From: Candidatus Micrarchaeota archaeon
GTDB taxonomy: Archaea > Micrarchaeota > Micrarchaeia > Micrarchaeales > CABMGC01
Length of the DNA stretch: 50,430 nucleotides
NCBI GenBank assembly: GCA_021810375.1
Contig: JAJZJB010000002.1
Span: 1-50,430 of the forward strand
Direction of reading: 5' to 3'
Positions within the stretch are counted from its first letter, which is position 1. Every line of letters starts with the position of its first letter. Below the pieces are notes generated by a model, which made no database searches, was not told the DNA's origin, and saw only the letters and a program-made list of their open reading frames with translations. The translations under genes were made by a program, and so were the position numbers. Positions 1 to 50,430 of this stretch are shown one piece after another.

Positions 1-581
1 CTACAGGCACGTACGACACAGTTTCTTTCTGGATGTACTGGACAGGATCCGGAGGCGAAGTCGTATATGGGGAAGGCGGGTCTACAGAAGATGGATACAC
101 ACTGTATTTCCCTAGCTATGCCAATTGTTTTGGCTTTAACACAAACCATGGCGACCTGTATGGGGTAAACGCCTTGCCGCTTGCAAACAAGTGGGTATTC
201 GTTACTGCGGTAATGTACAATGGTGGCTCTTACGTGGGCAATTCCCAGATATACATAAACGGAGTGAGCCAAGCGCTTACCCAGTGTTCTGGAACTGCAG
301 AAACCGGACTGTCATATACACCATATAACATATCCTATCCGGGCTACTATTTCAATGGAAAGCTTTCTAACTTGCAAGTGTACAACGCATCGCTATCTGC
401 AAATGACATAAAAGCACTTTACAATGAAGGCATCGGAGGGGCTCCGATAGATCTTGAGAACCTGATCGCATGGATGCCTCTCAATGGAAATTCTGATGAC
501 TACTCTGGGAACCTGAATAGTGGTACGGCAACCTCGGTCGCGTATACGAGTTCGTGGACGTCTGGCTATTCCGCGCCTTAA
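1..581 (+). CDS. C-terminal part of a secreted LamG/concanavalin-like jelly-roll domain protein; the 5' end lies left of the window
   Basis: The frame is open from nt 3 to the stop at 579-581. The stretch YYFNGKLSNLQVYNASLSANDIKALYNEGIGG is typical of LamG-type domains on archaeal surface proteins. Confidence 0.5.
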   Translation, partial: TGTYDTVSFWMYWTGSGGEVVYGEGGSTEDGYTLYFPSYANCFGFNTNHGDLYGVNALPLANKWVFVTAVMYNGGSYVGNSQIYINGVSQALTQCSGTAETGLSYTPYNISYPGYYFNGKLSNLQVYNASLSANDIKALYNEGIGGAPIDLENLIAWMPLNGNSDDYSGNLNSGTATSVAYTSSWTSGYSAP

Positions 582-683
582 AGCAATGATCCGGAGAGCC
601 TTAGATGAATGGATATTCTATGACGGTGGGTTCTGAAATATGATATCTATGGGCGAAACGCATCAGGCATGCTAAACCGGAAC

Positions 684-718
684 GTAGGCGCATCTCCAGA
701 TGCCATTGGCGTGCGCCC
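684..718 (+). repeat. Intergenic structured repeat, copy G (partial)
   Basis: gtaggcgcatctccagatgccattggcgtgcgccc aligns with the central part of copies A/B. It contains the hairpin gcatc-tcca-gatgc. Confidence 0.6.
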
Positions 719-735
719 TACAACAATTTGCATAT

Positions 736-927
736 TTAGCCTTTCTTCAATTCAAGCCTTGATGGATCTGCCTTAAATCCCGCGCCCGCATGTGCACCGC
801 TGCAGAACGGCTTCTTGGTCGAATGTCCGCATCTGCACAGTGCATACTCAACTTTTCCGTCAACCTTAACAAGCAGTGGGCCGTCTTTAGTGAACTCAAA
901 TTCTATATTTGCCATGGTCTCACACAA
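736..927 (-). CDS. CDGSH-type iron-sulfur domain protein
   Basis: CRCGHSTKKPFCSGAH matches the C-x-C-x2-S/T-x3-P-x-C-D/S-G-x-H CDGSH signature. The ORF is 63 aa. Confidence 0.75.
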   Translation of the reverse strand: MCETMANIEFEFTKDGPLLVKVDGKVEYALCRCGHSTKKPFCSGAHAGAGFKADPSRLELKKG

Positions 928-990
928 ATGTTTGTGCTTAATGGTATTAAATACCTTCAGTTTATTTCAGCCCGCTTATTGATTACGGCA

Positions 991-1058
991 GTGCCAGAAT
1001 GCCATCGCCAGGTGCACAGTATGTGCGTCAGGCGCATCTCCGACAAGGAGGATTTTTA
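991..1058 (+). repeat. Intergenic structured repeat, copy A (downstream of copA)
   Basis: gtgccagaatgccatcgccaggtgcacagtatgtgcgtcaggcgcatctccgacaaggaggattttta. The last 28 nt (1031-1058) are identical to 4534-4561. Confidence 0.85.
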
Positions 1059-1203
1059 TACTGTCGACTTTCACCCTGTTTTCGCATATAAATGTGTATA
1101 CTAGATATACATTCATTTAAATGAATTTACAAGAGTGTATATTGTTTAAATTCATGTATATTATTTAAATTATAAGGGGCGAACAGGTGGGCGAGCGTGG
1201 CTG

Positions 1204-3276
1204 TTACGATACCTTGAACCTCGCCAGCAACAAGGAGTTAGAAACTACGGTCACAGAGCTAAAGGCCATGGCAAAGGCAGCCAATAGCGGTAAAATGCTG
1301 TAGACACTTGCCGTGAAGAACGGTATTAGCACGCCAGCAGCTACAGGAATCAGGACTATGTTGTATGCGAATGCCCAGAAGAGGTTCTGCCTTATCTTGT
1401 CCATTGTCCTCTTGCCTAGTTGTATGGCGATGAATGCATCGTAGATACTATTCTTTATCAGGACTATGCTGCCGGCCTGAAGTGCAACATCTGTGCCTGC
1501 TCCAATCGCTATGCCTACATCGGCCTTTGTCAGCGCAGGCGCGTCGTTTATGCCGTCTCCGATCATTGCAACAACCTTTCCCTCCTTCTGCAGCTGCACT
1601 ATCTTGTCCATTTTGTCCTTGGGCTTTGCCTGTGGGATCACGTTGCTTATGCCTAGCTGCTTTGCTACGGCATTTGCCACCCTTTCGTTATCGCCGGTTA
1701 TCAGCCATATCTCGTAGCCTGAGCTTTTGAAAGCATTTATCGCCTTCTTGCTGTCTTCCTTGATGACGTCTGCCAGCGCTATCAGCCCTATAATCTTGCC
1801 ACTGACGCCAACAATGAGCGTGGTTTTGCCTTCAGATTCTAGCTTCTGCAGTTGTTTCTCTACATTGCCAATCTGTTTATTATCGAATAGATCCCTGTTC
1901 CCGATAACTATCCTCCTGCCATTCTTGTCAAGTGCCGTTATGCCGCTGCCCTGTTTGTAGGTGAACTTCTTTGGAAACTCCGCCTTTATGCCAAGCTTAT
2001 CGGCCTTTGCTATTATCGCCTTCCCTATTACGTGCTCAGAGTTCATCTCGGCTGTGGCTGCAAATCTTAGTATCTCTTTCTCTTTGTATCCAGAAACCGC
2101 AACTATGTCCATGACCTCTGGCTTTCCCTTTGTAAGCGTACCTGTTTTATCCAATACCAATGCGTTGATCTTGCTAGCTTTCTGCAGGCTTTCTCCGCTC
2201 TTTACCAGTATCCCTTCCTTCGCAGCTCTGCCGGAGGAGACAAGCAACGCTGCAGGCGTTGCTATGCCAATGGCGCACGGGCATGCTATTATCAGAACGC
2301 TTACGAATATGAGTATAGATACATTCGCACTTACTCCTCCTATGAAGTACCAGGACAGCGAAGCCAGAATTCCGACAAGCACGACTATTGGTACAAAATA
2401 CGATGCGACCCTGTCTGCCAGTTTCTGTATGGGAACTTTGCTTGAGGCCGCATCTTGAACAATTTTTATTATCTGCGATAGCGCAGTATCCTCTCCAATC
2501 TTGGCTGTCCTGACTTTCAGAGAGCTTGTGGCATTGATGGTGCCGCCCATCACCTTGTAGCCTGCCCTCTTGGTAACGGGCATGCTCTCGCCAGTAATCA
2601 TGGACTCGTCAACGGAGCTTTCCCCTTCCACAACAACAGAATCAGTAGGTATCTTCTCTCCGGGCTTCACAAGGAGCATGTCTCCCCTCCTGATTTGCTC
2701 TATGGCGGTGTCAACAACCTTGCCACCTTCAATCCTGTGCGCTACCTTAGGCTGCAGGGCGATAAGTGCAGAAACAGCAGTAGACGCCCTTGATTCTGCG
2801 AGCCTCTGCATGTATGTTCCAGTGAGTATCAAGGAGATTATTATTGTCGAGGTATCGAAATATATACCTCCAGCAGGGAAGAGTGATGGCAAAAGCGTAA
2901 CCGCAGTACTATAGACCCATGCTGCGCTTGTGCCTATCGCAATCAACGTATCCATGTTGGCAGACTTGTTCTTTATTGCATCCGCTATGCCAGCATAGAA
3001 CCTCTGCCCAGCATAGAACTGCACTATACTCGCCAGAACCAGCATTATGTAGTTGCCAAAGCCAAGGTGCAGAACGTAAGTAAGTATTGCAACTATGATA
3101 GTAAGGGGCCATGAAATCATCAATGCGATTCTCAGGTTCCTAAGTTCCCTCTCGGGCCTCTCGAACTGAAGCTTGCAGTTTGTACTGCAGAAATAGTACT
3201 TCTTGCCTTCCTTTTCAGTAGCCAATGTAGAGTTTCTTTCATCAACATACATGCCGCATACAGGGTCTGTTGCCAT
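1204..3276 (-). CDS. copA: Copper-translocating P1B-type ATPase with an N-terminal TRASH/YHS-like metal-binding domain
   Basis: Motifs seen: CPC (IACPCAIG), DKTGTLT, ITGES and [10 protein letters not shown], plus N-terminal DPVCGM...YYFCSTNC. I moved the start to ATG 3276 (MATDPVCGM) because an upstream small ORF ends at 3281. Confidence 0.93.
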
Positions 3277-3280
3277 AATA

Positions 3281-3424
3281 TCATCTCTTTTTGCTGGCTT
3301 CGATAGTGCGCCTTGCAACACTCAGATTGCAGCCATCATGCGCAGAGCACCATTTGCGGCACTCTGTCGCCAATCTTCTGCTCCTGTAATGCAAACCGCA
3401 TATGGCGCATTTGTACTCCGTCAT
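3281..3424 (-). CDS. Small Cys-rich (CxxC...CxxxC) protein in the cop operon, 47 aa, absent from the ORF track
   Basis: Hand translation gives [47 protein letters not shown]. It lies 2 nt after the upstream stop and 4 nt before the copA start. Confidence 0.5.
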
Positions 3425-3426
3425 GG

Positions 3427-3567
3427 CTAACTCTTTGCATAGTTATCTGGCTTCTTGTCAAAGTTCTGCTTGCAGTTAGCGGAGCAAAAGACATAGGTTT
3501 TGCCCTTATAGCTGCTCCTGAACCTGGAGTTCTCTTCTACATCCATTTTACATACAGGATCTTTCAT
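3427..3567 (-). CDS. TRASH/YHS-domain metallochaperone-like protein, 46 aa, absent from the ORF track
   Basis: Hand translation gives MKDPVCKMDVEENSRFRSSYKGKTYVFCSANCKQNFDKKPDNYAKS. The DPVC-x-M...YxFCSxxC pattern is the same as in the CopA N-terminus. Confidence 0.7.
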   Translation of the reverse strand: MKDPVCKMDVEENSRFRSSYKGKTYVFCSANCKQNFDKKPDNYAKS

Positions 3568-3571
3568 TTTT

Positions 3572-3946
3572 TCACCTTTTATCTAATTTTAACGCCCAAT
3601 TGTATACCAGTGCAATTGCAAGCCCAGCCAAGGCACCCAACACAATGTCGATTATCACAGGGGCAATGCCATAGCTGTGGAATACGTCTCCATTGGGATA
3701 GTATCCGGTTCCGTTGTATGGATAGAATATGCCGTTCATCATGTAGCCGAATGTTGCGTTATGGAATACGCCACCCATCATGTAGCCTGTGTACCCATTC
3801 ATCATGCCGTATCCACCAAAGTAACCCACTGTCCCATAGCCAGAGAAACTGAAAGAGATGAACGACAGCCAGCAAAGGAACCCAATAACTGCCCCTGTTA
3901 TCGCAGCTGCCTTCACATTTATCTCAGAAAAGGTTTGCTTAGCCAT
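3572..3946 (-). CDS. Two-TM membrane protein with a Met/Gly/Tyr/His-rich loop, in the cop operon
   Basis: Hydrophobic segments flank GYGTVGYFGGYGMMNGYTGYMMGGVFHNATFGYMMNG. It sits tightly packed between the regulator and the chaperone genes. Confidence 0.55.
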   Translation of the reverse strand: MAKQTFSEINVKAAAITGAVIGFLCWLSFISFSFSGYGTVGYFGGYGMMNGYTGYMMGGVFHNATFGYMMNGIFYPYNGTGYYPNGDVFHSYGIAPVIIDIVLGALAGLAIALVYNWALKLDKR

Positions 3947-3959
3947 ATTTTCACTAATA

Positions 3960-4394
3960 TTATTGAGTATTCAGCGTCCTGTAGCCCTTAGCGCAGTTCT
4001 CACAGCAGAAGCTCAGTAGCCTGCCGTTAATCTTTTCCTTATATCCACCCTTGTATATCTCGCAGTTACAATGTGCGCACACGGTAAGCTTTGGCTTTAT
4101 CGCAATCTCAAACATGTTTCCGAACTTATCTGAGAGCCGTGCCACGAACTTCCTGCCTTCCGGAGTAAGATAATAGGCCTGCCTGTCCCTCTCTGCCCTG
4201 CCTTTTGTTTCAACATAACGATACTTTTTCAGTTGCTTGAGGAACGGATATATCTGTCCTGGGCTGACCTTCTTGCCTGTCTTTTTCTCCACCTCTTTCA
4301 TTATCTCATAGCCATGCTGTCCTTTCTCACTGAGCAGAAGGACTGTGAACAACTTCACCATGTTCTTTATCTCTATGTCGGGCATTGCATTCAC
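3960..4394 (-). CDS. PadR-like winged-helix regulator with a C-terminal TRASH-like Cys motif (probable copper-responsive regulator)
   Basis: N-terminal GYEIMKEV...SPGQIYPFLKQL is PadR-like. The C-terminus has CAHCNCEI...FCCENC. It is the first gene of the cop cluster. Confidence 0.7.
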   Translation of the reverse strand: MNAMPDIEIKNMVKLFTVLLLSEKGQHGYEIMKEVEKKTGKKVSPGQIYPFLKQLKKYRYVETKGRAERDRQAYYLTPEGRKFVARLSDKFGNMFEIAIKPKLTVCAHCNCEIYKGGYKEKINGRLLSFCCENCAKGYRTLNTQ

Positions 4395-4477
4395 TATGTA
4401 TCATATTATGATATATATAAATATGTTATGTTGCTATACTGGAATGGTATTACTAGTTAGCAGCATAATTGAACAGA

Positions 4478-4561
4478 GTGTGGCACGGGGGTTGGCCATG
4501 AAGCGCATCGCCAGATGCACAGTATGCGCCACGGGCGCATCTCCGACAAGGAGGATTTTTA
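4478..4561 (+). repeat. Intergenic structured repeat, copy B (upstream of the cop operon)
   Basis: gtgtggcacgggggttggccatgaagcgcatcgccagatgcacagtatgcgccacgggcgcatctccgacaaggaggattttta. It has hairpins gcatc-gcca-gatgc and atgcgcc-acg-ggcgcat. Positions 4496-4519 match 21 of 24 nt of the tRNA-Asn-proximal 24-mer. Confidence 0.88.
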
Positions 4562-4690
4562 GACGGATTTTTGCTCCCTTATCATATTGGCATGAATAAC
4601 GTATAATAATTTAAATAATTCAGTTGTATTTTAGTATGTGGTGTAACCATAGCTAAGAAGAGTCTAAACTATGCTATTATCCTAATTATT

Positions 4691-7600
4691 GTGGTAGTAA
4701 TATCTATAATCGCTGTACTCCTGCTAACAACGAGATCGCCTGGCACGCAAGCAGAAAATCTTAGCACGTTGGATCCTTTTGCCCATCTGGGCAATGCCTC
4801 GTTCGCTTTGGTCGCGCCGCGTAGTGTTTTGGCAGCCAACGGCCAGTTTGCGTCACTGGCAAGGGAAAGATATGATTTCAGGTACGCTGATGCATCTAAT
4901 TTCACAAACGTCCAGAATTCCACCTTCATAGTGATTGTAGTAAACAGCAGTAATGATGCATACGCGCAACTTGCGCTGAAGGCCATCAATATCACAGAGC
5001 TTGACAATGCTCTCAATTACACAAAAGGCGCAATGATAAGCAAAGATAATGTATGGGAGCACGGTCAGACCGTGTTTCTGTTAATAGGGTACAACGCAAG
5101 CTCGCTTTCTTCGGCTCTGTCGAGTTTTTTTGTTAAAAGCCCTGTCTACGCCCCAAAGCAGTTTAGCGCCAGATTCGTGAATGAGAGCGGCAAGGCATCT
5201 GGCGACCCGATAATGGACGCGGTTCTTGACGGTTCTTATGAGCTCAGTCCACATGACAGCGCACTTCCATACCCGTACAGCTATTACGATAACTTTGCAT
5301 ACCTGATATATTATGCTCCTGTGATAACCTCGATAGTTCCGGGATTGGAAGGCAACAGTTCGGGTGTTGGATTACCGCTGTTTGCTCCAATATGCATGCC
5401 GCCCCCTCCTCCTCCTGGAGGCGGTTCATCGATGTGCGTAGGCGATTATGCTGCAATGCCAATGCTGCAAGTAGGAAGTGCGCCACCTTTGCGCCCGCAA
5501 TGGAGCTATGATACCGGAGACTGCGATTTCTTTGGCATAGATGACTGCATAGATGCCGAGGGATGGTCGGCTTCGGGACTGAACCCGCAGCTTCCCTACA
5601 GAGAGATACCAAGCGTCTACTTCGGAGTCACTTTTACTGGAAGTCCTGTCCCTCCGTCGATGGATGGCACATTTGGCCCAGTGTCGGACAGCCTCCCGAT
5701 CACCTGGTGGGTTTATGGACCGGACTCGTTCGGAGAGTCAACCGGAGGGTTCCAATCGAGCCTATCTGGGGTTATGAACGAGTCTGAGACTGCACTGCTG
5801 ATCAACGCAGGCGTTGACATGTTCTCTGCGCCCATAGGCGAAACCCCTGTCGGCAATTTTACCGTATACAACGCAACAAACTCCTCTTCTACGTATTCGT
5901 GCGGCAGCGAAATATGCGGAATGAGATTCAACTACACCATATATGCGCTCCTTAACGTGTCAGCCACGATACCGGGGAGCGCATCGGTGGCGTCTCCGCG
6001 AGGATATTCTCCAAAGTCGCAGCTTAACTATTCGCCGGTGCTGGAACCTGTATCGCTCACCACGCCCAAAATTGTGAAAACCTCTGCGGAGACATACTAC
6101 TTCAGCTACTGGAGCGTCTACTCCGAGCTGGCGGGCAACCAATACTACAAAAGATACAGCACGTCAGATATAACATTCCAGCTTATAGGACCAACGCAGG
6201 CCAGGGCTATATATACAACAAATACCACTGCGGCCAGCGGCCCCGGCAATGTTACAATATACAGCGATTATATTCCTATGTTCCAGTTTGGGTCATGTTC
6301 TAACAACCCTGCGAACTGCACGAAGTACGGAGCTTATTACCGGATACCAAATGTCTCTGTGTCGATATCGATACCCGGGGGGAAGGCGGTGTTTTCGGGG
6401 GCCACAAACGCAACAGCAACGGCAGTTACTGGAAAGCTTGCAGGCGGGTGCTACAATGTTGCCGTTTCTAAACCGGGTTACAATCTTTTCGCAGATCCGA
6501 ATCCGCTATGCGTCAACGGCGCAACATCGTTGTTCCTAGTCGATACGGATCCTTACATATTCAATATAACGTGGCCGTCATCATATCCGTATGCACTTGC
6601 GCCTGTCAACAGCACTATACCAATTAACGTATCTGTGCGCTATGCCAGCACCGGGGCATCTGCAGGAAATTCCTCAAGGTATCTGTATGCACACACCACT
6701 TCGGGCATAATGGAGGGATACTCTTCTGGGCGCATAGTAAACGGCTATTCAAACCTCTCATCAAACGGAACTGCGGACTTTTTGTGGGAGGTTGGCAAGA
6801 CTCCCGGTATACACGGAATAAACTTTACGATCGGCGTGGGATGGCCCATACTGTCGGAATCCTACTTTATGCCAGTGGTTGCCTATTCCGGCAATTATTT
6901 GAGGACAGAGTTGAACATAAGCCTTTCAAATACAACAGAATACGCTTCTCCGGGAGAGTCTTTCGCCGACAACATAACCGTAAGGCTGTGCAGAACGTAT
7001 CTCATTTCAAACAGGACGCTACCGTGCATTCCTTTAGCGCCGTACGCTGCAAATATGTCGTTGGCATACGTGAATGACAGACCAGTCAATTCCACATATG
7101 CATTCGTGCCTAATCCTGCCGCCGTGAACTCAAAGTCGCTTGATGACACTACGGCCCTTCGCATATCGCTCGGCAATAGCGTGGTAAGTGGTCTGTATGT
7201 AGCGCACATCACGGCTACAATGTCAACGGCCAACGGGGTTTACAATGCGACTGTGCCGCTGCTAATGCATGTATCCAAGAACGGCAGCGCCAGCACAACT
7301 ACCACGGTAACGCCCACCACATCCATAACTACCACTATACCCGGTGGTTCTGGTTACGGCGCATTGAATGTAACAGTACTCTTCAATGGCGCTCCGGCAG
7401 ATACAGCGCAGGTGCGGGCATTTTCGCCTGGTGTGCAAAACTATGGCGGGTGGTACACAGGATCCAATGGGGAATACAGCACAGGATTCATTATAATCCC
7501 GGGCTCATACGAGGTCGATGCCACGTACGACAACATAACCAACAGTACCAATTACCTGAATGTAAGCGCAGGAAAGGTGACATTTGTAAATATAGAAATA

Positions 7601-7828
7601 TATGGTGCTGTAAATACAACTACAATGTCATCGTCATCTACGACCACCACTACTTCGATGACATCTACTTCTTCCACCAGCACGACATCGTCTTCAACAA
7701 CTACTGTGCAATCGGGCTATTACTCATGTAATTTATGTTATCAGATCATAATTGACGGCGATTCGTGCCCTCCAAGCTGCCCTACATCAATTTCGTGCAA
7801 TAAATTTGGAGGCTTCGAGTGCACGTAG
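4691..7828 (+). CDS. Large signal-anchored surface protein, sequon-rich, with a Ser/Thr linker and a Cys-rich C-terminus
   Basis: 1045-aa ORF with an N-terminal hydrophobic segment and more than 30 N-x-S/T sequons by eye. It has a PPPPPPGGG tract, an S/T run (SSSSTTTTTSMTSTSSTSTTSSSTTT), and then 8 Cys in the last 40 aa. Confidence 0.6.
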   Translation: MVVISIIAVLLLTTRSPGTQAENLSTLDPFAHLGNASFALVAPRSVLAANGQFASLARERYDFRYADASNFTNVQNSTFIVIVVNSSNDAYAQLALKAINITELDNALNYTKGAMISKDNVWEHGQTVFLLIGYNASSLSSALSSFFVKSPVYAPKQFSARFVNESGKASGDPIMDAVLDGSYELSPHDSALPYPYSYYDNFAYLIYYAPVITSIVPGLEGNSSGVGLPLFAPICMPPPPPPGGGSSMCVGDYAAMPMLQVGSAPPLRPQWSYDTGDCDFFGIDDCIDAEGWSASGLNPQLPYREIPSVYFGVTFTGSPVPPSMDGTFGPVSDSLPITWWVYGPDSFGESTGGFQSSLSGVMNESETALLINAGVDMFSAPIGETPVGNFTVYNATNSSSTYSCGSEICGMRFNYTIYALLNVSATIPGSASVASPRGYSPKSQLNYSPVLEPVSLTTPKIVKTSAETYYFSYWSVYSELAGNQYYKRYSTSDITFQLIGPTQARAIYTTNTTAASGPGNVTIYSDYIPMFQFGSCSNNPANCTKYGAYYRIPNVSVSISIPGGKAVFSGATNATATAVTGKLAGGCYNVAVSKPGYNLFADPNPLCVNGATSLFLVDTDPYIFNITWPSSYPYALAPVNSTIPINVSVRYASTGASAGNSSRYLYAHTTSGIMEGYSSGRIVNGYSNLSSNGTADFLWEVGKTPGIHGINFTIGVGWPILSESYFMPVVAYSGNYLRTELNISLSNTTEYASPGESFADNITVRLCRTYLISNRTLPCIPLAPYAANMSLAYVNDRPVNSTYAFVPNPAAVNSKSLDDTTALRISLGNSVVSGLYVAHITATMSTANGVYNATVPLLMHVSKNGSASTTTTVTPTTSITTTIPGGSGYGALNVTVLFNGAPADTAQVRAFSPGVQNYGGWYTGSNGEYSTGFIIIPGSYEVDATYDNITNSTNYLNVSAGKVTFVNIEIYGAVNTTTMSSSSTTTTTSMTSTSSTSTTSSSTTTVQSGYYSCNLCYQIIIDGDSCPPSCPTSISCNKFGGFECT

Positions 7829-7840
7829 GTGGGCCAGGCA

Positions 7841-7894
7841 GTTTGTGGTACGGGAGTATAACCCGAAGGGCATCTCCCACGGGAATAATTTAAA
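7841..7894 (+). repeat. Intergenic structured repeat, copy E (internally deleted)
   Basis: gtttgtggtacgggagtataacccgaagggcatctcccacgggaataatttaaa matches the 5' and 3' ends of copy D but lacks the middle. Confidence 0.75.
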
Positions 7895-7915
7895 TGACTT
7901 CATATTTATAGTCAA

Positions 7916-8386
7916 ATGCTGAGTAATATGGCTAAGAAGGATTATACAACCACGATTTTAGTGGATAAAAGCCCGGAAGAGGTTTTTAAGGCAATCAACA
8001 ATGTTCGAAAGTGGTGGTCTGGAGAGATCACGGGTAGGACAGATAGGCTTGGTGCTGTGTGGGAGTACCACTACAAGGACATGCACCGTTCAAAACAAAA
8101 GATAACAAAACTTATCCCAGGCAAAAGAGTAGTATGGCACGTTGTGGACAGTTATCTTAGCTTTATAAAAGATAAAGAAGAATGGAACGGCACGGACATT
8201 GTATTTGATATAGCCAAAAAGGGCAGCAAGACAGAACTGCGTTTCACGCACGTTGGCCTTGCTCCAAAAATCGAATGCTACGATGCCTGTTCGGACGCAT
8301 GGGGTTTTTACATAAAAACTAGTTTGCGCAACTTTATCATGAAAGGCGAAGGCCAGCCAAATCCTAAAGAAAAGAAGGAAAAATGA
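7916..8386 (+). CDS. SRPBCC/AHSA1-like (START-fold) protein
   Basis: About 155 aa. The pattern VDKSPEEVFKAINNVRKWW...ELRFTHVGL is typical of the Aha1/polyketide-cyclase-like SRPBCC family. Confidence 0.6.
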   Translation: MLSNMAKKDYTTTILVDKSPEEVFKAINNVRKWWSGEITGRTDRLGAVWEYHYKDMHRSKQKITKLIPGKRVVWHVVDSYLSFIKDKEEWNGTDIVFDIAKKGSKTELRFTHVGLAPKIECYDACSDAWGFYIKTSLRNFIMKGEGQPNPKEKKEK

Positions 8387-8457
8387 GAGGAAGTATGACT
8401 TGGATGCCATCGCCCGAAGCACAAGATGCGCCACAGGCGCATCTCCGACAGCAGGAA
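8387..8457 (+). repeat. Intergenic structured repeat, copy C
   Basis: gaggaagtatgacttggatgccatcgcccgaagcacaagatgcgccacaggcgcatctccgacagcagg starts right after the SRPBCC stop. It contains the hairpin atgcgcc-aca-ggcgcat. Confidence 0.8.
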
Positions 8458-8528
8458 GTACGCAGATTCGTAATGGCTTGCAAACAAGACATTATCAGGT
8501 TTTAGAATATATAAAATATGCACTTGTA

Positions 8529-8555
8529 ATGCATAATTTAAGTTAAATTATGCAT
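8529..8555. promoter_or_regulatory. Perfect 13-bp-arm palindrome upstream of the ATPase gene (candidate operator)
   Basis: ATGCATAATTTAA-G-TTAAATTATGCAT lies 43 nt upstream of ATG 8598, next to the AT-rich box atttaaata. Confidence 0.4.
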
Positions 8556-8597
8556 TTAAAACGCAAGATTTAAATAGACAAACTACAATATAACCTC

Positions 8598-9884
8598 ATG
8601 GAAACGGAGCTGATTAAGCGAGCAATAAAGGACCAGGAAGAAGAGGTGCTATCTAAATTCAACTCTGAAAGAATAATAGATAGGGAGTATTCTACTGAGA
8701 TTCAAAGACATATCACAAAGGCCAACGCAGTAGTAATAACCGGAGTGAGGCGCAGCGGGAAGTCAACAGAAGCAATTCTGCTGGTAAAAGGGAAGCGCCA
8801 TGCGCATCTAAATTTTGATGATCCTTCATTAGAGGGAATGAAGGGCCCGGACTTGGTAAAGGTTACAGAAGCAATGGCAGAGTTAAAAGGCAACGTAGAA
8901 TACATAATATTAGACGAAATTCAAAATGTGAAGGGCTGGGAACTTTATGTATCTAGACTTCGCGAAACCAAAAAAGTGATTGTGACAGGAAGTAATTCTG
9001 AACTAATGTCAGAAGAATTAGCAAGTAGATTAACCGGGAGATACACCAGCTTTACGGCCTTCCCTTTTTCTTTCAGAGAGTTTCTTGATTATAACAGATT
9101 CAAGCCAGACGTGTATTTAACAAATGATATAGCAAAAACCAGGGGATTTCTTGACAAATACATGCTAAGAGGCGGATTTCCAGAAGCGTTAGCATTGGGG
9201 GAAAGGTTCTTAACACAAATTTATAGTGACATCATAACAAAGGACATAGAAAGAAGGTATAGTATAAAACACAGATCAACGTTTAGGGAATTCTCGAAAT
9301 ACGTAGTTTCTAACATATCAAAGGAAATGAGTTACAACAAGCTGAAGAATATATTCGAGATAAAGAGTGTGCATACGGTTAAGAATTACCTAGGTTTTTT
9401 GGAGAAGGCGTATATTGCATTCAAAGTAGACAAGTATTCCAATAAACTAAAACAACAGGTTTTGACAGGCAAGAAAGTTTACTGCATAGATACCGGACTC
9501 GCAAACGCCCTCGGCTTCAGGATCGATGAAGAAAAGGGAAGGTTACTTGAGAATGTGATAGCAATAGAACTTTTGAGGAGGAAATCGTATTGGAACATTC
9601 ATACAGAGATATACTTCTGGCAGGATTACAAGCAGCATGAGGTAGATTTTGTAGTAAAGGAAGGTGGCTCGATAAAGCAACTGATACAAGTTTCATATAG
9701 GATAGAAGACAGTGATACTAAAGAGAGAGAAATAAGGTCACTGCTGGCTGCCTCCAAAGAGCTAAGGTGCAATGACTTATTAATCATAACTTATGACTTT
9801 GAAGGCGAAGAAGAAAAAGATGGCAAGAAAATAATATTTATGCCTGCATGGAAGTGGCTGCTGCTTGCAAGCGGAAGTAGCTGA
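8598..9884 (+). CDS. AAA-type ATPase of the archaeal ATPase / DUF4143 family (COG1373-like)
   Basis: Walker A is GVRRSGKST and Walker B is IILDEIQN. The 428-aa length and the C-terminal region are typical of this family. Confidence 0.75.
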   Translation: METELIKRAIKDQEEEVLSKFNSERIIDREYSTEIQRHITKANAVVITGVRRSGKSTEAILLVKGKRHAHLNFDDPSLEGMKGPDLVKVTEAMAELKGNVEYIILDEIQNVKGWELYVSRLRETKKVIVTGSNSELMSEELASRLTGRYTSFTAFPFSFREFLDYNRFKPDVYLTNDIAKTRGFLDKYMLRGGFPEALALGERFLTQIYSDIITKDIERRYSIKHRSTFREFSKYVVSNISKEMSYNKLKNIFEIKSVHTVKNYLGFLEKAYIAFKVDKYSNKLKQQVLTGKKVYCIDTGLANALGFRIDEEKGRLLENVIAIELLRRKSYWNIHTEIYFWQDYKQHEVDFVVKEGGSIKQLIQVSYRIEDSDTKEREIRSLLAASKELRCNDLLIITYDFEGEEEKDGKKIIFMPAWKWLLLASGSS

Positions 9885-9890
9885 GTTATG

Positions 9891-9976
9891 GCTTGTGGCA
9901 CGGGAGTATAACCTGAAGCGCATCGCCCGATGCACAAGATATGCCACAGGCGCATCTCCGGCAAGGAAATTTTAAA
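9891..9976 (+). repeat. Intergenic structured repeat, copy D (best match to the tRNA-Asn flank)
   Basis: gcttgtggcacgggagtataacctgaagcgcatcgcccgatgcacaagatatgccacaggcgcatctccggcaaggaaatttta. Positions 9911-9934 are identical (24/24) to 11716-11739. Confidence 0.9.
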
Positions 9977-10069
9977 TAATGTGTTTTAATTGATGTAAAT
10001 CGTATAGCTTTATTTAAATTATTTAGACATATAAGTAATGTACAGGGTAGGGTACTAAAACAGATTAGT

Positions 10070-10606
10070 ATGGTCCGATTTATGGCTAAAAACAAGCAGA
10101 TGATTTTTACTATAGGCCACTCAATACGTAAGCTTAGCGAATTTGTGAGGTTGCTGGACGCATACAAGATAAAGGAATTGGTAGATATACGCACCATACC
10201 AAAGTCCAGGGCCAATCCGCAGTTCAATGAGAAACGACTTGCTTCTAGCCTAAAGAGGCATCGCATACGCTACGTGCATATGAAAGGACTTGGAGGTCTC
10301 AGACATCCGTTGAAGGATTCGGCCAATACGTACTGGTACAATGCGTCATTCAGAGGCTTCGCAGACTATATGCAGACCAGCGAGTTCAGAGAGAGTCTTC
10401 TCGAGCTTATAAGCCTGGCAAAGAAAAGGCAGATAGCCATAATGTGTGCAGAGGCAGTGCCATGGAGATGCCATAGATCGCTTATAGCGGATGCGCTTCT
10501 GGTCAGAGGCATAGATGTCAGACATATATTTAGTCCAACCAATTCAAAGCCCCATGAGCTTACAAAAAGCGCAAAGGTAAATAAGCTGAATATAGTGTAT
10601 AAATAA
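10070..10606 (+). CDS. DUF488 family protein
   Basis: IFTIGHS...DIRTIPKSR...CAEAVPWRCHRSLIAD is the characteristic DUF488 pattern. The start may be a few codons downstream. Confidence 0.75.
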   Translation: MVRFMAKNKQMIFTIGHSIRKLSEFVRLLDAYKIKELVDIRTIPKSRANPQFNEKRLASSLKRHRIRYVHMKGLGGLRHPLKDSANTYWYNASFRGFADYMQTSEFRESLLELISLAKKRQIAIMCAEAVPWRCHRSLIADALLVRGIDVRHIFSPTNSKPHELTKSAKVNKLNIVYK

Positions 10607-10624
10607 CTAATATGCAAGAGATGC

Positions 10625-11053
10625 TTGGTGCTGTTTATGGATAATGTTACTGCAACTAGCAAGATGGTAAGGCTTTACATAGCTACGGGGTTCTTGTACT
10701 TCGTAATAGGCACAATACTTCTTGCTTTTAGCCTGTCTGGCACAGTTGCTGTGGATAGGGATCCAATATTCATACTATTATTGTATGGTTTTGTCACGCA
10801 GCTGATTTTTGGCGTTTCGTATATTTTTGTGCCTGGTGTCTCACGCCATAGCGGAGCAAATTATAAGGTCATAGCCGCAGAATACATCCTCCTAAATGCA
10901 GGGATAATTGCATTCGAGGGTATTGCACTCACAGGACAGAAGGATGCCGCAGTAATCCTTGGGGGGTTGATGGCGATGATTGTAGCTGTTCTGTTGCATG
11001 CAGCCAACATATGGCGCACGATAATCGGCAGGAAAAGTGGGAATGCGGCATAG
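10625..11053 (+). CDS. Integral membrane protein, about 4 TM, function unknown
   Basis: 142-aa ORF with four hydrophobic stretches. No motif recognised. Confidence 0.45.
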   Translation: MVLFMDNVTATSKMVRLYIATGFLYFVIGTILLAFSLSGTVAVDRDPIFILLLYGFVTQLIFGVSYIFVPGVSRHSGANYKVIAAEYILLNAGIIAFEGIALTGQKDAAVILGGLMAMIVAVLLHAANIWRTIIGRKSGNAA

Positions 11054-11061
11054 AGTGAGAA

Positions 11062-11706
11062 TTATACCATCCTTGATAGTGCCTCCTTCTTTGCTTTATC
11101 ATCGATATAATTATCTATCCACGGATACATGTCTTCTTCCTCCATCTTATCATGTGCTGCCAGCAACTGTTCCAAGTCATTCTCAAGGGTTGTATCTCTG
11201 GCTTTTAAGCAATCAGCCAATCCCCTTAGATCATCTTTAATCCTGTTATGCTGCATTATCAGTTCGTCTATCATTGGTGAGTCATCTCCCATTTTCTTCT
11301 TGGCAAGTGGGAATAAGATATCTTCCTCCCATTTTATATGACGCTCAATGCCTGCCCTAAATTCCAAAAAGAGTTGCTCTGCTTCTGCCGCGTTTTTCGA
11401 TTTCCTGAACTCCTGGAAGATGTAGTCAAGCCTTGAATGGTCTCTGGACATGAATCCGTATATGTCTTGCTCCCTCTTAGAGTAAGCGCTCTTTGCCTGC
11501 TTCCATACATCCCATGCAATGGCAAACTTTATTATCTGCGGTTCTGCACCTTTTGTTGCTTCATCCAACGTAAGTTTGTACTTGGTTTTCATGTATTCCA
11601 AGAACTCTTTATCGTACTGCTCCATACAGTGTGTGTTGTCTTTTAAGCAATTTAAGCGTTGCGAGATGAAATATATACTGCAAATACCCATTGGACTTTT
11701 GAGCAC
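11062..11706 (-). CDS. Hemerythrin-like (HHE cation-binding) domain protein
   Basis: HSRLDYIFQEF, HIKWEEDILFP and LLAAHDKMEEEDMYP are hemerythrin-like His/Glu helices. The likely true start is ATG 11625 (MEQYDKEF). Confidence 0.65.
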   Translation of the reverse strand: MLKSPMGICSIYFISQRLNCLKDNTHCMEQYDKEFLEYMKTKYKLTLDEATKGAEPQIIKFAIAWDVWKQAKSAYSKREQDIYGFMSRDHSRLDYIFQEFRKSKNAAEAEQLFLEFRAGIERHIKWEEDILFPLAKKKMGDDSPMIDELIMQHNRIKDDLRGLADCLKARDTTLENDLEQLLAAHDKMEEEDMYPWIDNYIDDKAKKEALSRMV

Positions 11707-11715
11707 TGTGATTGT

Positions 11716-11739
11716 ACCTGAAGCGCATCGCCCGATGCA
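11716..11739 (+). repeat. Intergenic structured repeat, copy F: the 24-mer overlapping the tRNA-Asn 3' end
   Basis: acctgaagcgcatcgcccgatgca. Positions 11729-11739 are the last 11 nt of tRNA-Asn (minus strand) and 11716-11728 are its 3' flank. Confidence 0.9.
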
Positions 11740-11800
11740 GGGATCGAACCTGCGACATCCTGGTTAACAGCCAAGCGCTCTACCACTGAGCTAATCGGGC
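11729..11800 (-). tRNA. tRNA-Asn (anticodon GTT)
   Basis: Hand-folded cloverleaf: GCCCGAT/ATCGGGC acceptor, GCTC/GAGC D stem, CTTGG-CTGTTAA-CCAGG anticodon arm, GCAGG-TTCGATC-CCTGC T arm. 72 nt, no encoded CCA. Confidence 0.92.
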
Positions 11801-12483
11801 ATTTTGAAGAATGGGAACGGCTCTGCGAGCTTTACTATCTTGATGTAAATATAAGAATGCTCGCCCACTGTTTCCGCAAACTCGAAGGTGTTGCTGGAAT
11901 AGCTGTACTTTGCAAAACCCCCTCTGCTCTTATCTTTCGTCTCCGCATAATAAAAGGTTTTCCTATCGTCTGATAATTCGTCTATCAGGTCAAAACCAGA
12001 TATAAAACGCTTGCCCTTGGCCTCGAACTCGTAGAGCGTGGCAAAAGATTCCTCGCGCACAGATTTCTTTATCATTGCATGGACGAGGTCCCTGTCTGAG
12101 CTTACCCTTATCTGGAGGACGTCGCCTTTGCCGATTTCCTTGACCTCCTTGAATGAGGATAGATCTACATTGAATATGTTTATGAAATCTTTTTCAGAAC
12201 CGTCTACCCGCTCCGAGAAATGCGCGGTTTCTGTCTGTCCCATAGATGAAGGGAATGTATATTTTATGAAACTATGCTGCGTGTCAATGTTTATGTAATA
12301 GGCAATTACATTTTCCTTTATGCATTCGCCCAGAGCCACGAGGCGCGCTGTACCGCCATTTTTGTAAAGTATAAGGCTCTTGGAGCTGAAGTCGAAGTTG
12401 TATGCGTACCTGGCAAGGTCTACCATTGAAGACAGCTTGATGTAAAGTATACCTTTTCCCTTAGGCTTGTTCTTCTGCGGCAT
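11791..12483 (-). CDS. Hypothetical protein (230 aa); its stop codon lies inside the tRNA-Asn 5' end
   Basis: Long ORF with no recognised motif. The last codons ATG CCC GAT TAG are the first 10 nt of the tRNA. Confidence 0.45.
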   Translation of the reverse strand: MPQKNKPKGKGILYIKLSSMVDLARYAYNFDFSSKSLILYKNGGTARLVALGECIKENVIAYYINIDTQHSFIKYTFPSSMGQTETAHFSERVDGSEKDFINIFNVDLSSFKEVKEIGKGDVLQIRVSSDRDLVHAMIKKSVREESFATLYEFEAKGKRFISGFDLIDELSDDRKTFYYAETKDKSRGGFAKYSYSSNTFEFAETVGEHSYIYIKIVKLAEPFPFFKMPD

Positions 12484-12494
12484 GCAAACACACT

Positions 12495-13334
12495 TCAGTT
12501 GTTGGTAAATAGCCTGTAGATGTCGGACAGGAACAGCATAAGGCTGTATGCGGGCTCAACTATAACAGGGGATATCACGACTCCCTGTCCTGTTGCGTAG
12601 TAGTCGTTCAACAGGCTTGCCTGCGCATACACTGTAATAGGTATTGATCTTGTTATCAGCGGGCTAGGAGCCGATGTGGCAGTGAAATTCAGGTGGTAAA
12701 CTCCAGGCTCACCTACAGAGATAGGATAAACGAATGATGATACGGAATCGTGGCTGGCTATGACTACATCAGAGAAGTTCCATGCAGGCAGGCCGGTTAC
12801 ATTGAGAACAAAAGGGTCGTCAGATATGCCAGTGTTGTTTATCTGCACGTCTAGATTGGTAGGCTGGCTCACCCCCATGTTGACAGTTGATGGGCTTACC
12901 GATAGGTTGAATACATCGGGAGTCACATTCACGTAAGCATATATGGTAAGATTCCCGAGATGCGAATAGTTTCCCTGATTGATTGCGACTATGGTCAGGT
13001 TATATGTGCCGTATTGTGCGTATGGCGAGGCAGTTATCTTAAGTTTCATGGGATTCTCGTAGAGGGGTGACGCCTGGGAAGACCATCCTTGCGGAAGGTT
13101 AACTGCTGTCAGCTGGTCCCAGCCTACATTCACGAACGAGCCGCTCGCGTTGTCAGTTGAAGGAGACGCCTGTATATAGAAGCTCTGCCCCGGGCCGAGC
13201 TTGCCTAGGAATATGGTACCGCGGTTATGCAGGGTGCCGTTGACGGGCCCCTGAACCTGCAGGTATGTGGCTGCGTTAGCGCTCAGTGCTATCAGCGAGA
13301 TAAATGCAAAGGGCAGCAGGATGTTTTTGAGCAT
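12495..13334 (-). CDS. Secreted or membrane-anchored protein with a signal peptide, sequons and a C-terminal hydrophobic tail
   Basis: N-terminal MLKNILLPFAFISLIALSANA is signal-like. There are several N-x-S/T sites, and the C-terminus has the hydrophobic PAYSLMLFLS. Confidence 0.5.
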   Translation of the reverse strand: MLKNILLPFAFISLIALSANAATYLQVQGPVNGTLHNRGTIFLGKLGPGQSFYIQASPSTDNASGSFVNVGWDQLTAVNLPQGWSSQASPLYENPMKLKITASPYAQYGTYNLTIVAINQGNYSHLGNLTIYAYVNVTPDVFNLSVSPSTVNMGVSQPTNLDVQINNTGISDDPFVLNVTGLPAWNFSDVVIASHDSVSSFVYPISVGEPGVYHLNFTATSAPSPLITRSIPITVYAQASLLNDYYATGQGVVISPVIVEPAYSLMLFLSDIYRLFTNN

Positions 13335-13554
13335 TGCACCACGTACTAACTTCTTGGGAAAAATATATAACTGTAACCAGTCGCAGCAGAACCTTGCCCA
13401 GCCCCTTTTTGGAGATGATTACTGCAGATCTTGATAGTATTTCATTAGCTCATATTCCGCAGCCAGTATATCCAATATATGTAGTGCCCTGACATAAGGC
13501 AACTTTTATATACCCTCTCCTGGCATATTATACTGCTTTTGCTGTCAAGATGGC

Positions 13555-13568
13555 AAATATTAAATAAC
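13555..13568 (+). promoter_or_regulatory. Candidate TATA box for tRNA-Ser
   Basis: aaatattaaataac is centred about 30 nt upstream of the tRNA 5' end. Confidence 0.35.
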
Positions 13569-13592
13569 TAGACATTACAATGAGTATCACTT

Positions 13593-13711
13593 GCCAGGGT
13601 GGCAGAATCCGGTAACGCGTGCGCCTGGAATTTTGTTCCGGTCAGCGCATGACTCTTTGAGTCTTTTGGGTTCAAAAGCAGTATACAATGCTGAATATCC
13701 CAACCCTGGCG
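13593..13711 (+). tRNA. tRNA-Ser (anticodon GGA) with two introns: 13631-13643 (canonical 37/38) and 13677-13697 (T-loop 59/60)
   Basis: Acceptor GCCAGGG/CCCTGGC. Anticodon stem TGCGC/GCGCA with loop CTGGAA..A. Long variable arm GACTC-TTT-GAGTC. T stem TTGGG/CCCAA with loop TTCAAA..T. Both insertions fold into bulge-helix-bulge motifs, and the mature length is 85 nt. Confidence 0.85.
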
Positions 13712-13723
13712 TTGGTGTTTAAC

Positions 13724-14344
13724 ATGGCAGACGAGAAAAAGCCGCAGAAGGAGCAGAAAGGAGAGGAACTGGGCATCATCAGGATGTCCGGCAGGGACAT
13801 CAGGGGTAGCTATAGCATAATAGGCGCGCTTATGCAGATCAAGGGCCTTGGATATAACATGGCAAGGTCTCTAGCACTTGCGGTGGAAAGGCAGTATGGA
13901 ATAAAGATGAATACAAAGATAGGCACGCTCTCAGAGGAACAGACTGGCAAGATAGAACAGATTATGAAGGACCCATCAAAGGCAGGGGTGCCTAACTTCA
14001 TGCTTAACAGAAGGAAAGACCTTGAGTCAGGACTCGATATGCATGTAATAGGAACGGATCTCACCGTAGCGGTGAAGCAGGACATAGACCGCGACATAAA
14101 GAACCAGACATGGCGCGGGTTCAGGCATATGTATGGGCAACGCGTACGCGGGCAGAGAACCAGGTCTACAGGAAGGACTGGCGCAACTGTTGGAGTCACG
14201 AAGGCCAAGGTCGAAGCTGCAGCTAAGGCAGCACCTTCGGGAGCGGGAGGGGCAAAGCCAGGAGCTACTGCGGCTCCTGCTGCCGGAGCAGCTCCTGCAG
14301 CTGCACCTGCGCCTGCGGCAAAACCGGCGCCTGCAGCAAAATAA
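13724..14344 (+). CDS. rps13: 30S ribosomal protein uS13 with an Ala/Pro-rich C-terminal tail
   Basis: IKGLGYNMARS...WRGFRHMYGQRVRGQRTRSTGRTG is uS13. I moved the start to ATG 13724 (MADEKK) because the longer ORF overlaps tRNA-Ser. Confidence 0.92.
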   Translation: MADEKKPQKEQKGEELGIIRMSGRDIRGSYSIIGALMQIKGLGYNMARSLALAVERQYGIKMNTKIGTLSEEQTGKIEQIMKDPSKAGVPNFMLNRRKDLESGLDMHVIGTDLTVAVKQDIDRDIKNQTWRGFRHMYGQRVRGQRTRSTGRTGATVGVTKAKVEAAAKAAPSGAGGAKPGATAAPAAGAAPAAAPAPAAKPAPAAK

Positions 14345-14353
14345 GGTGAATGA

Positions 14354-14920
14354 GTGGGAGATCCAAAGCGCATACGTAGGAAATACGAAAAGACAAAGAT
14401 GATGTGGAACAAGGATAGGATAGAGCGCGAGCACAGCATACGCGACAAGTATGGCTTGGGCAATATGCACGAACTCTGGAAAGCAACAACAGAAGTAGGA
14501 AAGATAAGGAGGAATGTCAGGGAAGTTCTTGCGGGAAGGGCTACAGAAGGAGTTGGAAATAGCATAGTAGCGAGGCTGGTCAGGTATGGGATAGTGAAGA
14601 GCGGGGCAACGCTTGATGACCTGCTCGTCGTAAGCCCAGAGGCGATACTAGACAGGAGGCTGCAGTCAGTTGTTTACAAGAAGGGCATGTCAAAGAGCAT
14701 GAAGCAGGCAAGGCAGCTGATTGCGCATGGTTTCATAGCCATAGATGGGCACAGAGTAAATGCCCCTGGATACCTTGTCACCAGGGACGAGGAGGGCAGG
14801 ATAACTTATTATAAACCAATCAATCTGGATCACAACCCGAAGCCTGACGGCGCCAAAGCAGCAGGTGCGGCTGCGCAGGCTGTCGTGGCCAAGGCACAGG
14901 AGGAGAAGAAAGGTGAATGA
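14354..14920 (+). CDS. rps4: 30S ribosomal protein uS4
   Basis: [14 protein letters not shown]...[35 protein letters not shown] contains the S4 RNA-binding domain. Confidence 0.92.
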
Positions 14921-15426
14921 TCATGGCCAGCCCAAGAACCAAGAAACAGGCAGAGCAGCAGGGACAGAAGAAGGAGTCGAAGAAGGGACTGGTAGCTTAC
15001 GAGAATGTCGTAGCGGATGTGCAGCAGAGAGTCAAGTCGAAGGGCACACGATGGGGAGTAGCCCATGTCTACTCGTCAAAGAACAATACGATAATTACGG
15101 TCACTGACCTTTCTGGATGCGAGACCATCGCAGTAGGAAGCGGGGGCATGGTAGTTGATGCGGACCACGAGGAAGGATCGCCTTATGCCGCGATGCAGGC
15201 CGCTTACAAGGTCTCAGCCATAGCAATAGAGAAAGGGGTCACGCATATTAACATAAAGATAAGGGCCCCAGGAGGCCACGGCTCTAAGACGCCAGGACAC
15301 GGTGCACAGGCTGTGGTAAGGGCGCTTGCAAGATCCGGATTCAGGATAGGGAGCATAGAGGATGTGACTCCTATGCCAACAGACACCACGAAGAGGCCAG
15401 GAGGCAGGAGAGGAAGAAGGGTCTGA
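14917..15426 (+). CDS. rps11: 30S ribosomal protein uS11
   Basis: [18 protein letters not shown]...[28 protein letters not shown]...GGRRGRRV. It has an ATGA overlap with rps4. Confidence 0.92.
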
Positions 15427-15447
15427 GAAGGAATTGCTGATGATCCT

Positions 15448-16053
15448 ATGGCAATAGCCAGGGTGCAACGGCCCATTCGCAGGGAATTTGGCTATCTGGT
15501 TCTGCTCGGCTATCCCAACATTAACAGGACCCAGTCGCAAATTCTAGAGTCAAGGCTGAGACTTGCATTAAGGCTCTTTAGGGAAGGAAGGGCACGGCGA
15601 ATTGTTGTCACAGGGAAGGCGAGGAGTACTGTTGGAGGGCGCATGGAATCAGAGATCATGCGGGATTACCTAGTAGATCATGGGGTGGGCAGGAGAAGCA
15701 TACTCATGGAAAGGCACTCAGTGAATACGATAGGGAATGCATTCTTCACCAAGCTCCTGATAGGCAGGCAGGAATCCCTGCTTGTAGTCACTTCTGACTT
15801 CCACGTGCCAAGAGCAAGGTATATATTTAATAAAATATTCGGAAGGAAATGCAGGATCGAGGTTGAGGGCTCCCCAACTGATAAGAGGATATATGCTAGG
15901 GCCGTAGGATTCGAGAAGGCATCATTCAACCATGTGAGATCTAGGCTTCGCGGGATAAACGAGAAGAGCAGCAAGGAAGTGGTGCTGAAAAGACTCGGGG
16001 AGATAAAGAAGAGCCCAATGACTCCGGAGATGAGGGAGAAGGCATGGTACTGA
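15448..16053 (+). CDS. DUF218 (YdcF/SanA-like) domain protein
   Basis: RIVVTGKA...SEIMRDYLVDHGV...ERHSVNTIGNAFF...LLVVTSDFHVPRARYIF matches the DUF218 pattern. Confidence 0.65.
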   Translation: MAIARVQRPIRREFGYLVLLGYPNINRTQSQILESRLRLALRLFREGRARRIVVTGKARSTVGGRMESEIMRDYLVDHGVGRRSILMERHSVNTIGNAFFTKLLIGRQESLLVVTSDFHVPRARYIFNKIFGRKCRIEVEGSPTDKRIYARAVGFEKASFNHVRSRLRGINEKSSKEVVLKRLGEIKKSPMTPEMREKAWY

Positions 16054-16314
16054 GGACTCTGCAGCGTTAGGATGAAGCTAAAACGCCTGGGAGACTAAAC
16101 ATGTGCATGAGTCGCAAAACGAGCATGCGCATGTAGTCTATGAAATTACGATCCAGAATTTTAAGAGGATCCCGGGCACGTAGTAATTTGGATAGTATAC
16201 TCGCAAGAGGCCCTGCGCCAGGCACAGGCGCCGAAATAGCCCGAACCTTTTGGAGGGATATCAGGATTTCGAGAGAATTATAAACCTTGGTCTGTATATT
16301 TATCTCATAATAAT

Positions 16315-16387
16315 GCGAACGTAGTCTAGCCTGGTAGGACTTTGGCCTTCCAAGCCAATAACCTGGGTTCAAATCCCAGCGTTCGCA
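16315..16387 (+). tRNA. tRNA-Gly (anticodon TCC)
   Basis: GCGAACG/CGTTCGC acceptor, TTGGC-CTTCCAA-GCCAA anticodon arm, CTGGG-TTCAAAT-CCCAG T arm. 73 nt. Confidence 0.9.
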
Positions 16388-16525
16388 TCCTATTCGATTA
16401 TCTTGCCCCAGGTTCACTCGATATTAGAATGTCCGGCATAATCTTCCCACCTAACGGATGGGAGGTTCAGCATTTCTATGATTCGTGGACTACCACGTTG
16501 TCCATATAAATAGTTTGCCGGTTTC

Positions 16526-17194
16526 ATGCTACTCATGAATAAAAGCAGGAAAGTAATTATTGTAGCCTCAACTGTCAGGAAGAGGATGGCTGGAGAGAGC
16601 ACAGGGCACGACTGGTGGCATGTCTACAGGGTTTGGAGGAACTCGCTATATATAGCGAGAGGTGAGCGTGGTGCAGACCTCTTCATCGTGCAGCTCGCGG
16701 CGCTACTTCATGATATAGCAGACTGGAAGTTCAGCAATGGCGATACAAAAAGAGGGGCGAAGGTTGCTAGGGAGATACTGAAGCGTGCTGGCGTGGACGA
16801 AAAATCAATAAGACAAGTGTGCCATATCGTGGAGAACGTCTCGTACAAGGGTGGATTCGGCATTGCTCTCGATACCAGGGAGGGCAGGATAGTTCAGGAT
16901 GCAGACCGGGTTGATGCGCTGGGAGCAATAGGTATTGCCAGGGCCTTCGCTTATGGAGGCTCCAGAGGCAGGGAGCTTTACAATCCTTACATAAAGCCCA
17001 GGAGGTACAGGAACTTCGAGGAGTTCAAGAGATCTAGCGGCAGGTCCACCACCATAAATCATTTCTACGAGAAACTCCTTCTTCTGAGGAAAAGGATGAA
17101 CACGCGGACTGGAAAGGAGCTTGCTATGGAGAGGGAGAGGTTTATGCGCGAATATCTTGAGAGGTTCTATAAGGAATGGAAGGGGACCGTATGA
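16526..17194 (+). CDS. HD-domain metal-dependent phosphohydrolase
   Basis: HDWWHVYRV, LAALLHDIADWK and QDADRVDALGAIGIARAF match the HD superfamily (YedJ-like) pattern. Confidence 0.8.
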   Translation: MLLMNKSRKVIIVASTVRKRMAGESTGHDWWHVYRVWRNSLYIARGERGADLFIVQLAALLHDIADWKFSNGDTKRGAKVAREILKRAGVDEKSIRQVCHIVENVSYKGGFGIALDTREGRIVQDADRVDALGAIGIARAFAYGGSRGRELYNPYIKPRRYRNFEEFKRSSGRSTTINHFYEKLLLLRKRMNTRTGKELAMERERFMREYLERFYKEWKGTV

Positions 17195-17649
17195 GAATAG
17201 CAGTATCGTCTGACGGTAAGAGCAGGCTGACACGGTATGTGATTGAATATCTCAGGAGCGCTGGTCATAACGTAGTGCTGTTCGGAGCCCTAAGGAAGAA
17301 GAATGCAGAGTGGGTCGAGGCCAGTTCTGTTCCTGTTGAGCAATTCATGGAGGGAAAGTTCGATGAGGTCATATTATTCTGCTGGACAGGTACCGGAGCG
17401 GCAATAGCAGCCAACAAAGTGCCCGGGATACGGGCTGCTCTGTGCACCGAACCTGATCAGGCGAGAGGGGCAAGGAGGTGGAACCATGCTAACGTGCTGG
17501 TATTGAGCATGCAGCTGACTTCAAACGCAAAGGCGAGAGAGATACTTGATGCGTGGTTTTCCGAGGAATACGGAACAACGCAATTCGACCTAAGGAATGT
17601 GGCGAAGTTGGATAAGCTGGAGAAGAAGTACATTAAGGGACGGCCATGA
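17191..17649 (+). CDS. rpiB: RpiB/LacA/LacB family sugar-phosphate isomerase (ribose-5-phosphate isomerase B-like)
   Basis: ILFCWTGTGAAIAANKVPGIRAAL...WNHANVLVLS. The start MRIAVSSDG overlaps the upstream stop. Confidence 0.7.
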   Translation: MRIAVSSDGKSRLTRYVIEYLRSAGHNVVLFGALRKKNAEWVEASSVPVEQFMEGKFDEVILFCWTGTGAAIAANKVPGIRAALCTEPDQARGARRWNHANVLVLSMQLTSNAKAREILDAWFSEEYGTTQFDLRNVAKLDKLEKKYIKGRP

Positions 17650-17942
17650 GGATATTCATCATTGTACACGGATTTGTGCAAGGAGTAGGGTATAGGGCCT
17701 TTGTGAAACGGATGGCAGATAGGTATAAAGTAAGCGGCATGGTGATGAATGCCAAGGACGGCAGCGTACATGTTCTTGCAGAGGCCGAGAAGAGCGTGCT
17801 TGAGCTTTTCAAGGATGCCATTTACGTGGATATGAAGAATGGACCGCAAGTGCAGCATATAGAGGTATTTCCTGAGGAAAGCAGAGAGTTCCCCAAGAGC
17901 ATGGACAGATACGAGGGCAGGTTCGTTGTTCTGGGCGAATAG
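17646..17942 (+). CDS. acyP: Acylphosphatase
   Basis: VHGFVQGVGYRAFV signature in a 98-aa ORF, with an ATGA overlap with the upstream gene. Confidence 0.85.
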   Translation: MRIFIIVHGFVQGVGYRAFVKRMADRYKVSGMVMNAKDGSVHVLAEAEKSVLELFKDAIYVDMKNGPQVQHIEVFPEESREFPKSMDRYEGRFVVLGE

Positions 17943-18587
17943 ATGACAAGATGGGAAGGATGGTACAAGAAGAAAGGGTTCCGGATAGAGCCGGAGATGC
18001 CGCATGTATATAGGCTTGTCGGCAAGGTTAGGCCAAGAGTCCTGGATCTGGGATGCGGGCATGGAAGGCATGTTATATATTTCGCAAGAAAGGGTTGTGC
18101 TGTTTACGGCATTGACAACTATTACAAGGCAATCGTAGGATTGAAACGGGACCTGGGCAGGCTAGGTCTCTCGGCTAATTTATTGGTGAGAGACTTCAGA
18201 AGGAAGCTTCCGTATCCAAACGGTTATTTCGACATAGTAGTTGCAACACGTTCAGTGCACCACGTTGATTCGAAGACGGTGTACAGAATAGGCAGGGAGA
18301 TATCAAGAGTTATGAAGAGCAGGGGCATACTGTTCCTGCAGGTGCCCGAGTACAAGGAACAGGGCAGCGCCAAAAGGTCACGGAATAGGTATGGAAAAGA
18401 TATGGGGCATAGATGGATAGAGCCACATACGTATGTGCCCCTCTCGGGATTAGAGAAAGGCGTACCTCATCTTTCATTTGACGAGGAGGAATTGCGGGGT
18501 TTCTTGAGGGGCTACAGGATATTGGGCTTGCACAAGGAAACCGGGCATTACCATGGATACTGCGCCATTGCAAGGAAAGTTAGTTGA
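17943..18587 (+). CDS. Class I SAM-dependent methyltransferase
   Basis: Motif I is VLDLGCGHGRH; the post-I region reads YGIDN. Confidence 0.75.
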   Translation: MTRWEGWYKKKGFRIEPEMPHVYRLVGKVRPRVLDLGCGHGRHVIYFARKGCAVYGIDNYYKAIVGLKRDLGRLGLSANLLVRDFRRKLPYPNGYFDIVVATRSVHHVDSKTVYRIGREISRVMKSRGILFLQVPEYKEQGSAKRSRNRYGKDMGHRWIEPHTYVPLSGLEKGVPHLSFDEEELRGFLRGYRILGLHKETGHYHGYCAIARKVS

Positions 18588-19899
18588 CAGTGTAGTCGCC
18601 TGCAAGCTGCGGTATCACTACATTGTATTTGTCCTTAAGTGACTCCTGGAACTCCTTCTGCTTTCCAGGTTCCCCGTGCACCAGGAATACATTCTTCAGC
18701 CCCTGGATCCTGCTCATGAAGCTCATCAGTTGCCTCTTGTCTGCGTGCGCGGAGAGGTGATACCGCTCTACAGTCATGCTTATATTGACCTTCTTTCCGT
18801 CTATGAATATTTCCTTTGCACCTTCAAGCAGGCGCCTTCCTATGGTGCCCCTTGCCTGGTAGCCTACGATTATGAGCTTGTTCTGCGGCACATTACCGCA
18901 CCTTTCCAGATACTTCATTATGGGTCCGCCGGTAATCATCCCGCTGGTGGTGACTATTATGCTACTCTCCTTTCCCTCCATTATCCTGCTCCTCTGCTGC
19001 CTTGTTGTCACGTTGTTGAAGTTCTTGCTCTTGAAAGGGTCGTCGTCGTTGAGCAGTATCCTCTTCTGGAGCTCGTCCCTGCAGTATATGACATTGTGCC
19101 GGTGTATGCGCATTGCCTTTCCTATCATGCCGTCCATGTATATGGGCACCTTCTGGAGTATGCCAGATCTCATGTAATCGTCAAGCAGCAGTAAGGTTTC
19201 CTGCGCCCTGCCTACGGCGAACGCCGGGATTATCGCCTTCCCGCCCTGCTTTATGGTATCGTTTATGCTTGCCACCATCATATCTGCTGTCTTCTTCTCC
19301 CCTTCAAACACATCGCTCTCTCCTGCATATGTGGATTCGGTGATCAGCGTGTCTGCCCTGAGATGCTCGGTGTATGCAGGGTCTAGCAACCTTGTTGTCC
19401 TGAAGTTTACATCTCCGGTGTAGAGCAGCCTGTGCTTGCCGTCATTGACCTCTATCATCGCACTCCCGAGGATGTGGCCCGCTGGCACCAATTTTATCGA
19501 AAGGTTCTTTATCCTGAATTCCTCGTGGTATTCCACGAGCTTGTGCATCTTCGTCATCTTCAGGATGCCTTCCCTCTTTATGTTCTCCGGGTTGGAGATG
19601 CGCACATAGTCGCTTATCAGCACGTTGGTAAGCTCGAACGTGGGCTTTATTGTATACGTATATCCCTTGTACCCTGCAGTATAGATGTGCGGCAGGTATC
19701 CGGAGTGGTCAAGATGCGCATGGCTTATCACTATGCCGTCTATAGTTGCCAGTTCGCTGTCTGGAAGAAGCGGGTATTCTGTATGTTCGCCGAGCTTTAT
19801 TCCAGCATCAAGCAGTATCCTAGTATCGTTTGACTCAACCATGATGCAGCTTCTTCCAACTTCACCGGCTGCGCCATAAAATGTTATCTTCAACTTCAA
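18580..19899 (-). CDS. Metallo-beta-lactamase / beta-CASP ribonuclease (aCPSF2-like)
   Basis: HAHLDHSGYLP (the HxHxDH motif). The roughly 440-aa length and C-terminal beta-CASP-like region fit, including SAHADKRQL. Confidence 0.8.
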   Translation of the reverse strand: MKLKITFYGAAGEVGRSCIMVESNDTRILLDAGIKLGEHTEYPLLPDSELATIDGIVISHAHLDHSGYLPHIYTAGYKGYTYTIKPTFELTNVLISDYVRISNPENIKREGILKMTKMHKLVEYHEEFRIKNLSIKLVPAGHILGSAMIEVNDGKHRLLYTGDVNFRTTRLLDPAYTEHLRADTLITESTYAGESDVFEGEKKTADMMVASINDTIKQGGKAIIPAFAVGRAQETLLLLDDYMRSGILQKVPIYMDGMIGKAMRIHRHNVIYCRDELQKRILLNDDDPFKSKNFNNVTTRQQRSRIMEGKESSIIVTTSGMITGGPIMKYLERCGNVPQNKLIIVGYQARGTIGRRLLEGAKEIFIDGKKVNISMTVERYHLSAHADKRQLMSFMSRIQGLKNVFLVHGEPGKQKEFQESLKDKYNVVIPQLAGDYTVN

Positions 19900-20585
19900 G
19901 CACCATCGTTGTTTCCGCCGTGTTTAGGAGTAGTATTGTCCTTTATGATCGCTATGTCAGCAAGGCTTATCTCAGCCGGCTTCGGCTCCTGTGACCTTCT
20001 CTCAGGTCTTGGCCCGGTCCTTGGCCGCCTCATCTGGCCGGTTATCCTCCTTAGGTTTGAATAGAGTTCATCAAGCTTCTTGTCCACCTCCGCTATCTTG
20101 GCCTCTATGTCAGCTATGTTCTTCGTAAGCTCCTCTATGTCCTTGTCTATGTACTCGACCTTCCTCTTGAGCCTGTAGCTCTTGAGGGCATCGTTCAACT
20201 GGATCTCTATCTCGTTCTTCTTCCTTATCAGGTCCTTCTCTGCCTCCAGGGTGAACGCCTCTGTTGCGATCCTGAACTCTATGCTCTCCTTCCTCCTCCT
20301 CAAGTATCCTATCTCCTTGGTGTTGTCCTTTGACATCGCTGCCAGTTTGGCCATCGCGGCCTTCTCGGCCAGCTTGTAGGAGAGCCTGTGCCTGCTCCTC
20401 CTTACGCTGTCTATTAGCGGCGGTATCTTTTTCTTCTCCTCGTCTATGCCCTTCCGTATCTCCTCAAGCTTAGCTGCCTGGGGATCTTTTGCGGTTTTCT
20501 CAGCAACAGCAGTCGGAGCTGGGGCTGCAGGATTTGCATTCGCAGCATGATTCTTTCCTTCCTGGTCAGTCAGTACATCGCCCAT
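19896..20585 (-). CDS. Archaeal coiled-coil protein (COG1340-like)
   Basis: Heptad-rich, K/E-rich sequence throughout, with a low-complexity N-terminus. Confidence 0.5.
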   Translation of the reverse strand: MGDVLTDQEGKNHAANANPAAPAPTAVAEKTAKDPQAAKLEEIRKGIDEEKKKIPPLIDSVRRSRHRLSYKLAEKAAMAKLAAMSKDNTKEIGYLRRRKESIEFRIATEAFTLEAEKDLIRKKNEIEIQLNDALKSYRLKRKVEYIDKDIEELTKNIADIEAKIAEVDKKLDELYSNLRRITGQMRRPRTGPRPERRSQEPKPAEISLADIAIIKDNTTPKHGGNNDGA

Positions 20586-21760
20586 TTAGATAACACGGAA
20601 TTGTAGGTGTCTAGCAATCTGTCGGTAGTCTTCTCTACAGAGAATTCCCTTGCAGTATTAATAGCATTCCTTCTATATGTCTCAGGACTATTTAAAACCC
20701 TTTCTATCTTGTTTGCGCACGTGGTATAATCGCCAGGGGCGAACCTTTCTCCGTTCTTCCCGTTCTTTATCAGATCTTTCAGTGCAAGATAATTCGCCCC
20801 GACCACCGGCTTTCCAGTAGCCATAGCCTCGAGGCACACTATTCCCTGAGTCTCGAATGTGGAAGGCATGCAGAACGCATCGGCTGCGGCATACAGGCTC
20901 GGCAGGTCCTTCTGGTCTACGAACCCCAGGAACTCAACTTTGTCGCGTATTCCGAGCCTAACTGCCATGTTTCTGTAGAGCTCCTCCGCGGGTCCTTTGC
21001 CACCGAGGACAAACCTTACTCTTTCTCCGCGTTTTGTAAGTATCCTGCATGCCTTTAGCATGACGTCCAGGCGCTTCTCCTTGCTGATCCTGCCGAGATA
21101 AAGTACCACTTTTTCCCTGCCTTTCACCCCTATGCGCCTCTTCATCTTTTCGCCGCTGGCTTTCTCGTTGAAACGCTTTATATCGACACTATTAGGAACT
21201 ACGGTAGTGTTGCTTATACCGTGTTTCTTGAGATATCTCATTATAGTTTCCGTCGGAGCGATGGTTACATTGCTTCGCATGTAGAAGAATTTCGTGTACA
21301 TCCACAGGTATTTCTTTGTAAAGTTCTTGAGGCCCTTGTTTCGCGGGTAATACTGGTTTATGACGCTCTTGTTGTTTATCATAGTATGGAAAGTGCTCGC
21401 TATCGGATAGCGCCCGAATTTCGAGGCGACCAGTCCGGCAAAGCCCATTACGAACGGGGTCTGGGCATGTATTATGTCTATAGAGAGATCCTTCAGCTTT
21501 GATGACGAGTTGAAGGGGAATATGGCAACGTTGTATTGAGGGTACGGCTTGAACCTTACGCCTGGATATACGAATACGTCCTTTCCAAGCCTCTGGCCTG
21601 GCTTGCCGCTGGTAAATACGTATACCTTGTTGCCGCGCCTCTCAAGCTCGGCCTTGAAGTTGAGGATTGATGATACGACGCCATCAACAGCCGGGAGATA
21701 AGAATCTGTATAAAAGGCGATGCTCAGTCTTTCCATAAAATCTTTTTGGAGCCATTTCAC
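20570..21760 (-). CDS. Family 4 (GT-B) glycosyltransferase
   Basis: N-terminal DGVVSSILN...; C-terminal FCMPSTFETQGIVCLEAMATGKPVV contains the EX7E motif. The start is either GTG 21760 or ATG 21736. Confidence 0.8.
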   Translation of the reverse strand: MKWLQKDFMERLSIAFYTDSYLPAVDGVVSSILNFKAELERRGNKVYVFTSGKPGQRLGKDVFVYPGVRFKPYPQYNVAIFPFNSSSKLKDLSIDIIHAQTPFVMGFAGLVASKFGRYPIASTFHTMINNKSVINQYYPRNKGLKNFTKKYLWMYTKFFYMRSNVTIAPTETIMRYLKKHGISNTTVVPNSVDIKRFNEKASGEKMKRRIGVKGREKVVLYLGRISKEKRLDVMLKACRILTKRGERVRFVLGGKGPAEELYRNMAVRLGIRDKVEFLGFVDQKDLPSLYAAADAFCMPSTFETQGIVCLEAMATGKPVVGANYLALKDLIKNGKNGERFAPGDYTTCANKIERVLNSPETYRRNAINTAREFSVEKTTDRLLDTYNSVLSKWAMY

Positions 21761-22155
21761 TCCAGTTTAACCGCTTCTCCGCCAGCCTGTTTTATCTTCT
21801 CTTCGGCCTTGGCAGAGAATCCGGTTGCCTTTACAACCGCAGGCTTTGCGAGTCTGCCATTCGAGAGGACCTTGTATCCACGCAGTTCGAGTGTGGGTTT
21901 TTCCTCCTTCATTGCCCGTACCATTGAAGAAACCTTGTCGAGGCTTATCTCGCTGAGCGCAATCCTTCGGGGCGGCTTGAATCCCGGAGTGTGTATCCTT
22001 TCCTTGTCGTATTTTACAGTATACGTCCACTTGCTCTTCCTGCCTCCTCTTCCTACACCCCCTCTTGCTCCGCTGCCCCTGTTGTTCTTCTTGTTCCCCC
22101 AGCCCCACGTCCTGGTTCCGAAGTATTTCCGGTTCTTCTTTACACGCAATACCAT
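21757..22155 (-). CDS. rpl15: 50S ribosomal protein uL15
   Basis: KYFGTRTWGWGNKKNNRGSGARGGVGRGG matches the uL15 N-terminal Gly/Arg motif. I moved the start to ATG 22155 to remove the 50-nt overlap with rpl30. Confidence 0.88.
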   Translation of the reverse strand: MVLRVKKNRKYFGTRTWGWGNKKNNRGSGARGGVGRGGRKSKWTYTVKYDKERIHTPGFKPPRRIALSEISLDKVSSMVRAMKEEKPTLELRGYKVLSNGRLAKPAVVKATGFSAKAEEKIKQAGGEAVKLE

Positions 22156-22159
22156 GTTA

Positions 22160-22585
22160 TCATGCCATTCTTGAGATAAGTTTGTTGATAGCGCTTCCGC
22201 GATATCCAAGAGCGCCTTTCCTGCTGAACGAGGCTTTTATGCCCTCGTATCCGTGCGTAGGGGGATGGAGCCGTATAGGCATGTCCACCACTTCCCTTGC
22301 GGCCTTCTTCCCGCTTGATATTGCAGCAAGGTCTTCCTTGCTGGCCTTAAGGCCGCGTTTTGTGAGCACCTTCTCGACAAGTGCGGAGTCGATCTCGCCA
22401 TATGTCACGTAATCGTTGCATTTTTTGATCATTCCAAGGTTTGACCTGGTGGACGCCAGCAGCACCATGTTGTTCGGGCTCTTAAGGTTAAGTCTCTTGA
22501 GCGTCTCGCTGATATCCTTCCTTACGCCTATCCTTCCGCGGACTCGTATAACTGCTAGTAATTTGTTCTCGGTTTCTGAAGCCAT
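22160..22585 (-). CDS. rpl30: 50S ribosomal protein uL30
   Basis: LLAVIRVRGRIGVRKDISETLKRLNLKSPNNMVL is typical of archaeal uL30. Confidence 0.88.
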   Translation of the reverse strand: MASETENKLLAVIRVRGRIGVRKDISETLKRLNLKSPNNMVLLASTRSNLGMIKKCNDYVTYGEIDSALVEKVLTKRGLKASKEDLAAISSGKKAAREVVDMPIRLHPPTHGYEGIKASFSRKGALGYRGSAINKLISRMA

Positions 22586-22736
22586 AAAATACGACCTTAT
22601 TCAGAAAACACAACGATGCCAATGGCATTCGTTTAATCTCAGGTATATATCAGCGATAAGGTATATAAGCGTATGTCTGCTCCGGCCCCGATAACCTTTT
22701 TATGCTTATATAGAGAGTGATTCCTGTAAAGATACC

Positions 22737-23516
22737 ATGCACATGAGAAGGCTCTATGTAATAGTTCTTGCATTGCTTTTCGCGCTCCCGTTAGGCAGCG
22801 TCTCGGCATACTACAACATAACTGCAATCAATACCACAGTGCTCCTGAACAGCAGCACTGGAGCGAGGGTAATAGAGACATATAGCATCTTCATAAGCAA
22901 TTCGTCAATAGCACAGTACGAAGCTAGCAGGGGTGCATACAATCTGAGCATAAGCGACTGGAGGAACATCCTGGATTCGCAGTTGCTCACCGAACACATA
23001 CTTAATCCAAGATCTGGCGCATCCAATGTGACATTCCTGCCTGGAGCGCTGATCCTGACCCCGCAGGGTGCGGCATCTGAGATAATACTAAGCTATTATG
23101 TATACAATGTGACAAACGTGCAGGAGATAGCCCCCCGAAAGTTCCTTTATACATTCAATGACTCTATGCTCAATTTTGAACACACGGCCAGCGGGCAGGA
23201 GCTTGGCCCTTCGGAGCGCTTCAACATAATAGTGCCGGAGGGCTCGCAGATAGTCTCGATATATCCGCTTCCCGACCTGCCGGCGGCATCTGTGACTGGC
23301 AGCTACTCGAATGACACGCTCTTCTCGTGGAATTCACAGGAGCCGCTCAACGGCTTTACCATGTCCTACATAACACTACAGACCCCGCAGGAAGAGGTGC
23401 TTTCGTATTTCGACGCATTATATAACAACAACAGGCAGCTTATCTACCTGCTCGGGATCATATTGCTTGGGGTCTTTGTGGCTTACGTATACCTGAAATT
23501 CGTAGTGCCGGAATGA
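22737..23516 (+). CDS. Secreted glycoprotein-like protein with a signal peptide and a C-terminal TM anchor
   Basis: MHMRRLYVIVLALLFALPLGSVSA is signal-like. There are many N-x-S/T sites, and the C-terminus has the TM segment LIYLLGIILLGVFVAYVYL. Confidence 0.5.
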   Translation: MHMRRLYVIVLALLFALPLGSVSAYYNITAINTTVLLNSSTGARVIETYSIFISNSSIAQYEASRGAYNLSISDWRNILDSQLLTEHILNPRSGASNVTFLPGALILTPQGAASEIILSYYVYNVTNVQEIAPRKFLYTFNDSMLNFEHTASGQELGPSERFNIIVPEGSQIVSIYPLPDLPAASVTGSYSNDTLFSWNSQEPLNGFTMSYITLQTPQEEVLSYFDALYNNNRQLIYLLGIILLGVFVAYVYLKFVVPE

Positions 23517-23525
23517 GGTGGAGCA

Positions 23526-24992
23526 TTGCACAGATATGAGAGAGCGATCCTTGATGGACTGAGGGGGAAGAAAGAACTAGGACTTGATGAGCTTGCCAGC
23601 AAGGCAGGCGTGGGCAGGGACGAGGCGCTCTGGGCCTTGGAGAGCCTCAGCGCGCAGGGATATGTTGAACTGGAGAAGGAGGACGTAATCGAGGCTACGC
23701 TCACCGACGAGGGTAGGGATTACGCTATGTCTGCGCTGCCGGAATCGTCGCTACTGGCAACACTGAGGGAAAGAACTCTTAAGGTTGATAACCTGAAAGA
23801 CAAGGAAAGGATAGGCTTCCAGTGGGCCAAGCAGAAGGGTTTTGTCACTATAAAAGACGGGCTTATACTTCTTGTCAAGAAAGGAATCAGTGCATACGAG
23901 AAGGGATTGCCTGAGGAACAGGTGCTCAAGGAGCTTGGAAAGGATCCTTCATCATATGCAAGTCTCTCAAAAAGGCATCCAGAAGAGATTGCAGAGTTAT
24001 CCAAGAGGCGGCTCATAGAAGTCAAGAAGAGGAATAAGGTAACCGGAGTGAGGATAACTGCAAAGGGAGAATCCGCAGATGAAGGAAAAGAGGGCATAGG
24101 CGGTCTGACAAAGAGCATGATAGCAAGCGGGGCATGGAAGGGAGTAGGATTCAAGAGCTATGACGTGAACGTACAGGTCGAGAGGTCGATGCCTGCAAGG
24201 AAACACCCGCTTATGCAGAATATAGATGACATAAGGAGGGCATACGTATCGAATGGTTTCAGGGAGATTTCCGGACCGGTCATAGATTCCGCATTCTGGG
24301 TCTTTGATGCGCTCTTTCAGCCGCAAGACCATCCTGCAAGGGATGCACAGGATACATTCTATCTCGAGGATATAGAGGAGCAAGAGATAAAGAACAAAGC
24401 GTACATAAACCGCGTCAAGAAAGCACACACGCAGGGGTGGCGTTATAAATGGAGCGTGGACACCGCCATGGAGCCTGTGCTAAGGACACATATGACGAGC
24501 ATATCGGTGAGGTATCTGTATGAGATGCTTGCTGGAAGTGGCAAGAATATGGATTACCCGGTGAAGCTCTTCTCTATAGGAAGGGTATTTAGGAATGAGA
24601 ATGTCGATTATAGGCATCTTGCTGACTTCTACCAGACAGATGGCGTGATAATAGGAAAGGATCTGACATTTGCAAACCTTTTCGATACAATAATAAGGCT
24701 CTACTCGTGGCTGGGCACTGAGATAAAGTTCAAGCCCGCATATTTCCCCTTTGTAGAGCCAGGAGTTGAATTGTACGCATACTCCAAAGGTCTCAAGGAA
24801 TGGATAGAGTTCGGCGGTGCGGGAATGATAAGGAAGGAGATAACAGGGGTAAGGCGGAGGAAACTTGTGGTGCTGGCTTGGGGTGTTGCGGTAGAGAGGC
24901 TTATGCAGATACGCGAGAATGGGGATGTGAAGAGCATATCGGAGCTCTACAACAATGGCCTTGGATGGCTCAGGAACAGGAGAATGATGTGA
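23526..24992 (+). CDS. pheS: Phenylalanine--tRNA ligase alpha subunit (archaeal type)
   Basis: HPARDAQDTFY, LRTHMTS, FSIGRVFRNE and FPFVEPG are class II motifs. It lies adjacent to pheT. Confidence 0.92.
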   Translation: MHRYERAILDGLRGKKELGLDELASKAGVGRDEALWALESLSAQGYVELEKEDVIEATLTDEGRDYAMSALPESSLLATLRERTLKVDNLKDKERIGFQWAKQKGFVTIKDGLILLVKKGISAYEKGLPEEQVLKELGKDPSSYASLSKRHPEEIAELSKRRLIEVKKRNKVTGVRITAKGESADEGKEGIGGLTKSMIASGAWKGVGFKSYDVNVQVERSMPARKHPLMQNIDDIRRAYVSNGFREISGPVIDSAFWVFDALFQPQDHPARDAQDTFYLEDIEEQEIKNKAYINRVKKAHTQGWRYKWSVDTAMEPVLRTHMTSISVRYLYEMLAGSGKNMDYPVKLFSIGRVFRNENVDYRHLADFYQTDGVIIGKDLTFANLFDTIIRLYSWLGTEIKFKPAYFPFVEPGVELYAYSKGLKEWIEFGGAGMIRKEITGVRRRKLVVLAWGVAVERLMQIRENGDVKSISELYNNGLGWLRNRRMM

Positions 24993-24996
24993 GAAT

Positions 24997-26625
24997 ATGC
25001 CAGTAGCAACTTTCAACAAGAAGTATCTTTCAAGCCTGGTAGGCAACTTGCCCGACGACAAGCTCTCAGAGGAAATAAACAAGCTTGGCATAAACATAGA
25101 AAAGCTCGGCGAGGATGAGATAAGCGTGGAGATATCCTCAAACAGGCCAGACCTGATAAGCGCCGTAGGGTTTGCAAGGGCGTTGCAGCTCTATTCGCAC
25201 AGGAGCAAGAGGTATAATTACGCGATCAGGGACCATGAGCCAGTAATAGAGGTAAACGTCGGCAGGGCGGTGAAGAAGGTCAGGCCTTGCATAGCATCAT
25301 TCGTGGTGATGGGATTGCGTTTCACCAACGAATCGCTGGCCGAACTGCTAAATTCCATGGACAAGTTCACGGATACATACGGCAGGGCAAGGAGAAAGAT
25401 AGCCATAGGAATGCACAACCTTGATGTAGTTGAAGGCAAGTTGACATATGATGCTTATGCAGACGGACGTTTTGTACCGCTCAATTCGAGCAAGGAGATG
25501 TCATACAGGCAGGTGCTTGAAGATACGGACAAGGGCAAAAAGTATGCAGGAGCATTGCAACACGGCAAGGCAATGCTCTATCCGGCACTGAAAGATGCAG
25601 TAGGGACCCTGGCGCTAATACCGATACTCAATTCCGAGAGGACAAAGGTAAGCGCATCGACAAGGAATGTATTGATAGACGTAACCGGCTACTCGGAATA
25701 CATGATAAACAAGACTGCAGACATGCTTGCTGCAATCTTCATAGATATGAATGGCGAGGTAAAGAGGGCCCGGATAAATTATCAGGACAAAGAAATGATG
25801 ACTCCAATGATGGAGACACGCGAGATAATGATGCCTACAAGAATGGCGGAGCGCGACATTGGGGTTGAGATAGGCCCGAATAACGTGGCGTCGCTGGCTG
25901 CAAAGATGGGCTACGATGCTGCTTACATAGGCAATAAGGTCAGATTCAATGTGCCCCCATATCGACTAGATGTCATAAACGAGCAGGACATAGTCGAGGA
26001 TATCGCGATAGCATACGGATACGACTACATAAACCCGGTGCCGATACGATCCGTCCTCTCCGGGCTGGCGGACCCAGCCGCAATCAGGCGCACTGGCGTG
26101 TCAGAACTTATGGTAGGCCTTGGATTCAACCAGATGATGAATTCCTACCTTACCAATGACACTATTAATTTCACAAACATGAGGATTGAGGGTAATGCAA
26201 CTGCAATACGCATAAAGAACCCTAAATCCGAGGCAATAACCATGATGAGGACGTGGGTTCTGCCCTCCCTGCTTAGGAACATTGCACTCTCGCTTAACGA
26301 GAAGACCCCGCTAAGCGTATTTGAATACGATATGGTTTTCTCGCTGAGTGGAAAGAAACCTTCAGAGGCATACCATCTCGCTGCCGCGTCTTCAGATCCA
26401 AAGGTCAACTTCAATGGAATAAAATCGGTTTTCGAGGCGCTCTCTTATACGCTCGGGCTTAGATGCAAGCTCGAGAGATACGGCCATGGAAGCTTTATAG
26501 AGGGAAGATGCGCTAAGGCAAGTGCAGATGGAAAGGCGATCGGGTTCTTCGGCGAAGTCCATCCCGAAGTGCTCAATGCATTTGGCATTGAGGAACCGAC
26601 AGTAGCAATGGAATTGGAGTTGTAG
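24997..26625 (+). CDS. pheT: Phenylalanine--tRNA ligase beta subunit (archaeal type)
   Basis: MPVATFNKKYL..., the 542-aa length and B3/4- and B5-like regions fit. It immediately follows pheS. Confidence 0.9.
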   Translation: MPVATFNKKYLSSLVGNLPDDKLSEEINKLGINIEKLGEDEISVEISSNRPDLISAVGFARALQLYSHRSKRYNYAIRDHEPVIEVNVGRAVKKVRPCIASFVVMGLRFTNESLAELLNSMDKFTDTYGRARRKIAIGMHNLDVVEGKLTYDAYADGRFVPLNSSKEMSYRQVLEDTDKGKKYAGALQHGKAMLYPALKDAVGTLALIPILNSERTKVSASTRNVLIDVTGYSEYMINKTADMLAAIFIDMNGEVKRARINYQDKEMMTPMMETREIMMPTRMAERDIGVEIGPNNVASLAAKMGYDAAYIGNKVRFNVPPYRLDVINEQDIVEDIAIAYGYDYINPVPIRSVLSGLADPAAIRRTGVSELMVGLGFNQMMNSYLTNDTINFTNMRIEGNATAIRIKNPKSEAITMMRTWVLPSLLRNIALSLNEKTPLSVFEYDMVFSLSGKKPSEAYHLAAASSDPKVNFNGIKSVFEALSYTLGLRCKLERYGHGSFIEGRCAKASADGKAIGFFGEVHPEVLNAFGIEEPTVAMELEL

Positions 26626-26629
26626 CAAG

Positions 26630-29293
26630 TTATACGGAAGAAAGTGCACAGGATCCGCCGACTTCGGGCCATTGAAGGATTGCAATCCCTGCATTTCCAC
26701 CATCATAGCTACCAGCAGCACCACCCAGTCCGTATTGGCTACTTGTTTCAGAAGACGCACCAAGTCCTCCTGCCCCTATTGGCCCTGCAGTTCCACTGGC
26801 TCCGCTACTGCCTCCGGTGCCACCAGTACCTCCAGAGGTATCGCCACCGCCGCCACCACCGCCGCCGTATCCTCCTCCACCGCCGGAGCTGTAACCGGCA
26901 CCAGCCCCTCCGGTAGGGCCATCACCGCCCTGCCCCCAGCCGGCGCCGCCAACACCGCCAGTACATATGCCTCCGGAATATACTCCTGTGCCTCCGGCGC
27001 CACCCTCATGACCTGTACCGCCGCCACCACCACCTGCAGCAGTACAGCTTGGAGTACTATATGACGTTCCTCCAGTATTTCCTCCGGCGCCTGGATATGC
27101 ACCACTAAGCCCGTCTGTTGCGCCGTTGCCGCCGGCAGCTATTGCCACTGTCGTAGAACCTGAAAGTATTACAGAGTCTCCTCCGCCGCCTGCAGGACCC
27201 CAGCCGCCACCACCACCGCCGCCAGAATATACTGTTAAAGTATTACCTGAATTTAGCGTGTAGCTTCCAATTGCTTCTAGACCGTCCTTGCCGCCTGCGC
27301 TTGTATAACCTGTTGCGCCACCGCCGCCGCCATAAAGGATGTAGCTTATCGTGGCAGTGTTGGGCACAACGCCGTTGTAATAGGTGTATATGGTATTCGT
27401 GCATATAGCATTGCTGCTGGAAGAGGTAACGGTAAGCTGCGCCGTTGTAGAACATATAGATTGTGTTGCATCACATGCATCGAAGATGTAATTCCCGGTA
27501 GAAAGTGAGTTGGCGTTATACGAAGCAGAAGGTGTTCCTGAAGCTACGATGTTTGCCGGTGTGCATCCGGATCCTAGACAATATTCTACTTCGGCTTCGC
27601 CTAGGCTGTTAGCGTTAGTGCCCGTTATTATGTCATTTGTGCCAGGATTAATCAGTATGCCATTGGAAAACGATATTGACATCGGAGTTGTCAGTGTTAA
27701 GTAACTATCGGCCGTGCATGCGTTAACTGTAGTATCGCATGCCTTGAACCCATATGTGCCTGGCTGGAGCGTGTTTGTATTGTAGGTGGTGGTAGTTATA
27801 CCCGATGAGATGATTGCAGCAGGAGCGCAGCTTACACCAGAGCAATCTTCGATGTCCACTGTATCTCCTGTAACAGTTGTTGAACCCGTTATTGTATCTG
27901 ACTCTCCGGCGCTGTAAGAACCGCTGTAGGTAAAAGAAATAGATGCTGGATTCTCTATATATACAGTGTATAATGAGGAGCAAGTGTTCTTTACAGTATC
28001 ACAAGCATCAAACCTATAAGTCCCCATGCCCAATGTATTTGTATTATAAGTGACAGAAGTCGTTCCTGAGGAAAGCACATTTGACGGTGTGCAGCTGCTG
28101 CCGGCACAGTCCTCTATTGAAATAGAATCTCCAGGCCTACTGGTGGTTCCCGTTGCGGTATCCGAAACGCCTTCTTTGGGGGACGTACCTGCGGAAAATG
28201 ATAAGGAGACGGAGGGTACGCTGGCTCCGGATACGCCCAGTAGGGCTGCTTCTATAGCAGTATATTCCCCGGCAGAGCCGCCAATTGTATATGTACCGGC
28301 ACCCTGCGACTGGCAGTATGCTATTTCGGTAGCTATGCCGCTTCCTTCATATCCCTGGGTCATCTCAGTGGTACATCCAGAAGGGAAAGTAACCGAACCG
28401 CACCGGGTCCATCCGCACCCCACCATTATTACTACATCGCTATTCGAAGACAGAGAATATGACGATGATATGCTTCCTCCGCTATTGTAGTATTGAGGCG
28501 AATTAATTATGCTATATGTAGTTATGCCGTTGATTCCTATTTCAGAAAAGCTTTGCCATACTGGACCGGAGGAACTTGCACTGCAGGTGTTAGAAGACTG
28601 ACTACCTGTAGAAGCATACGGACCGTAGGCAACTACGTCTTGGCTCCAGCTCATTGATGACATTACGTAATTGTAATTTGCACCATCGCAGAAGTACATG
28701 CCGCATCCAGGATTGGCAGAAAGCGTATTTGCCTCATTGTTTCCAGCCACGGTGCAGAGACCTATTTGCTGTTGGCTGCTGCTCCCTCCCTGAATTCCAC
28801 GCAAGGATGATGTTGTAGAGACAGCTGCGCTAAATGTGGCGATCTTTGCTACAAGCCCACTCTGAATTGCGCTATTGTATGTTATCCACAAATAGCCCCT
28901 ATATGGCGTTCCTATGGCGCCCCCTGTTGAAGGGCATTGGAATATGAGTGCGGTCTTACTGCCGGAGGGCAGGGTTATAGGTATAGTCAGCGGCAAGGTG
29001 TTTGTTGGGCTTGATACAGAGCTGTTTGTACATGCGATGGAGTTTATCACTATGCTGTGCCCTGTAGCTTGGCCTAACAGTATAGATATATTTCCTGTAG
29101 AGTTTAATATCGGATTTGTACATACGTATCCTGGAGTGGCCAAGCAACTGCCTGTAGCAATAGACGATGAACCACCAAAAACCCCCAAGTAAAACAGCAG
29201 ACCGATGGCTATGGCTATTATTACAATAGACCACCCGTAAGTCATAAGGTATTCCATTGCAGACTGCGCTTTTGCCTGATGCGGGTCCATCAA
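26630..29293 (-). CDS. Class III signal peptide (archaeal type IV pilin-like) surface protein with three Cys-containing repeats and a C-terminal glycine-rich domain
   Basis: The N-terminus KAQSAMEYLMTYGWSIVIIAIAIGLLF is prepilin-like. It has three modules of about 85-90 aa, followed by YILYGGGGGATGY...VYSGGGGGGGWGPAGGGG. Confidence 0.75.
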   Translation of the reverse strand: MMDPHQAKAQSAMEYLMTYGWSIVIIAIAIGLLFYLGVFGGSSSIATGSCLATPGYVCTNPILNSTGNISILLGQATGHSIVINSIACTNSSVSSPTNTLPLTIPITLPSGSKTALIFQCPSTGGAIGTPYRGYLWITYNSAIQSGLVAKIATFSAAVSTTSSLRGIQGGSSSQQQIGLCTVAGNNEANTLSANPGCGMYFCDGANYNYVMSSMSWSQDVVAYGPYASTGSQSSNTCSASSSGPVWQSFSEIGINGITTYSIINSPQYYNSGGSISSSYSLSSNSDVVIMVGCGWTRCGSVTFPSGCTTEMTQGYEGSGIATEIAYCQSQGAGTYTIGGSAGEYTAIEAALLGVSGASVPSVSLSFSAGTSPKEGVSDTATGTTSRPGDSISIEDCAGSSCTPSNVLSSGTTSVTYNTNTLGMGTYRFDACDTVKNTCSSLYTVYIENPASISFTYSGSYSAGESDTITGSTTVTGDTVDIEDCSGVSCAPAAIISSGITTTTYNTNTLQPGTYGFKACDTTVNACTADSYLTLTTPMSISFSNGILINPGTNDIITGTNANSLGEAEVEYCLGSGCTPANIVASGTPSASYNANSLSTGNYIFDACDATQSICSTTAQLTVTSSSSNAICTNTIYTYYNGVVPNTATISYILYGGGGGATGYTSAGGKDGLEAIGSYTLNSGNTLTVYSGGGGGGGWGPAGGGGDSVILSGSTTVAIAAGGNGATDGLSGAYPGAGGNTGGTSYSTPSCTAAGGGGGGTGHEGGAGGTGVYSGGICTGGVGGAGWGQGGDGPTGGAGAGYSSGGGGGYGGGGGGGGDTSGGTGGTGGSSGASGTAGPIGAGGLGASSETSSQYGLGGAAGSYDGGNAGIAILQWPEVGGSCALSSV
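27416..28213 (-). repeat. Three tandem coding repeats of about 85-90 aa inside the pilin-like gene
   Basis: Each repeat has the pattern IS(F/L)S...D(T/I)(A/I)TG...(I/V)E(D/Y)C.G..C.P...(L/I).SG......YN.N.L..G.Y.F.ACD....C (residues about 361-626). Confidence 0.75.
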
Positions 29294-29365
29294 ACTATTA
29301 GTTGATGTGAAATTTTATAAACTTACGTATTTATCAGTCTGTCCTTTGGCCTAGCCCTTGGCAGA

Positions 29366-30595
29366 TCAGGAGGTGAACTGGTAGTATTCGAGAATCTTTT
29401 CCAGGTCTTTTTCATCCAGGTTGAGATGCCTTGCCATGAAGTCCGCAACGACTTCGTGACCTAGTTCGCTCTCTGCATATTTCATCATGGTATAGATAAG
29501 CGGTAGGCTGCCCTTGACTATGTCCTTCCTGTTTGAATGAAGTATCCCGAACAGCTTGCTTGCCACGTTGTTTATGGCTTCCTTGCCCTTCTTGACTTTG
29601 CTCAGGTATTGTATGTTTGCAGGGAACGAATACCTGTTCATCATACTTATGTCCCCGGTATTGGATACGGATACTCCAGCAGATAGGAGGATTGACGAAT
29701 AGCGCATATAGCCATAGTAGTTAGACCTTGATGCGTTCTCGTAGAAGGAACTCGCCTTGGAGAGGTACCTGTAGGAATCCCTCCTGCTCCTCTTTGAGAG
29801 ATACCTTGTAGGTATGTTCTCGTCGACCCAGTTTATCAGCATGCTCATGTCCAGGTCGGTATTAGCAGCAGCATATCTTGCTATGTCGAAATTGGATGAG
29901 AGAAATATCTTGTCCAGAACGGAGAATATCTCCATCTTGCGATCCCGCATGGACAGCGATTCGATGAGTTCGGGCCTCGCATCAAACATCATCTCCATGT
30001 CGTTTAGCGCACTTCTCACATCTCCATTGCTCCTCTTGACTATCTCTTCAAGTATCTCGTCGCTGGCATTGCGTTTTTCCTTCTCCCTTATGTTCTTGAG
30101 ATAGGCCAGGAGCTCGTCCCTTCCGATTCTCTTGAACTCGATCTTTTCCACGTAGTTCCTTAGGAAGGCAATCTTCCTGTTCCAATAGTCATTGGCAGTG
30201 AATACTATGGGCTGCTTTGACTTGTTGATAAGTTGCACTATGATATGCTCGGCTCCGCCATCGAACTTTGAAGAGAGCTCGTCTATCTCATCGAAGAGTA
30301 TCAGTACCTTCTTGTTGAACAGGCCCCTGGTCTGGCTGGCCGGAAGGACCTTCTTGCTTATAGTCTCCGCATCGCGGTAGTCACTTGAGTTGAGTTCAAG
30401 GATCTCGAACCCGTTTGCGTATGCCAACGCCCTTGCGGCGCATGTTTTTCCAGTCCCAGATGGTCCGTAGATCATGACTGGTTTGGAAACTCTTCCGGAA
30501 AGCGCATCAAGCCCGAACTTGTTGAGCTTCTCTATTGGGAATTGATTGCCTACCAGCCCGTTTAGCGTGAAAGGAGTATACTTGTCAAGCAGCAT
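29366..30595 (-). CDS. rfcL: Replication factor C large subunit
   Basis: LLDKYTP...VMIYGPSGTGKTCAARALA...ELNSSDYRD...LILFDEIDEL. I moved the start to ATG 30595 because the longer ORF abuts tRNA-Glu. Confidence 0.85.
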   Translation of the reverse strand: MLLDKYTPFTLNGLVGNQFPIEKLNKFGLDALSGRVSKPVMIYGPSGTGKTCAARALAYANGFEILELNSSDYRDAETISKKVLPASQTRGLFNKKVLILFDEIDELSSKFDGGAEHIIVQLINKSKQPIVFTANDYWNRKIAFLRNYVEKIEFKRIGRDELLAYLKNIREKEKRNASDEILEEIVKRSNGDVRSALNDMEMMFDARPELIESLSMRDRKMEIFSVLDKIFLSSNFDIARYAAANTDLDMSMLINWVDENIPTRYLSKRSRRDSYRYLSKASSFYENASRSNYYGYMRYSSILLSAGVSVSNTGDISMMNRYSFPANIQYLSKVKKGKEAINNVASKLFGILHSNRKDIVKGSLPLIYTMMKYAESELGHEVVADFMARHLNLDEKDLEKILEYYQFTS

Positions 30596-30665
30596 AAAAT
30601 CAGTGTTTATGCATATCAACGAAAAGAGATATATTAGTGTACTTTCAATATCGTGGATATTCAAA

Positions 30666-30740
30666 GCTCCTATCGTCTAGTCCGGTCAAGGACGCAGGCC
30701 TCTCACGCCTGCGACTCGGGTTCAAATCCCGATGGGAGCA
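30666..30740 (+). tRNA. tRNA-Glu (anticodon CTC)
   Basis: GCTCCTA/TGGGAGC acceptor, CAGGC-CTCTCAC-GCCTG anticodon arm, TCGGG-TTCAAAT-CCCGA T arm. 75 nt. Confidence 0.9.
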
Positions 30741-30874
30741 AATCTGATTTGGGGTTATATATAAGTCATTGAAATGTTTCCCATTTTTGTCGCCGAAGCT
30801 AAAGACGGATAGCGTTTGACTATTTTTGGTAAATTTCTAAATATACCCATGCACCAGGGCGAAGTCTTATAAAT

Positions 30875-31408
30875 ATGATTATCCATTCATATATAGTGGC
30901 AAGAGCTTGGTCTGCAATAAGTGCGTTGCGTCTTGTATTGGGGCAGAGAAGGTACCTGGTTACATTTCTAATTATTTCCGTGCTGTTCTTTATCGGATAT
31001 GGATATTTGCTCTTGCCTTCCTCGATAAATCTTGCAGGGCCCAAGATAGCCATAGGGTTGAATGCCTATTCCCTCATGGTATCAGCATCAATGGGCATAT
31101 TGTTTTCATTGTCAGTGGTAATGAGTGCCTTTGCCTTTAAGAGGAATGGCGCACTGACAGGCAAATTGGGGGTTGGAGCTGTGGTTGCTGCCATAATACC
31201 TGGCAGTTTGTGCTGTACCACACTCATACCCAGCATGTTGGCAGTGTTGGGCGCATCTACGTCTACAATAATAGGCACGGCAGGTGCATTGCAGGGCCCA
31301 TTTGCTGCATATGAAACGCCTTTAATAGTAACTTCAATTGGTTTCCTTTTGCTAAGTGTCATCCTGACATCAAGAAGCATAGCTAAATGTTGTGTGGTGA
31401 AGAAATGA
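30875..31408 (+). CDS. Membrane protein with an intramembrane vicinal Cys pair and a C-terminal CC (MerT/MerC-like candidate Hg(II) transporter)
   Basis: It has 4-5 hydrophobic segments. PGSLCCTTLIPSMLAVLG resembles the MerT TM1 motif (ACCLGPLVLIALG), and the C-terminus reads IAKCCVVKK. It is the first gene of the mer cluster. Confidence 0.45.
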   Translation: MIIHSYIVARAWSAISALRLVLGQRRYLVTFLIISVLFFIGYGYLLLPSSINLAGPKIAIGLNAYSLMVSASMGILFSLSVVMSAFAFKRNGALTGKLGVGAVVAAIIPGSLCCTTLIPSMLAVLGASTSTIIGTAGALQGPFAAYETPLIVTSIGFLLLSVILTSRSIAKCCVVKK

Positions 31409-31962
31409 AGAAGATTGTTTTAATGGCAGCAGTGATAGCGGTGGTAGTAGTAGCAGTTGTCGTCGTACTCTTTGTGCACGGTTCAACGAGCACAAGCGTA
31501 AAATTGCAGAACATAACTTCCGGTGAACTTGCACCGAATTATGAATTTCTTATAGCCAATGGCTCCTCTGCCAACCTGACATCGTATAGAGGCCATGTCA
31601 CGGTGCTGTGGTTTGTAGCCACGTGGTGCTCTAGCTGCGCGCAAGGCAATGAGGAGCTAAACCAGAACTATCAGTTTTTCAGAGAGCATGGAATAAAGGT
31701 TGTCGAATTGGAGCTATATAGGAATTTGGGATATAGCGGCCCGGATATAGCAAGCTTTGTGTACTCATATGCACCAACAGCATATGCCAACAGTACGATA
31801 ATACCCGCACAGGCAGGCTATAATATGACCGTGTCATACGACCCGAAAGGTTATCTTGACATATATTATCTTGTTTCAAGCAGTGGCAAGGTGCTTTATG
31901 TAAACAGCTCCCTTGGGTCAACTCTGGGCCAGCTTGAGCATGCCATAAATGTTTCTGAATAG
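31405..31962 (+). CDS. Membrane-anchored thioredoxin-fold (TlpA/redoxin-like) protein with a WCSSC motif
   Basis: N-terminal TM segment KKIVLMAAVIAVVVVAVVVVLF, then VLWFVATWCSSCAQG. Its ATG overlaps the upstream TGA. Confidence 0.7.
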   Translation: MKKIVLMAAVIAVVVVAVVVVLFVHGSTSTSVKLQNITSGELAPNYEFLIANGSSANLTSYRGHVTVLWFVATWCSSCAQGNEELNQNYQFFREHGIKVVELELYRNLGYSGPDIASFVYSYAPTAYANSTIIPAQAGYNMTVSYDPKGYLDIYYLVSSSGKVLYVNSSLGSTLGQLEHAINVSE

Positions 31963-32302
31963 TGATATCATGGATAAACTAGGAATAAAGACGTTCTTCT
32001 TTGCTATAGGCAACTACAGCAGATTCAGCATACTTACTGCCTTAACAGAAAAAGACCTGAACGTCAGCGAGATTGTCAATGCAACAGGCATAGAGCAGAG
32101 CAATGTGTCGCACCACATGGACTGTCTTCTGAATTGCGGTTTTGTAAATGTAAGGAAAGACGGCAAGGCGCGCATATACAGCATTAATGCAGAGGCAAGG
32201 CCGATAATAAACGGAATATTGAAGCACATACAGAAATACAGCCATGAAATAATGACCTGCGACTTGGCCAATAGGGAGTATATTTCGAGGGTGATTGAAT
32301 AG
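31949..32302 (+). CDS. ArsR/SmtB family transcriptional regulator (probable mer regulator)
   Basis: RFSILTALTEKDLNVSEIVNATGIEQSNVSHHMDCLLNCGFV is an ArsR HTH. It lies directly upstream of merA. Confidence 0.8.
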   Translation: MFLNSDIMDKLGIKTFFFAIGNYSRFSILTALTEKDLNVSEIVNATGIEQSNVSHHMDCLLNCGFVNVRKDGKARIYSINAEARPIINGILKHIQKYSHEIMTCDLANREYISRVIE

Positions 32303-33714
32303 GAAGTTTCGAATACGCAATATTAGGCCAGGGATCTGCAGCATTTGCCGCTGCAATAAAAGCAGACAGTTTGGGGATTAGGACTGCCATGATCGGAAAG
32401 AGCGCTACTAAAGGTACTGTTTTAGGTGGTACATGCATAAATGTGGGCTGCGTGCCGAGCAAGAGGCTCATAGCGGCAAGTTCCTTCATGGAGGAGCTAG
32501 GGCAGAGAAGGTTCAATGGCCTAAGCTACAGTATTGGGAAGCCCGATTATGCCAGGATAATGGATGAAAAAACGCGCCTGGTGGATGAGCTGAGAAAAGA
32601 GAAATACAAGGATGTCTTGGAGAATCTGGAAAATGTTACTTATATCAACGAAACTGCATCGTTCGTTGATAAAGATACCATAAAAGCAGGAAGGAATGAG
32701 GTAAATGCAGAGAGCATACTGGTAGCCACAGGAGCCCGCGCATCCGTTCCGCCAATAAAAGGAATAGAAAAGTCAACATATCTTACTAACGAGGAGGCAT
32801 TGTCACTCAGGAAGCTGCCCGAATCCATCATAGTTATAGGGGGGCGGGCAATTGGCCTGGAATTCGCCCAGATGTTTGCGAATTTTGGGGTAAAAGTGAC
32901 GCTGCTGCAAAGAAGCGATAGGATAATACCAAACTGGGAACCTGAAGTTAGCAGCCATCTTGCCTCTTATCTGAAGGCAAGCGGTGTGAAGCTGATTACA
33001 GGAGCTACGCCAGCCAGCATTATGACAAGCAAAAGGAATAAGGTGATAGAGGCAATGGTAAACGGCAGGCAGACCGTCTTTGAGGCAGAAGAAGTGCTGT
33101 TCGCTACTGGCCGGCGTGCCAACACAGAAAGCTTGAAGCTGGATGTTGTGGGAGTGCAACTAAATGCCAAGGGATTCATAAAAGTCGATAAACAGCTGAA
33201 AACCACAGCAGATGGCATATATGCTGCCGGAGATGTGACTGGGGAGCCTATGCTCGAGACTCTGGCTGCCAAGGAAGGCAATATAGCCACAGCAAACTTG
33301 TTTCAACATGCAGGGAAGGAGGTAAACATCAACGAGGTGCCTAGTGCTATATTCACTTATCCCGAAGCTGCTATGGTGGGCATGACCGAGGAGCAGGTTG
33401 TAAAGGATGGAATAAGATGCGCATGCAGCCCCCTCGAAATGAAGCTGGTGCCAAAGGCAAGGATAATGGGGGACCAGCGGGGCTTAGTAAAAATAGTGAT
33501 TGATAACAAAACCAAGAAGATACTAGGCGTACATATGCTCGCACCGCATGCGGCAGATATGATACATGAGGGAGTGCTTGCAGTCAAGTTTGGACTTACT
33601 ATAGATGACATAATAGACACTGTACATGTCTTCCCAACGCTTAGCGAAGGATTCAAACTGGCGGCACAGGCTTTCTATGAGGATGTTTCTAAGCTGAGCT
33701 GTTGCACTGCGTGA
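32299..33714 (+). CDS. merA: Mercuric reductase (core MerA without the NmerA domain); the start codon is unresolved
   Basis: GGTCINVGCVPSK is the redox-active disulfide and the C-terminus has the vicinal Cys pair KLSCCTA. The FAD GxGxxA motif (YAILGQGSAAFAAAIKA) is encoded at 32314-32364, upstream of the TTG 32371 used by the ORF track. Confidence 0.85.
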   Translation: MGSFEYAILGQGSAAFAAAIKADSLGIRTAMIGKSATKGTVLGGTCINVGCVPSKRLIAASSFMEELGQRRFNGLSYSIGKPDYARIMDEKTRLVDELRKEKYKDVLENLENVTYINETASFVDKDTIKAGRNEVNAESILVATGARASVPPIKGIEKSTYLTNEEALSLRKLPESIIVIGGRAIGLEFAQMFANFGVKVTLLQRSDRIIPNWEPEVSSHLASYLKASGVKLITGATPASIMTSKRNKVIEAMVNGRQTVFEAEEVLFATGRRANTESLKLDVVGVQLNAKGFIKVDKQLKTTADGIYAAGDVTGEPMLETLAAKEGNIATANLFQHAGKEVNINEVPSAIFTYPEAAMVGMTEEQVVKDGIRCACSPLEMKLVPKARIMGDQRGLVKIVIDNKTKKILGVHMLAPHAADMIHEGVLAVKFGLTIDDIIDTVHVFPTLSEGFKLAAQAFYEDVSKLSCCTA

Positions 33715-33751
33715 CATCCACCCACCCGTAACAGTGTGGGCTTCCTCTGCG

Positions 33752-34105
33752 TCATGCAATCACTGCATCCCGCAAAGGATGTGTTTTATCGGTTCTCAGT
33801 TCTCCGATGCGGCTTTTCGATGCCTGTTGCACCGCAGAGGCTATATCTCCCTGAGCGTGACTTTCCCTAAACCCGCTCGCTCCGGCTCTTTCCATAGCTA
33901 CGAGATGCGCCGTTGTCTTGCCTGCCGTGCCGGCATTCCTACGCGCAAGCATATTGAAATTGCCTGACCACGCCATACTCGATGCGAGGATAGGGCTGTG
34001 CAGTATGTGGCGTGCAAGGCTTTCAGCAGTATCCCTGGGAATCTCGCTAGACGGCCTTAGCCTGGCTTCTGGTCTGACACGCGTAGGCATGCTATAAACC
34101 TCCAC
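33752..34105 (-). pseudogene. Possible remnant of a P-loop NTPase gene (transposition-ATPase-like N-terminus)
   Basis: 117-aa ORF with the Walker A-like NAGTAGKTT, followed by only about 50 more residues. Local GC is about 53-60% on four hand-counted 60-nt lines, against a window value of about 46% estimated by eye. Confidence 0.3.
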
Positions 34106-34173
34106 AATAAGATAAACAAGCGGCTAGCCCACTTATAAGGATTTACTACAGAATTTGAAGAGACCGATGAAAT

Positions 34174-34182
34174 CTTTATATT
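34174..34182 (+). promoter_or_regulatory. Candidate TATA box for tRNA-Thr
   Basis: ctttatatt lies about 28-36 nt upstream of the tRNA 5' end. Confidence 0.35.
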
Positions 34183-34209
34183 GGTACCCGGCATAGAGTA
34201 ATCATTTCT

Positions 34210-34281
34210 GCCCCAGTAGCTCAGTGGTAGAGCGCCAGTTTTGTAAACTGGATGTCGAGGGTTCGATTCCCTTCTGGGGCT
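34210..34281 (+). tRNA. tRNA-Thr (anticodon TGT)
   Basis: GCCCCAG/CTGGGGC acceptor, GCTC/GAGC D stem, CCAGT-TTTGTAA-ACTGG anticodon arm, GAGGG-TTCGATT-CCCTT T arm. 72 nt. Confidence 0.9.
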
Positions 34282-34331
34282 TCCGGCATTTCATCCGGAC
34301 TCAGCGAATTTAAATAGCTTGGCAGGGCAAT

Positions 34332-34832
34332 GTGCTTATGGCCAATAGAAAGCTTAGGAGATATGGGCTGGAAGCCGTAGCCAAAGTGCTGATATTCATA
34401 GGATTCCTCTTTGTCCTCTTTTCCTGGGCTGCCAGTGTCTATTACTTCGGGTCGGTCGGCAGGTTTACTCTGTTTCTGGTACCACTCATATTCACATGCG
34501 TACTGGCTCTGCTTCTTTTGGTGATCAGATACAGGTACACGCTATTTGAGGGATATCCGTATCTTATGAGCCTTCCATCGTTGTTCTACCACATAAAAGA
34601 GAGGAAAGGATCCGACAATCGGAGCGTTGCATTCAGCATGATATTCACAGTGCATGCGCTGGTGATTGCCTTTTTGGGAATCATGAGCCTTGTTCTGGTG
34701 GTCAGCATAGGATCTAGCATCAGGGGCGGCACGGCGTCGCCGATCTTATACTCGTATTTGCTGGTAATTGCAGTCCTCATTGCCTCGGTGTTGCTGCAGT
34801 ACCGCAGGATATACATCAGGTTTGTTAAGTGA
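34332..34832 (+). CDS. Integral membrane protein, 4 TM, function unknown
   Basis: 166-aa ORF with four clear hydrophobic segments. Confidence 0.5.
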   Translation: MLMANRKLRRYGLEAVAKVLIFIGFLFVLFSWAASVYYFGSVGRFTLFLVPLIFTCVLALLLLVIRYRYTLFEGYPYLMSLPSLFYHIKERKGSDNRSVAFSMIFTVHALVIAFLGIMSLVLVVSIGSSIRGGTASPILYSYLLVIAVLIASVLLQYRRIYIRFVK

Positions 34833-34844
34833 GTCTTAGCGAAA

Positions 34845-36041
34845 ATGGGTATTGCGCGGGGAATAGAAGAGTTGCATAAACTATTTAAGGCCAATGGCAA
34901 TAGATTATGCTATTGGGTAGATAATATTTCAATCGGAGACGACATAAAAGACTTCTTCATCAAGGAGTTCGTCATGCCTAACATGTTCCTTTCGGACATT
35001 CCAGGCTATCTGATAGGCAGATATCACGATTTCCAGGGAGAGGCCGTCTATGTAAGAAATATCTTCCTTTCAGAGTCGTTCTTTCTCAAGCTTGAGGAGA
35101 AGGTATCGCGTGCTATGGGCAGTGATGGGCTTGCAAAGTTATACGGAGCCGGAAAGAGGTATGGCTATAGGTTCTGCTCCATTGCAAGGCTGCCGAGATC
35201 TGAAGTCAAGTTCTCTGTAAGGTTGCTCTACGAGTTCATCGAGGCAATATATGCAGATAGCATAGATACAAATGTCGATATGGAGCAAAAAGTGCTCACC
35301 ATAACTACAAAGAACCTTGCCGTAACACGCGTGAATGGGGGCGGCTTTCCGATTGTTGGGGGAAGCGCCGGGGTATGGGCCTACTTGCTCGGGGATTTTG
35401 ACACGATTGAATGTGGCGTCACTCACATTGCTGATGACAGGTATGTATTGGTATGCGGGCCCACGGAAAGGCTGAGGGAAAGCGGGATCAGGTTTTATGA
35501 GTCCCGCGGAGCGCCAGACATAGGGGATATGGCATTATACAGGCAACTGAACCAACCGCCGGACATAATCCCACCGACAGCGTGCAACCTGGAGAGATTG
35601 TTAAGGGAGAATGTCCTCTCAAACGGACGTGGCCAACTTCAGTTTGCATTCCCCCATGAGCGTCTGCTCTCTACCGAGATCTCACTGCCATATGAGCTTG
35701 AGTCCCTTTTGGGAAGCCAGATCCTGTATGAATCGGCCAGGGAGTCCTTTGAGCTGATCGGCAGGGACGTACCTAAGCAACAAGACAGATACTCATTCCT
35801 GGCAGATATGCTTACCGCATTCGGATATGGAATCGTTACTGTTGAGAGAGGCGTTAATTCAGAGGAATTCAGGTTTGCCGGTGCGCCATGGTATAGCACT
35901 GCGAAGGATTCCGATTTCCCGATATTAAGGGGCGCCATTGAAGGCTTTATAGCAGGGCAGACAGAGAGTCAAGCCAAAGCAGTCTATGTGAAGTCAGAAT
36001 TGCGCGATAATCTGACTGTGCATATAAATGCAATCGTATGA
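34845..36041 (+). CDS. Hypothetical protein with two halves that loosely resemble V4R-type small-molecule-binding domains
   Basis: 398-aa ORF. Both halves show Y..G...G...(30-40 aa)...F..A.GYG-like patterns. The assignment is weak. Confidence 0.3.
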   Translation: MGIARGIEELHKLFKANGNRLCYWVDNISIGDDIKDFFIKEFVMPNMFLSDIPGYLIGRYHDFQGEAVYVRNIFLSESFFLKLEEKVSRAMGSDGLAKLYGAGKRYGYRFCSIARLPRSEVKFSVRLLYEFIEAIYADSIDTNVDMEQKVLTITTKNLAVTRVNGGGFPIVGGSAGVWAYLLGDFDTIECGVTHIADDRYVLVCGPTERLRESGIRFYESRGAPDIGDMALYRQLNQPPDIIPPTACNLERLLRENVLSNGRGQLQFAFPHERLLSTEISLPYELESLLGSQILYESARESFELIGRDVPKQQDRYSFLADMLTAFGYGIVTVERGVNSEEFRFAGAPWYSTAKDSDFPILRGAIEGFIAGQTESQAKAVYVKSELRDNLTVHINAIV

Positions 36042-36132
36042 CAGACTTTCCGGGATTTGGCATTAAGGCATGAGTTGCTTAAAGTGGCATTGGGCTGTTT
36101 TGCTTGAATGGGCTTGCACGGGCCTTGGCAGG

Positions 36133-37056
36133 TCAGAAGAGCTTAATAAGTAAGAATCCCAGGGCAAAACTCACAAGGGCAGTAGATATCCATGCCGCAA
36201 TTATTGTTATGGCTGGTCTTTTTCTCAATAGCCTCGTTTTATAGCTAAGTCCGGCCCCATATAGACTTGCTGTGAAAGTCTGCGTATTTGATGCTGGTAT
36301 GCTGAACATAGTGGCGACTTGCACTATGGCTACGGACATAGCCTGGGATACCAGCGCGTTGAGGTACCTTAGGGGCAGTATCTCATTGCCCATTCTCTTA
36401 AGTTCGCCGGAGCTAAGGAGGACGCTGCCGGAAATTATTGCCACTATGGCTATAAGCGCACCATACAACGGATTTATTATTCCGGAGGTAGATGCAAATA
36501 CAAATCCGATAGTGTTTGCTCCAAGAACGAAAGCGCTGAAGAATGATGCAATGATAAGGAGGAGTTTCATCCTGCTCACGGCGACCCAGACACGCACCTT
36601 TGGCAGCGTCTTGAATGCCAGTCTCATTATGGCAATTGTGGCTACTCCGGCAAACAGTGCAGATATGATCCAGAACACAAGAACATCGGTAACGAAGGCG
36701 CCGTTTATTGCAGAGCCAAATCCATAGCCAAGTCCGAGGATAACGGCAGTAAATGTAACGGATAGCGAATGCGGCACTCTGAGGAGATGCGCTATGATGA
36801 ATATCACAAGAGTGACTGCGAGGGAGAGCGCAACCATGTAAGCCGAGTGGACGGGCATAAGCGCAAGCAGGCCGGTCCTGAGCAGCTGCCCTTCGATGAG
36901 GTAGCCTGCAGCATAGCCAAGGATAGCCATGGCTATCCCGGTTTTTTTGCCCACTATGCCGCTCGATATTATTGGGCCGCAACATACGGGCAGGTTGTTG
37001 CCGGAGACAACGGCAACAAGGAGAAATGAGAGGATGTATATCAAAAGCAGTATCAA
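36133..37056 (-). CDS. Polytopic membrane transporter, probably a PiT-family phosphate/sulfate permease
   Basis: 307 aa with about 9 TM and an N-terminal GNN...G motif. It is adjacent to a DUF47 gene, and DUF47-PiT is a classic gene pair. Confidence 0.5.
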   Translation of the reverse strand: MILLLIYILSFLLVAVVSGNNLPVCCGPIISSGIVGKKTGIAMAILGYAAGYLIEGQLLRTGLLALMPVHSAYMVALSLAVTLVIFIIAHLLRVPHSLSVTFTAVILGLGYGFGSAINGAFVTDVLVFWIISALFAGVATIAIMRLAFKTLPKVRVWVAVSRMKLLLIIASFFSAFVLGANTIGFVFASTSGIINPLYGALIAIVAIISGSVLLSSGELKRMGNEILPLRYLNALVSQAMSVAIVQVATMFSIPASNTQTFTASLYGAGLSYKTRLLRKRPAITIIAAWISTALVSFALGFLLIKLF

Positions 37057-37063
37057 TGAACCA

Positions 37064-37702
37064 CTAGGTCAGTATTGAGCGCATCATGCTCTCTATCATG
37101 TCAGACGTATCTTCGCAGCCATCGAGGACTTCGTCAGCGAGGAAAGCTACGCTTTGTATGTAGTGGAATGACTTAAAATCTATACCTTTCGTCTTTGCGG
37201 CGTAGTCTAGCATCGAGTCTTTTATGTCGTCTCCTTTCTGCTCCACCTGTTCTATCCGCTCCCGGAGCTTTCTGGCCTGCTCGAGCGTTTGCGCCTTATG
37301 CATCTCATAGAGCAGCACCAAGGCGTTGTTTATGAGGTTCGAGAGTATTAGAAGATTTGCCTTGACGTATTCGTCGGCCTTCTTGTTCGCGCCTTTGTAC
37401 CTAACAGCTACCCTCGCAAGGTTGAACAGCGCATCGACTATGTCGTCCTCGCGGTTGACGAATCGCAGCATGTCGTCGACAAGGTTTGGGGCTATGGCGC
37501 CTGATGTAACAGAATTTGCAATTTCGAATACTTCTTTGTCTGCATTGCTTTCTATTGCCTTGACTCCACTCAGGTCAGTAGATCCGTTTGCTATTCTGGC
37601 GAGCATCCTATTCTCGGCAACTGCCTGGTCTATTATTCTCTTTCCCCTTTCCACTACGTGCCTTTCGGTGCTTCCGTCGAATATCCTGGTCAGGAGATCC
37701 AT
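37064..37702 (-). CDS. DUF47 (PhoU-like, YkaA-type) phosphate-transport regulator-like protein
   Basis: It is helical and about 212 aa from ATG 37702 (MDLLTRIFDG). attaaat lies about 30 nt upstream. The longer ORF to 37861 overlaps the divergent gene. Confidence 0.55.
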   Translation of the reverse strand: MDLLTRIFDGSTERHVVERGKRIIDQAVAENRMLARIANGSTDLSGVKAIESNADKEVFEIANSVTSGAIAPNLVDDMLRFVNREDDIVDALFNLARVAVRYKGANKKADEYVKANLLILSNLINNALVLLYEMHKAQTLEQARKLRERIEQVEQKGDDIKDSMLDYAAKTKGIDFKSFHYIQSVAFLADEVLDGCEDTSDMIESMMRSILT

Positions 37703-37930
37703 GTCATCGCCGGTTCTCGCCAAGCATTTAATCCTGGCAAGTGAGAGTCGCTGCCAACGCATATAAAGGGTTGCTGCAATGACTGCAGGGAAGGCTTTTA
37801 ACTTTTTTGAGAGGTTAGCTCCCTGCAGGCCCAGAGGGTTGGATTTATGGCAGCGGCACAAAGGCAGCGGAATTTACCAGTGCTTCAGCCCGATCTATTT
37901 AAGGAACGGCTCAGGGACATGTGTACCATG

Positions 37931-38359
37931 GAAGAGGTCAGCAAGGCTGTGCTGAACATACTAAAGGATGTCAGGGATGCCGGGGCGGAGAGGATAGGCT
38001 ATGTATCAGGTATGATATCTTCCGATGGGCCAGGATTTGTAGAGAGGAACATAAAAAGGCTGGCAGGATATGCAGAAGCGATAAGGGGCAGAGAGCATTT
38101 CCCGGTATTCTCCCCTACGGATGTTCTTTTCAATGAATTGTATGTTAGGTTGAGGCATGAGACAGAGCCGAGATGGTACTGGTTCTGGGAGACTATACTC
38201 TCTGGGGGTCAGGTAACTGATGTGTTCTTCACGCCCAGGTGGGAGAGCTCGCTGGGAGCTCGGGATGAAGAGAGGGTGGCAAGGAAGATAGGATTGAATA
38301 GGCACTACTTGGAAAATGATCCGTTATTGCTTAGCATTAAAGACGCTGTCCGTAGATAA
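37931..38359 (+). CDS. Hypothetical protein, possibly with a DUF4406 / nucleoside deoxyribosyltransferase-like fold
   Basis: YVSGMISSDGPG...N...A...R...FPVFSP resembles the ISGPM...N...A...G..V.NP pattern. ctatttaagg lies about 30 nt upstream of ATG 37922/37931. Confidence 0.35.
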   Translation, partial: EEVSKAVLNILKDVRDAGAERIGYVSGMISSDGPGFVERNIKRLAGYAEAIRGREHFPVFSPTDVLFNELYVRLRHETEPRWYWFWETILSGGQVTDVFFTPRWESSLGARDEERVARKIGLNRHYLENDPLLLSIKDAVRR

Positions 38360-39319
38360 TCAGACATGCGATGATGCTTTCGACTTATAGTATGCGAGTA
38401 CAGAGTCAGATATTATCTGGTCCGGGTCTGCGCCTAACGCCCTGGCGATTCTGCACATAGAATCGCTGTTGAGCTGGAGGTCCATGCTGTATAGGTAATA
38501 TAGTGCAATTATGTAGATCACCGGGTTCTTGAATTGCAATGGTTCAAGTTCTTTGAGAAGCCGCGTCTGCGGCTCGATGCCTATCGACTTTATGAGCAAT
38601 GATATATTATCGATAGTCATCTCCCTGCCTGCAAATGCAAGGCTGCCGATAGCGGTAAGATACGGCAATGCCTCTGGTCCGATTGCGGAGTGAGCCGCAC
38701 TTGCTTCTATTACAGAGTTGAGTTCGCGGATGGCGAGTTCAGACATGTCATTGGAAAGGTCAACCATGCCCAGATACAGCTTCTTGAAGAACTTCTCGTC
38801 GGCACCGCCTTGGCTCATCTTGGTACTGATGAAGTTATACGATCCCTGCAGGTACTCTCTGGAATATTCAATCACATATCCGGCTATCCTGTGATCCGGG
38901 GGCACGCCCATGCTCCTCACTATCTCCACCACCAGGTCTATAGTAGGTTCCTTGCCATTAGCTTTTGCAAAATAGACGGCATTTACATATATTAGATCGT
39001 TCTTGTAGTTGAGCTTGCTGATGGCATCAAGATAATCCACATTTGGCTCTTTCCCAACAGCTCGTATCAAGTCTGTTATTCCATCTTCGGTTATGTCCCT
39101 CCCGGAGAATGCGAGAGCCCCAGCTGCTGCTATGTAACCTATTATGCCCTGGCCCATATGCGACATCACTACAGGAACATAAGTGGCACGCAGGAGCTCC
39201 ATGGTGATTATGTTGGCGCAGGTGCCCATGCCGTCCCTTATGGCTTTGGCCGCTATCTGCTCTATCTCTTCAGAAGTGATCGCAGAGTCAGGCTTTTCCA
39301 GGTAATTCGTTCCATTCAT
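38360..39319 (-). CDS. Internally duplicated protein with four modules that resemble the ribosomal stalk aP1/L12 N-terminal domain
   Basis: The modules lie at residues about 61-104, 110-152, 219-262 and 268-311. Example: IAAAGALAFSGRDITEDGITDLIRAVGKEPNVDYLDAISKL against the archaeal P1 pattern YAALLLhsaGKEItEEnlkaVLeAAGVEvdEaRvKALVAAL. Confidence 0.4.
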   Translation of the reverse strand: MNGTNYLEKPDSAITSEEIEQIAAKAIRDGMGTCANIITMELLRATYVPVVMSHMGQGIIGYIAAAGALAFSGRDITEDGITDLIRAVGKEPNVDYLDAISKLNYKNDLIYVNAVYFAKANGKEPTIDLVVEIVRSMGVPPDHRIAGYVIEYSREYLQGSYNFISTKMSQGGADEKFFKKLYLGMVDLSNDMSELAIRELNSVIEASAAHSAIGPEALPYLTAIGSLAFAGREMTIDNISLLIKSIGIEPQTRLLKELEPLQFKNPVIYIIALYYLYSMDLQLNSDSMCRIARALGADPDQIISDSVLAYYKSKASSHV

Positions 39320-39572
39320 TTGGCATCCTCCCGCCGCTAAAACGTGTGGTACATAATTCTCTTGAAAGGTCAGGTTGCACGCATATCCCTGTCTGGCGTT
39401 TAGACCCTGGATAACGCCCGAGTTTATACGCCCTCGCGGAATCCATGTTGTTTATGCGGTCATTTACGTTTATATGCCTTTTTCTGTGCTCTGCAGATCG
39501 TTCGCGTTCCATACATAAATGATGTAGTGCTTCCGCTTATGCTTTTAAATCTGCGCGAACCAGGTATTCTGA

Positions 39573-40121
39573 ATGAGAGGAAAGAGACCGGGTTCTAAGC
39601 AGAAATTGCCCACGTACTGGTCGATAGCTGGTTATGCGATTCTACCAGGGCTGGTCACTGCATTAGTAGTTATGTTGCTTTACTGGCTTCTTTACGTAAT
39701 AAATTCCAATTTCCTATATAGCGAGACTTCTTCAGTGCTTCTTTTTGCATCATTCGGCTCTAGTGCCTTCTTGATGTTCATGGCCCCATACTCAAAGACT
39801 GCAAGGCCAAGCAAATTCGTCAAGAGCTACCTCCTTGCAACTGCAATGGGATCCGTAGGGTATGCCCTTATTGGGGCTGTGTCAATATTTCTCGTTATAG
39901 GCATATTGATGTTCCTGCTCTCCGTGCTCCTTTTCATAACAGGCAGTGAACACCCGCCAGCCATAGGCATAATGCTTGCTTTCGTGTTCTATCGTGTTGA
40001 CGTATACGGGATTCTAGTTGTGATTTCCGGTGTTGCCTTCCTTTTGGCCGTAAGGATGCTGCTCTCGAGATACCTCTACCGCACAGACCTTAGGCTAGAC
40101 AGAATGGCAGACATATTGTAG
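39573..40121 (+). CDS. HPP family membrane protein
   Basis: GSEHPPAIG motif with about 4-5 TM segments. Confidence 0.75.
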   Translation: MRGKRPGSKQKLPTYWSIAGYAILPGLVTALVVMLLYWLLYVINSNFLYSETSSVLLFASFGSSAFLMFMAPYSKTARPSKFVKSYLLATAMGSVGYALIGAVSIFLVIGILMFLLSVLLFITGSEHPPAIGIMLAFVFYRVDVYGILVVISGVAFLLAVRMLLSRYLYRTDLRLDRMADIL

Positions 40122-40252
40122 CAGCATTTTTATACAGAATCTCTTGGGTAGGATTATGGGCCAGCAAACGGCATTTACGCAAGGGGGTGAGTGATGCAGC
40201 CACTTTGGATCGCAATTTGCAAAGGTTTAAGTAAATTCATTCCAATCCTTAC

Positions 40253-41566
40253 TTGTTGCTTTATGCTGTAGGTCTTGTTGTGTTTCTGTCACTGCTACAG
40301 GTAATTTCAAGCTCCGCGATACTAGTAGTCATAGCCCTCATAATAATAATAGGCTATATAGCATCTGCAATATTCAGGCGTACCAGAGTTCCTGAACTCC
40401 TGATCCTGATGCTTATAGGCATCTTTCTGGTACAGATAGCAGATATCATACCGGTGAATTACCTTGAGGTGCTAAGGTCTCTCGCTCCCCTATTCAGCAG
40501 CCTCGCGCTTATAGTTATAATGTTCAATGGCAGCAAGGAACTTAATGTGAGCGATCCTGCACTTAGGAACTGGAAAGGGATAGCGCTTGGATTCCTGGAT
40601 GTCTTCATTTCCATAGTTGTCGTTGCATCCTTTGTGCATTACGCACCGTGGCTACAGTGGCCGTGGATATACGGCATAATACTTGGCACCATATTAGGGG
40701 AAACAACGAATATAGTGGTAATACCTTTCATCAGAAAGGTCAAATTGAGCAAGGAAATGTTTGGGGCCATGTTTACCGAGACTGCGCTAAACTCGCTCGT
40801 TGCCATAGTAGTGTTCTCCCTGCTGCTCCTGTTTGTAACACACCAGGTTGTTACGCCGATATCGTTCGCTTCCTACGTACTGGATTACCTCAGCTTTGCC
40901 ATAGTAATGGGCCTTATAGCGAGCATCGCATGGCTTTTCGTATCGAATGTACTTACGATAGCCAGGGAGTACGTTGCTACGCTTGCGGTTGCCATACTCC
41001 TCTATGGCTTCGTTACCATATTCAATGGTGCTGCAATAATATCCGTCCTGATTTTCGGCGTGGTGATAGGAAACGAAGCCCTGTTCAGGGAGATATATGA
41101 GAAGTTGGGCATAAAGAAACAGAATGATAAGGAGCAGGGCAAGGAGGAGGCTGAGAGCAAGGATGATGCGAAGAAGTTGAAGAACAGCAACCCAGTCGGA
41201 CTTATGGAAGTCCAGAAGGAACTTGAGTTCCTGATAAGCACCTTCTTCTTCGTCTTTATGGGCATGATAACGATATTGTCGGAGCAGTTCCTCATTTACG
41301 GGCTGGCGATAGCGGCTCTTCTCATAATCTCAAGATACGCAGAGGTGCGAGCAGTACTCTTCAAGAATTCCCCCGGAGACAGGCGCCTGGCTTTTGCGCT
41401 TCTGCCAAGAGGCTTGACTGTCGCCACATTGGCAACCATAGTATATGGTATGGGGGGTATTTACTTCATGCAGACCTTCTACATTTCCTTCATGGTCATA
41501 GTTGTGACGGCAATAGTCTCAAGCCTTATGCTAAACAGAGTACAGGTAGAGGTAAAGCCGCAATAG
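40253..41566 (+). CDS. Cation:proton antiporter (Na+/H+ exchanger family)
   Basis: 437 aa with about 11-12 TM and a charged K/E loop in the middle. The overall pattern is that of the CPA family. The start codon is TTG. Confidence 0.65.
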   Translation: MLLYAVGLVVFLSLLQVISSSAILVVIALIIIIGYIASAIFRRTRVPELLILMLIGIFLVQIADIIPVNYLEVLRSLAPLFSSLALIVIMFNGSKELNVSDPALRNWKGIALGFLDVFISIVVVASFVHYAPWLQWPWIYGIILGTILGETTNIVVIPFIRKVKLSKEMFGAMFTETALNSLVAIVVFSLLLLFVTHQVVTPISFASYVLDYLSFAIVMGLIASIAWLFVSNVLTIAREYVATLAVAILLYGFVTIFNGAAIISVLIFGVVIGNEALFREIYEKLGIKKQNDKEQGKEEAESKDDAKKLKNSNPVGLMEVQKELEFLISTFFFVFMGMITILSEQFLIYGLAIAALLIISRYAEVRAVLFKNSPGDRRLAFALLPRGLTVATLATIVYGMGGIYFMQTFYISFMVIVVTAIVSSLMLNRVQVEVKPQ

Positions 41567-41583
41567 TGCCTGTGCCCCGGCCA

Positions 41584-42027
41584 TTACTTAACCTTCCTGT
41601 TTCTGATGTGGCGCAGCAACAGAGTGTTCATTATTTTGTCGTAGTGCGAGAATAGGAATATGGCGGCAAATACGATTACCGAGAGCACTACTATTGCGGT
41701 TAGGACATAATCGAGCAGGTATATCGCATCGACCGTGTAAACCACCCTCCCGTAATTTATGGAGATAAGCGTGATTATAGATATGCATATGTCTACGAAA
41801 AGCGAGGCGAATGCTATCTTCTCTAACATGCGTTTAAGCCGGGCTGTTCGCTCAACCCGGAGCATGTGCATCTCCTTTCCCAATTCTGTGTGGGAGACCT
41901 CTACAGCGTGTGCATTTACATCGTTTTCATTTCCAACGCCTGTACCGTTCCCGCTCTCCTTTGCGTAGACTCCCGTAGATTTTTCGGGGTGCGTAGCGCC
42001 TGCTTCTTCGAAGCGAATCTCGTCCAT
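41584..42027 (-). CDS. Membrane protein, function unknown
   Basis: 147 aa with a soluble N-terminus and then two hydrophobic segments. Confidence 0.45.
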   Translation of the reverse strand: MDEIRFEEAGATHPEKSTGVYAKESGNGTGVGNENDVNAHAVEVSHTELGKEMHMLRVERTARLKRMLEKIAFASLFVDICISIITLISINYGRVVYTVDAIYLLDYVLTAIVVLSVIVFAAIFLFSHYDKIMNTLLLRHIRNRKVK

Positions 42028-42170
42028 AGAATAGCATATCTCGCTTCTATAACTTATTTATTGCTTTGTCCCGTACTGGCGAATACCAGACAAAGCACAT
42101 AGTTATTTATTCGCTAATGCCATAGATTAACAGCAATAAATTAGAGAGATATGCAAGAGGGGGAGTGTGA

Positions 42171-44357
42171 GTGAAATACATTATAGTGTCGAACAGATTG
42201 CCACTCTCTTTTATTAAAGGGGAGGACGGGAAAGTAACTGCAAGAGAAGGGGCAGGAGGGCTTGTAACCGGAGTTCGGTCTTATCTTAATGCAAAGGGCA
42301 TCGAGAATTACGTATGGATAGGCTGGCCCGGGAGTACGATAAAGAAAGACGACGAGGACCAGGTAAGGCGTCTTGCGAGGGAGAACAAGAGCATCCCCGT
42401 GTTTCTGGACGAAGAAACACATAATAGGTTCTATAATGGATTCTGCAACAGGACATTGTATCCGCTCTTCCATTACTTTCCACAGTTTGTAGACTATGAC
42501 GATAAGAATTGGGAAACTTATAAGAAAGTGAATGAGATGTTCAGGGATGCTGTAGCCGAAGTGGCAGAGCCTGGAGACATAGTGTGGGTGCACGATTACC
42601 ATCTGATGCTCCTACCCGCAATTCTCAAGTCAAGCATGCCAGAGTCAAGGATAGGGTTCTTCCTGCACATACCTTTCCCTGCATATGAGATCTTCAGGCT
42701 GCTGCCCAGCAGGTGGAGCAGGGATCTGCTTACGGGGACTCTTGGGGCCGACCTTATAGGATTCCATACATATGATTACATGCAGGACTTCCTTACGTGT
42801 GTATCGAGGCTTCTTGGATATGAGAGCAACCTCGGGTATATAGAGGGACCAGATGCTGCACTGAAACGGGTTGACACTTTTCCCATGGGAATAGACTATG
42901 GCAAATTCCAGAAGGTAGCAAGATCCGAAGCGATAATGAAGGAGAGGAAGAAACTGGAGGAAACATTAGGAGGCAATCGCACTATATTCTCGATTGACAG
43001 GTTGGATTATACGAAAGGTATACTGAACAGGTTGAAGGGATACGAGCTCTTCCTTGAGAGGAACCCCGAAATGCGCGGCAAGGTAAGCCTGGTCCTTGTA
43101 GTGGTTCCGTCAAGGGAAAATATCCCGGAATACGGGGACCTAAAGATAGCCATAGACGAAAAAGTAGGTAATATCAACGGGAAATTCGGCATGATCAACT
43201 GGACCCCGATAATCTACCAGTACAAGTTCATAGACTTTGAGATGCTAGTAGCGCTGTTTGGCATTGCAGATGTAGCGCTGATAACTCCGTTGAGGGACGG
43301 GATGAACCTGGTTGCAAAGGAATACGTGGCAAGCAAGATAAAGTCTTCAGGGGTCCTTGTCCTGAGCGATATGGTTGGGGCCGCAAAAGAGCTGGGGGAT
43401 GCAGTGATAGTAAATCCCAACCACCCAAGCGAGATCTGCAGCGCGATAGAAACTGCACTGAACATGCCTAAGGAAGAGCAGGAACAGAGAATCGCAGCAA
43501 TGCAGGACAGGGTAAGGTCTTATGATATAATGAGATGGGGTAATGATTTCATCAAGGAATTGGATGACCTCAAAGAGATGCAGGATGTCTTCAATGCCAA
43601 GCTGCTTGGAAAGAACGAGGAAAAGCTCCTTGAGGACTACGGGAAGTCTAAACGAGCGCTCATACTTCTTGATTACGACGGGACGCTTGTCCAGTTTACT
43701 GATGAGCCGAAAAAGGCCGCGCCTCCAAAGCAGGTAATAGCGCTGGTCAGGGCGCTCTCTTTGAACCCCAAGAACCGGGTTGTTGTCATAAGCGGGAGGG
43801 ATAAAGGCACACTTGAGAAGTGGTTTGAGGGATTGAACGTTGCTCTTGTGGCGGAACACGGAGTGCTGGTCCGTGAGCATGAATCTGAATGGCGTTTCCT
43901 TAGGCCGCTCACTGCAGAATGGAAATCGATGATAATACCCATAATGAATGACTATGCCAACAGGCTGCCGGGATCGCGCGTAGAGGAGAAGGATTTCTCA
44001 GTTGTCTGGCACTACCGGAAAGCAGAATCGGAGTTCGCATCGCTGAGGGTAGCTGAGCTATTCGACAGCTTAAGCAAGCTCACGGCCAACGCAGACGTGC
44101 AGGTATACAAGGGCAACAAGATAATAGAGGTAAAGAATTCCGGGGTGAACAAAGGTACTGCTGCTTCATTCTTCATAGGAAAAGAGAATCCCGACTTCAT
44201 ACTCGCGCTGGGAGACGACTACACCGACGAAGACACCTTCAGGCTGCTCCCTAAAGACGCTTATTCGATAAGAGTCGGGATTGCGCAGTCATATGCTCGG
44301 TTCAACCTGCATGGCATTAAGGAAGCTTTGCAGCTTCTTGGCAAGCTCATTGAATGA
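42171..44357 (+). CDS. Bifunctional trehalose-6-phosphate synthase/phosphatase (GT20 + HAD fusion)
   Basis: IIVSNRLP, WVHDYHLMLLP and RDGMNLVAKEY are GT20 motifs. The C-terminal LLDYDGTL...GDDYTDED is the HAD TPP domain. Confidence 0.92.
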   Translation: MKYIIVSNRLPLSFIKGEDGKVTAREGAGGLVTGVRSYLNAKGIENYVWIGWPGSTIKKDDEDQVRRLARENKSIPVFLDEETHNRFYNGFCNRTLYPLFHYFPQFVDYDDKNWETYKKVNEMFRDAVAEVAEPGDIVWVHDYHLMLLPAILKSSMPESRIGFFLHIPFPAYEIFRLLPSRWSRDLLTGTLGADLIGFHTYDYMQDFLTCVSRLLGYESNLGYIEGPDAALKRVDTFPMGIDYGKFQKVARSEAIMKERKKLEETLGGNRTIFSIDRLDYTKGILNRLKGYELFLERNPEMRGKVSLVLVVVPSRENIPEYGDLKIAIDEKVGNINGKFGMINWTPIIYQYKFIDFEMLVALFGIADVALITPLRDGMNLVAKEYVASKIKSSGVLVLSDMVGAAKELGDAVIVNPNHPSEICSAIETALNMPKEEQEQRIAAMQDRVRSYDIMRWGNDFIKELDDLKEMQDVFNAKLLGKNEEKLLEDYGKSKRALILLDYDGTLVQFTDEPKKAAPPKQVIALVRALSLNPKNRVVVISGRDKGTLEKWFEGLNVALVAEHGVLVREHESEWRFLRPLTAEWKSMIIPIMNDYANRLPGSRVEEKDFSVVWHYRKAESEFASLRVAELFDSLSKLTANADVQVYKGNKIIEVKNSGVNKGTAASFFIGKENPDFILALGDDYTDEDTFRLLPKDAYSIRVGIAQSYARFNLHGIKEALQLLGKLIE

Positions 44358-44409
44358 TAATGCTTGCCGTTGGCCATGCGTTCCGGCAGGATGAAGATAC
44401 CGCTGCGGT

Positions 44410-45843
44410 TTAGACCGGGTTAGGCTTGAACCTCTCCTTTACCTCGGCCATTTCCCCATTTATCAGCTTCTTCCATTCAGAGAATTCGCTTATGCGCGGG
44501 TACTTTGAGTAGAGCTCGTTCATTCTCTTCATTTTCTGCACAGTAAAGAGCAGGTTCTTGAATGCGTTTATGTTGCCTATTCCGCTAAGCACCTTGTTGA
44601 ACGTGCCGGCTATGCCTATCTTTGGTATCCTGCCATAGCTTATATCCTCGGCTTCCTTCTTTGTCAGGAAATGGCTCATGCCGTAGTTGATCAGGTCGTT
44701 ATTGAGTGACTGCAGGTATATCCTGAATGCCTCTAACGCAGCGGTCTTGTTTCCGTACAGGTTGTTGTACTTCACGTTGTACTCCCATATCCTCTCCAGG
44801 CTCGTATCTTTTGCAGCGACGGCGTCTCCGGCAACCTCACCAGCAAGCACACCTGCAACCATGGCAGGGCCTATGCCGCCTGCACTTATAGGGTTAGGCA
44901 TTGCCATGCTGTCTCCCGCACCCATGTATCCTGGAAAGACCAGGCTGTCGAACTGCCTCTTCACAGTAACGGACCAGTAGCCCTTGCCGTTGCCGTCAGC
45001 AGGATCGATTTCGTAGCTCTTTATATTAGGATTCCATTTTATATACTCGTCAATCAGTGAATGCAGTGTATCTTTCTTTGAGAGCCTCTCGTTCCTTATC
45101 TCAAGGCTCTTCTTCTCCACCCCAACCCCGACGTTTATCCTGCCGCCAGTCTTTGGGAATACCCATCCATAGCCCCCAGGAGCAAGTATCTGGTTGAGGT
45201 GTATTAGTGCATTCTTCGGGTCATAGTAATTGATATCGCTGCCGTCGCGCTCGAATTTCATTATGTACCTTCCGGTAGATTCTATGTCGTCGGTGCTTAC
45301 CGTATTCTCTATATACTCATTAGGAGGCAGCTTCCTCCGCAGTGTGCTTGCTATGCCAAGGGTGTCTATGACAAGCTTCGAGCCTATCTTTACCTGCTCG
45401 CCCTTCTCGTTCCTGCCATAAATTCCTATTACCTTGTTGCTCTCTATTATCGGGCCTTCAACCTCGTAGTGGGTCCGGTATTCAGCTCCTGCCTTGACCG
45501 CCATCTCTGCAAAGAACTTGGCCGCTTTTGGCCTGTCCAAGCTGAATCCCTCACCTTCAAACGGGAACTTGTTTTGCATGTCAGGGCTTAGCACCTGCAC
45601 GCCGTCTACCCGAAGGTCAAGCACAGGGCTGCTGAGCTTTATGTTCAGCTCTTTCTCTATGAAATCAATATGGCTCTTTGCAACAGCATCTCCGCAGACC
45701 CAGCCCCAGTTGGTCTTCTTTCCCACCTGTGTGCTGTCATTCCTGTCCAGCATGAGCACCTTGGCGCCCTTCTGCGCTGCGGCTGTTGCTGCAAGGGCCC
45801 CGGCCATGCCTGCCCCTGCGACTATAATATCGAATTCTTCCAA
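44410..45843 (-). CDS. Geranylgeranyl reductase family FAD-dependent oxidoreductase
   Basis: FDIIVAGAGMAGALAA (the GxGxxG motif), CGDAV, PGGYGWVFPK and GAGDSMAMPNPISAGGIG. It has a C-terminal extension relative to typical members of about 400 aa. Confidence 0.85.
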   Translation of the reverse strand: MEEFDIIVAGAGMAGALAATAAAQKGAKVLMLDRNDSTQVGKKTNWGWVCGDAVAKSHIDFIEKELNIKLSSPVLDLRVDGVQVLSPDMQNKFPFEGEGFSLDRPKAAKFFAEMAVKAGAEYRTHYEVEGPIIESNKVIGIYGRNEKGEQVKIGSKLVIDTLGIASTLRRKLPPNEYIENTVSTDDIESTGRYIMKFERDGSDINYYDPKNALIHLNQILAPGGYGWVFPKTGGRINVGVGVEKKSLEIRNERLSKKDTLHSLIDEYIKWNPNIKSYEIDPADGNGKGYWSVTVKRQFDSLVFPGYMGAGDSMAMPNPISAGGIGPAMVAGVLAGEVAGDAVAAKDTSLERIWEYNVKYNNLYGNKTAALEAFRIYLQSLNNDLINYGMSHFLTKKEAEDISYGRIPKIGIAGTFNKVLSGIGNINAFKNLLFTVQKMKRMNELYSKYPRISEFSEWKKLINGEMAEVKERFKPNPV

Positions 45844-45870
45844 GAGTTCACCTGATGCTTATTCCTCAGA

Positions 45871-46038
45871 TTACTTTATTACCACTATAGGTATGACCCC
45901 CTCACTGAACTCCACTTCGGCTAACGCCAGTGGGTCTGAGATGCCTTCCGGAATCTTTATCAGTGGCGGTGCGCCATATGCTAGCTGCAAAGCTCGGGCG
46001 CCTATTATTCTGGCTTTCTCATATCTCGTATATTCCAT
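45871..46038 (-). CDS. rpoK: DNA-directed RNA polymerase subunit K (Rpo6/omega-like), 55 aa
   Basis: [55 protein letters not shown] closely matches the archaeal RpoK pattern ([22 protein letters not shown]...EF..G.IPI.VIR). Confidence 0.88.
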
Positions 46039-46180
46039 CAAAACACGAAGCGAGACTATCCTTAAGCGATAGGTCAATACACTTATGCGAGCATAAGATT
46101 TTAAGCCTTTCGCGGATCCTTTCCAGGAGTGCGTCCAAGTAACTATGCTTATAAGGCATGAATGCCATTGTACTAGCATG

Positions 46181-47047
46181 TCAATAACAGACATATTTGG
46201 AGAGAGCTTTGACACCATATGGAAGTATCCCAAGGCAATACTCCCATACCTTGTTATGGAGCTGGTAATCTCTCTGCTTGTAATAATTGCCGTTTTCGAG
46301 CTTGCCGGCATGGCAGTGGCCACAGGTATAATCTCAGCAAGCTTCTGGGCCCTCATAATAGGCATTATAGCAATGTCATTCGTCATAGGCATGTTCATAA
46401 CGCCCCTGTTTTATGGCGTATATACAAACATAGAAGTGCAGAAACTTAAAAAGAAGAGATTCTCTCTGCGCGCAGCATACAACTCGACAAAGGCAAGGTA
46501 TGGCACGCTTTTCTGGGCCGGGCTCGCCAATCTTGCGATATATCTTGTGATTGTCATAGTATTTGCAGGCCTGCTGTTAGGCTATATAGGGGCAAACGGG
46601 CCTGTGCTGGCTGCGCTTGGTGCTGTACATGCAGGAACTGCGCACACGTCAGCACTGAGGCCTTTGGCCACGTTAGCCGGCTTCTTACTGCTCTGGGCAA
46701 TGCTGCTTATTCTCTGCACTGGCATTGCTGCCGTATTCCTTTTCCAGTATGTGCCAATTGCAATATTAGAGGGGCGTGGCGCTTTGGATTCCATAAAGAG
46801 GAGTTTCGAGGTAGGCAGGAAGAACTTCTGGAGCATACTGGGGGCGCTTGTGATATACATGATCATTGTACTGCTGGTCTATTTCGTTGTGGGGATAATA
46901 AGCACACCTTTCGACCTTGCCAGCAGGACAGTCGGGAGCCTGGTCCAGATATTGATCTCTTCTGTTGTCGGTAGTTTTGTCTATCCGTGGTATATTATGA
47001 TCATGACCTCATTCTACAATAGCTACGTCAGGAAGATAGCCCAGTAG
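46181..47047 (+). CDS. Polytopic membrane protein, function unknown
   Basis: About 6 TM segments. The start is taken as [11 protein letters not shown] to avoid overlap with the rpoK promoter side. Confidence 0.5.
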
Positions 47048-48494
47048 GCCGTGACGCGCCTGCGCGGGAGAGCTCGCGTACTGTTTCAGCCATATCTTTT
47101 GCAAGATCGCATCTCTCGCCAGGATCCTCGGCTGTGTTGTAGAGCTCGGCCTTTCTGCCGTTCCTGTAGTGTATGAGCTTGTAATCGCCTTTGTAGACCG
47201 CAGTGGCAAATGTATTCTGCCTGAGCTTGGCCCTATAAATCGCATCTGCGCTGCTTGACCTTCCCTTTATGAGTTTAAGCAGATACGTATCCCACACCTC
47301 GGTTATGCCGGTGTGGTCCGAGAATACATACGGTTCCCTTCTCACCGAACCGTCGACCACATCAGTCTTGCCGAACCCTATATCGAGTATTGTATCATGC
47401 AGCGCGGTTATGCTCACCGGTTCATGTATCCTCTCGCGGGTGTTGACTTGCCTGCCGTTCTCGAATTTCGCGGCTATTAGCGGCACCCGTACTATCTCGT
47501 TGTATGGAAACATGTTATGGTACATCTGGCCGTGCTCAAGGAAGCCCTGGCCATGGTCTCCGGCGAATATAATTACCGCGTTGTCTAGCAGTCCGTCCGT
47601 CTTCAGGTTTCTCATCAGGTTTCCCAACTGCCTGTCCAGGTACTCCATGCGCCTGTCCCTCGCCAACTTTATGAGACCAATGCTATCGCGAGGGTCGAGA
47701 ATGCCTGAGAGGTAGAGCCACTTATCCTGTTCCACATAGTCATTAGAGACCATATTCGTAGGGTATCCCTCGTGTGCCTCCATATAGTTTATGAAAAGGA
47801 AATTGCCGCCGCTTGGCAGGCCTTTCGAGTAGTTGTGTACGAGCCTGTTGGTAGGGCTTGCGCCCTGGTCCAGGCAGTAGTACATCGATTCCTGTGCATA
47901 CTCCCTGTTCAGCTTGTCCCTAAGGCGCAGGTAGAGCCTATCCAGGCTGTTACGGGGTATGAATCTGCTGACCAGATACGACAACTCTAGGATCCTGTTA
48001 CGGAAAAGATCGCTCCCGACTAGCCTGAGTGGCGCCCTTATCTTCATCTTCTTCATCTTCTGCGAGGCTATAGCCACGCTGTCCGTATAGGAGAGGTATG
48101 AGAACCCTTCAGCTATTCCAGTATATCTGGTCACAAGGGGGTTGTTTGAGAAGAGCGCGGTGCTGTACCCAAGATAGTTGAGCTTCTTTGCCAGTGTCAT
48201 CTCGCCTGGTTTTATTAGCCTGGACTTTACCAGGAACGGGTCGATGTGCTCGTCTGGATTCTTCATTTTGTCCTTCATCAGTTCCCTGATATGGGCAACC
48301 CTCCTTCCGGTGAAGAGGGACACGTGCGAAGATGCTGTGTACGTGCCTGGAGACACGGCATTCTCGTAGACGGCAGAGCGCTTGCTTAGCCTGTCGATGT
48401 TCGGCAGGTCAAGGTTGCTGCCATATGCGCCGAAATAGTCAGCGCGTGCCGTGTCGAGCATGATGAAGATTATGTTGGGCCGAGAGGAAGGCAT
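47028..48494 (-). CDS. Sulfatase-like hydrolase/transferase (alkaline phosphatase superfamily)
   Basis: NIIFIMLDTARADYFG is the metal site and IIFAGDHGQ is also present. The nucleophile region reads SPGTYTASSH rather than the C/S-x-P-x-R of formylglycine sulfatases. Confidence 0.75.
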   Translation of the reverse strand: MPSSRPNIIFIMLDTARADYFGAYGSNLDLPNIDRLSKRSAVYENAVSPGTYTASSHVSLFTGRRVAHIRELMKDKMKNPDEHIDPFLVKSRLIKPGEMTLAKKLNYLGYSTALFSNNPLVTRYTGIAEGFSYLSYTDSVAIASQKMKKMKIRAPLRLVGSDLFRNRILELSYLVSRFIPRNSLDRLYLRLRDKLNREYAQESMYYCLDQGASPTNRLVHNYSKGLPSGGNFLFINYMEAHEGYPTNMVSNDYVEQDKWLYLSGILDPRDSIGLIKLARDRRMEYLDRQLGNLMRNLKTDGLLDNAVIIFAGDHGQGFLEHGQMYHNMFPYNEIVRVPLIAAKFENGRQVNTRERIHEPVSITALHDTILDIGFGKTDVVDGSVRREPYVFSDHTGITEVWDTYLLKLIKGRSSSADAIYRAKLRQNTFATAVYKGDYKLIHYRNGRKAELYNTAEDPGERCDLAKDMAETVRELSRAGASRPTGLSS

Positions 48495-48588
48495 GCTCTA
48501 TCCCTTGCGTCAGAACTATTAATAGCTTTCCGGGCATTTCGCTTTTCATCAAATGTCGGTTTTCTTGTTTCGCTTTCTGCATTTAACG

Positions 48589-49296
48589 TCAGCGGACCGG
48601 CGAATAATCCTTGTGCGACTCTTTCAGCAGATGAAACTTGAGGAAATTGGTCACGTAGAACCAGAAATACTTCTTCATTCCCCATTTCTTCACGCGCCTT
48701 ATGCTTGTCTGCACTATGGCATTGTTGCTGAAGACCATTTTGCCTTGCCTCTTGAGCCTATTCGAGAGCTCCCAGTCCTCGTATGATATCATCGAGTCTT
48801 TGAATCCGTGCACCTTCTCGAATGCACTCTTCCTGACTGCGAAGTTAGAGCCAACGAAAGCCGGCCTTCTGAGCAGCATGCTGAATTTTACGAAGTATAT
48901 GGAAACAAGCCTGTAGCCGCGCATGTATTTCCAGCCTGCCTTCTCGAACGGGTATATAGGCCCGGTGGCGGCAACAACGCCACTGTCATCCATTATATCC
49001 TTGTATGTCCTGAGCAGGTTCTTCGAAGGGACGGTATCTGCGTCAAGGAATAAGAGTATGCTGCCCTTTGCTATCCTTGCTCCTGCATTTCTCGCCCTGC
49101 CCGCGCCTTGTTTTTTTAGGAGTATTACGCGGGCGCTGGCTTTGGCCAGTTCACGCGTGCGATCCGCACTTCCGCCATCTACCACAATTGTCTCAAAATT
49201 CCTGAATGTCTGTTTCCTTAATCCATCAAGTGCGTTCCTTATGTACTTTTCTTCATTCAGTGCCGGTATGATTACGCTTATTTCTACATCCATCAT
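48589..49296 (-). CDS. Family 2 glycosyltransferase
   Basis: ISVIIPALNEEKYI, VVDGGSADRT and FLDADT match the GT-A DxD pattern. Confidence 0.85.
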   Translation of the reverse strand: MMDVEISVIIPALNEEKYIRNALDGLRKQTFRNFETIVVDGGSADRTRELAKASARVILLKKQGAGRARNAGARIAKGSILLFLDADTVPSKNLLRTYKDIMDDSGVVAATGPIYPFEKAGWKYMRGYRLVSIYFVKFSMLLRRPAFVGSNFAVRKSAFEKVHGFKDSMISYEDWELSNRLKRQGKMVFSNNAIVQTSIRRVKKWGMKKYFWFYVTNFLKFHLLKESHKDYSPVR

Positions 49297-49332
49297 ATGA
49301 ATAACCAGCGTCGGCTATAAAAAATAGACGTC

Positions 49333-50046
49333 TCAGCGTACAATCTCGTAATCCGACCGGACCTTATGCGTAAACTGGTACAGCATTGCGTTGCTCACGT
49401 GCCAGGAAAAGTATTTCAAGGCGCCCCATTTCTTCACACGGCGCACGCTCGTATATGCTACTGCATTATCAACGAACATGACATTGCCTATACGGCCAAG
49501 CCTATGCGCCAGGTCCCAGTCGTAGTATGTAGGGAGTTCCTCGTCCATGCCGCCCACCTTGGCATATGCCTTTCTGGTAGTCATGAAATTAGATCCTATG
49601 ATTGACGGCTTTCCCATTGCCCTTAGAAGCTTGACTACGTATACCGAGACTATCTTGAATCCGATACGCGTGCCCCATGTAGTCCGTTCCAGCGGCTTTA
49701 TTGGGCCTGTTGCTGCGACGATGTCGTTCTTTCTAAATGCCTCGTCATATGCGAAGAGCATTTTTCTTGAAACTGATGTGTCTGCGTCTATGAACATGAG
49801 GAGATCGCCCCTGGCCATCTTAGCTGCAGTGTTGAATGCGTATGTGGGGCCTTTTTTTGTGCATTCGCATATCCTAACGCCCTTGTATGTATGCCTTGCG
49901 ATATCCACGGTGTTATCTGTGCTCATGCTGTCCGCTATTATGACCTCCATATCGCTGAATTTCTGGTTCTTGAGGCTCTGCAGCGTCCTCCCTATGTAGC
50001 GACCCTCGTTTAATGTTGGTATAATTACGCTTATCCTTACCATCAT
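49333..50046 (-). CDS. Family 2 glycosyltransferase (tandem paralog of 48589-49296)
   Basis: ISVIIPTLNEGRYI, IADSMSTDNT and FIDADT. It is collinear with its neighbour to the C-terminal RRVKKWG...VR. Confidence 0.85.
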   Translation of the reverse strand: MMVRISVIIPTLNEGRYIGRTLQSLKNQKFSDMEVIIADSMSTDNTVDIARHTYKGVRICECTKKGPTYAFNTAAKMARGDLLMFIDADTSVSRKMLFAYDEAFRKNDIVAATGPIKPLERTTWGTRIGFKIVSVYVVKLLRAMGKPSIIGSNFMTTRKAYAKVGGMDEELPTYYDWDLAHRLGRIGNVMFVDNAVAYTSVRRVKKWGALKYFSWHVSNAMLYQFTHKVRSDYEIVR

Positions 50047-50119
50047 GCCATCTTCAGGGACTGGTATGTGATACCCTCCCCAATAAAGGTATAAAAAGAT
50101 GTCTCTCGAGAGTTATGGC

Positions 50120-50430
50120 ATGGAGGACAGCAAGAGCATCAGCCCCGCAGTAGCTATGGCGGTGGGGCTGGGCGCAATAATAGGAGCCGGGATCTTCGTA
50201 CTAAGTGGAACAGCGCTCGCGCTCGCAGGTTCTCTTGCTCTTCTCGCCTTCATACTTGTAGGCATAGTCGCCCTGCTCGTCGCTTTCGAGATAGGGGAGT
50301 TGGGCTCCATTATGCCGCATGCGAAAGGCGCCGCATACTCATACGTATTCAGCGCGTTCGGGAGCGAACTGGGCTTCATAACAGGCATACTGCTCTACTT
50401 CAGCTTCGCTACTGCCATACCTGTGGTTGC
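50120..50430 (+). CDS. N-terminal part of an APC-superfamily amino acid/polyamine permease; it continues right of the window
   Basis: Hand translation gives MEDSKSISPAVAMAVGLGAIIGAGIFVLSGTALALAGS..., a typical APC TM1 GxG motif. The frame is open to the window end. Confidence 0.7.
   Translation, partial: MEDSKSISPAVAMAVGLGAIIGAGIFVLSGTALALAGSLALLAFILVGIVALLVAFEIGELGSIMPHAKGAAYSYVFSAFGSELGFITGILLYFSFATAIPVV

What the first reader, a model, noticed from the sequence alone, without database searches (positions are those of the whole stretch)
684..11800. Seven same-orientation hairpin repeats cut the 11 kb beside tRNA-Asn into cassette-like units
Copies lie at about 684, 991, 4478, 7841, 8387, 9891 and 11716, all on the same strand and all intergenic. 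The consensus is roughly gtggcacggg-agtataacctgaagcgcatcgcccgatgca-caag-atgcgccacgggcgcat-ctccgacaaggaggatttt. It contains two small palindromes (gcatcg-cc-cgatgc and atgcgcc-acg-ggcgcat) and an internal direct repeat gcgcatc(g/t)cc. The last copy is a 24-mer (11716-11739) identical to 9911-9934, and 11 nt of it are the 3' end of tRNA-Asn. Similarity to that 24-mer falls with distance from the tRNA: 24/24 at 9911, 21/24 at 4496, about 17/24 at 8400 and at 996. Each interval holds one gene or one operon of accessory type: CDGSH; the cop operon; a surface glycoprotein; SRPBCC; an AAA ATPase; DUF488 plus a membrane protein plus a hemerythrin. On the plus-strand genes the repeat begins within a few to about 12 nt after the stop codon, which recalls attC placement in integron cassettes. 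Three readings are possible. One is relics of serial site-specific integration at tRNA-Asn. A second is an integron-like cassette array. A third is a REP/MITE-like element that happens to share sequence with the tRNA flank. No recombinase is visible in the window.
Basis: partly seen in the sequence, partly recalled or inferred. Interest (0 to 1): 0.82.

Follow-up and report, generated by a model that had tools for sequence, protein, structure and literature searches.

The report
Stacked integrase-less gene units at tRNA-Asn
The repeats are the joints left by mobile gene units that inserted one after another at the end of a tRNA-Asn gene in a tiny acid-mine archaeon (Micrarchaeota), building a strain-variable island of defence and metal-resistance genes whose units are swapped between species.

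Summary
Seven same-strand copies of a roughly 85-nt sequence lie between window position 681 and tRNA-Asn (11728-11801, minus strand), and none lies in the other 38 kb of the window or in the 10 kb to its left. They are attachment-site junctions, not REP/MITE elements and not integron attC sites. Each has an A arm, a 24-bp core whose last 11-12 nt are the tRNA-Asn 3' end, and a B arm. Across Micrarchaeota species the B arm travels with the genes on its right and the A arm with the genes on its left, so recombination happens in the core. Sister strains lack exactly the 1805 bp between the two identical 24-mers. Another species carries a strain-specific 3304-bp unit inserted at the same tRNA-proximal core. 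The DUF488 unit is 98% identical in a different species but only 90% identical in a strain whose core genes are 99.9% identical. The window holds no recombinase. In related Micrarchaeota, however, an approximately 408-aa Xer-like tyrosine integrase sits directly next to tRNA-Asn, core and A arm, and one inserted unit keeps an 88-aa stub of it. The best reading is serial site-specific integration with loss or absence of the integrase. Whether integrase-less units are still mobilised in trans, integron-style, remains open.

The parts
681..704 (+). Degenerate core-like remnant (AACGTAGGCGCATCTCCAGATGCC), the oldest and outermost detectable site
   Evidence: It matches the 24-mer at 17/24, and no random best-of-80 window among 2000 exceeded 15/24. 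The repeat profile does not detect it.
973..1060 (+). Full junction R1: A arm of the CDGSH-side unit, core, and B arm of the cop unit
   Evidence: nhmmer E 4e-22. The B arm and the next roughly 70 nt (to about 1130, an AT-rich stretch with the palindrome ATTCATTTAAATGAAT) recur next to other cargo in L069, L080 and L035.
1204..4394 (-). Unit 1 cargo, a copper-resistance operon: CopA P-type ATPase with YHS domain, a small YHS protein, a 124-aa membrane protein and a PadR/TRASH regulator
   Evidence: Pfam and gene tables. It is 93.5% identical in L035 (another species' MAG) but only 80.5% identical in L015, a strain with 99.9% identical core genes.
4472..4563 (+). Full junction R2
   Evidence: nhmmer E 2e-24; core 21/24.
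4691..7828 (+). Unit 2 cargo: a 1045-aa surface-type protein
   Evidence: ORF with a weak CarboxypepD_reg hit. It is absent in L015, and a 69%-identical homologue sits next to the tRNA in L020.
7840..7895 (+). Collapsed junction R3': A arm, then the core fused to the B arm across the internal direct repeat GCGCATC, then a TATA-like TTTAAAT
   Evidence: nhmmer positions 6-44; sequence read directly.
7916..8386 (+). Unit 3 cargo: SRPBCC/AHSA1-like protein
   Evidence: Pfam PF08327.
8376..8459 (+). Full junction R4; carries the perfect palindrome AGATGCGCC-ACA-GGCGCATCT
   Evidence: nhmmer E 3e-20; inverted repeats I8/I11.
8598..9884 (+). Unit 4 cargo: AAA_14/DUF4143 ATPase, which matches the PADLOC candidate defence system PDC-S01
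   Evidence: Pfam; PADLOC 2e-107. Versions of this gene sit in the tRNA-Asn arrays of four other species.
9886..9976 (+). Full junction R5: A arm of the ATPase unit, the 24-bp core and the B arm of the DUF488 unit
   Evidence: nhmmer E 4e-25. In strains without unit 5, its A arm and core join the tRNA directly.
9935..11739 (.). Unit 5 as an 1805-bp insertion/deletion polymorphism, equivalently 9911-11715. It holds the B arm, DUF488 (10070-10606 +), a 142-aa protein (10625-11053 +), hemerythrin (11062-11625 -), the A arm and the core
   Evidence: It is absent from L001, L011 and L018 exactly between the two 24-mers. The same unit, 98.0% identical, lies inside the array of another species (L069) with the same arms.
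11703..11739 (+). A arm of unit 5 plus the core, the tRNA-proximal attachment site where new units enter
   Evidence: nhmmer positions 14-50. Every strain and species examined keeps GAAG(C/G)(G/C)CATCGCCCGA(T/A)GCA against the tRNA.
11728..11801 (-). tRNA-Asn (GTT); its last 11-12 nt are the right end of the core
   Evidence: ARAGORN; Rfam tRNA 72 bits.

Best explanation
The 11 kb beside tRNA-Asn is a tandem stack of five or six small integrative units of 0.5-3.4 kb. They were inserted one after another by site-specific recombination at a 24-bp core formed by the last 11-12 nt of tRNA-Asn plus the following 12-13 nt. Each circular incoming unit carried an attP of the form A arm - core - B arm. 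Recombination with the tRNA-proximal site (A arm of the previous unit - core - tRNA) places the new unit next to the tRNA. It leaves behind a hybrid junction made of the old A arm, the core and the new B arm. These junctions are the roughly 85-nt 'repeats'. The enzyme is a Xer-like tyrosine integrase of about 408 aa that, in related Micrarchaeota, is encoded immediately beside the tRNA, core and A arm. The units in this window have no integrase: they lost it or never had one. They carry candidate defence genes and copper resistance, and they are exchanged between Micrarchaeota species. SHOWN: the repeat anatomy; repeat-bounded gain or loss; arms travelling with their genes; unit identity decoupled from core-genome identity; an integrase at the same site in relatives; an integrase stub inside one inserted unit. 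INFERRED: that this integrase family catalysed the insertions seen here; that the crossover lies inside the core; the circular intermediates.
For: (1) Polymorphism is exact to the base. L001, L011 and L018 lack window 9935-11739, so the A arm and core of R5 are fused to the tRNA. In a species whose core genes are 65% identical, strain L080 has an extra 3304-bp five-gene unit at the tRNA-proximal core with the core duplicated. (2) Arms go with genes. The B arm of R5 and the A arm at 11680-11715 both flank the DUF488 unit where it lies internally in L069. The 439-aa ATPase unit has the same B and A arms in L069 and in L077-L082. (3) Horizontal exchange. The DUF488 unit is 98.0% identical in L069 and 91.7% identical in L096, where core genes are 68% identical. 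It is only 90.1% identical in L015, where core genes are 99.9% identical. The order of the ATPase and DUF488 units is reversed in L069, and cargo varies (AbiE, PemK, CitMHS, a PD-Lambda-3 component). (4) Integrase. A PF00589 protein starts about 70 nt beyond tRNA-Asn, core and A arm in L099-L102, L103 and L108-L112. Its residues R, HxxR, W and Y align to XerA 4A8E. The 97-aa ORF of L080 is the N-terminal 88 aa of this integrase at 88.6% identity, with the B arm at the far end of that unit. (5) Displaced 3' halves of tRNA-Asn lie inside the arrays of L035 and L094. (6) Restriction to one locus. There is no copy in window 12-50 kb or in the 10 kb to the left, and only one locus per Micrarchaeota MAG in the scan of 185,579 genomes. 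(7) The conserved flank FKBP-saccharopine dehydrogenase-ornithine decarboxylase is 4.5 kb from the tRNA in one species and 15.5-17.3 kb away here.
Against: No integrase or integrase remnant exists in the window or in its 10-kb left flank, and the rest of this genome could not be searched. No complete integrase-bearing element with both ends was recovered, because contigs end inside them. No circular form was seen. The core is short, and the A and B arms are 65-90% alike between units. Homologous recombination between junctions, or allelic replacement through the flanks, could therefore produce the same indels. L069 shows clear deletion and fusion derivatives. All data come from metagenome assemblies and MAGs.
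Confidence: 0.8

Rival explanations
1. An active integron-like cassette platform. The integrase-less units are genuine mobilisable cassettes, and their conserved A-core-B site is kept so that an integrase encoded elsewhere, in the cell or on a co-resident element, can excise, capture and reshuffle them. The tRNA-proximal site would play the part of attI. This extends the best explanation rather than excluding it.
For: The same integrase-less DUF488 unit has identical boundaries against at least four different neighbours and in at least four species. Arm boundaries are sharp: the A arm starts 2-12 nt after the stop codon of the cargo gene and no integrase debris remains. Both observed recent gains are at the tRNA-proximal end. 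The cargo, candidate defence, toxin-antitoxin and metal-resistance genes, is typical of cassettes. Integrase-bearing relatives occur in the same samples.
Against: The cores of inner junctions differ at 3-7 of 24 positions, one junction is collapsed, and others are truncated. This looks like relaxed constraint. Integrase stubs in L080, L077 and L035 show that at least some units are decayed autonomous elements. No circular junction was observed.
Confidence: 0.3
2. The repeats are a conserved intergenic regulatory module (terminator plus promoter, or a transcription-factor operator), and the indels arise only by homologous recombination between copies. The match to the tRNA flank would be secondary.
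For: The B arm ends in an oligo-T or TATA-like stretch (GGATTTTTAT, TTTTAAAT) preceded by a 9-3-9 palindrome that looks like an operator. Copies sit just after stop codons and before the next gene. L069 contains derivatives best explained by homologous deletion.
Against: This does not explain why the array always starts at tRNA-Asn and includes its 3' end. It does not explain why a tyrosine integrase gene sits against the A arm in relatives, or why displaced tRNA-Asn halves occur in arrays. In R1 the promoter-like end faces the 3' end of a convergent gene. R4 has no T-run.
Confidence: 0.08
3. A REP- or MITE-like dispersed repeat that happens to share sequence with the tRNA-Asn flank.
For: It is short, partly palindromic, intergenic and multi-copy.
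Against: There are zero copies in the other 38 kb of the window and in 10 kb of left flank. In the genome-collection scan, each Micrarchaeota MAG hit has a single locus. All copies in an array have the same orientation. There are no terminal inverted repeats or target duplications. The arms co-vary with the neighbouring genes.
Confidence: 0.02
4. A classical integron array lacking its integrase (a CALIN), with attC sites.
For: It is a same-orientation array of short sites separating one-gene or one-operon units. Integrons have been reported in archaeal MAGs (PMC9668308).
Against: The copies have no RYYYAAC/GTTRRRY core sites at their ends (read directly). No common long imperfect hairpin forms, and folds differ between copies. 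There is no covariation. Units carry genes on both strands and have their own AT-rich upstream regions. The associated recombinase scores 39 bits against the integron-integrase model, whose cutoff is 265. The cited paper does not list Micrarchaeota and does not mention tRNA linkage.
Confidence: 0.02

Closest known systems
tRNA-gene-targeting integrative elements and genomic islands with tyrosine integrases, including tandem integration and later integrase loss in archaea (review PMC8371274; Islander database PMC4383910, listed)
   Same: The integrase gene lies next to the intact tRNA. A displaced copy of the tRNA 3' end marks the far boundary. Several elements are stacked at one tRNA. The integrase is lost after integration. 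Cargo is accessory and defence genes.
   Different: The units are very small (0.5-3.4 kb, often a single gene). The identity block takes only 11-12 nt from the tRNA, and the rest comes from the previous element. All units share one conserved attP of about 85 bp. The same integrase-less units recur in different species and at different array positions.
CIMEs (cis-mobilisable elements) and accretion-mobilisation at ICE attachment sites in Streptococcus thermophilus (from my own knowledge, not checked in the library)
   Same: Non-autonomous units are flanked by att sites recognised by an integrase encoded on a related element, and site-specific accretion builds tandem arrays.
   Different: This case is archaeal (DPANN). 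Up to six units are stacked, no conjugation module is involved, and trans-mobilisation is not demonstrated.
Integrons and CALINs, including those reported in archaeal MAGs (PMC9668308)
   Same: An ordered same-orientation array. New units enter at one fixed end. Units are shuffled between genomes. A Xer-related tyrosine recombinase is involved. Cargo is enriched in toxin-antitoxin and defence functions.
   Different: The sites are not attC hairpins and show no structural covariation. The capture site is a tRNA 3' end rather than attI beside intI. Units carry their own upstream regions and genes on both strands. The integrase is not IntI.
Xer-dependent modules (IMEX elements and pdif modules on Acinetobacter plasmids; from my own knowledge)
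   Same: Small gene modules are bounded by short recombination sites and use a Xer-family enzyme that the module itself does not encode.
   Different: The sites here are direct repeats tied to a tRNA. They are not 28-bp dif-like sites in alternating orientation. The enzyme is a dedicated integrase of about 408 aa with a C-terminal zinc ribbon, scoring below the XerA cutoff (83 bits against 220).

Membership tests
tRNA-targeting integrative element / genomic island (tyrosine integrase) | A direct repeat of the tRNA 3' end bounds the inserted DNA | tested here: met
   The 24-mer 9911-9934 equals 11716-11739 and includes the last 11-12 nt of tRNA-Asn. Degenerate copies lie at five more junctions.
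tRNA-targeting integrative element / genomic island (tyrosine integrase) | Presence/absence polymorphism exactly at the repeats | tested here: met
   An 1805-bp unit is absent in L001, L011 and L018. A 3304-bp unit is present only in L080.
tRNA-targeting integrative element / genomic island (tyrosine integrase) | Integrase gene adjacent to the intact tRNA | tested here: inconclusive
   Not met in the window. Met at the same tRNA, core and A arm in related species (L099-L103, L108-L112), and an 88-aa stub is present in L080.
tRNA-targeting integrative element / genomic island (tyrosine integrase) | Catalytic recombination at the site, with a circular excised form | not testable with these tools
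   This needs raw reads or biochemistry.
Integron | attC architecture: R''/L''...L'/R' imperfect hairpin with GTTRRRY at the cassette boundary | tested here: not met
   The ends carry no such core sites. Folds are inconsistent, with z from 0 to -3. Pairing equals the shuffled control.
Integron | IntI integrase with attI and the Pc promoter beside the array | tested here: not met
   The array starts at a tRNA. The associated integrase scores 39 bits on TIGR02249 (cutoff 265) and 25-34 bits on NF011946 (cutoff 435).
Integron | Mostly promoterless single-ORF cassettes in one orientation | tested here: not met
   The cop unit and the hemerythrin gene are on the opposite strand to the other cargo. 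Units hold 1-4 genes.
REP / MITE dispersed repeats | Many copies dispersed through the intergenic regions of the genome | tested here: not met
   No copy lies outside the 11 kb within about 70 kb of this genome. There is one locus per MAG in the genome-collection scan. A closed genome was not available.
CIME-like non-autonomous integrative units | Flanked by functional att sites of a related autonomous element and lacking their own integrase | tested here: met
   The units have A and B arms and the core but no integrase. The same arms flank integrase-bearing or integrase-stub elements.
CIME-like non-autonomous integrative units | Mobilised in trans by that integrase | not testable with these tools
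   There is only indirect support: the same unit occurs in several contexts and species.
Xer/dif modules | 28-bp dif-like sites (11-6-11) acted on by the housekeeping Xer recombinase | tested here: not met
   The palindromes are 6-2-6 and 9-3-9. The recombinase is below the XerA equivalog cutoff and carries an extra zinc ribbon.

The most novel reading that the evidence does not exclude
Micrarchaeota (DPANN archaea with roughly 1-Mb genomes) possess a functional analogue of the integron that evolved independently. It would be a cassette-capture platform in which the 3' end of tRNA-Asn serves as the fixed capture site. A Xer-like integrase with a zinc ribbon would act in trans on double-stranded attachment sites of about 85 bp. 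Integrase-less, self-expressing units of one to four genes, carrying candidate defence systems and metal resistance, would be captured, stacked and traded between species.
Probability: 0.3. Interest if true: 0.8.

Novelty: new variant of a known kind. Interest (0 to 1): 0.6.

Why it matters
DPANN archaea have minimal genomes and depend on hosts, and how they acquire and turn over accessory genes is poorly known. This locus is a compact, strain-variable island in which candidate defence systems (PDC-S01 ATPase, PDC-M45B DUF488, AbiE, a PD-Lambda-3 component, type I restriction-modification, GmrSD) and copper resistance are packaged as small units with a common attachment site and exchanged across species. 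It gives a concrete integrase and att-site pair (the P0019/P0020 integrase with A-core-B against tRNA-Asn-core) that can be tested in vitro. That pair could serve as a genetic tool for organisms that currently have none. If the integrase-less units prove to be mobilised in trans, it would be an independent invention of integron-like gene capture in Archaea.

Tried and rejected
- **Integron attC reading:** rejected on sequence, folding and covariation and on integrase family scores.
- **REP/MITE reading:** rejected on distribution.
- **Known RNA family:** Rfam finds only the tRNA.
- **Selected hairpin (RNA or ssDNA):** not supported. Pairing is 78.2% against 77.1% in shuffles, and the covariation score is reached by 31 of 500 shuffles.
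- **Recombinase in the window:** Pfam and PHROGs scans of genes from 12-50 kb, including those without annotation, found none. tblastn with the integrase family found no remnant in the window.
- **The conserved 230-aa and 279-aa genes on the other side of the tRNA as recombinase candidates:** the 279-aa protein looks secreted or surface-located. The 230-aa protein gives a confident AF2 model (pLDDT 86) with no PDB fold match (TM at most 0.22), so nothing suggests a recombinase.
- **Free viral or plasmid form:** three scans of viral contigs (core, B arm, integrase profile) gave only chance or marginal hits.
- **Metagenome pattern scan:** it gave only two further real loci, L087 and L090, so the family appears confined to a narrow acid-mine Micrarchaeota clade.
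- **A complete integrase-bearing element with both ends:** not recovered, because contigs L099-L103 end inside the element and L108 was limited by the flank size.
- **'Similarity to the 24-mer falls with distance' as a clock:** rejected as a clean trend. Some core variants (GCCATCGCC) are shared with junctions in other species, so they are partly inherited with the units rather than decayed in place.

Full report
**Observation**

The repeat family is real. The repeat finder recovers a 74-nt family at 976, 4479, 8381 and 9894, and a 36-nt family that adds 7843 and 11698. A profile built from the four full copies finds 973-1060, 4472-4563, 8376-8459 and 9886-9976 (E 1e-20 to 1e-25). It also finds a partial copy at 7840-7878 and a partial copy at 11703-11739. 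Elsewhere in the 50-kb window nothing scores better than E 0.6.

Sub-patterns of 19-24 nt give 2-3 hits each where 0.00-0.01 are expected, and all hits lie in the first 12 kb on the + strand.

tRNA-Asn(GTT) lies at 11728-11801 on the minus strand. The 24-mer 11716-11739 is identical to 9911-9934.

The weak '684' copy, which the profile misses, matches the core at 17/24, while 2000 random best-of-80 windows never exceed 15/24. It is therefore a genuine decayed site.

The 7841 copy is a full site collapsed between the two internal direct repeats GCGCATC.

The AAA_14/DUF4143 ATPase and the DUF488 protein also match the PADLOC candidate defence systems PDC-S01 (2e-107) and PDC-M45B.

**Organism**

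Exact-protein look-ups and a pattern scan of 185,579 species-representative genomes place the window in Candidatus Micrarchaeota MAGs. Many of the assemblies belong to one ENA series (ERZ272369xx to ERZ272375xx) that I think, without having checked it, comes from an acid-mine-drainage sediment survey. The other hits of that scan, in GC-rich bacteria, match only the pattern and are chance.

**Repeat-bounded polymorphism**

In L001, L011 and L018 (same species, flanks over 99.8% identical) the sequence runs ...GGCTTGTGGCACGGGAGTATAACCTGAAGCGCATCGCCCGATGCA|GGGATCGAACC... Here the A arm and core of junction R5 are fused directly to the tRNA. The 1805 bp carrying DUF488, the 142-aa gene and hemerythrin are missing exactly between the two 24-mers.

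Other strains of the same species have different neighbours next to the tRNA:
- L016 has another AAA_14 gene.
- L020 has a 69%-identical homologue of the 1045-aa protein.
- L015 has a DUF488 unit with an extra UDG gene, followed directly by a divergent cop unit.

In a second species (core genes 65% identical), strain L080 has a 3304-bp five-gene unit inserted at the tRNA-proximal core, with the core duplicated. This unit is absent from L077-L079, L081 and L082.

**Anatomy and the key test**

Each junction reads as follows:
- an A arm of about 20 nt, for example TTGTGGCACGGGAGTATAA or the variant TTGAGCACTGTGATTGTA;
- the core CCTGAAGCGCATCGCCCGATGCA, whose right end is the tRNA 3' end;
- a B arm, CAAGATGCGCCACAGGCGCATCTCCGACAAGGAGGATTTTTAT.

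If units integrate as circles by crossover in the core, the B arm should belong to the unit on its right and the A arm to the unit on its left. That is what cross-species comparison shows.

In L069, a different species' MAG, the DUF488 unit lies inside the array. It still carries the diagnostic B arm of R5 (...CTCCGGCAAGGAAATTTTAAATAATGTG...) on its DUF488 side. On its hemerythrin side it carries the A arm that abuts the tRNA in the window.

The 439-aa ATPase unit has the same B arm (...GGTAGTGCATTTTTATAATGTCTTCCAG) and the same A arm (AAGAAGCTATAGCTTGTGG...) in L069 and in L077-L082.

The B arm of the cop unit, plus about 70 nt of AT-rich palindromic sequence beyond it, recurs next to other cargo in L035, L069 and L080.

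**Horizontal exchange**

The identity of a unit is decoupled from the identity of the core genome:

| Comparison with the window | DUF488 unit | Core genes |
|---|---|---|
| L069 | 98.0% | not available |
| L096 | 91.7% | 68% |
| L081 | 84.6% | 65% |
| L015 | 90.1% | 99.9% |

The cop unit is 93.5% identical in L035 but 80.5% identical in L015.

The ATPase and DUF488 units are in the opposite order in L069. Arrays in other species carry AbiEi/AbiEii, PemK, a methyltransferase and CitMHS.

L069 also shows decay. It has three copies of the hemerythrin 5' end with its A arm. It also has a unit that fuses the B end of a cop unit to that fragment.

**The recombinase**

Neither the window nor its 10-kb left flank encodes a recombinase, and no remnant is detectable.

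I used homologues of the conserved 230-aa neighbour of the tRNA to walk to other species. In this way I found a PF00589 tyrosine recombinase of 408 aa that starts about 70 nt beyond tRNA-Asn, core and A arm in L099-L102, and an 80%-identical one in L103. Several of these contigs come from the same samples as the window-type contigs. A frameshifted copy at tRNA-Asn in L108-L112 is followed by a type I restriction-modification system and GmrSD.

The closest solved structures are the archaeal XerA proteins 4A8E (E 2e-12) and 5HXY. The R, HxxR, W and Y residues align. A C-terminal CxxC...CxxC ribbon is conserved. Scores are far below the cutoffs of the XerA, XerC/D and integron-integrase models.

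Relatives with 46-53% identity sit next to tRNA-His, in an element of at least 10 kb with resolvase and DUF3987 genes, and next to tRNA-Lys.

Crucially, the first ORF of the strain-specific unit in L080 is the N-terminal 88 aa of this integrase at 88.6% identity. It lies next to the A arm, with the B arm at the far end of the unit. A 17-aa stub lies beside the CitMHS unit.

L035 and L094 also contain displaced 3' halves of tRNA-Asn inside their arrays.

**Hairpins**

The three palindromes, GCATCG-CC-CGATGC, GATGCGCC-ACA-GGCGCATC and TCC-GACAA-GGA, are conserved as sequence. Single-strand folds differ between copies. On 21 distinct copies, pairing (78.2%) and covariation are not above the column shuffles. 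This fits protein-binding sites on duplex DNA better than an attC-like folded strand.

**Extent of the island**

The flank FKBP-saccharopine dehydrogenase-ornithine decarboxylase is 4.5 kb from tRNA-Asn in one species and 15.5-17.3 kb away here. The variable island therefore continues about 5 kb beyond the left end of the window. The finding covers its repeat-punctuated, tRNA-proximal part.

**Mechanism and comparison with known systems**

The evidence supports serial site-specific integration at the tRNA-Asn 3' end by this integrase family, with new units entering at the tRNA-proximal site. The ~85-nt repeats are hybrid junctions.

Tandem integration at one locus and loss of the integrase after integration are already described for archaeal mobile elements (PMC8371274). 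The kind is therefore known.

Four things are unusual here: the small size of the units; the attP of about 85 bp that all units share; the recurrence of the same integrase-less units at different array positions and in different species; and the host, a DPANN archaeon.

The array behaves like an integron but fails every defining integron feature that I could test. The archaeal integron survey does not mention Micrarchaeota or tRNA linkage.

Whether the integrase-less units are still mobilised in trans, or are relics spread by homologous exchange, cannot be settled without raw reads, a closed genome or biochemistry.

**Limits**

All sequences are metagenome assemblies. The crossover position, the circular intermediates and the activity of the integrase on these sites are inferred.

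Noticed in passing
window 11791-12483 (-) and 12495-13334 (-): Two genes without Pfam or PHROGs hits sit on the non-array side of tRNA-Asn in every Micrarchaeota species examined. One is a 279-aa secreted or surface-type protein. The other is a 230-aa protein whose AF2 model is confident (pLDDT 86, beta-rich, two lobes) but has no PDB fold match (TM at most 0.22). It has 24 invariant residues, including an E-H-S motif and a C-terminal AEPFPFF.
   Followed up: partly
L035 6238-6317 and L094 6534-6579: Displaced 3' halves of tRNA-Asn, running from the anticodon loop to the 3' end, lie inside the arrays. The L094 copy is heavily decayed. In L035 the half-tRNA abuts an AAA_14 gene that is inverted relative to the array, with CGCCCGATGCA and a B arm on its other side. 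This suggests that a second kind of integration event, with its crossover in the anticodon loop, has also used this tRNA.
   Followed up: partly
window 1058-1175; L069, L080 and L035 next to their B arms: An AT-rich stretch of about 70 nt beyond the B arm is conserved between units with different cargo in several species. It contains GTGTATAC..TATACAT and the perfect palindrome ATTCATTTAAATGAAT. It may be a longer integrase-distal arm, a replication element or a regulatory element of the parent element.
   Followed up: no
P0019-P0026 (for example L099 9963-11189): The integrase family carries a conserved C-terminal CxxC...CxxC zinc ribbon that weakly matches ribosomal protein L40e. JGI annotates some members as 'XerD/ribosomal protein L40E'. 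Sub-branches of the family sit at tRNA-Asn, tRNA-His and tRNA-Lys.
   Followed up: partly
window 34210-36041: tRNA-Thr (34210-34281, +) is followed directly by a 166-aa ORF and a 398-aa ORF with no Pfam or PHROGs hits. I did not check whether this is another tRNA-linked insertion.
   Followed up: no
window 8508-8576: A 34-nt AT-rich inverted repeat (76% complementary, 1 nt between the arms) lies just upstream of the AAA_14/DUF4143 gene. It is the longest inverted repeat in the first 13 kb.
   Followed up: no
L097 4255-4845: In a related species the tRNA-Asn island also holds an IS200/IS605-type Y1 transposase and a Fic gene, so other kinds of mobile DNA also accumulate at this locus.
   Followed up: no
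window 26630-29293 (-): An 887-aa ORF has no Pfam or PHROGs hit, although it lies among housekeeping genes (Phe-tRNA synthetase subunits and a replication-factor-C-like AAA protein).
   Followed up: no

Follow-up and report, generated by a model that had tools for sequence, protein, structure and literature searches.

In the classical mer route, MerT and MerP hand mercury to the reductase MerA. MerT (Tn501/Tn21-type, PF02411) is a three-TM protein of ~116 aa in which a TM vicinal CC is followed by Pro, another TM helix and cytoplasmic Cys residues (C76/C82), and MerF is an 81-aa, two-TM protein with two vicinal Cys pairs, one in TM1 and one near the C-terminus. Both MerT and MerF are importers. 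MerP (GMTCxxC) is a soluble extracytoplasmic protein with the HMA ferredoxin-like fold. A survey of mer operons portrayed those of archaea as consisting of merA on its own or together with arsR and a TRASH gene, with no transporter (PMC3466566); a later census covered MerA and MerB only (PMC8261052).

We analysed a window of 50,430 nucleotides from a Candidatus Micrarchaeota archaeon, a tiny archaeon from an acid mine. Positions 30875-33714 (+) carry four same-strand genes, encoding a membrane protein (i), a redoxin-fold protein (ii), an ArsR regulator (iii) and a core MerA (iv); a check of the ORFs found all four as first described. The features are:

30666..30740, + strand: tRNA-Glu(CTC), from ARAGORN; upstream limit of the mer cluster
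30875..31408, + strand: gene (i), 177 aa, four TM helices, from its ORF, a family of 173 representatives, topology and hhalign
31405..31962, + strand: gene (ii), 185 aa, anchored redoxin fold with WCSSC, from Pfam AhpC-TSA and Redoxin matches above cut-off
31970..32302, + strand: gene (iii), ArsR/SmtB regulator, from NF033788 above cut-off and an alignment of 13 homologs
32299..33714, + strand: gene (iv), core merA, 471 aa, without NmerA, from TIGR02053 and catalytic residues
34210..34281, + strand: tRNA-Thr(TGT), from ARAGORN; downstream limit of the mer cluster

The stop codon of (i) and the ATG of (ii) at 31405 overlap as ATGA, and the merA ATA (32299-32301) overlaps the arsR stop codon TAG (32300-32302) in an ATAG junction that is kept in three further archaeal loci. 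Other Micrarchaeota have the identical four-gene order in varied genomic surroundings, and the arrangement is therefore not due to chance. The locus resembles Sulfolobus merRHAI in being archaeal and in combining an ArsR-type regulator with a core MerA that lacks NmerA (PMC3466566). However, it has no counterpart of the TRASH-domain MerH of Sulfolobus, and its membrane and redoxin pair is absent from merRHAI.

Residues diagnostic of MerA (the redox Cys pair, the C-terminal CC, Tyr194, and the Tyr/Phe types at position 535) were taken from PMC3466566. The 447-aa, TTG-started ORF of (iv) scored 522 bits with TIGR02053 (cut-off 454), and a six-frame match over 32311-33708 scored 551.9 bits. All of the diagnostic residues are present: (iv) keeps the Tn-type C136/C141, Y194 and C558/C559, with an archaeal-type Phe at position 535. 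No NmerA domain was found in (iv). We conclude that (iv) is a core MerA with a C-terminal CC, as first proposed, with a correction to its start: the merA frame opens at ATA 32299, not at TTG 32371. The latter is the first canonical start, and its use would cut off the GxGxxA FAD-binding motif. The identification of (iii) as an ArsR-type regulator also stands, with 71.8 bits against the curated NF033788 cut-off of 55. Its ORF opens at 31949, and the likely start is at 31970 (MDKL), matching its relatives. Three Cys residues, two in a C-L-x-x-C-G motif and one at the C-terminus, are invariant among 13 co-travelling ArsR proteins from five phyla, and we regard (iii) as a putative Hg(II) sensor.

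Gene (i) contains PGSLCCTTLIPSMLAVLG, whose Cys pair (C113/C114) lies in TM3, and ends in KCCVVKK, whose pair (C173/C174) is predicted to be cytoplasmic. Hydropathy delimits four TM segments (residues 20-38, 64-89, 96-125 and 145-170), with six K/R on the predicted cytoplasmic side versus one outside. ORF and hydropathy together thus confirm the intramembrane LCC and tail CC reported in the initial annotation. The TM3 motif P-x-S-L-C-C-x-x-x-x-P is invariant; the CC and the Pro five residues on (P119 in the window) are so family-wide, and a consensus of LP..LCC[T/S]P..P is common to nearly all of the 149 representatives listed. Most family representatives have the tail Cys, with C173 kept in at least 90% of the sequences in alignments A1 and A2, and the second tail Cys is variable (CC, CxxC or a single C).

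The initial annotation had regarded (i) as a different scaffold that only echoes MerT, and this was not borne out by profile-profile comparison. Profile A3 of the family matched genuine MerT with an hhalign probability of 93.7% (E 1.8e-7, 79 columns). The match spans MerT residues 7-90 and aligns C113/C114 with C24/C25, and the tail pair C173/C174 with C76/C82. Profile A1 matched MerT with a probability of 92%. A comparison with a single MerF sequence gave a probability of 52% (E 1.4e-4), with the whole of MerF covered and both CC pairs aligned. Statistics from hhalign are possibly inflated for short hydrophobic proteins, a concern that is met in part by the low control values for MerC (3%), MerE (0.2%) and an unrelated membrane protein of the window (0.2%). 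On these values, MerC and MerE were rejected as relatives of (i). Of 41 family members, 12 matched Pfam MerT weakly, with matches that include the TM3-TM4-tail region and do not reach the gathering score; the best of nine members scanned singly reached 20.2 bits against a threshold of 32.9 bits. The window protein itself fell short of PF02411 even at E<=1, and it matched no Pfam or NCBIfam family, PF11431 and DsbD_TM (PF02683) included. A Foldseek search of the PDB with an AF2 model of (i) (pLDDT 68, moderate confidence) gave no match at E<=0.001.

The architecture of (i) can be compared with MerT and MerF part by part. As in MerT, a CC followed by Pro in a TM helix precedes another TM helix and a second, cytoplasmic Cys pair, and both proteins are encoded by mer-operon genes adjoining merA. 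In contrast to the MerT build, (i) has 177 aa and four TM helices, of which two are additional and N-terminal and none corresponds to the third helix of MerT; its cytoplasmic Cys form a CC in the C-terminal tail, whereas those of MerT (C76/C82) lie in a loop. The layout of MerF is mirrored in the C-terminal half of (i), with an alignment over the full MerF length at a probability of only 52%; the whole protein is twice as long and has two helices more. We conclude from the sequence profiles that (i) is remotely homologous, over its C-terminal half, to the MerT/MerF core. CcdA/DsbD proteins, which have one Cys in each pseudo-symmetric half where those of (i) are vicinal, are ruled out as relatives by the missing Pfam match and by their anti-correlation with the family across the phylum.

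The ORF of (ii) opens at 31387, with a likely start at ATG 31405. A single N-terminal TM segment is followed by a predicted extracytoplasmic domain with WCSSC, which is the family consensus (48 of 65 primary copies). Together with this CxxC, scores above cut-off for AhpC-TSA (PF00578; 36 bits, cut-off 26) and Redoxin (PF08534; 29.5 bits, cut-off 26.6) place the protein among the redoxins, confirming the earlier description of an N-terminally anchored thioredoxin-fold protein. The density of N-glycosylation sequons was rejected as a sign of extracellular location, since it is 3.8 per 100 aa in (ii) and 3.6 in the cytoplasmic ArsR. Like MerP, (ii) would be extracytoplasmic, has a CxxC pair and is encoded directly beside a membrane transporter gene (here a putative one) in a mer operon; unlike MerP, it is membrane-anchored and has a thioredoxin/redoxin fold, so that the partner of (i) differs from that of MerT. 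No HMA match (PF00403) was found in (ii), and no HMA or MerP protein was found across this genome, which is 64% complete. A homolog of (i) adjoins (ii) in 69 of 72 loci. When (ii) was the starting point, (i) lay directly upstream in three of three loci, one of them within an operon of merT-like, merA(NmerA) and merB genes. The pairing of (i) with (ii) is obligate.

A sample of the phylum comprised 201 genomes; the 28 MerA above the cut-off in it are, without exception, encoded on the same contig as (i), within about 2.5 kb. Conversely, 28 of the 33 strong matches to (i) are accompanied by MerA, and of the five that are not, three are found at the end of a contig; in two genomes, G033 and G128, (i) was present and no MerA was found. 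Close homologs occur in eight distinct contexts, each with a reductase that ends in LSCC, and seven of these reductases scanned with TIGR02053 scored 504-542 bits, all above 454. CcdA/DsbD occurred in only one of the 33 (i)-positive genomes, and neither CcdA/DsbD nor a cytochrome c assembly protein was found in the 64%-complete genome studied here. Of the recurrent neighbour clusters to which a name could be given, none was identified as a cytochrome c maturation gene. Linkage of the homologs to CcdA or cytochrome maturation instead of merA had been named as the observation that would speak against a mer role. The linkage found is the reverse, and the earlier mer interpretation of the cluster is supported.

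We consider it reasonably probable that the four genes form a complete mer operon, with (i) as an Hg(II) importer derived from MerT/MerF and the thioredoxin-fold protein (ii) in the role of MerP. The two most likely stand in for the classical MerT/MerP route to MerA. In the mechanism that we propose, the CxxC of (ii) would capture Hg(II) outside the cell and pass it to the intramembrane CC (C113/C114) of (i), from which it would move on to the cytoplasmic tail CC (C173/C174). From the tail, Hg(II) would go without an intermediary to the CC at the C-terminus of MerA, which has no NmerA, and reduction to volatile Hg(0) would occur at the C136/C141-type active site. Binding of Hg(II) by the ArsR-type regulator, which has three invariant Cys, would de-repress the operon. 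Of this picture, the direction of transport, the binding of Hg by (ii) and the ligand of the regulator are inferred; the gene identities, the remote kinship of (i) with MerT/MerF, the obligate pairing and the close linkage to merA, merB, merR and arsR in both domains are what the sequence comparisons show. The pair would fill the transporter gap in archaeal mer systems. If functional, it would add a non-HMA fold to the proteins that hand off Hg(II), alter the view of early mer operons as simple, serve as an annotation marker for mer systems now tagged 'hypothetical protein' and 'redoxin', and supply small parts, adapted to acid, for the bioremediation and biosensing of mercury. No paper naming the pair was found in a full-text literature search of incomplete coverage.

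The pair had been put forward as an archaeal uptake module. Its occurrence in archaea holds but restriction to archaea does not, since the module is also present in Eremiobacterota, Actinomycetota, Dormibacterota, Chloroflexota and a few Proteobacteria and Bacteroidales, and is found in nine phyla or more. Alignment A3, with 72 sequences, proved too heterogeneous to design patterns from, and a subgroup, A4, was therefore used for locus retrieval; the resulting 72-locus survey is skewed towards an Actinomycetota-type branch with LCC[T/S]P..P[T/S]. Linkage to mer genes extends to these loci: merA, merB or merR lies within 6 kb in 32 of the 72, and in 17 of the 33 with full flanks. In about half of the full-flank distant Actinomycetota loci, no mer gene lies within 6 kb of the pair, and there the pair comes after a BlaI-type repressor and an M56 protease resembling BlaR1 (found in 36 and 32 of the 72 loci, respectively). 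The ancestral or general role of the pair may therefore be broader than Hg.

These mer-less, BlaI/M56-controlled loci are consistent with a different function, in which (i) moves reducing equivalents in the manner of CcdA/DsbD and (ii), acting like TlpA/ResA, keeps or restores reduced extracytoplasmic thiols, under Hg stress among other conditions, with no transport of Hg. The properties of (ii) also fit such a thiol-redox role. It shares its fold, N-terminal anchor and W-C-x-x-C active-site position with the thiol-disulfide reductases TlpA, ResA and DsbE and not with a metallochaperone; its closest solved structures are ResA and 3ha9, at only E ~1e-5; and the first redoxin gene in pair loci is often succeeded by a second, paralogous one. 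However, the NCBIfam scores of (ii) are far below the equivalog cut-offs for ResA (46.6 bits, cut-off 170), TlpA (23 bits, cut-off 230) and DsbE. Its active site reads CSSC, and in a weak alignment the canonical cis-Pro position of thioredoxin-fold oxidoreductases is Leu-Asp. The membrane protein argues further against electron transfer: it has no DsbD_TM similarity, it matches MerT and MerF profiles, and it has a vicinal CC, an arrangement that characterises Hg ligands but is uncommon in disulfide relays. The near-absence of CcdA from (i)-positive genomes, and of cytochrome c maturation genes from this incomplete genome and the nameable neighbours, points the same way. We therefore regard a thiol-redox pair as unlikely.

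Somewhat less likely still is a broader handling of soft metals (Hg, Ag, Cu(I), Cd, Au) or of organomercurials, with mer operons recruiting the pair in some lineages only. Consistent with this, merB occurs in seven of the 72 loci and in locus L093, three loci (L029, L049 and L094) have ArsR with (i) and (ii) and no merA, and an ArsB/arsenic gene neighbours the module in another (L007). Against it stand the complete linkage of above-cut-off MerA to (i) in the phylum sample and the lack of any recurrent copper or silver resistance gene among the neighbours. In addition, the co-travelling ArsR has the same three Cys even in merA-less loci, suggesting a single ligand. It is very improbable that the pair merely holds Hg(II) at the cell surface without delivery to MerA, as the tethered, extracytoplasmic CxxC domain of (ii) might suggest, because (i) has a conserved tail Cys and is closely linked to a MerA that is cytoplasmic and lacks NmerA, which makes sense only with an inward hand-off, and because the MerT/MerF relatives of (i) are importers.

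Returning to the reading of the pair as an Hg(II) uptake system, we raise, as a tentative suggestion with the odds somewhat against it, that the tethered CxxC protein is an unrecognised extracytoplasmic Hg chaperone feeding a four-TM offshoot of MerT/MerF. The pair would then be the standard entry for Hg(II) in DPANN, other acidophilic archaea and several little-studied bacterial phyla, and would in Actinomycetota be wired to a BlaI/BlaR1-type protease switch. If so, that wiring would represent a new way to sense soft-metal or thiol stress. The BlaI-like repressors themselves were rejected as obvious metal sensors, since the C-terminal Cys motif of CopY is absent. Among the remaining neighbour clusters, u9, u10, u12, u14, u19 and u20 had no Pfam match, and u8 and u13 were dropped as Arg-rich clusters that, in DNA of high GC content, are probably shadow frames of the gene for the second redoxin. 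Small MerF-like proteins adjoin (i) or are fused to it in other lineages. Actinomycetota operons, some of which include merB, have merR divergent from merA, then a MerF-like small protein (probability against MerF of 62%), followed by (i) and (ii), and in Eremiobacterota a MerT/MerF-like hairpin is fused N-terminally to (i).

The four-gene mer cluster described in the initial annotation is present as claimed: four co-directional genes occupy 30875-33714, flanked by tRNA-Glu (30666-30740) and tRNA-Thr (34210-34281). The host, going by the source names of homologs, is an acid-mine Micrarchaeota (601 kb assembly, 64% complete).

30875-31408, + strand: (i), 177-aa paired-Cys membrane protein with four hydrophobic segments (20-38, 64-89, 96-125, 145-170)
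start most likely ATG 31405, + strand: (ii), redoxin domain with WCSSC behind a single N-terminal anchor helix
likely 31970-32302, + strand: (iii), ArsR/SmtB regulator
six-frame TIGR02053 match 32311-33708, + strand: (iv), core MerA

The ATG of (ii) at 31405 and the stop of (i) overlap as ATGA. TIGR02053 scores (iv) at 522 bits as the TTG-started ORF and at 551.9 bits as the six-frame match, with a cut-off of 454. By the MerA residue criteria of PMC3466566, (iv) has C136/C141, Y194 and C558/C559 (Tn-type numbering) and the archaeal-type Phe at 535; it has no NmerA domain.

The initial annotation saw in (i) an echo of the MerT Cys pairs on a different scaffold. The N-terminus, the 90-95 loop and the tail together hold six basic residues and the other two loops one, a distribution that predicts a cytoplasmic KCCVVKK tail and places C113/C114 mid-membrane in TM3. 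No Pfam or NCBIfam family matched the (i) of the window, and Foldseek with its AF2 model (helical, pLDDT 68) returned nothing informative. A word-indexed search found ~19 archaeal homologs with 51-91% identity, as well as bacterial relatives from Vulcanimicrobiaceae that have LLPSSLCCTTLIPSALAALGAS in common. When a core-only profile was run against 1.84 billion representatives, 173 proteins matched at E<=1e-3, of which 94 reached E<=1e-10; most of the matches span all four helices. Two features are invariant within the family, the CC and, five residues on, a Pro; both lie inside an LP..LCC[T/S]P..P consensus, and the C-terminal tail of most members carries at least one Cys, as CC, CxxC or a single C. 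We compared alignments of this family (A1 and A3) profile-profile with genuine MerT, MerF, MerC and MerE sequences from annotated plasmids.

Profile-profile comparisons of the (i) family
A3 vs MerT alignment: probability 93.7%, E 1.8e-7
A1 vs MerT alignment: probability 92%, E 6.7e-7
A3 vs MerF (single sequence): probability 52%, E 1.4e-4
A3 vs MerC: probability 3%, E 0.015
A3 vs MerE: probability 0.2%, E 0.37
A3 vs unrelated membrane protein of the window: probability 0.2%, E 0.38

The MerT match covers MerT residues 7-90, with the TM3 CC of (i) on C24/C25 and the tail Cys on C76/C82, and MerF is matched over its full length, both vicinal pairs being in register. The Pfam MerT model gave weak matches in 12 of 41 family members, some to the TM3-TM4-tail region and others to an additional LCCAGP hairpin that long Eremiobacterota forms carry at the N-terminus, fused to (i); in Actinomycetota this hairpin is encoded on its own, by a small gene lying between merA and (i), and matches MerF with 62% probability. 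Together, these profile comparisons and Pfam matches indicate that in (i) a MerT/MerF-like unit is preceded by two novel N-terminal helices. (i) fails formal MerT membership, since its score is under the gathering threshold and its architecture differs. We conclude that (i), as judged from sequence, is a distinct family with its root in the MerT/MerF superfamily. The initial reading is refined in this respect: (i) is a remote MerT/MerF relative rather than an unrelated scaffold.

The proposed Hg-linked reading of (i) and (ii) is supported by gene neighbourhoods. Among close homologs of (i), a Pyr_redox_2 reductase ending LSCC adjoins the pair in 8/8 distinct contexts, and all seven reductases scanned (the L014 copy was left out) score 504-542 bits on TIGR02053. 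Among these eight contexts are four Micrarchaeota arrangements that differ in their flanking genes, indicating that the four genes travel as one cassette. The same follows from the tRNA-bounded cassette of the window (30666-34281), since the flanking genes in the Micrarchaeota loci L001, L003 and L014 are unrelated. In a 201-genome sample of the phylum, 33 genomes have a strong (i) and 28 have a MerA over the cut-off, which in 28/28 cases lies on the same contig as (i), within about 2.5 kb. Of the five genomes that have (i) but no such MerA, G003 has one broken off by the end of its contig, while in G049 and G079 it is (i) that lies near a contig end. For the cluster of the window and its phylum, mer association is essentially complete. 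In the distant, mostly Actinomycetota-type branch, merA, merB or merR lies within 6 kb in 32/72 loci (17/33 with full flanks). We infer strong enrichment, because a 12-kb window is at most about 1% of these genomes by estimate rather than computation. Typical layouts are merR divergent from merA, merF-like, (i), (ii), and arsR, (i), (ii), merA; in Chloroflexota we found merT-like, merA(NmerA), merB, one gene of no known identity, (i), (ii), arsR.

The 72 loci come from species-representative genomes of Actinomycetota, Dormibacterota, Chloroflexota, Proteobacteria, Bacteroidales, Micrarchaeota, Thermoplasmata and Woesearchaeota. A (ii) homolog adjoins (i) in 69 of them, the other three lying at contig ends, and another redoxin paralog, with the motif GGCASC, often comes next. 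In the reverse direction, each of the three loci reached from (ii) homologs (Marsarchaeota, Chloroflexota and Parvarchaeota) has (i) immediately upstream. We conclude that (i) and (ii) are an obligate pair, and that the module, implied to be archaeal in the initial annotation, is cross-domain, occurring in archaea and bacteria. The ArsR travelling with it has three invariant Cys (C-L-x-x-C-G and a C-terminal Cys) from archaea to Actinomycetota, merA-less loci included. Our literature search found no paper naming the pair; public annotation calls the proteins 'hypothetical protein' and 'redoxin' or 'TlpA family'.

Linkage to CcdA instead of merA would point to cytochrome maturation or disulfide reduction. 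CcdA/DsbD occurs in 53/201 phylum genomes, yet in only 1/33 (i)-positive genomes, there on another contig, and no DsbD_TM, cytochrome c assembly protein or HMA was found in the 64% complete host assembly. (ii) is clearly a thioredoxin-fold protein, over the gathering thresholds of both AhpC-TSA and Redoxin (Pfam) and far under the curated NCBIfam cut-offs for ResA, TlpA and DsbE. Its nearest solved relatives are ResA and 3ha9, an uncharacterised thioredoxin-like protein (136-residue alignment), both at E ~1e-5 only. Nearly the whole domain aligns between 3ha9 and window 31405-31962 (WFMAAWCPSC, GYPPPD, IDYIVIM, SLGELESVI), and 3ha9 may itself belong to the (ii) family, as a member of solved structure. 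A cis-Pro is standard in thiol-disulfide oxidoreductases; in the weak ResA alignment its position is Leu-Asp in the window protein, and in many bacterial members the preceding position is Pro. MerP-like Hg(II) capture by (ii) is plausible given that no CcdA was found, that CSSC is an unusual motif and that (ii) is obligately paired with a MerT-like protein. Within a model of Hg(II) uptake, it is about equally likely that (ii) keeps outward-facing cysteines of (i) reduced. All functional steps of the module are read from sequence and context.

The family may have a broader role, in soft-metal or thiol stress, and be housed chiefly but not solely in mer operons, because loci with BlaI/M56 genes often have no mer genes and because one Thermoplasmata genome and a few Proteobacteria have the pair by itself. 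Of the 72 loci, 36 have a BlaI/Penicillinase_R repressor ahead of the pair and 32 also a BlaR1-like M56 protease, and a mer gene lies within 6 kb in only 15/36 BlaI loci. BlaI and M56 genes sit directly upstream of the pair in Actinomycetota and Dormibacterota, with or without mer genes nearby (examples among L015-L076: L032 3980-4459, L034 618-1625); the BlaI-like repressors have no CopY-type Cys motifs.

Several further neighbouring genes stand out. At L023, L035, L039, L044, L055 and L060, a second pyridine-nucleotide disulfide oxidoreductase lies between the M56 gene and (i) (e.g. L039 3560-4984, minus strand; about 310 bits on our own MerA HMM); it lacks a C-terminal CC and ends ...YLAALEPLSR. 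Downstream of the redoxin genes, L027 (5109-5768) and 11 other loci encode a ~200-aa secreted or anchored protein (cluster u14) with no Pfam family and conserved Cys (SISGCRA ... GGVDTPCGI). In the Chloroflexota mer operon, the gene between merB and (i) (L093 2845-3456) encodes a secreted protein of 203 aa that has a CAGC motif and belongs to no Pfam family. The third downstream gene of one Eremiobacterota locus (L007 6879-7337) encodes an anchored protein with TCASCARRVIPAIRSLQGV, by look an HMA/MerP-like site; its sole match is weak, to a UxxU metal-binding model (E 0.0045).

In four archaeal loci (window 32296-32373; L001 6395-6470; L003 6395-6470; L014 6400-6520), merA has no ATG, GTG or TTG ahead of the GxGxxA FAD-binding motif, and gene callers shorten MerA in each. 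In 4/4, the frame opens with an ATA codon right after an in-frame stop. This ATA shares bases with the arsR stop (ATAG), in the manner of an ATGA coupling junction. This junction suggests an ATA start with termination-reinitiation. The same 471-aa merA open frame occurs in many phylum relatives.
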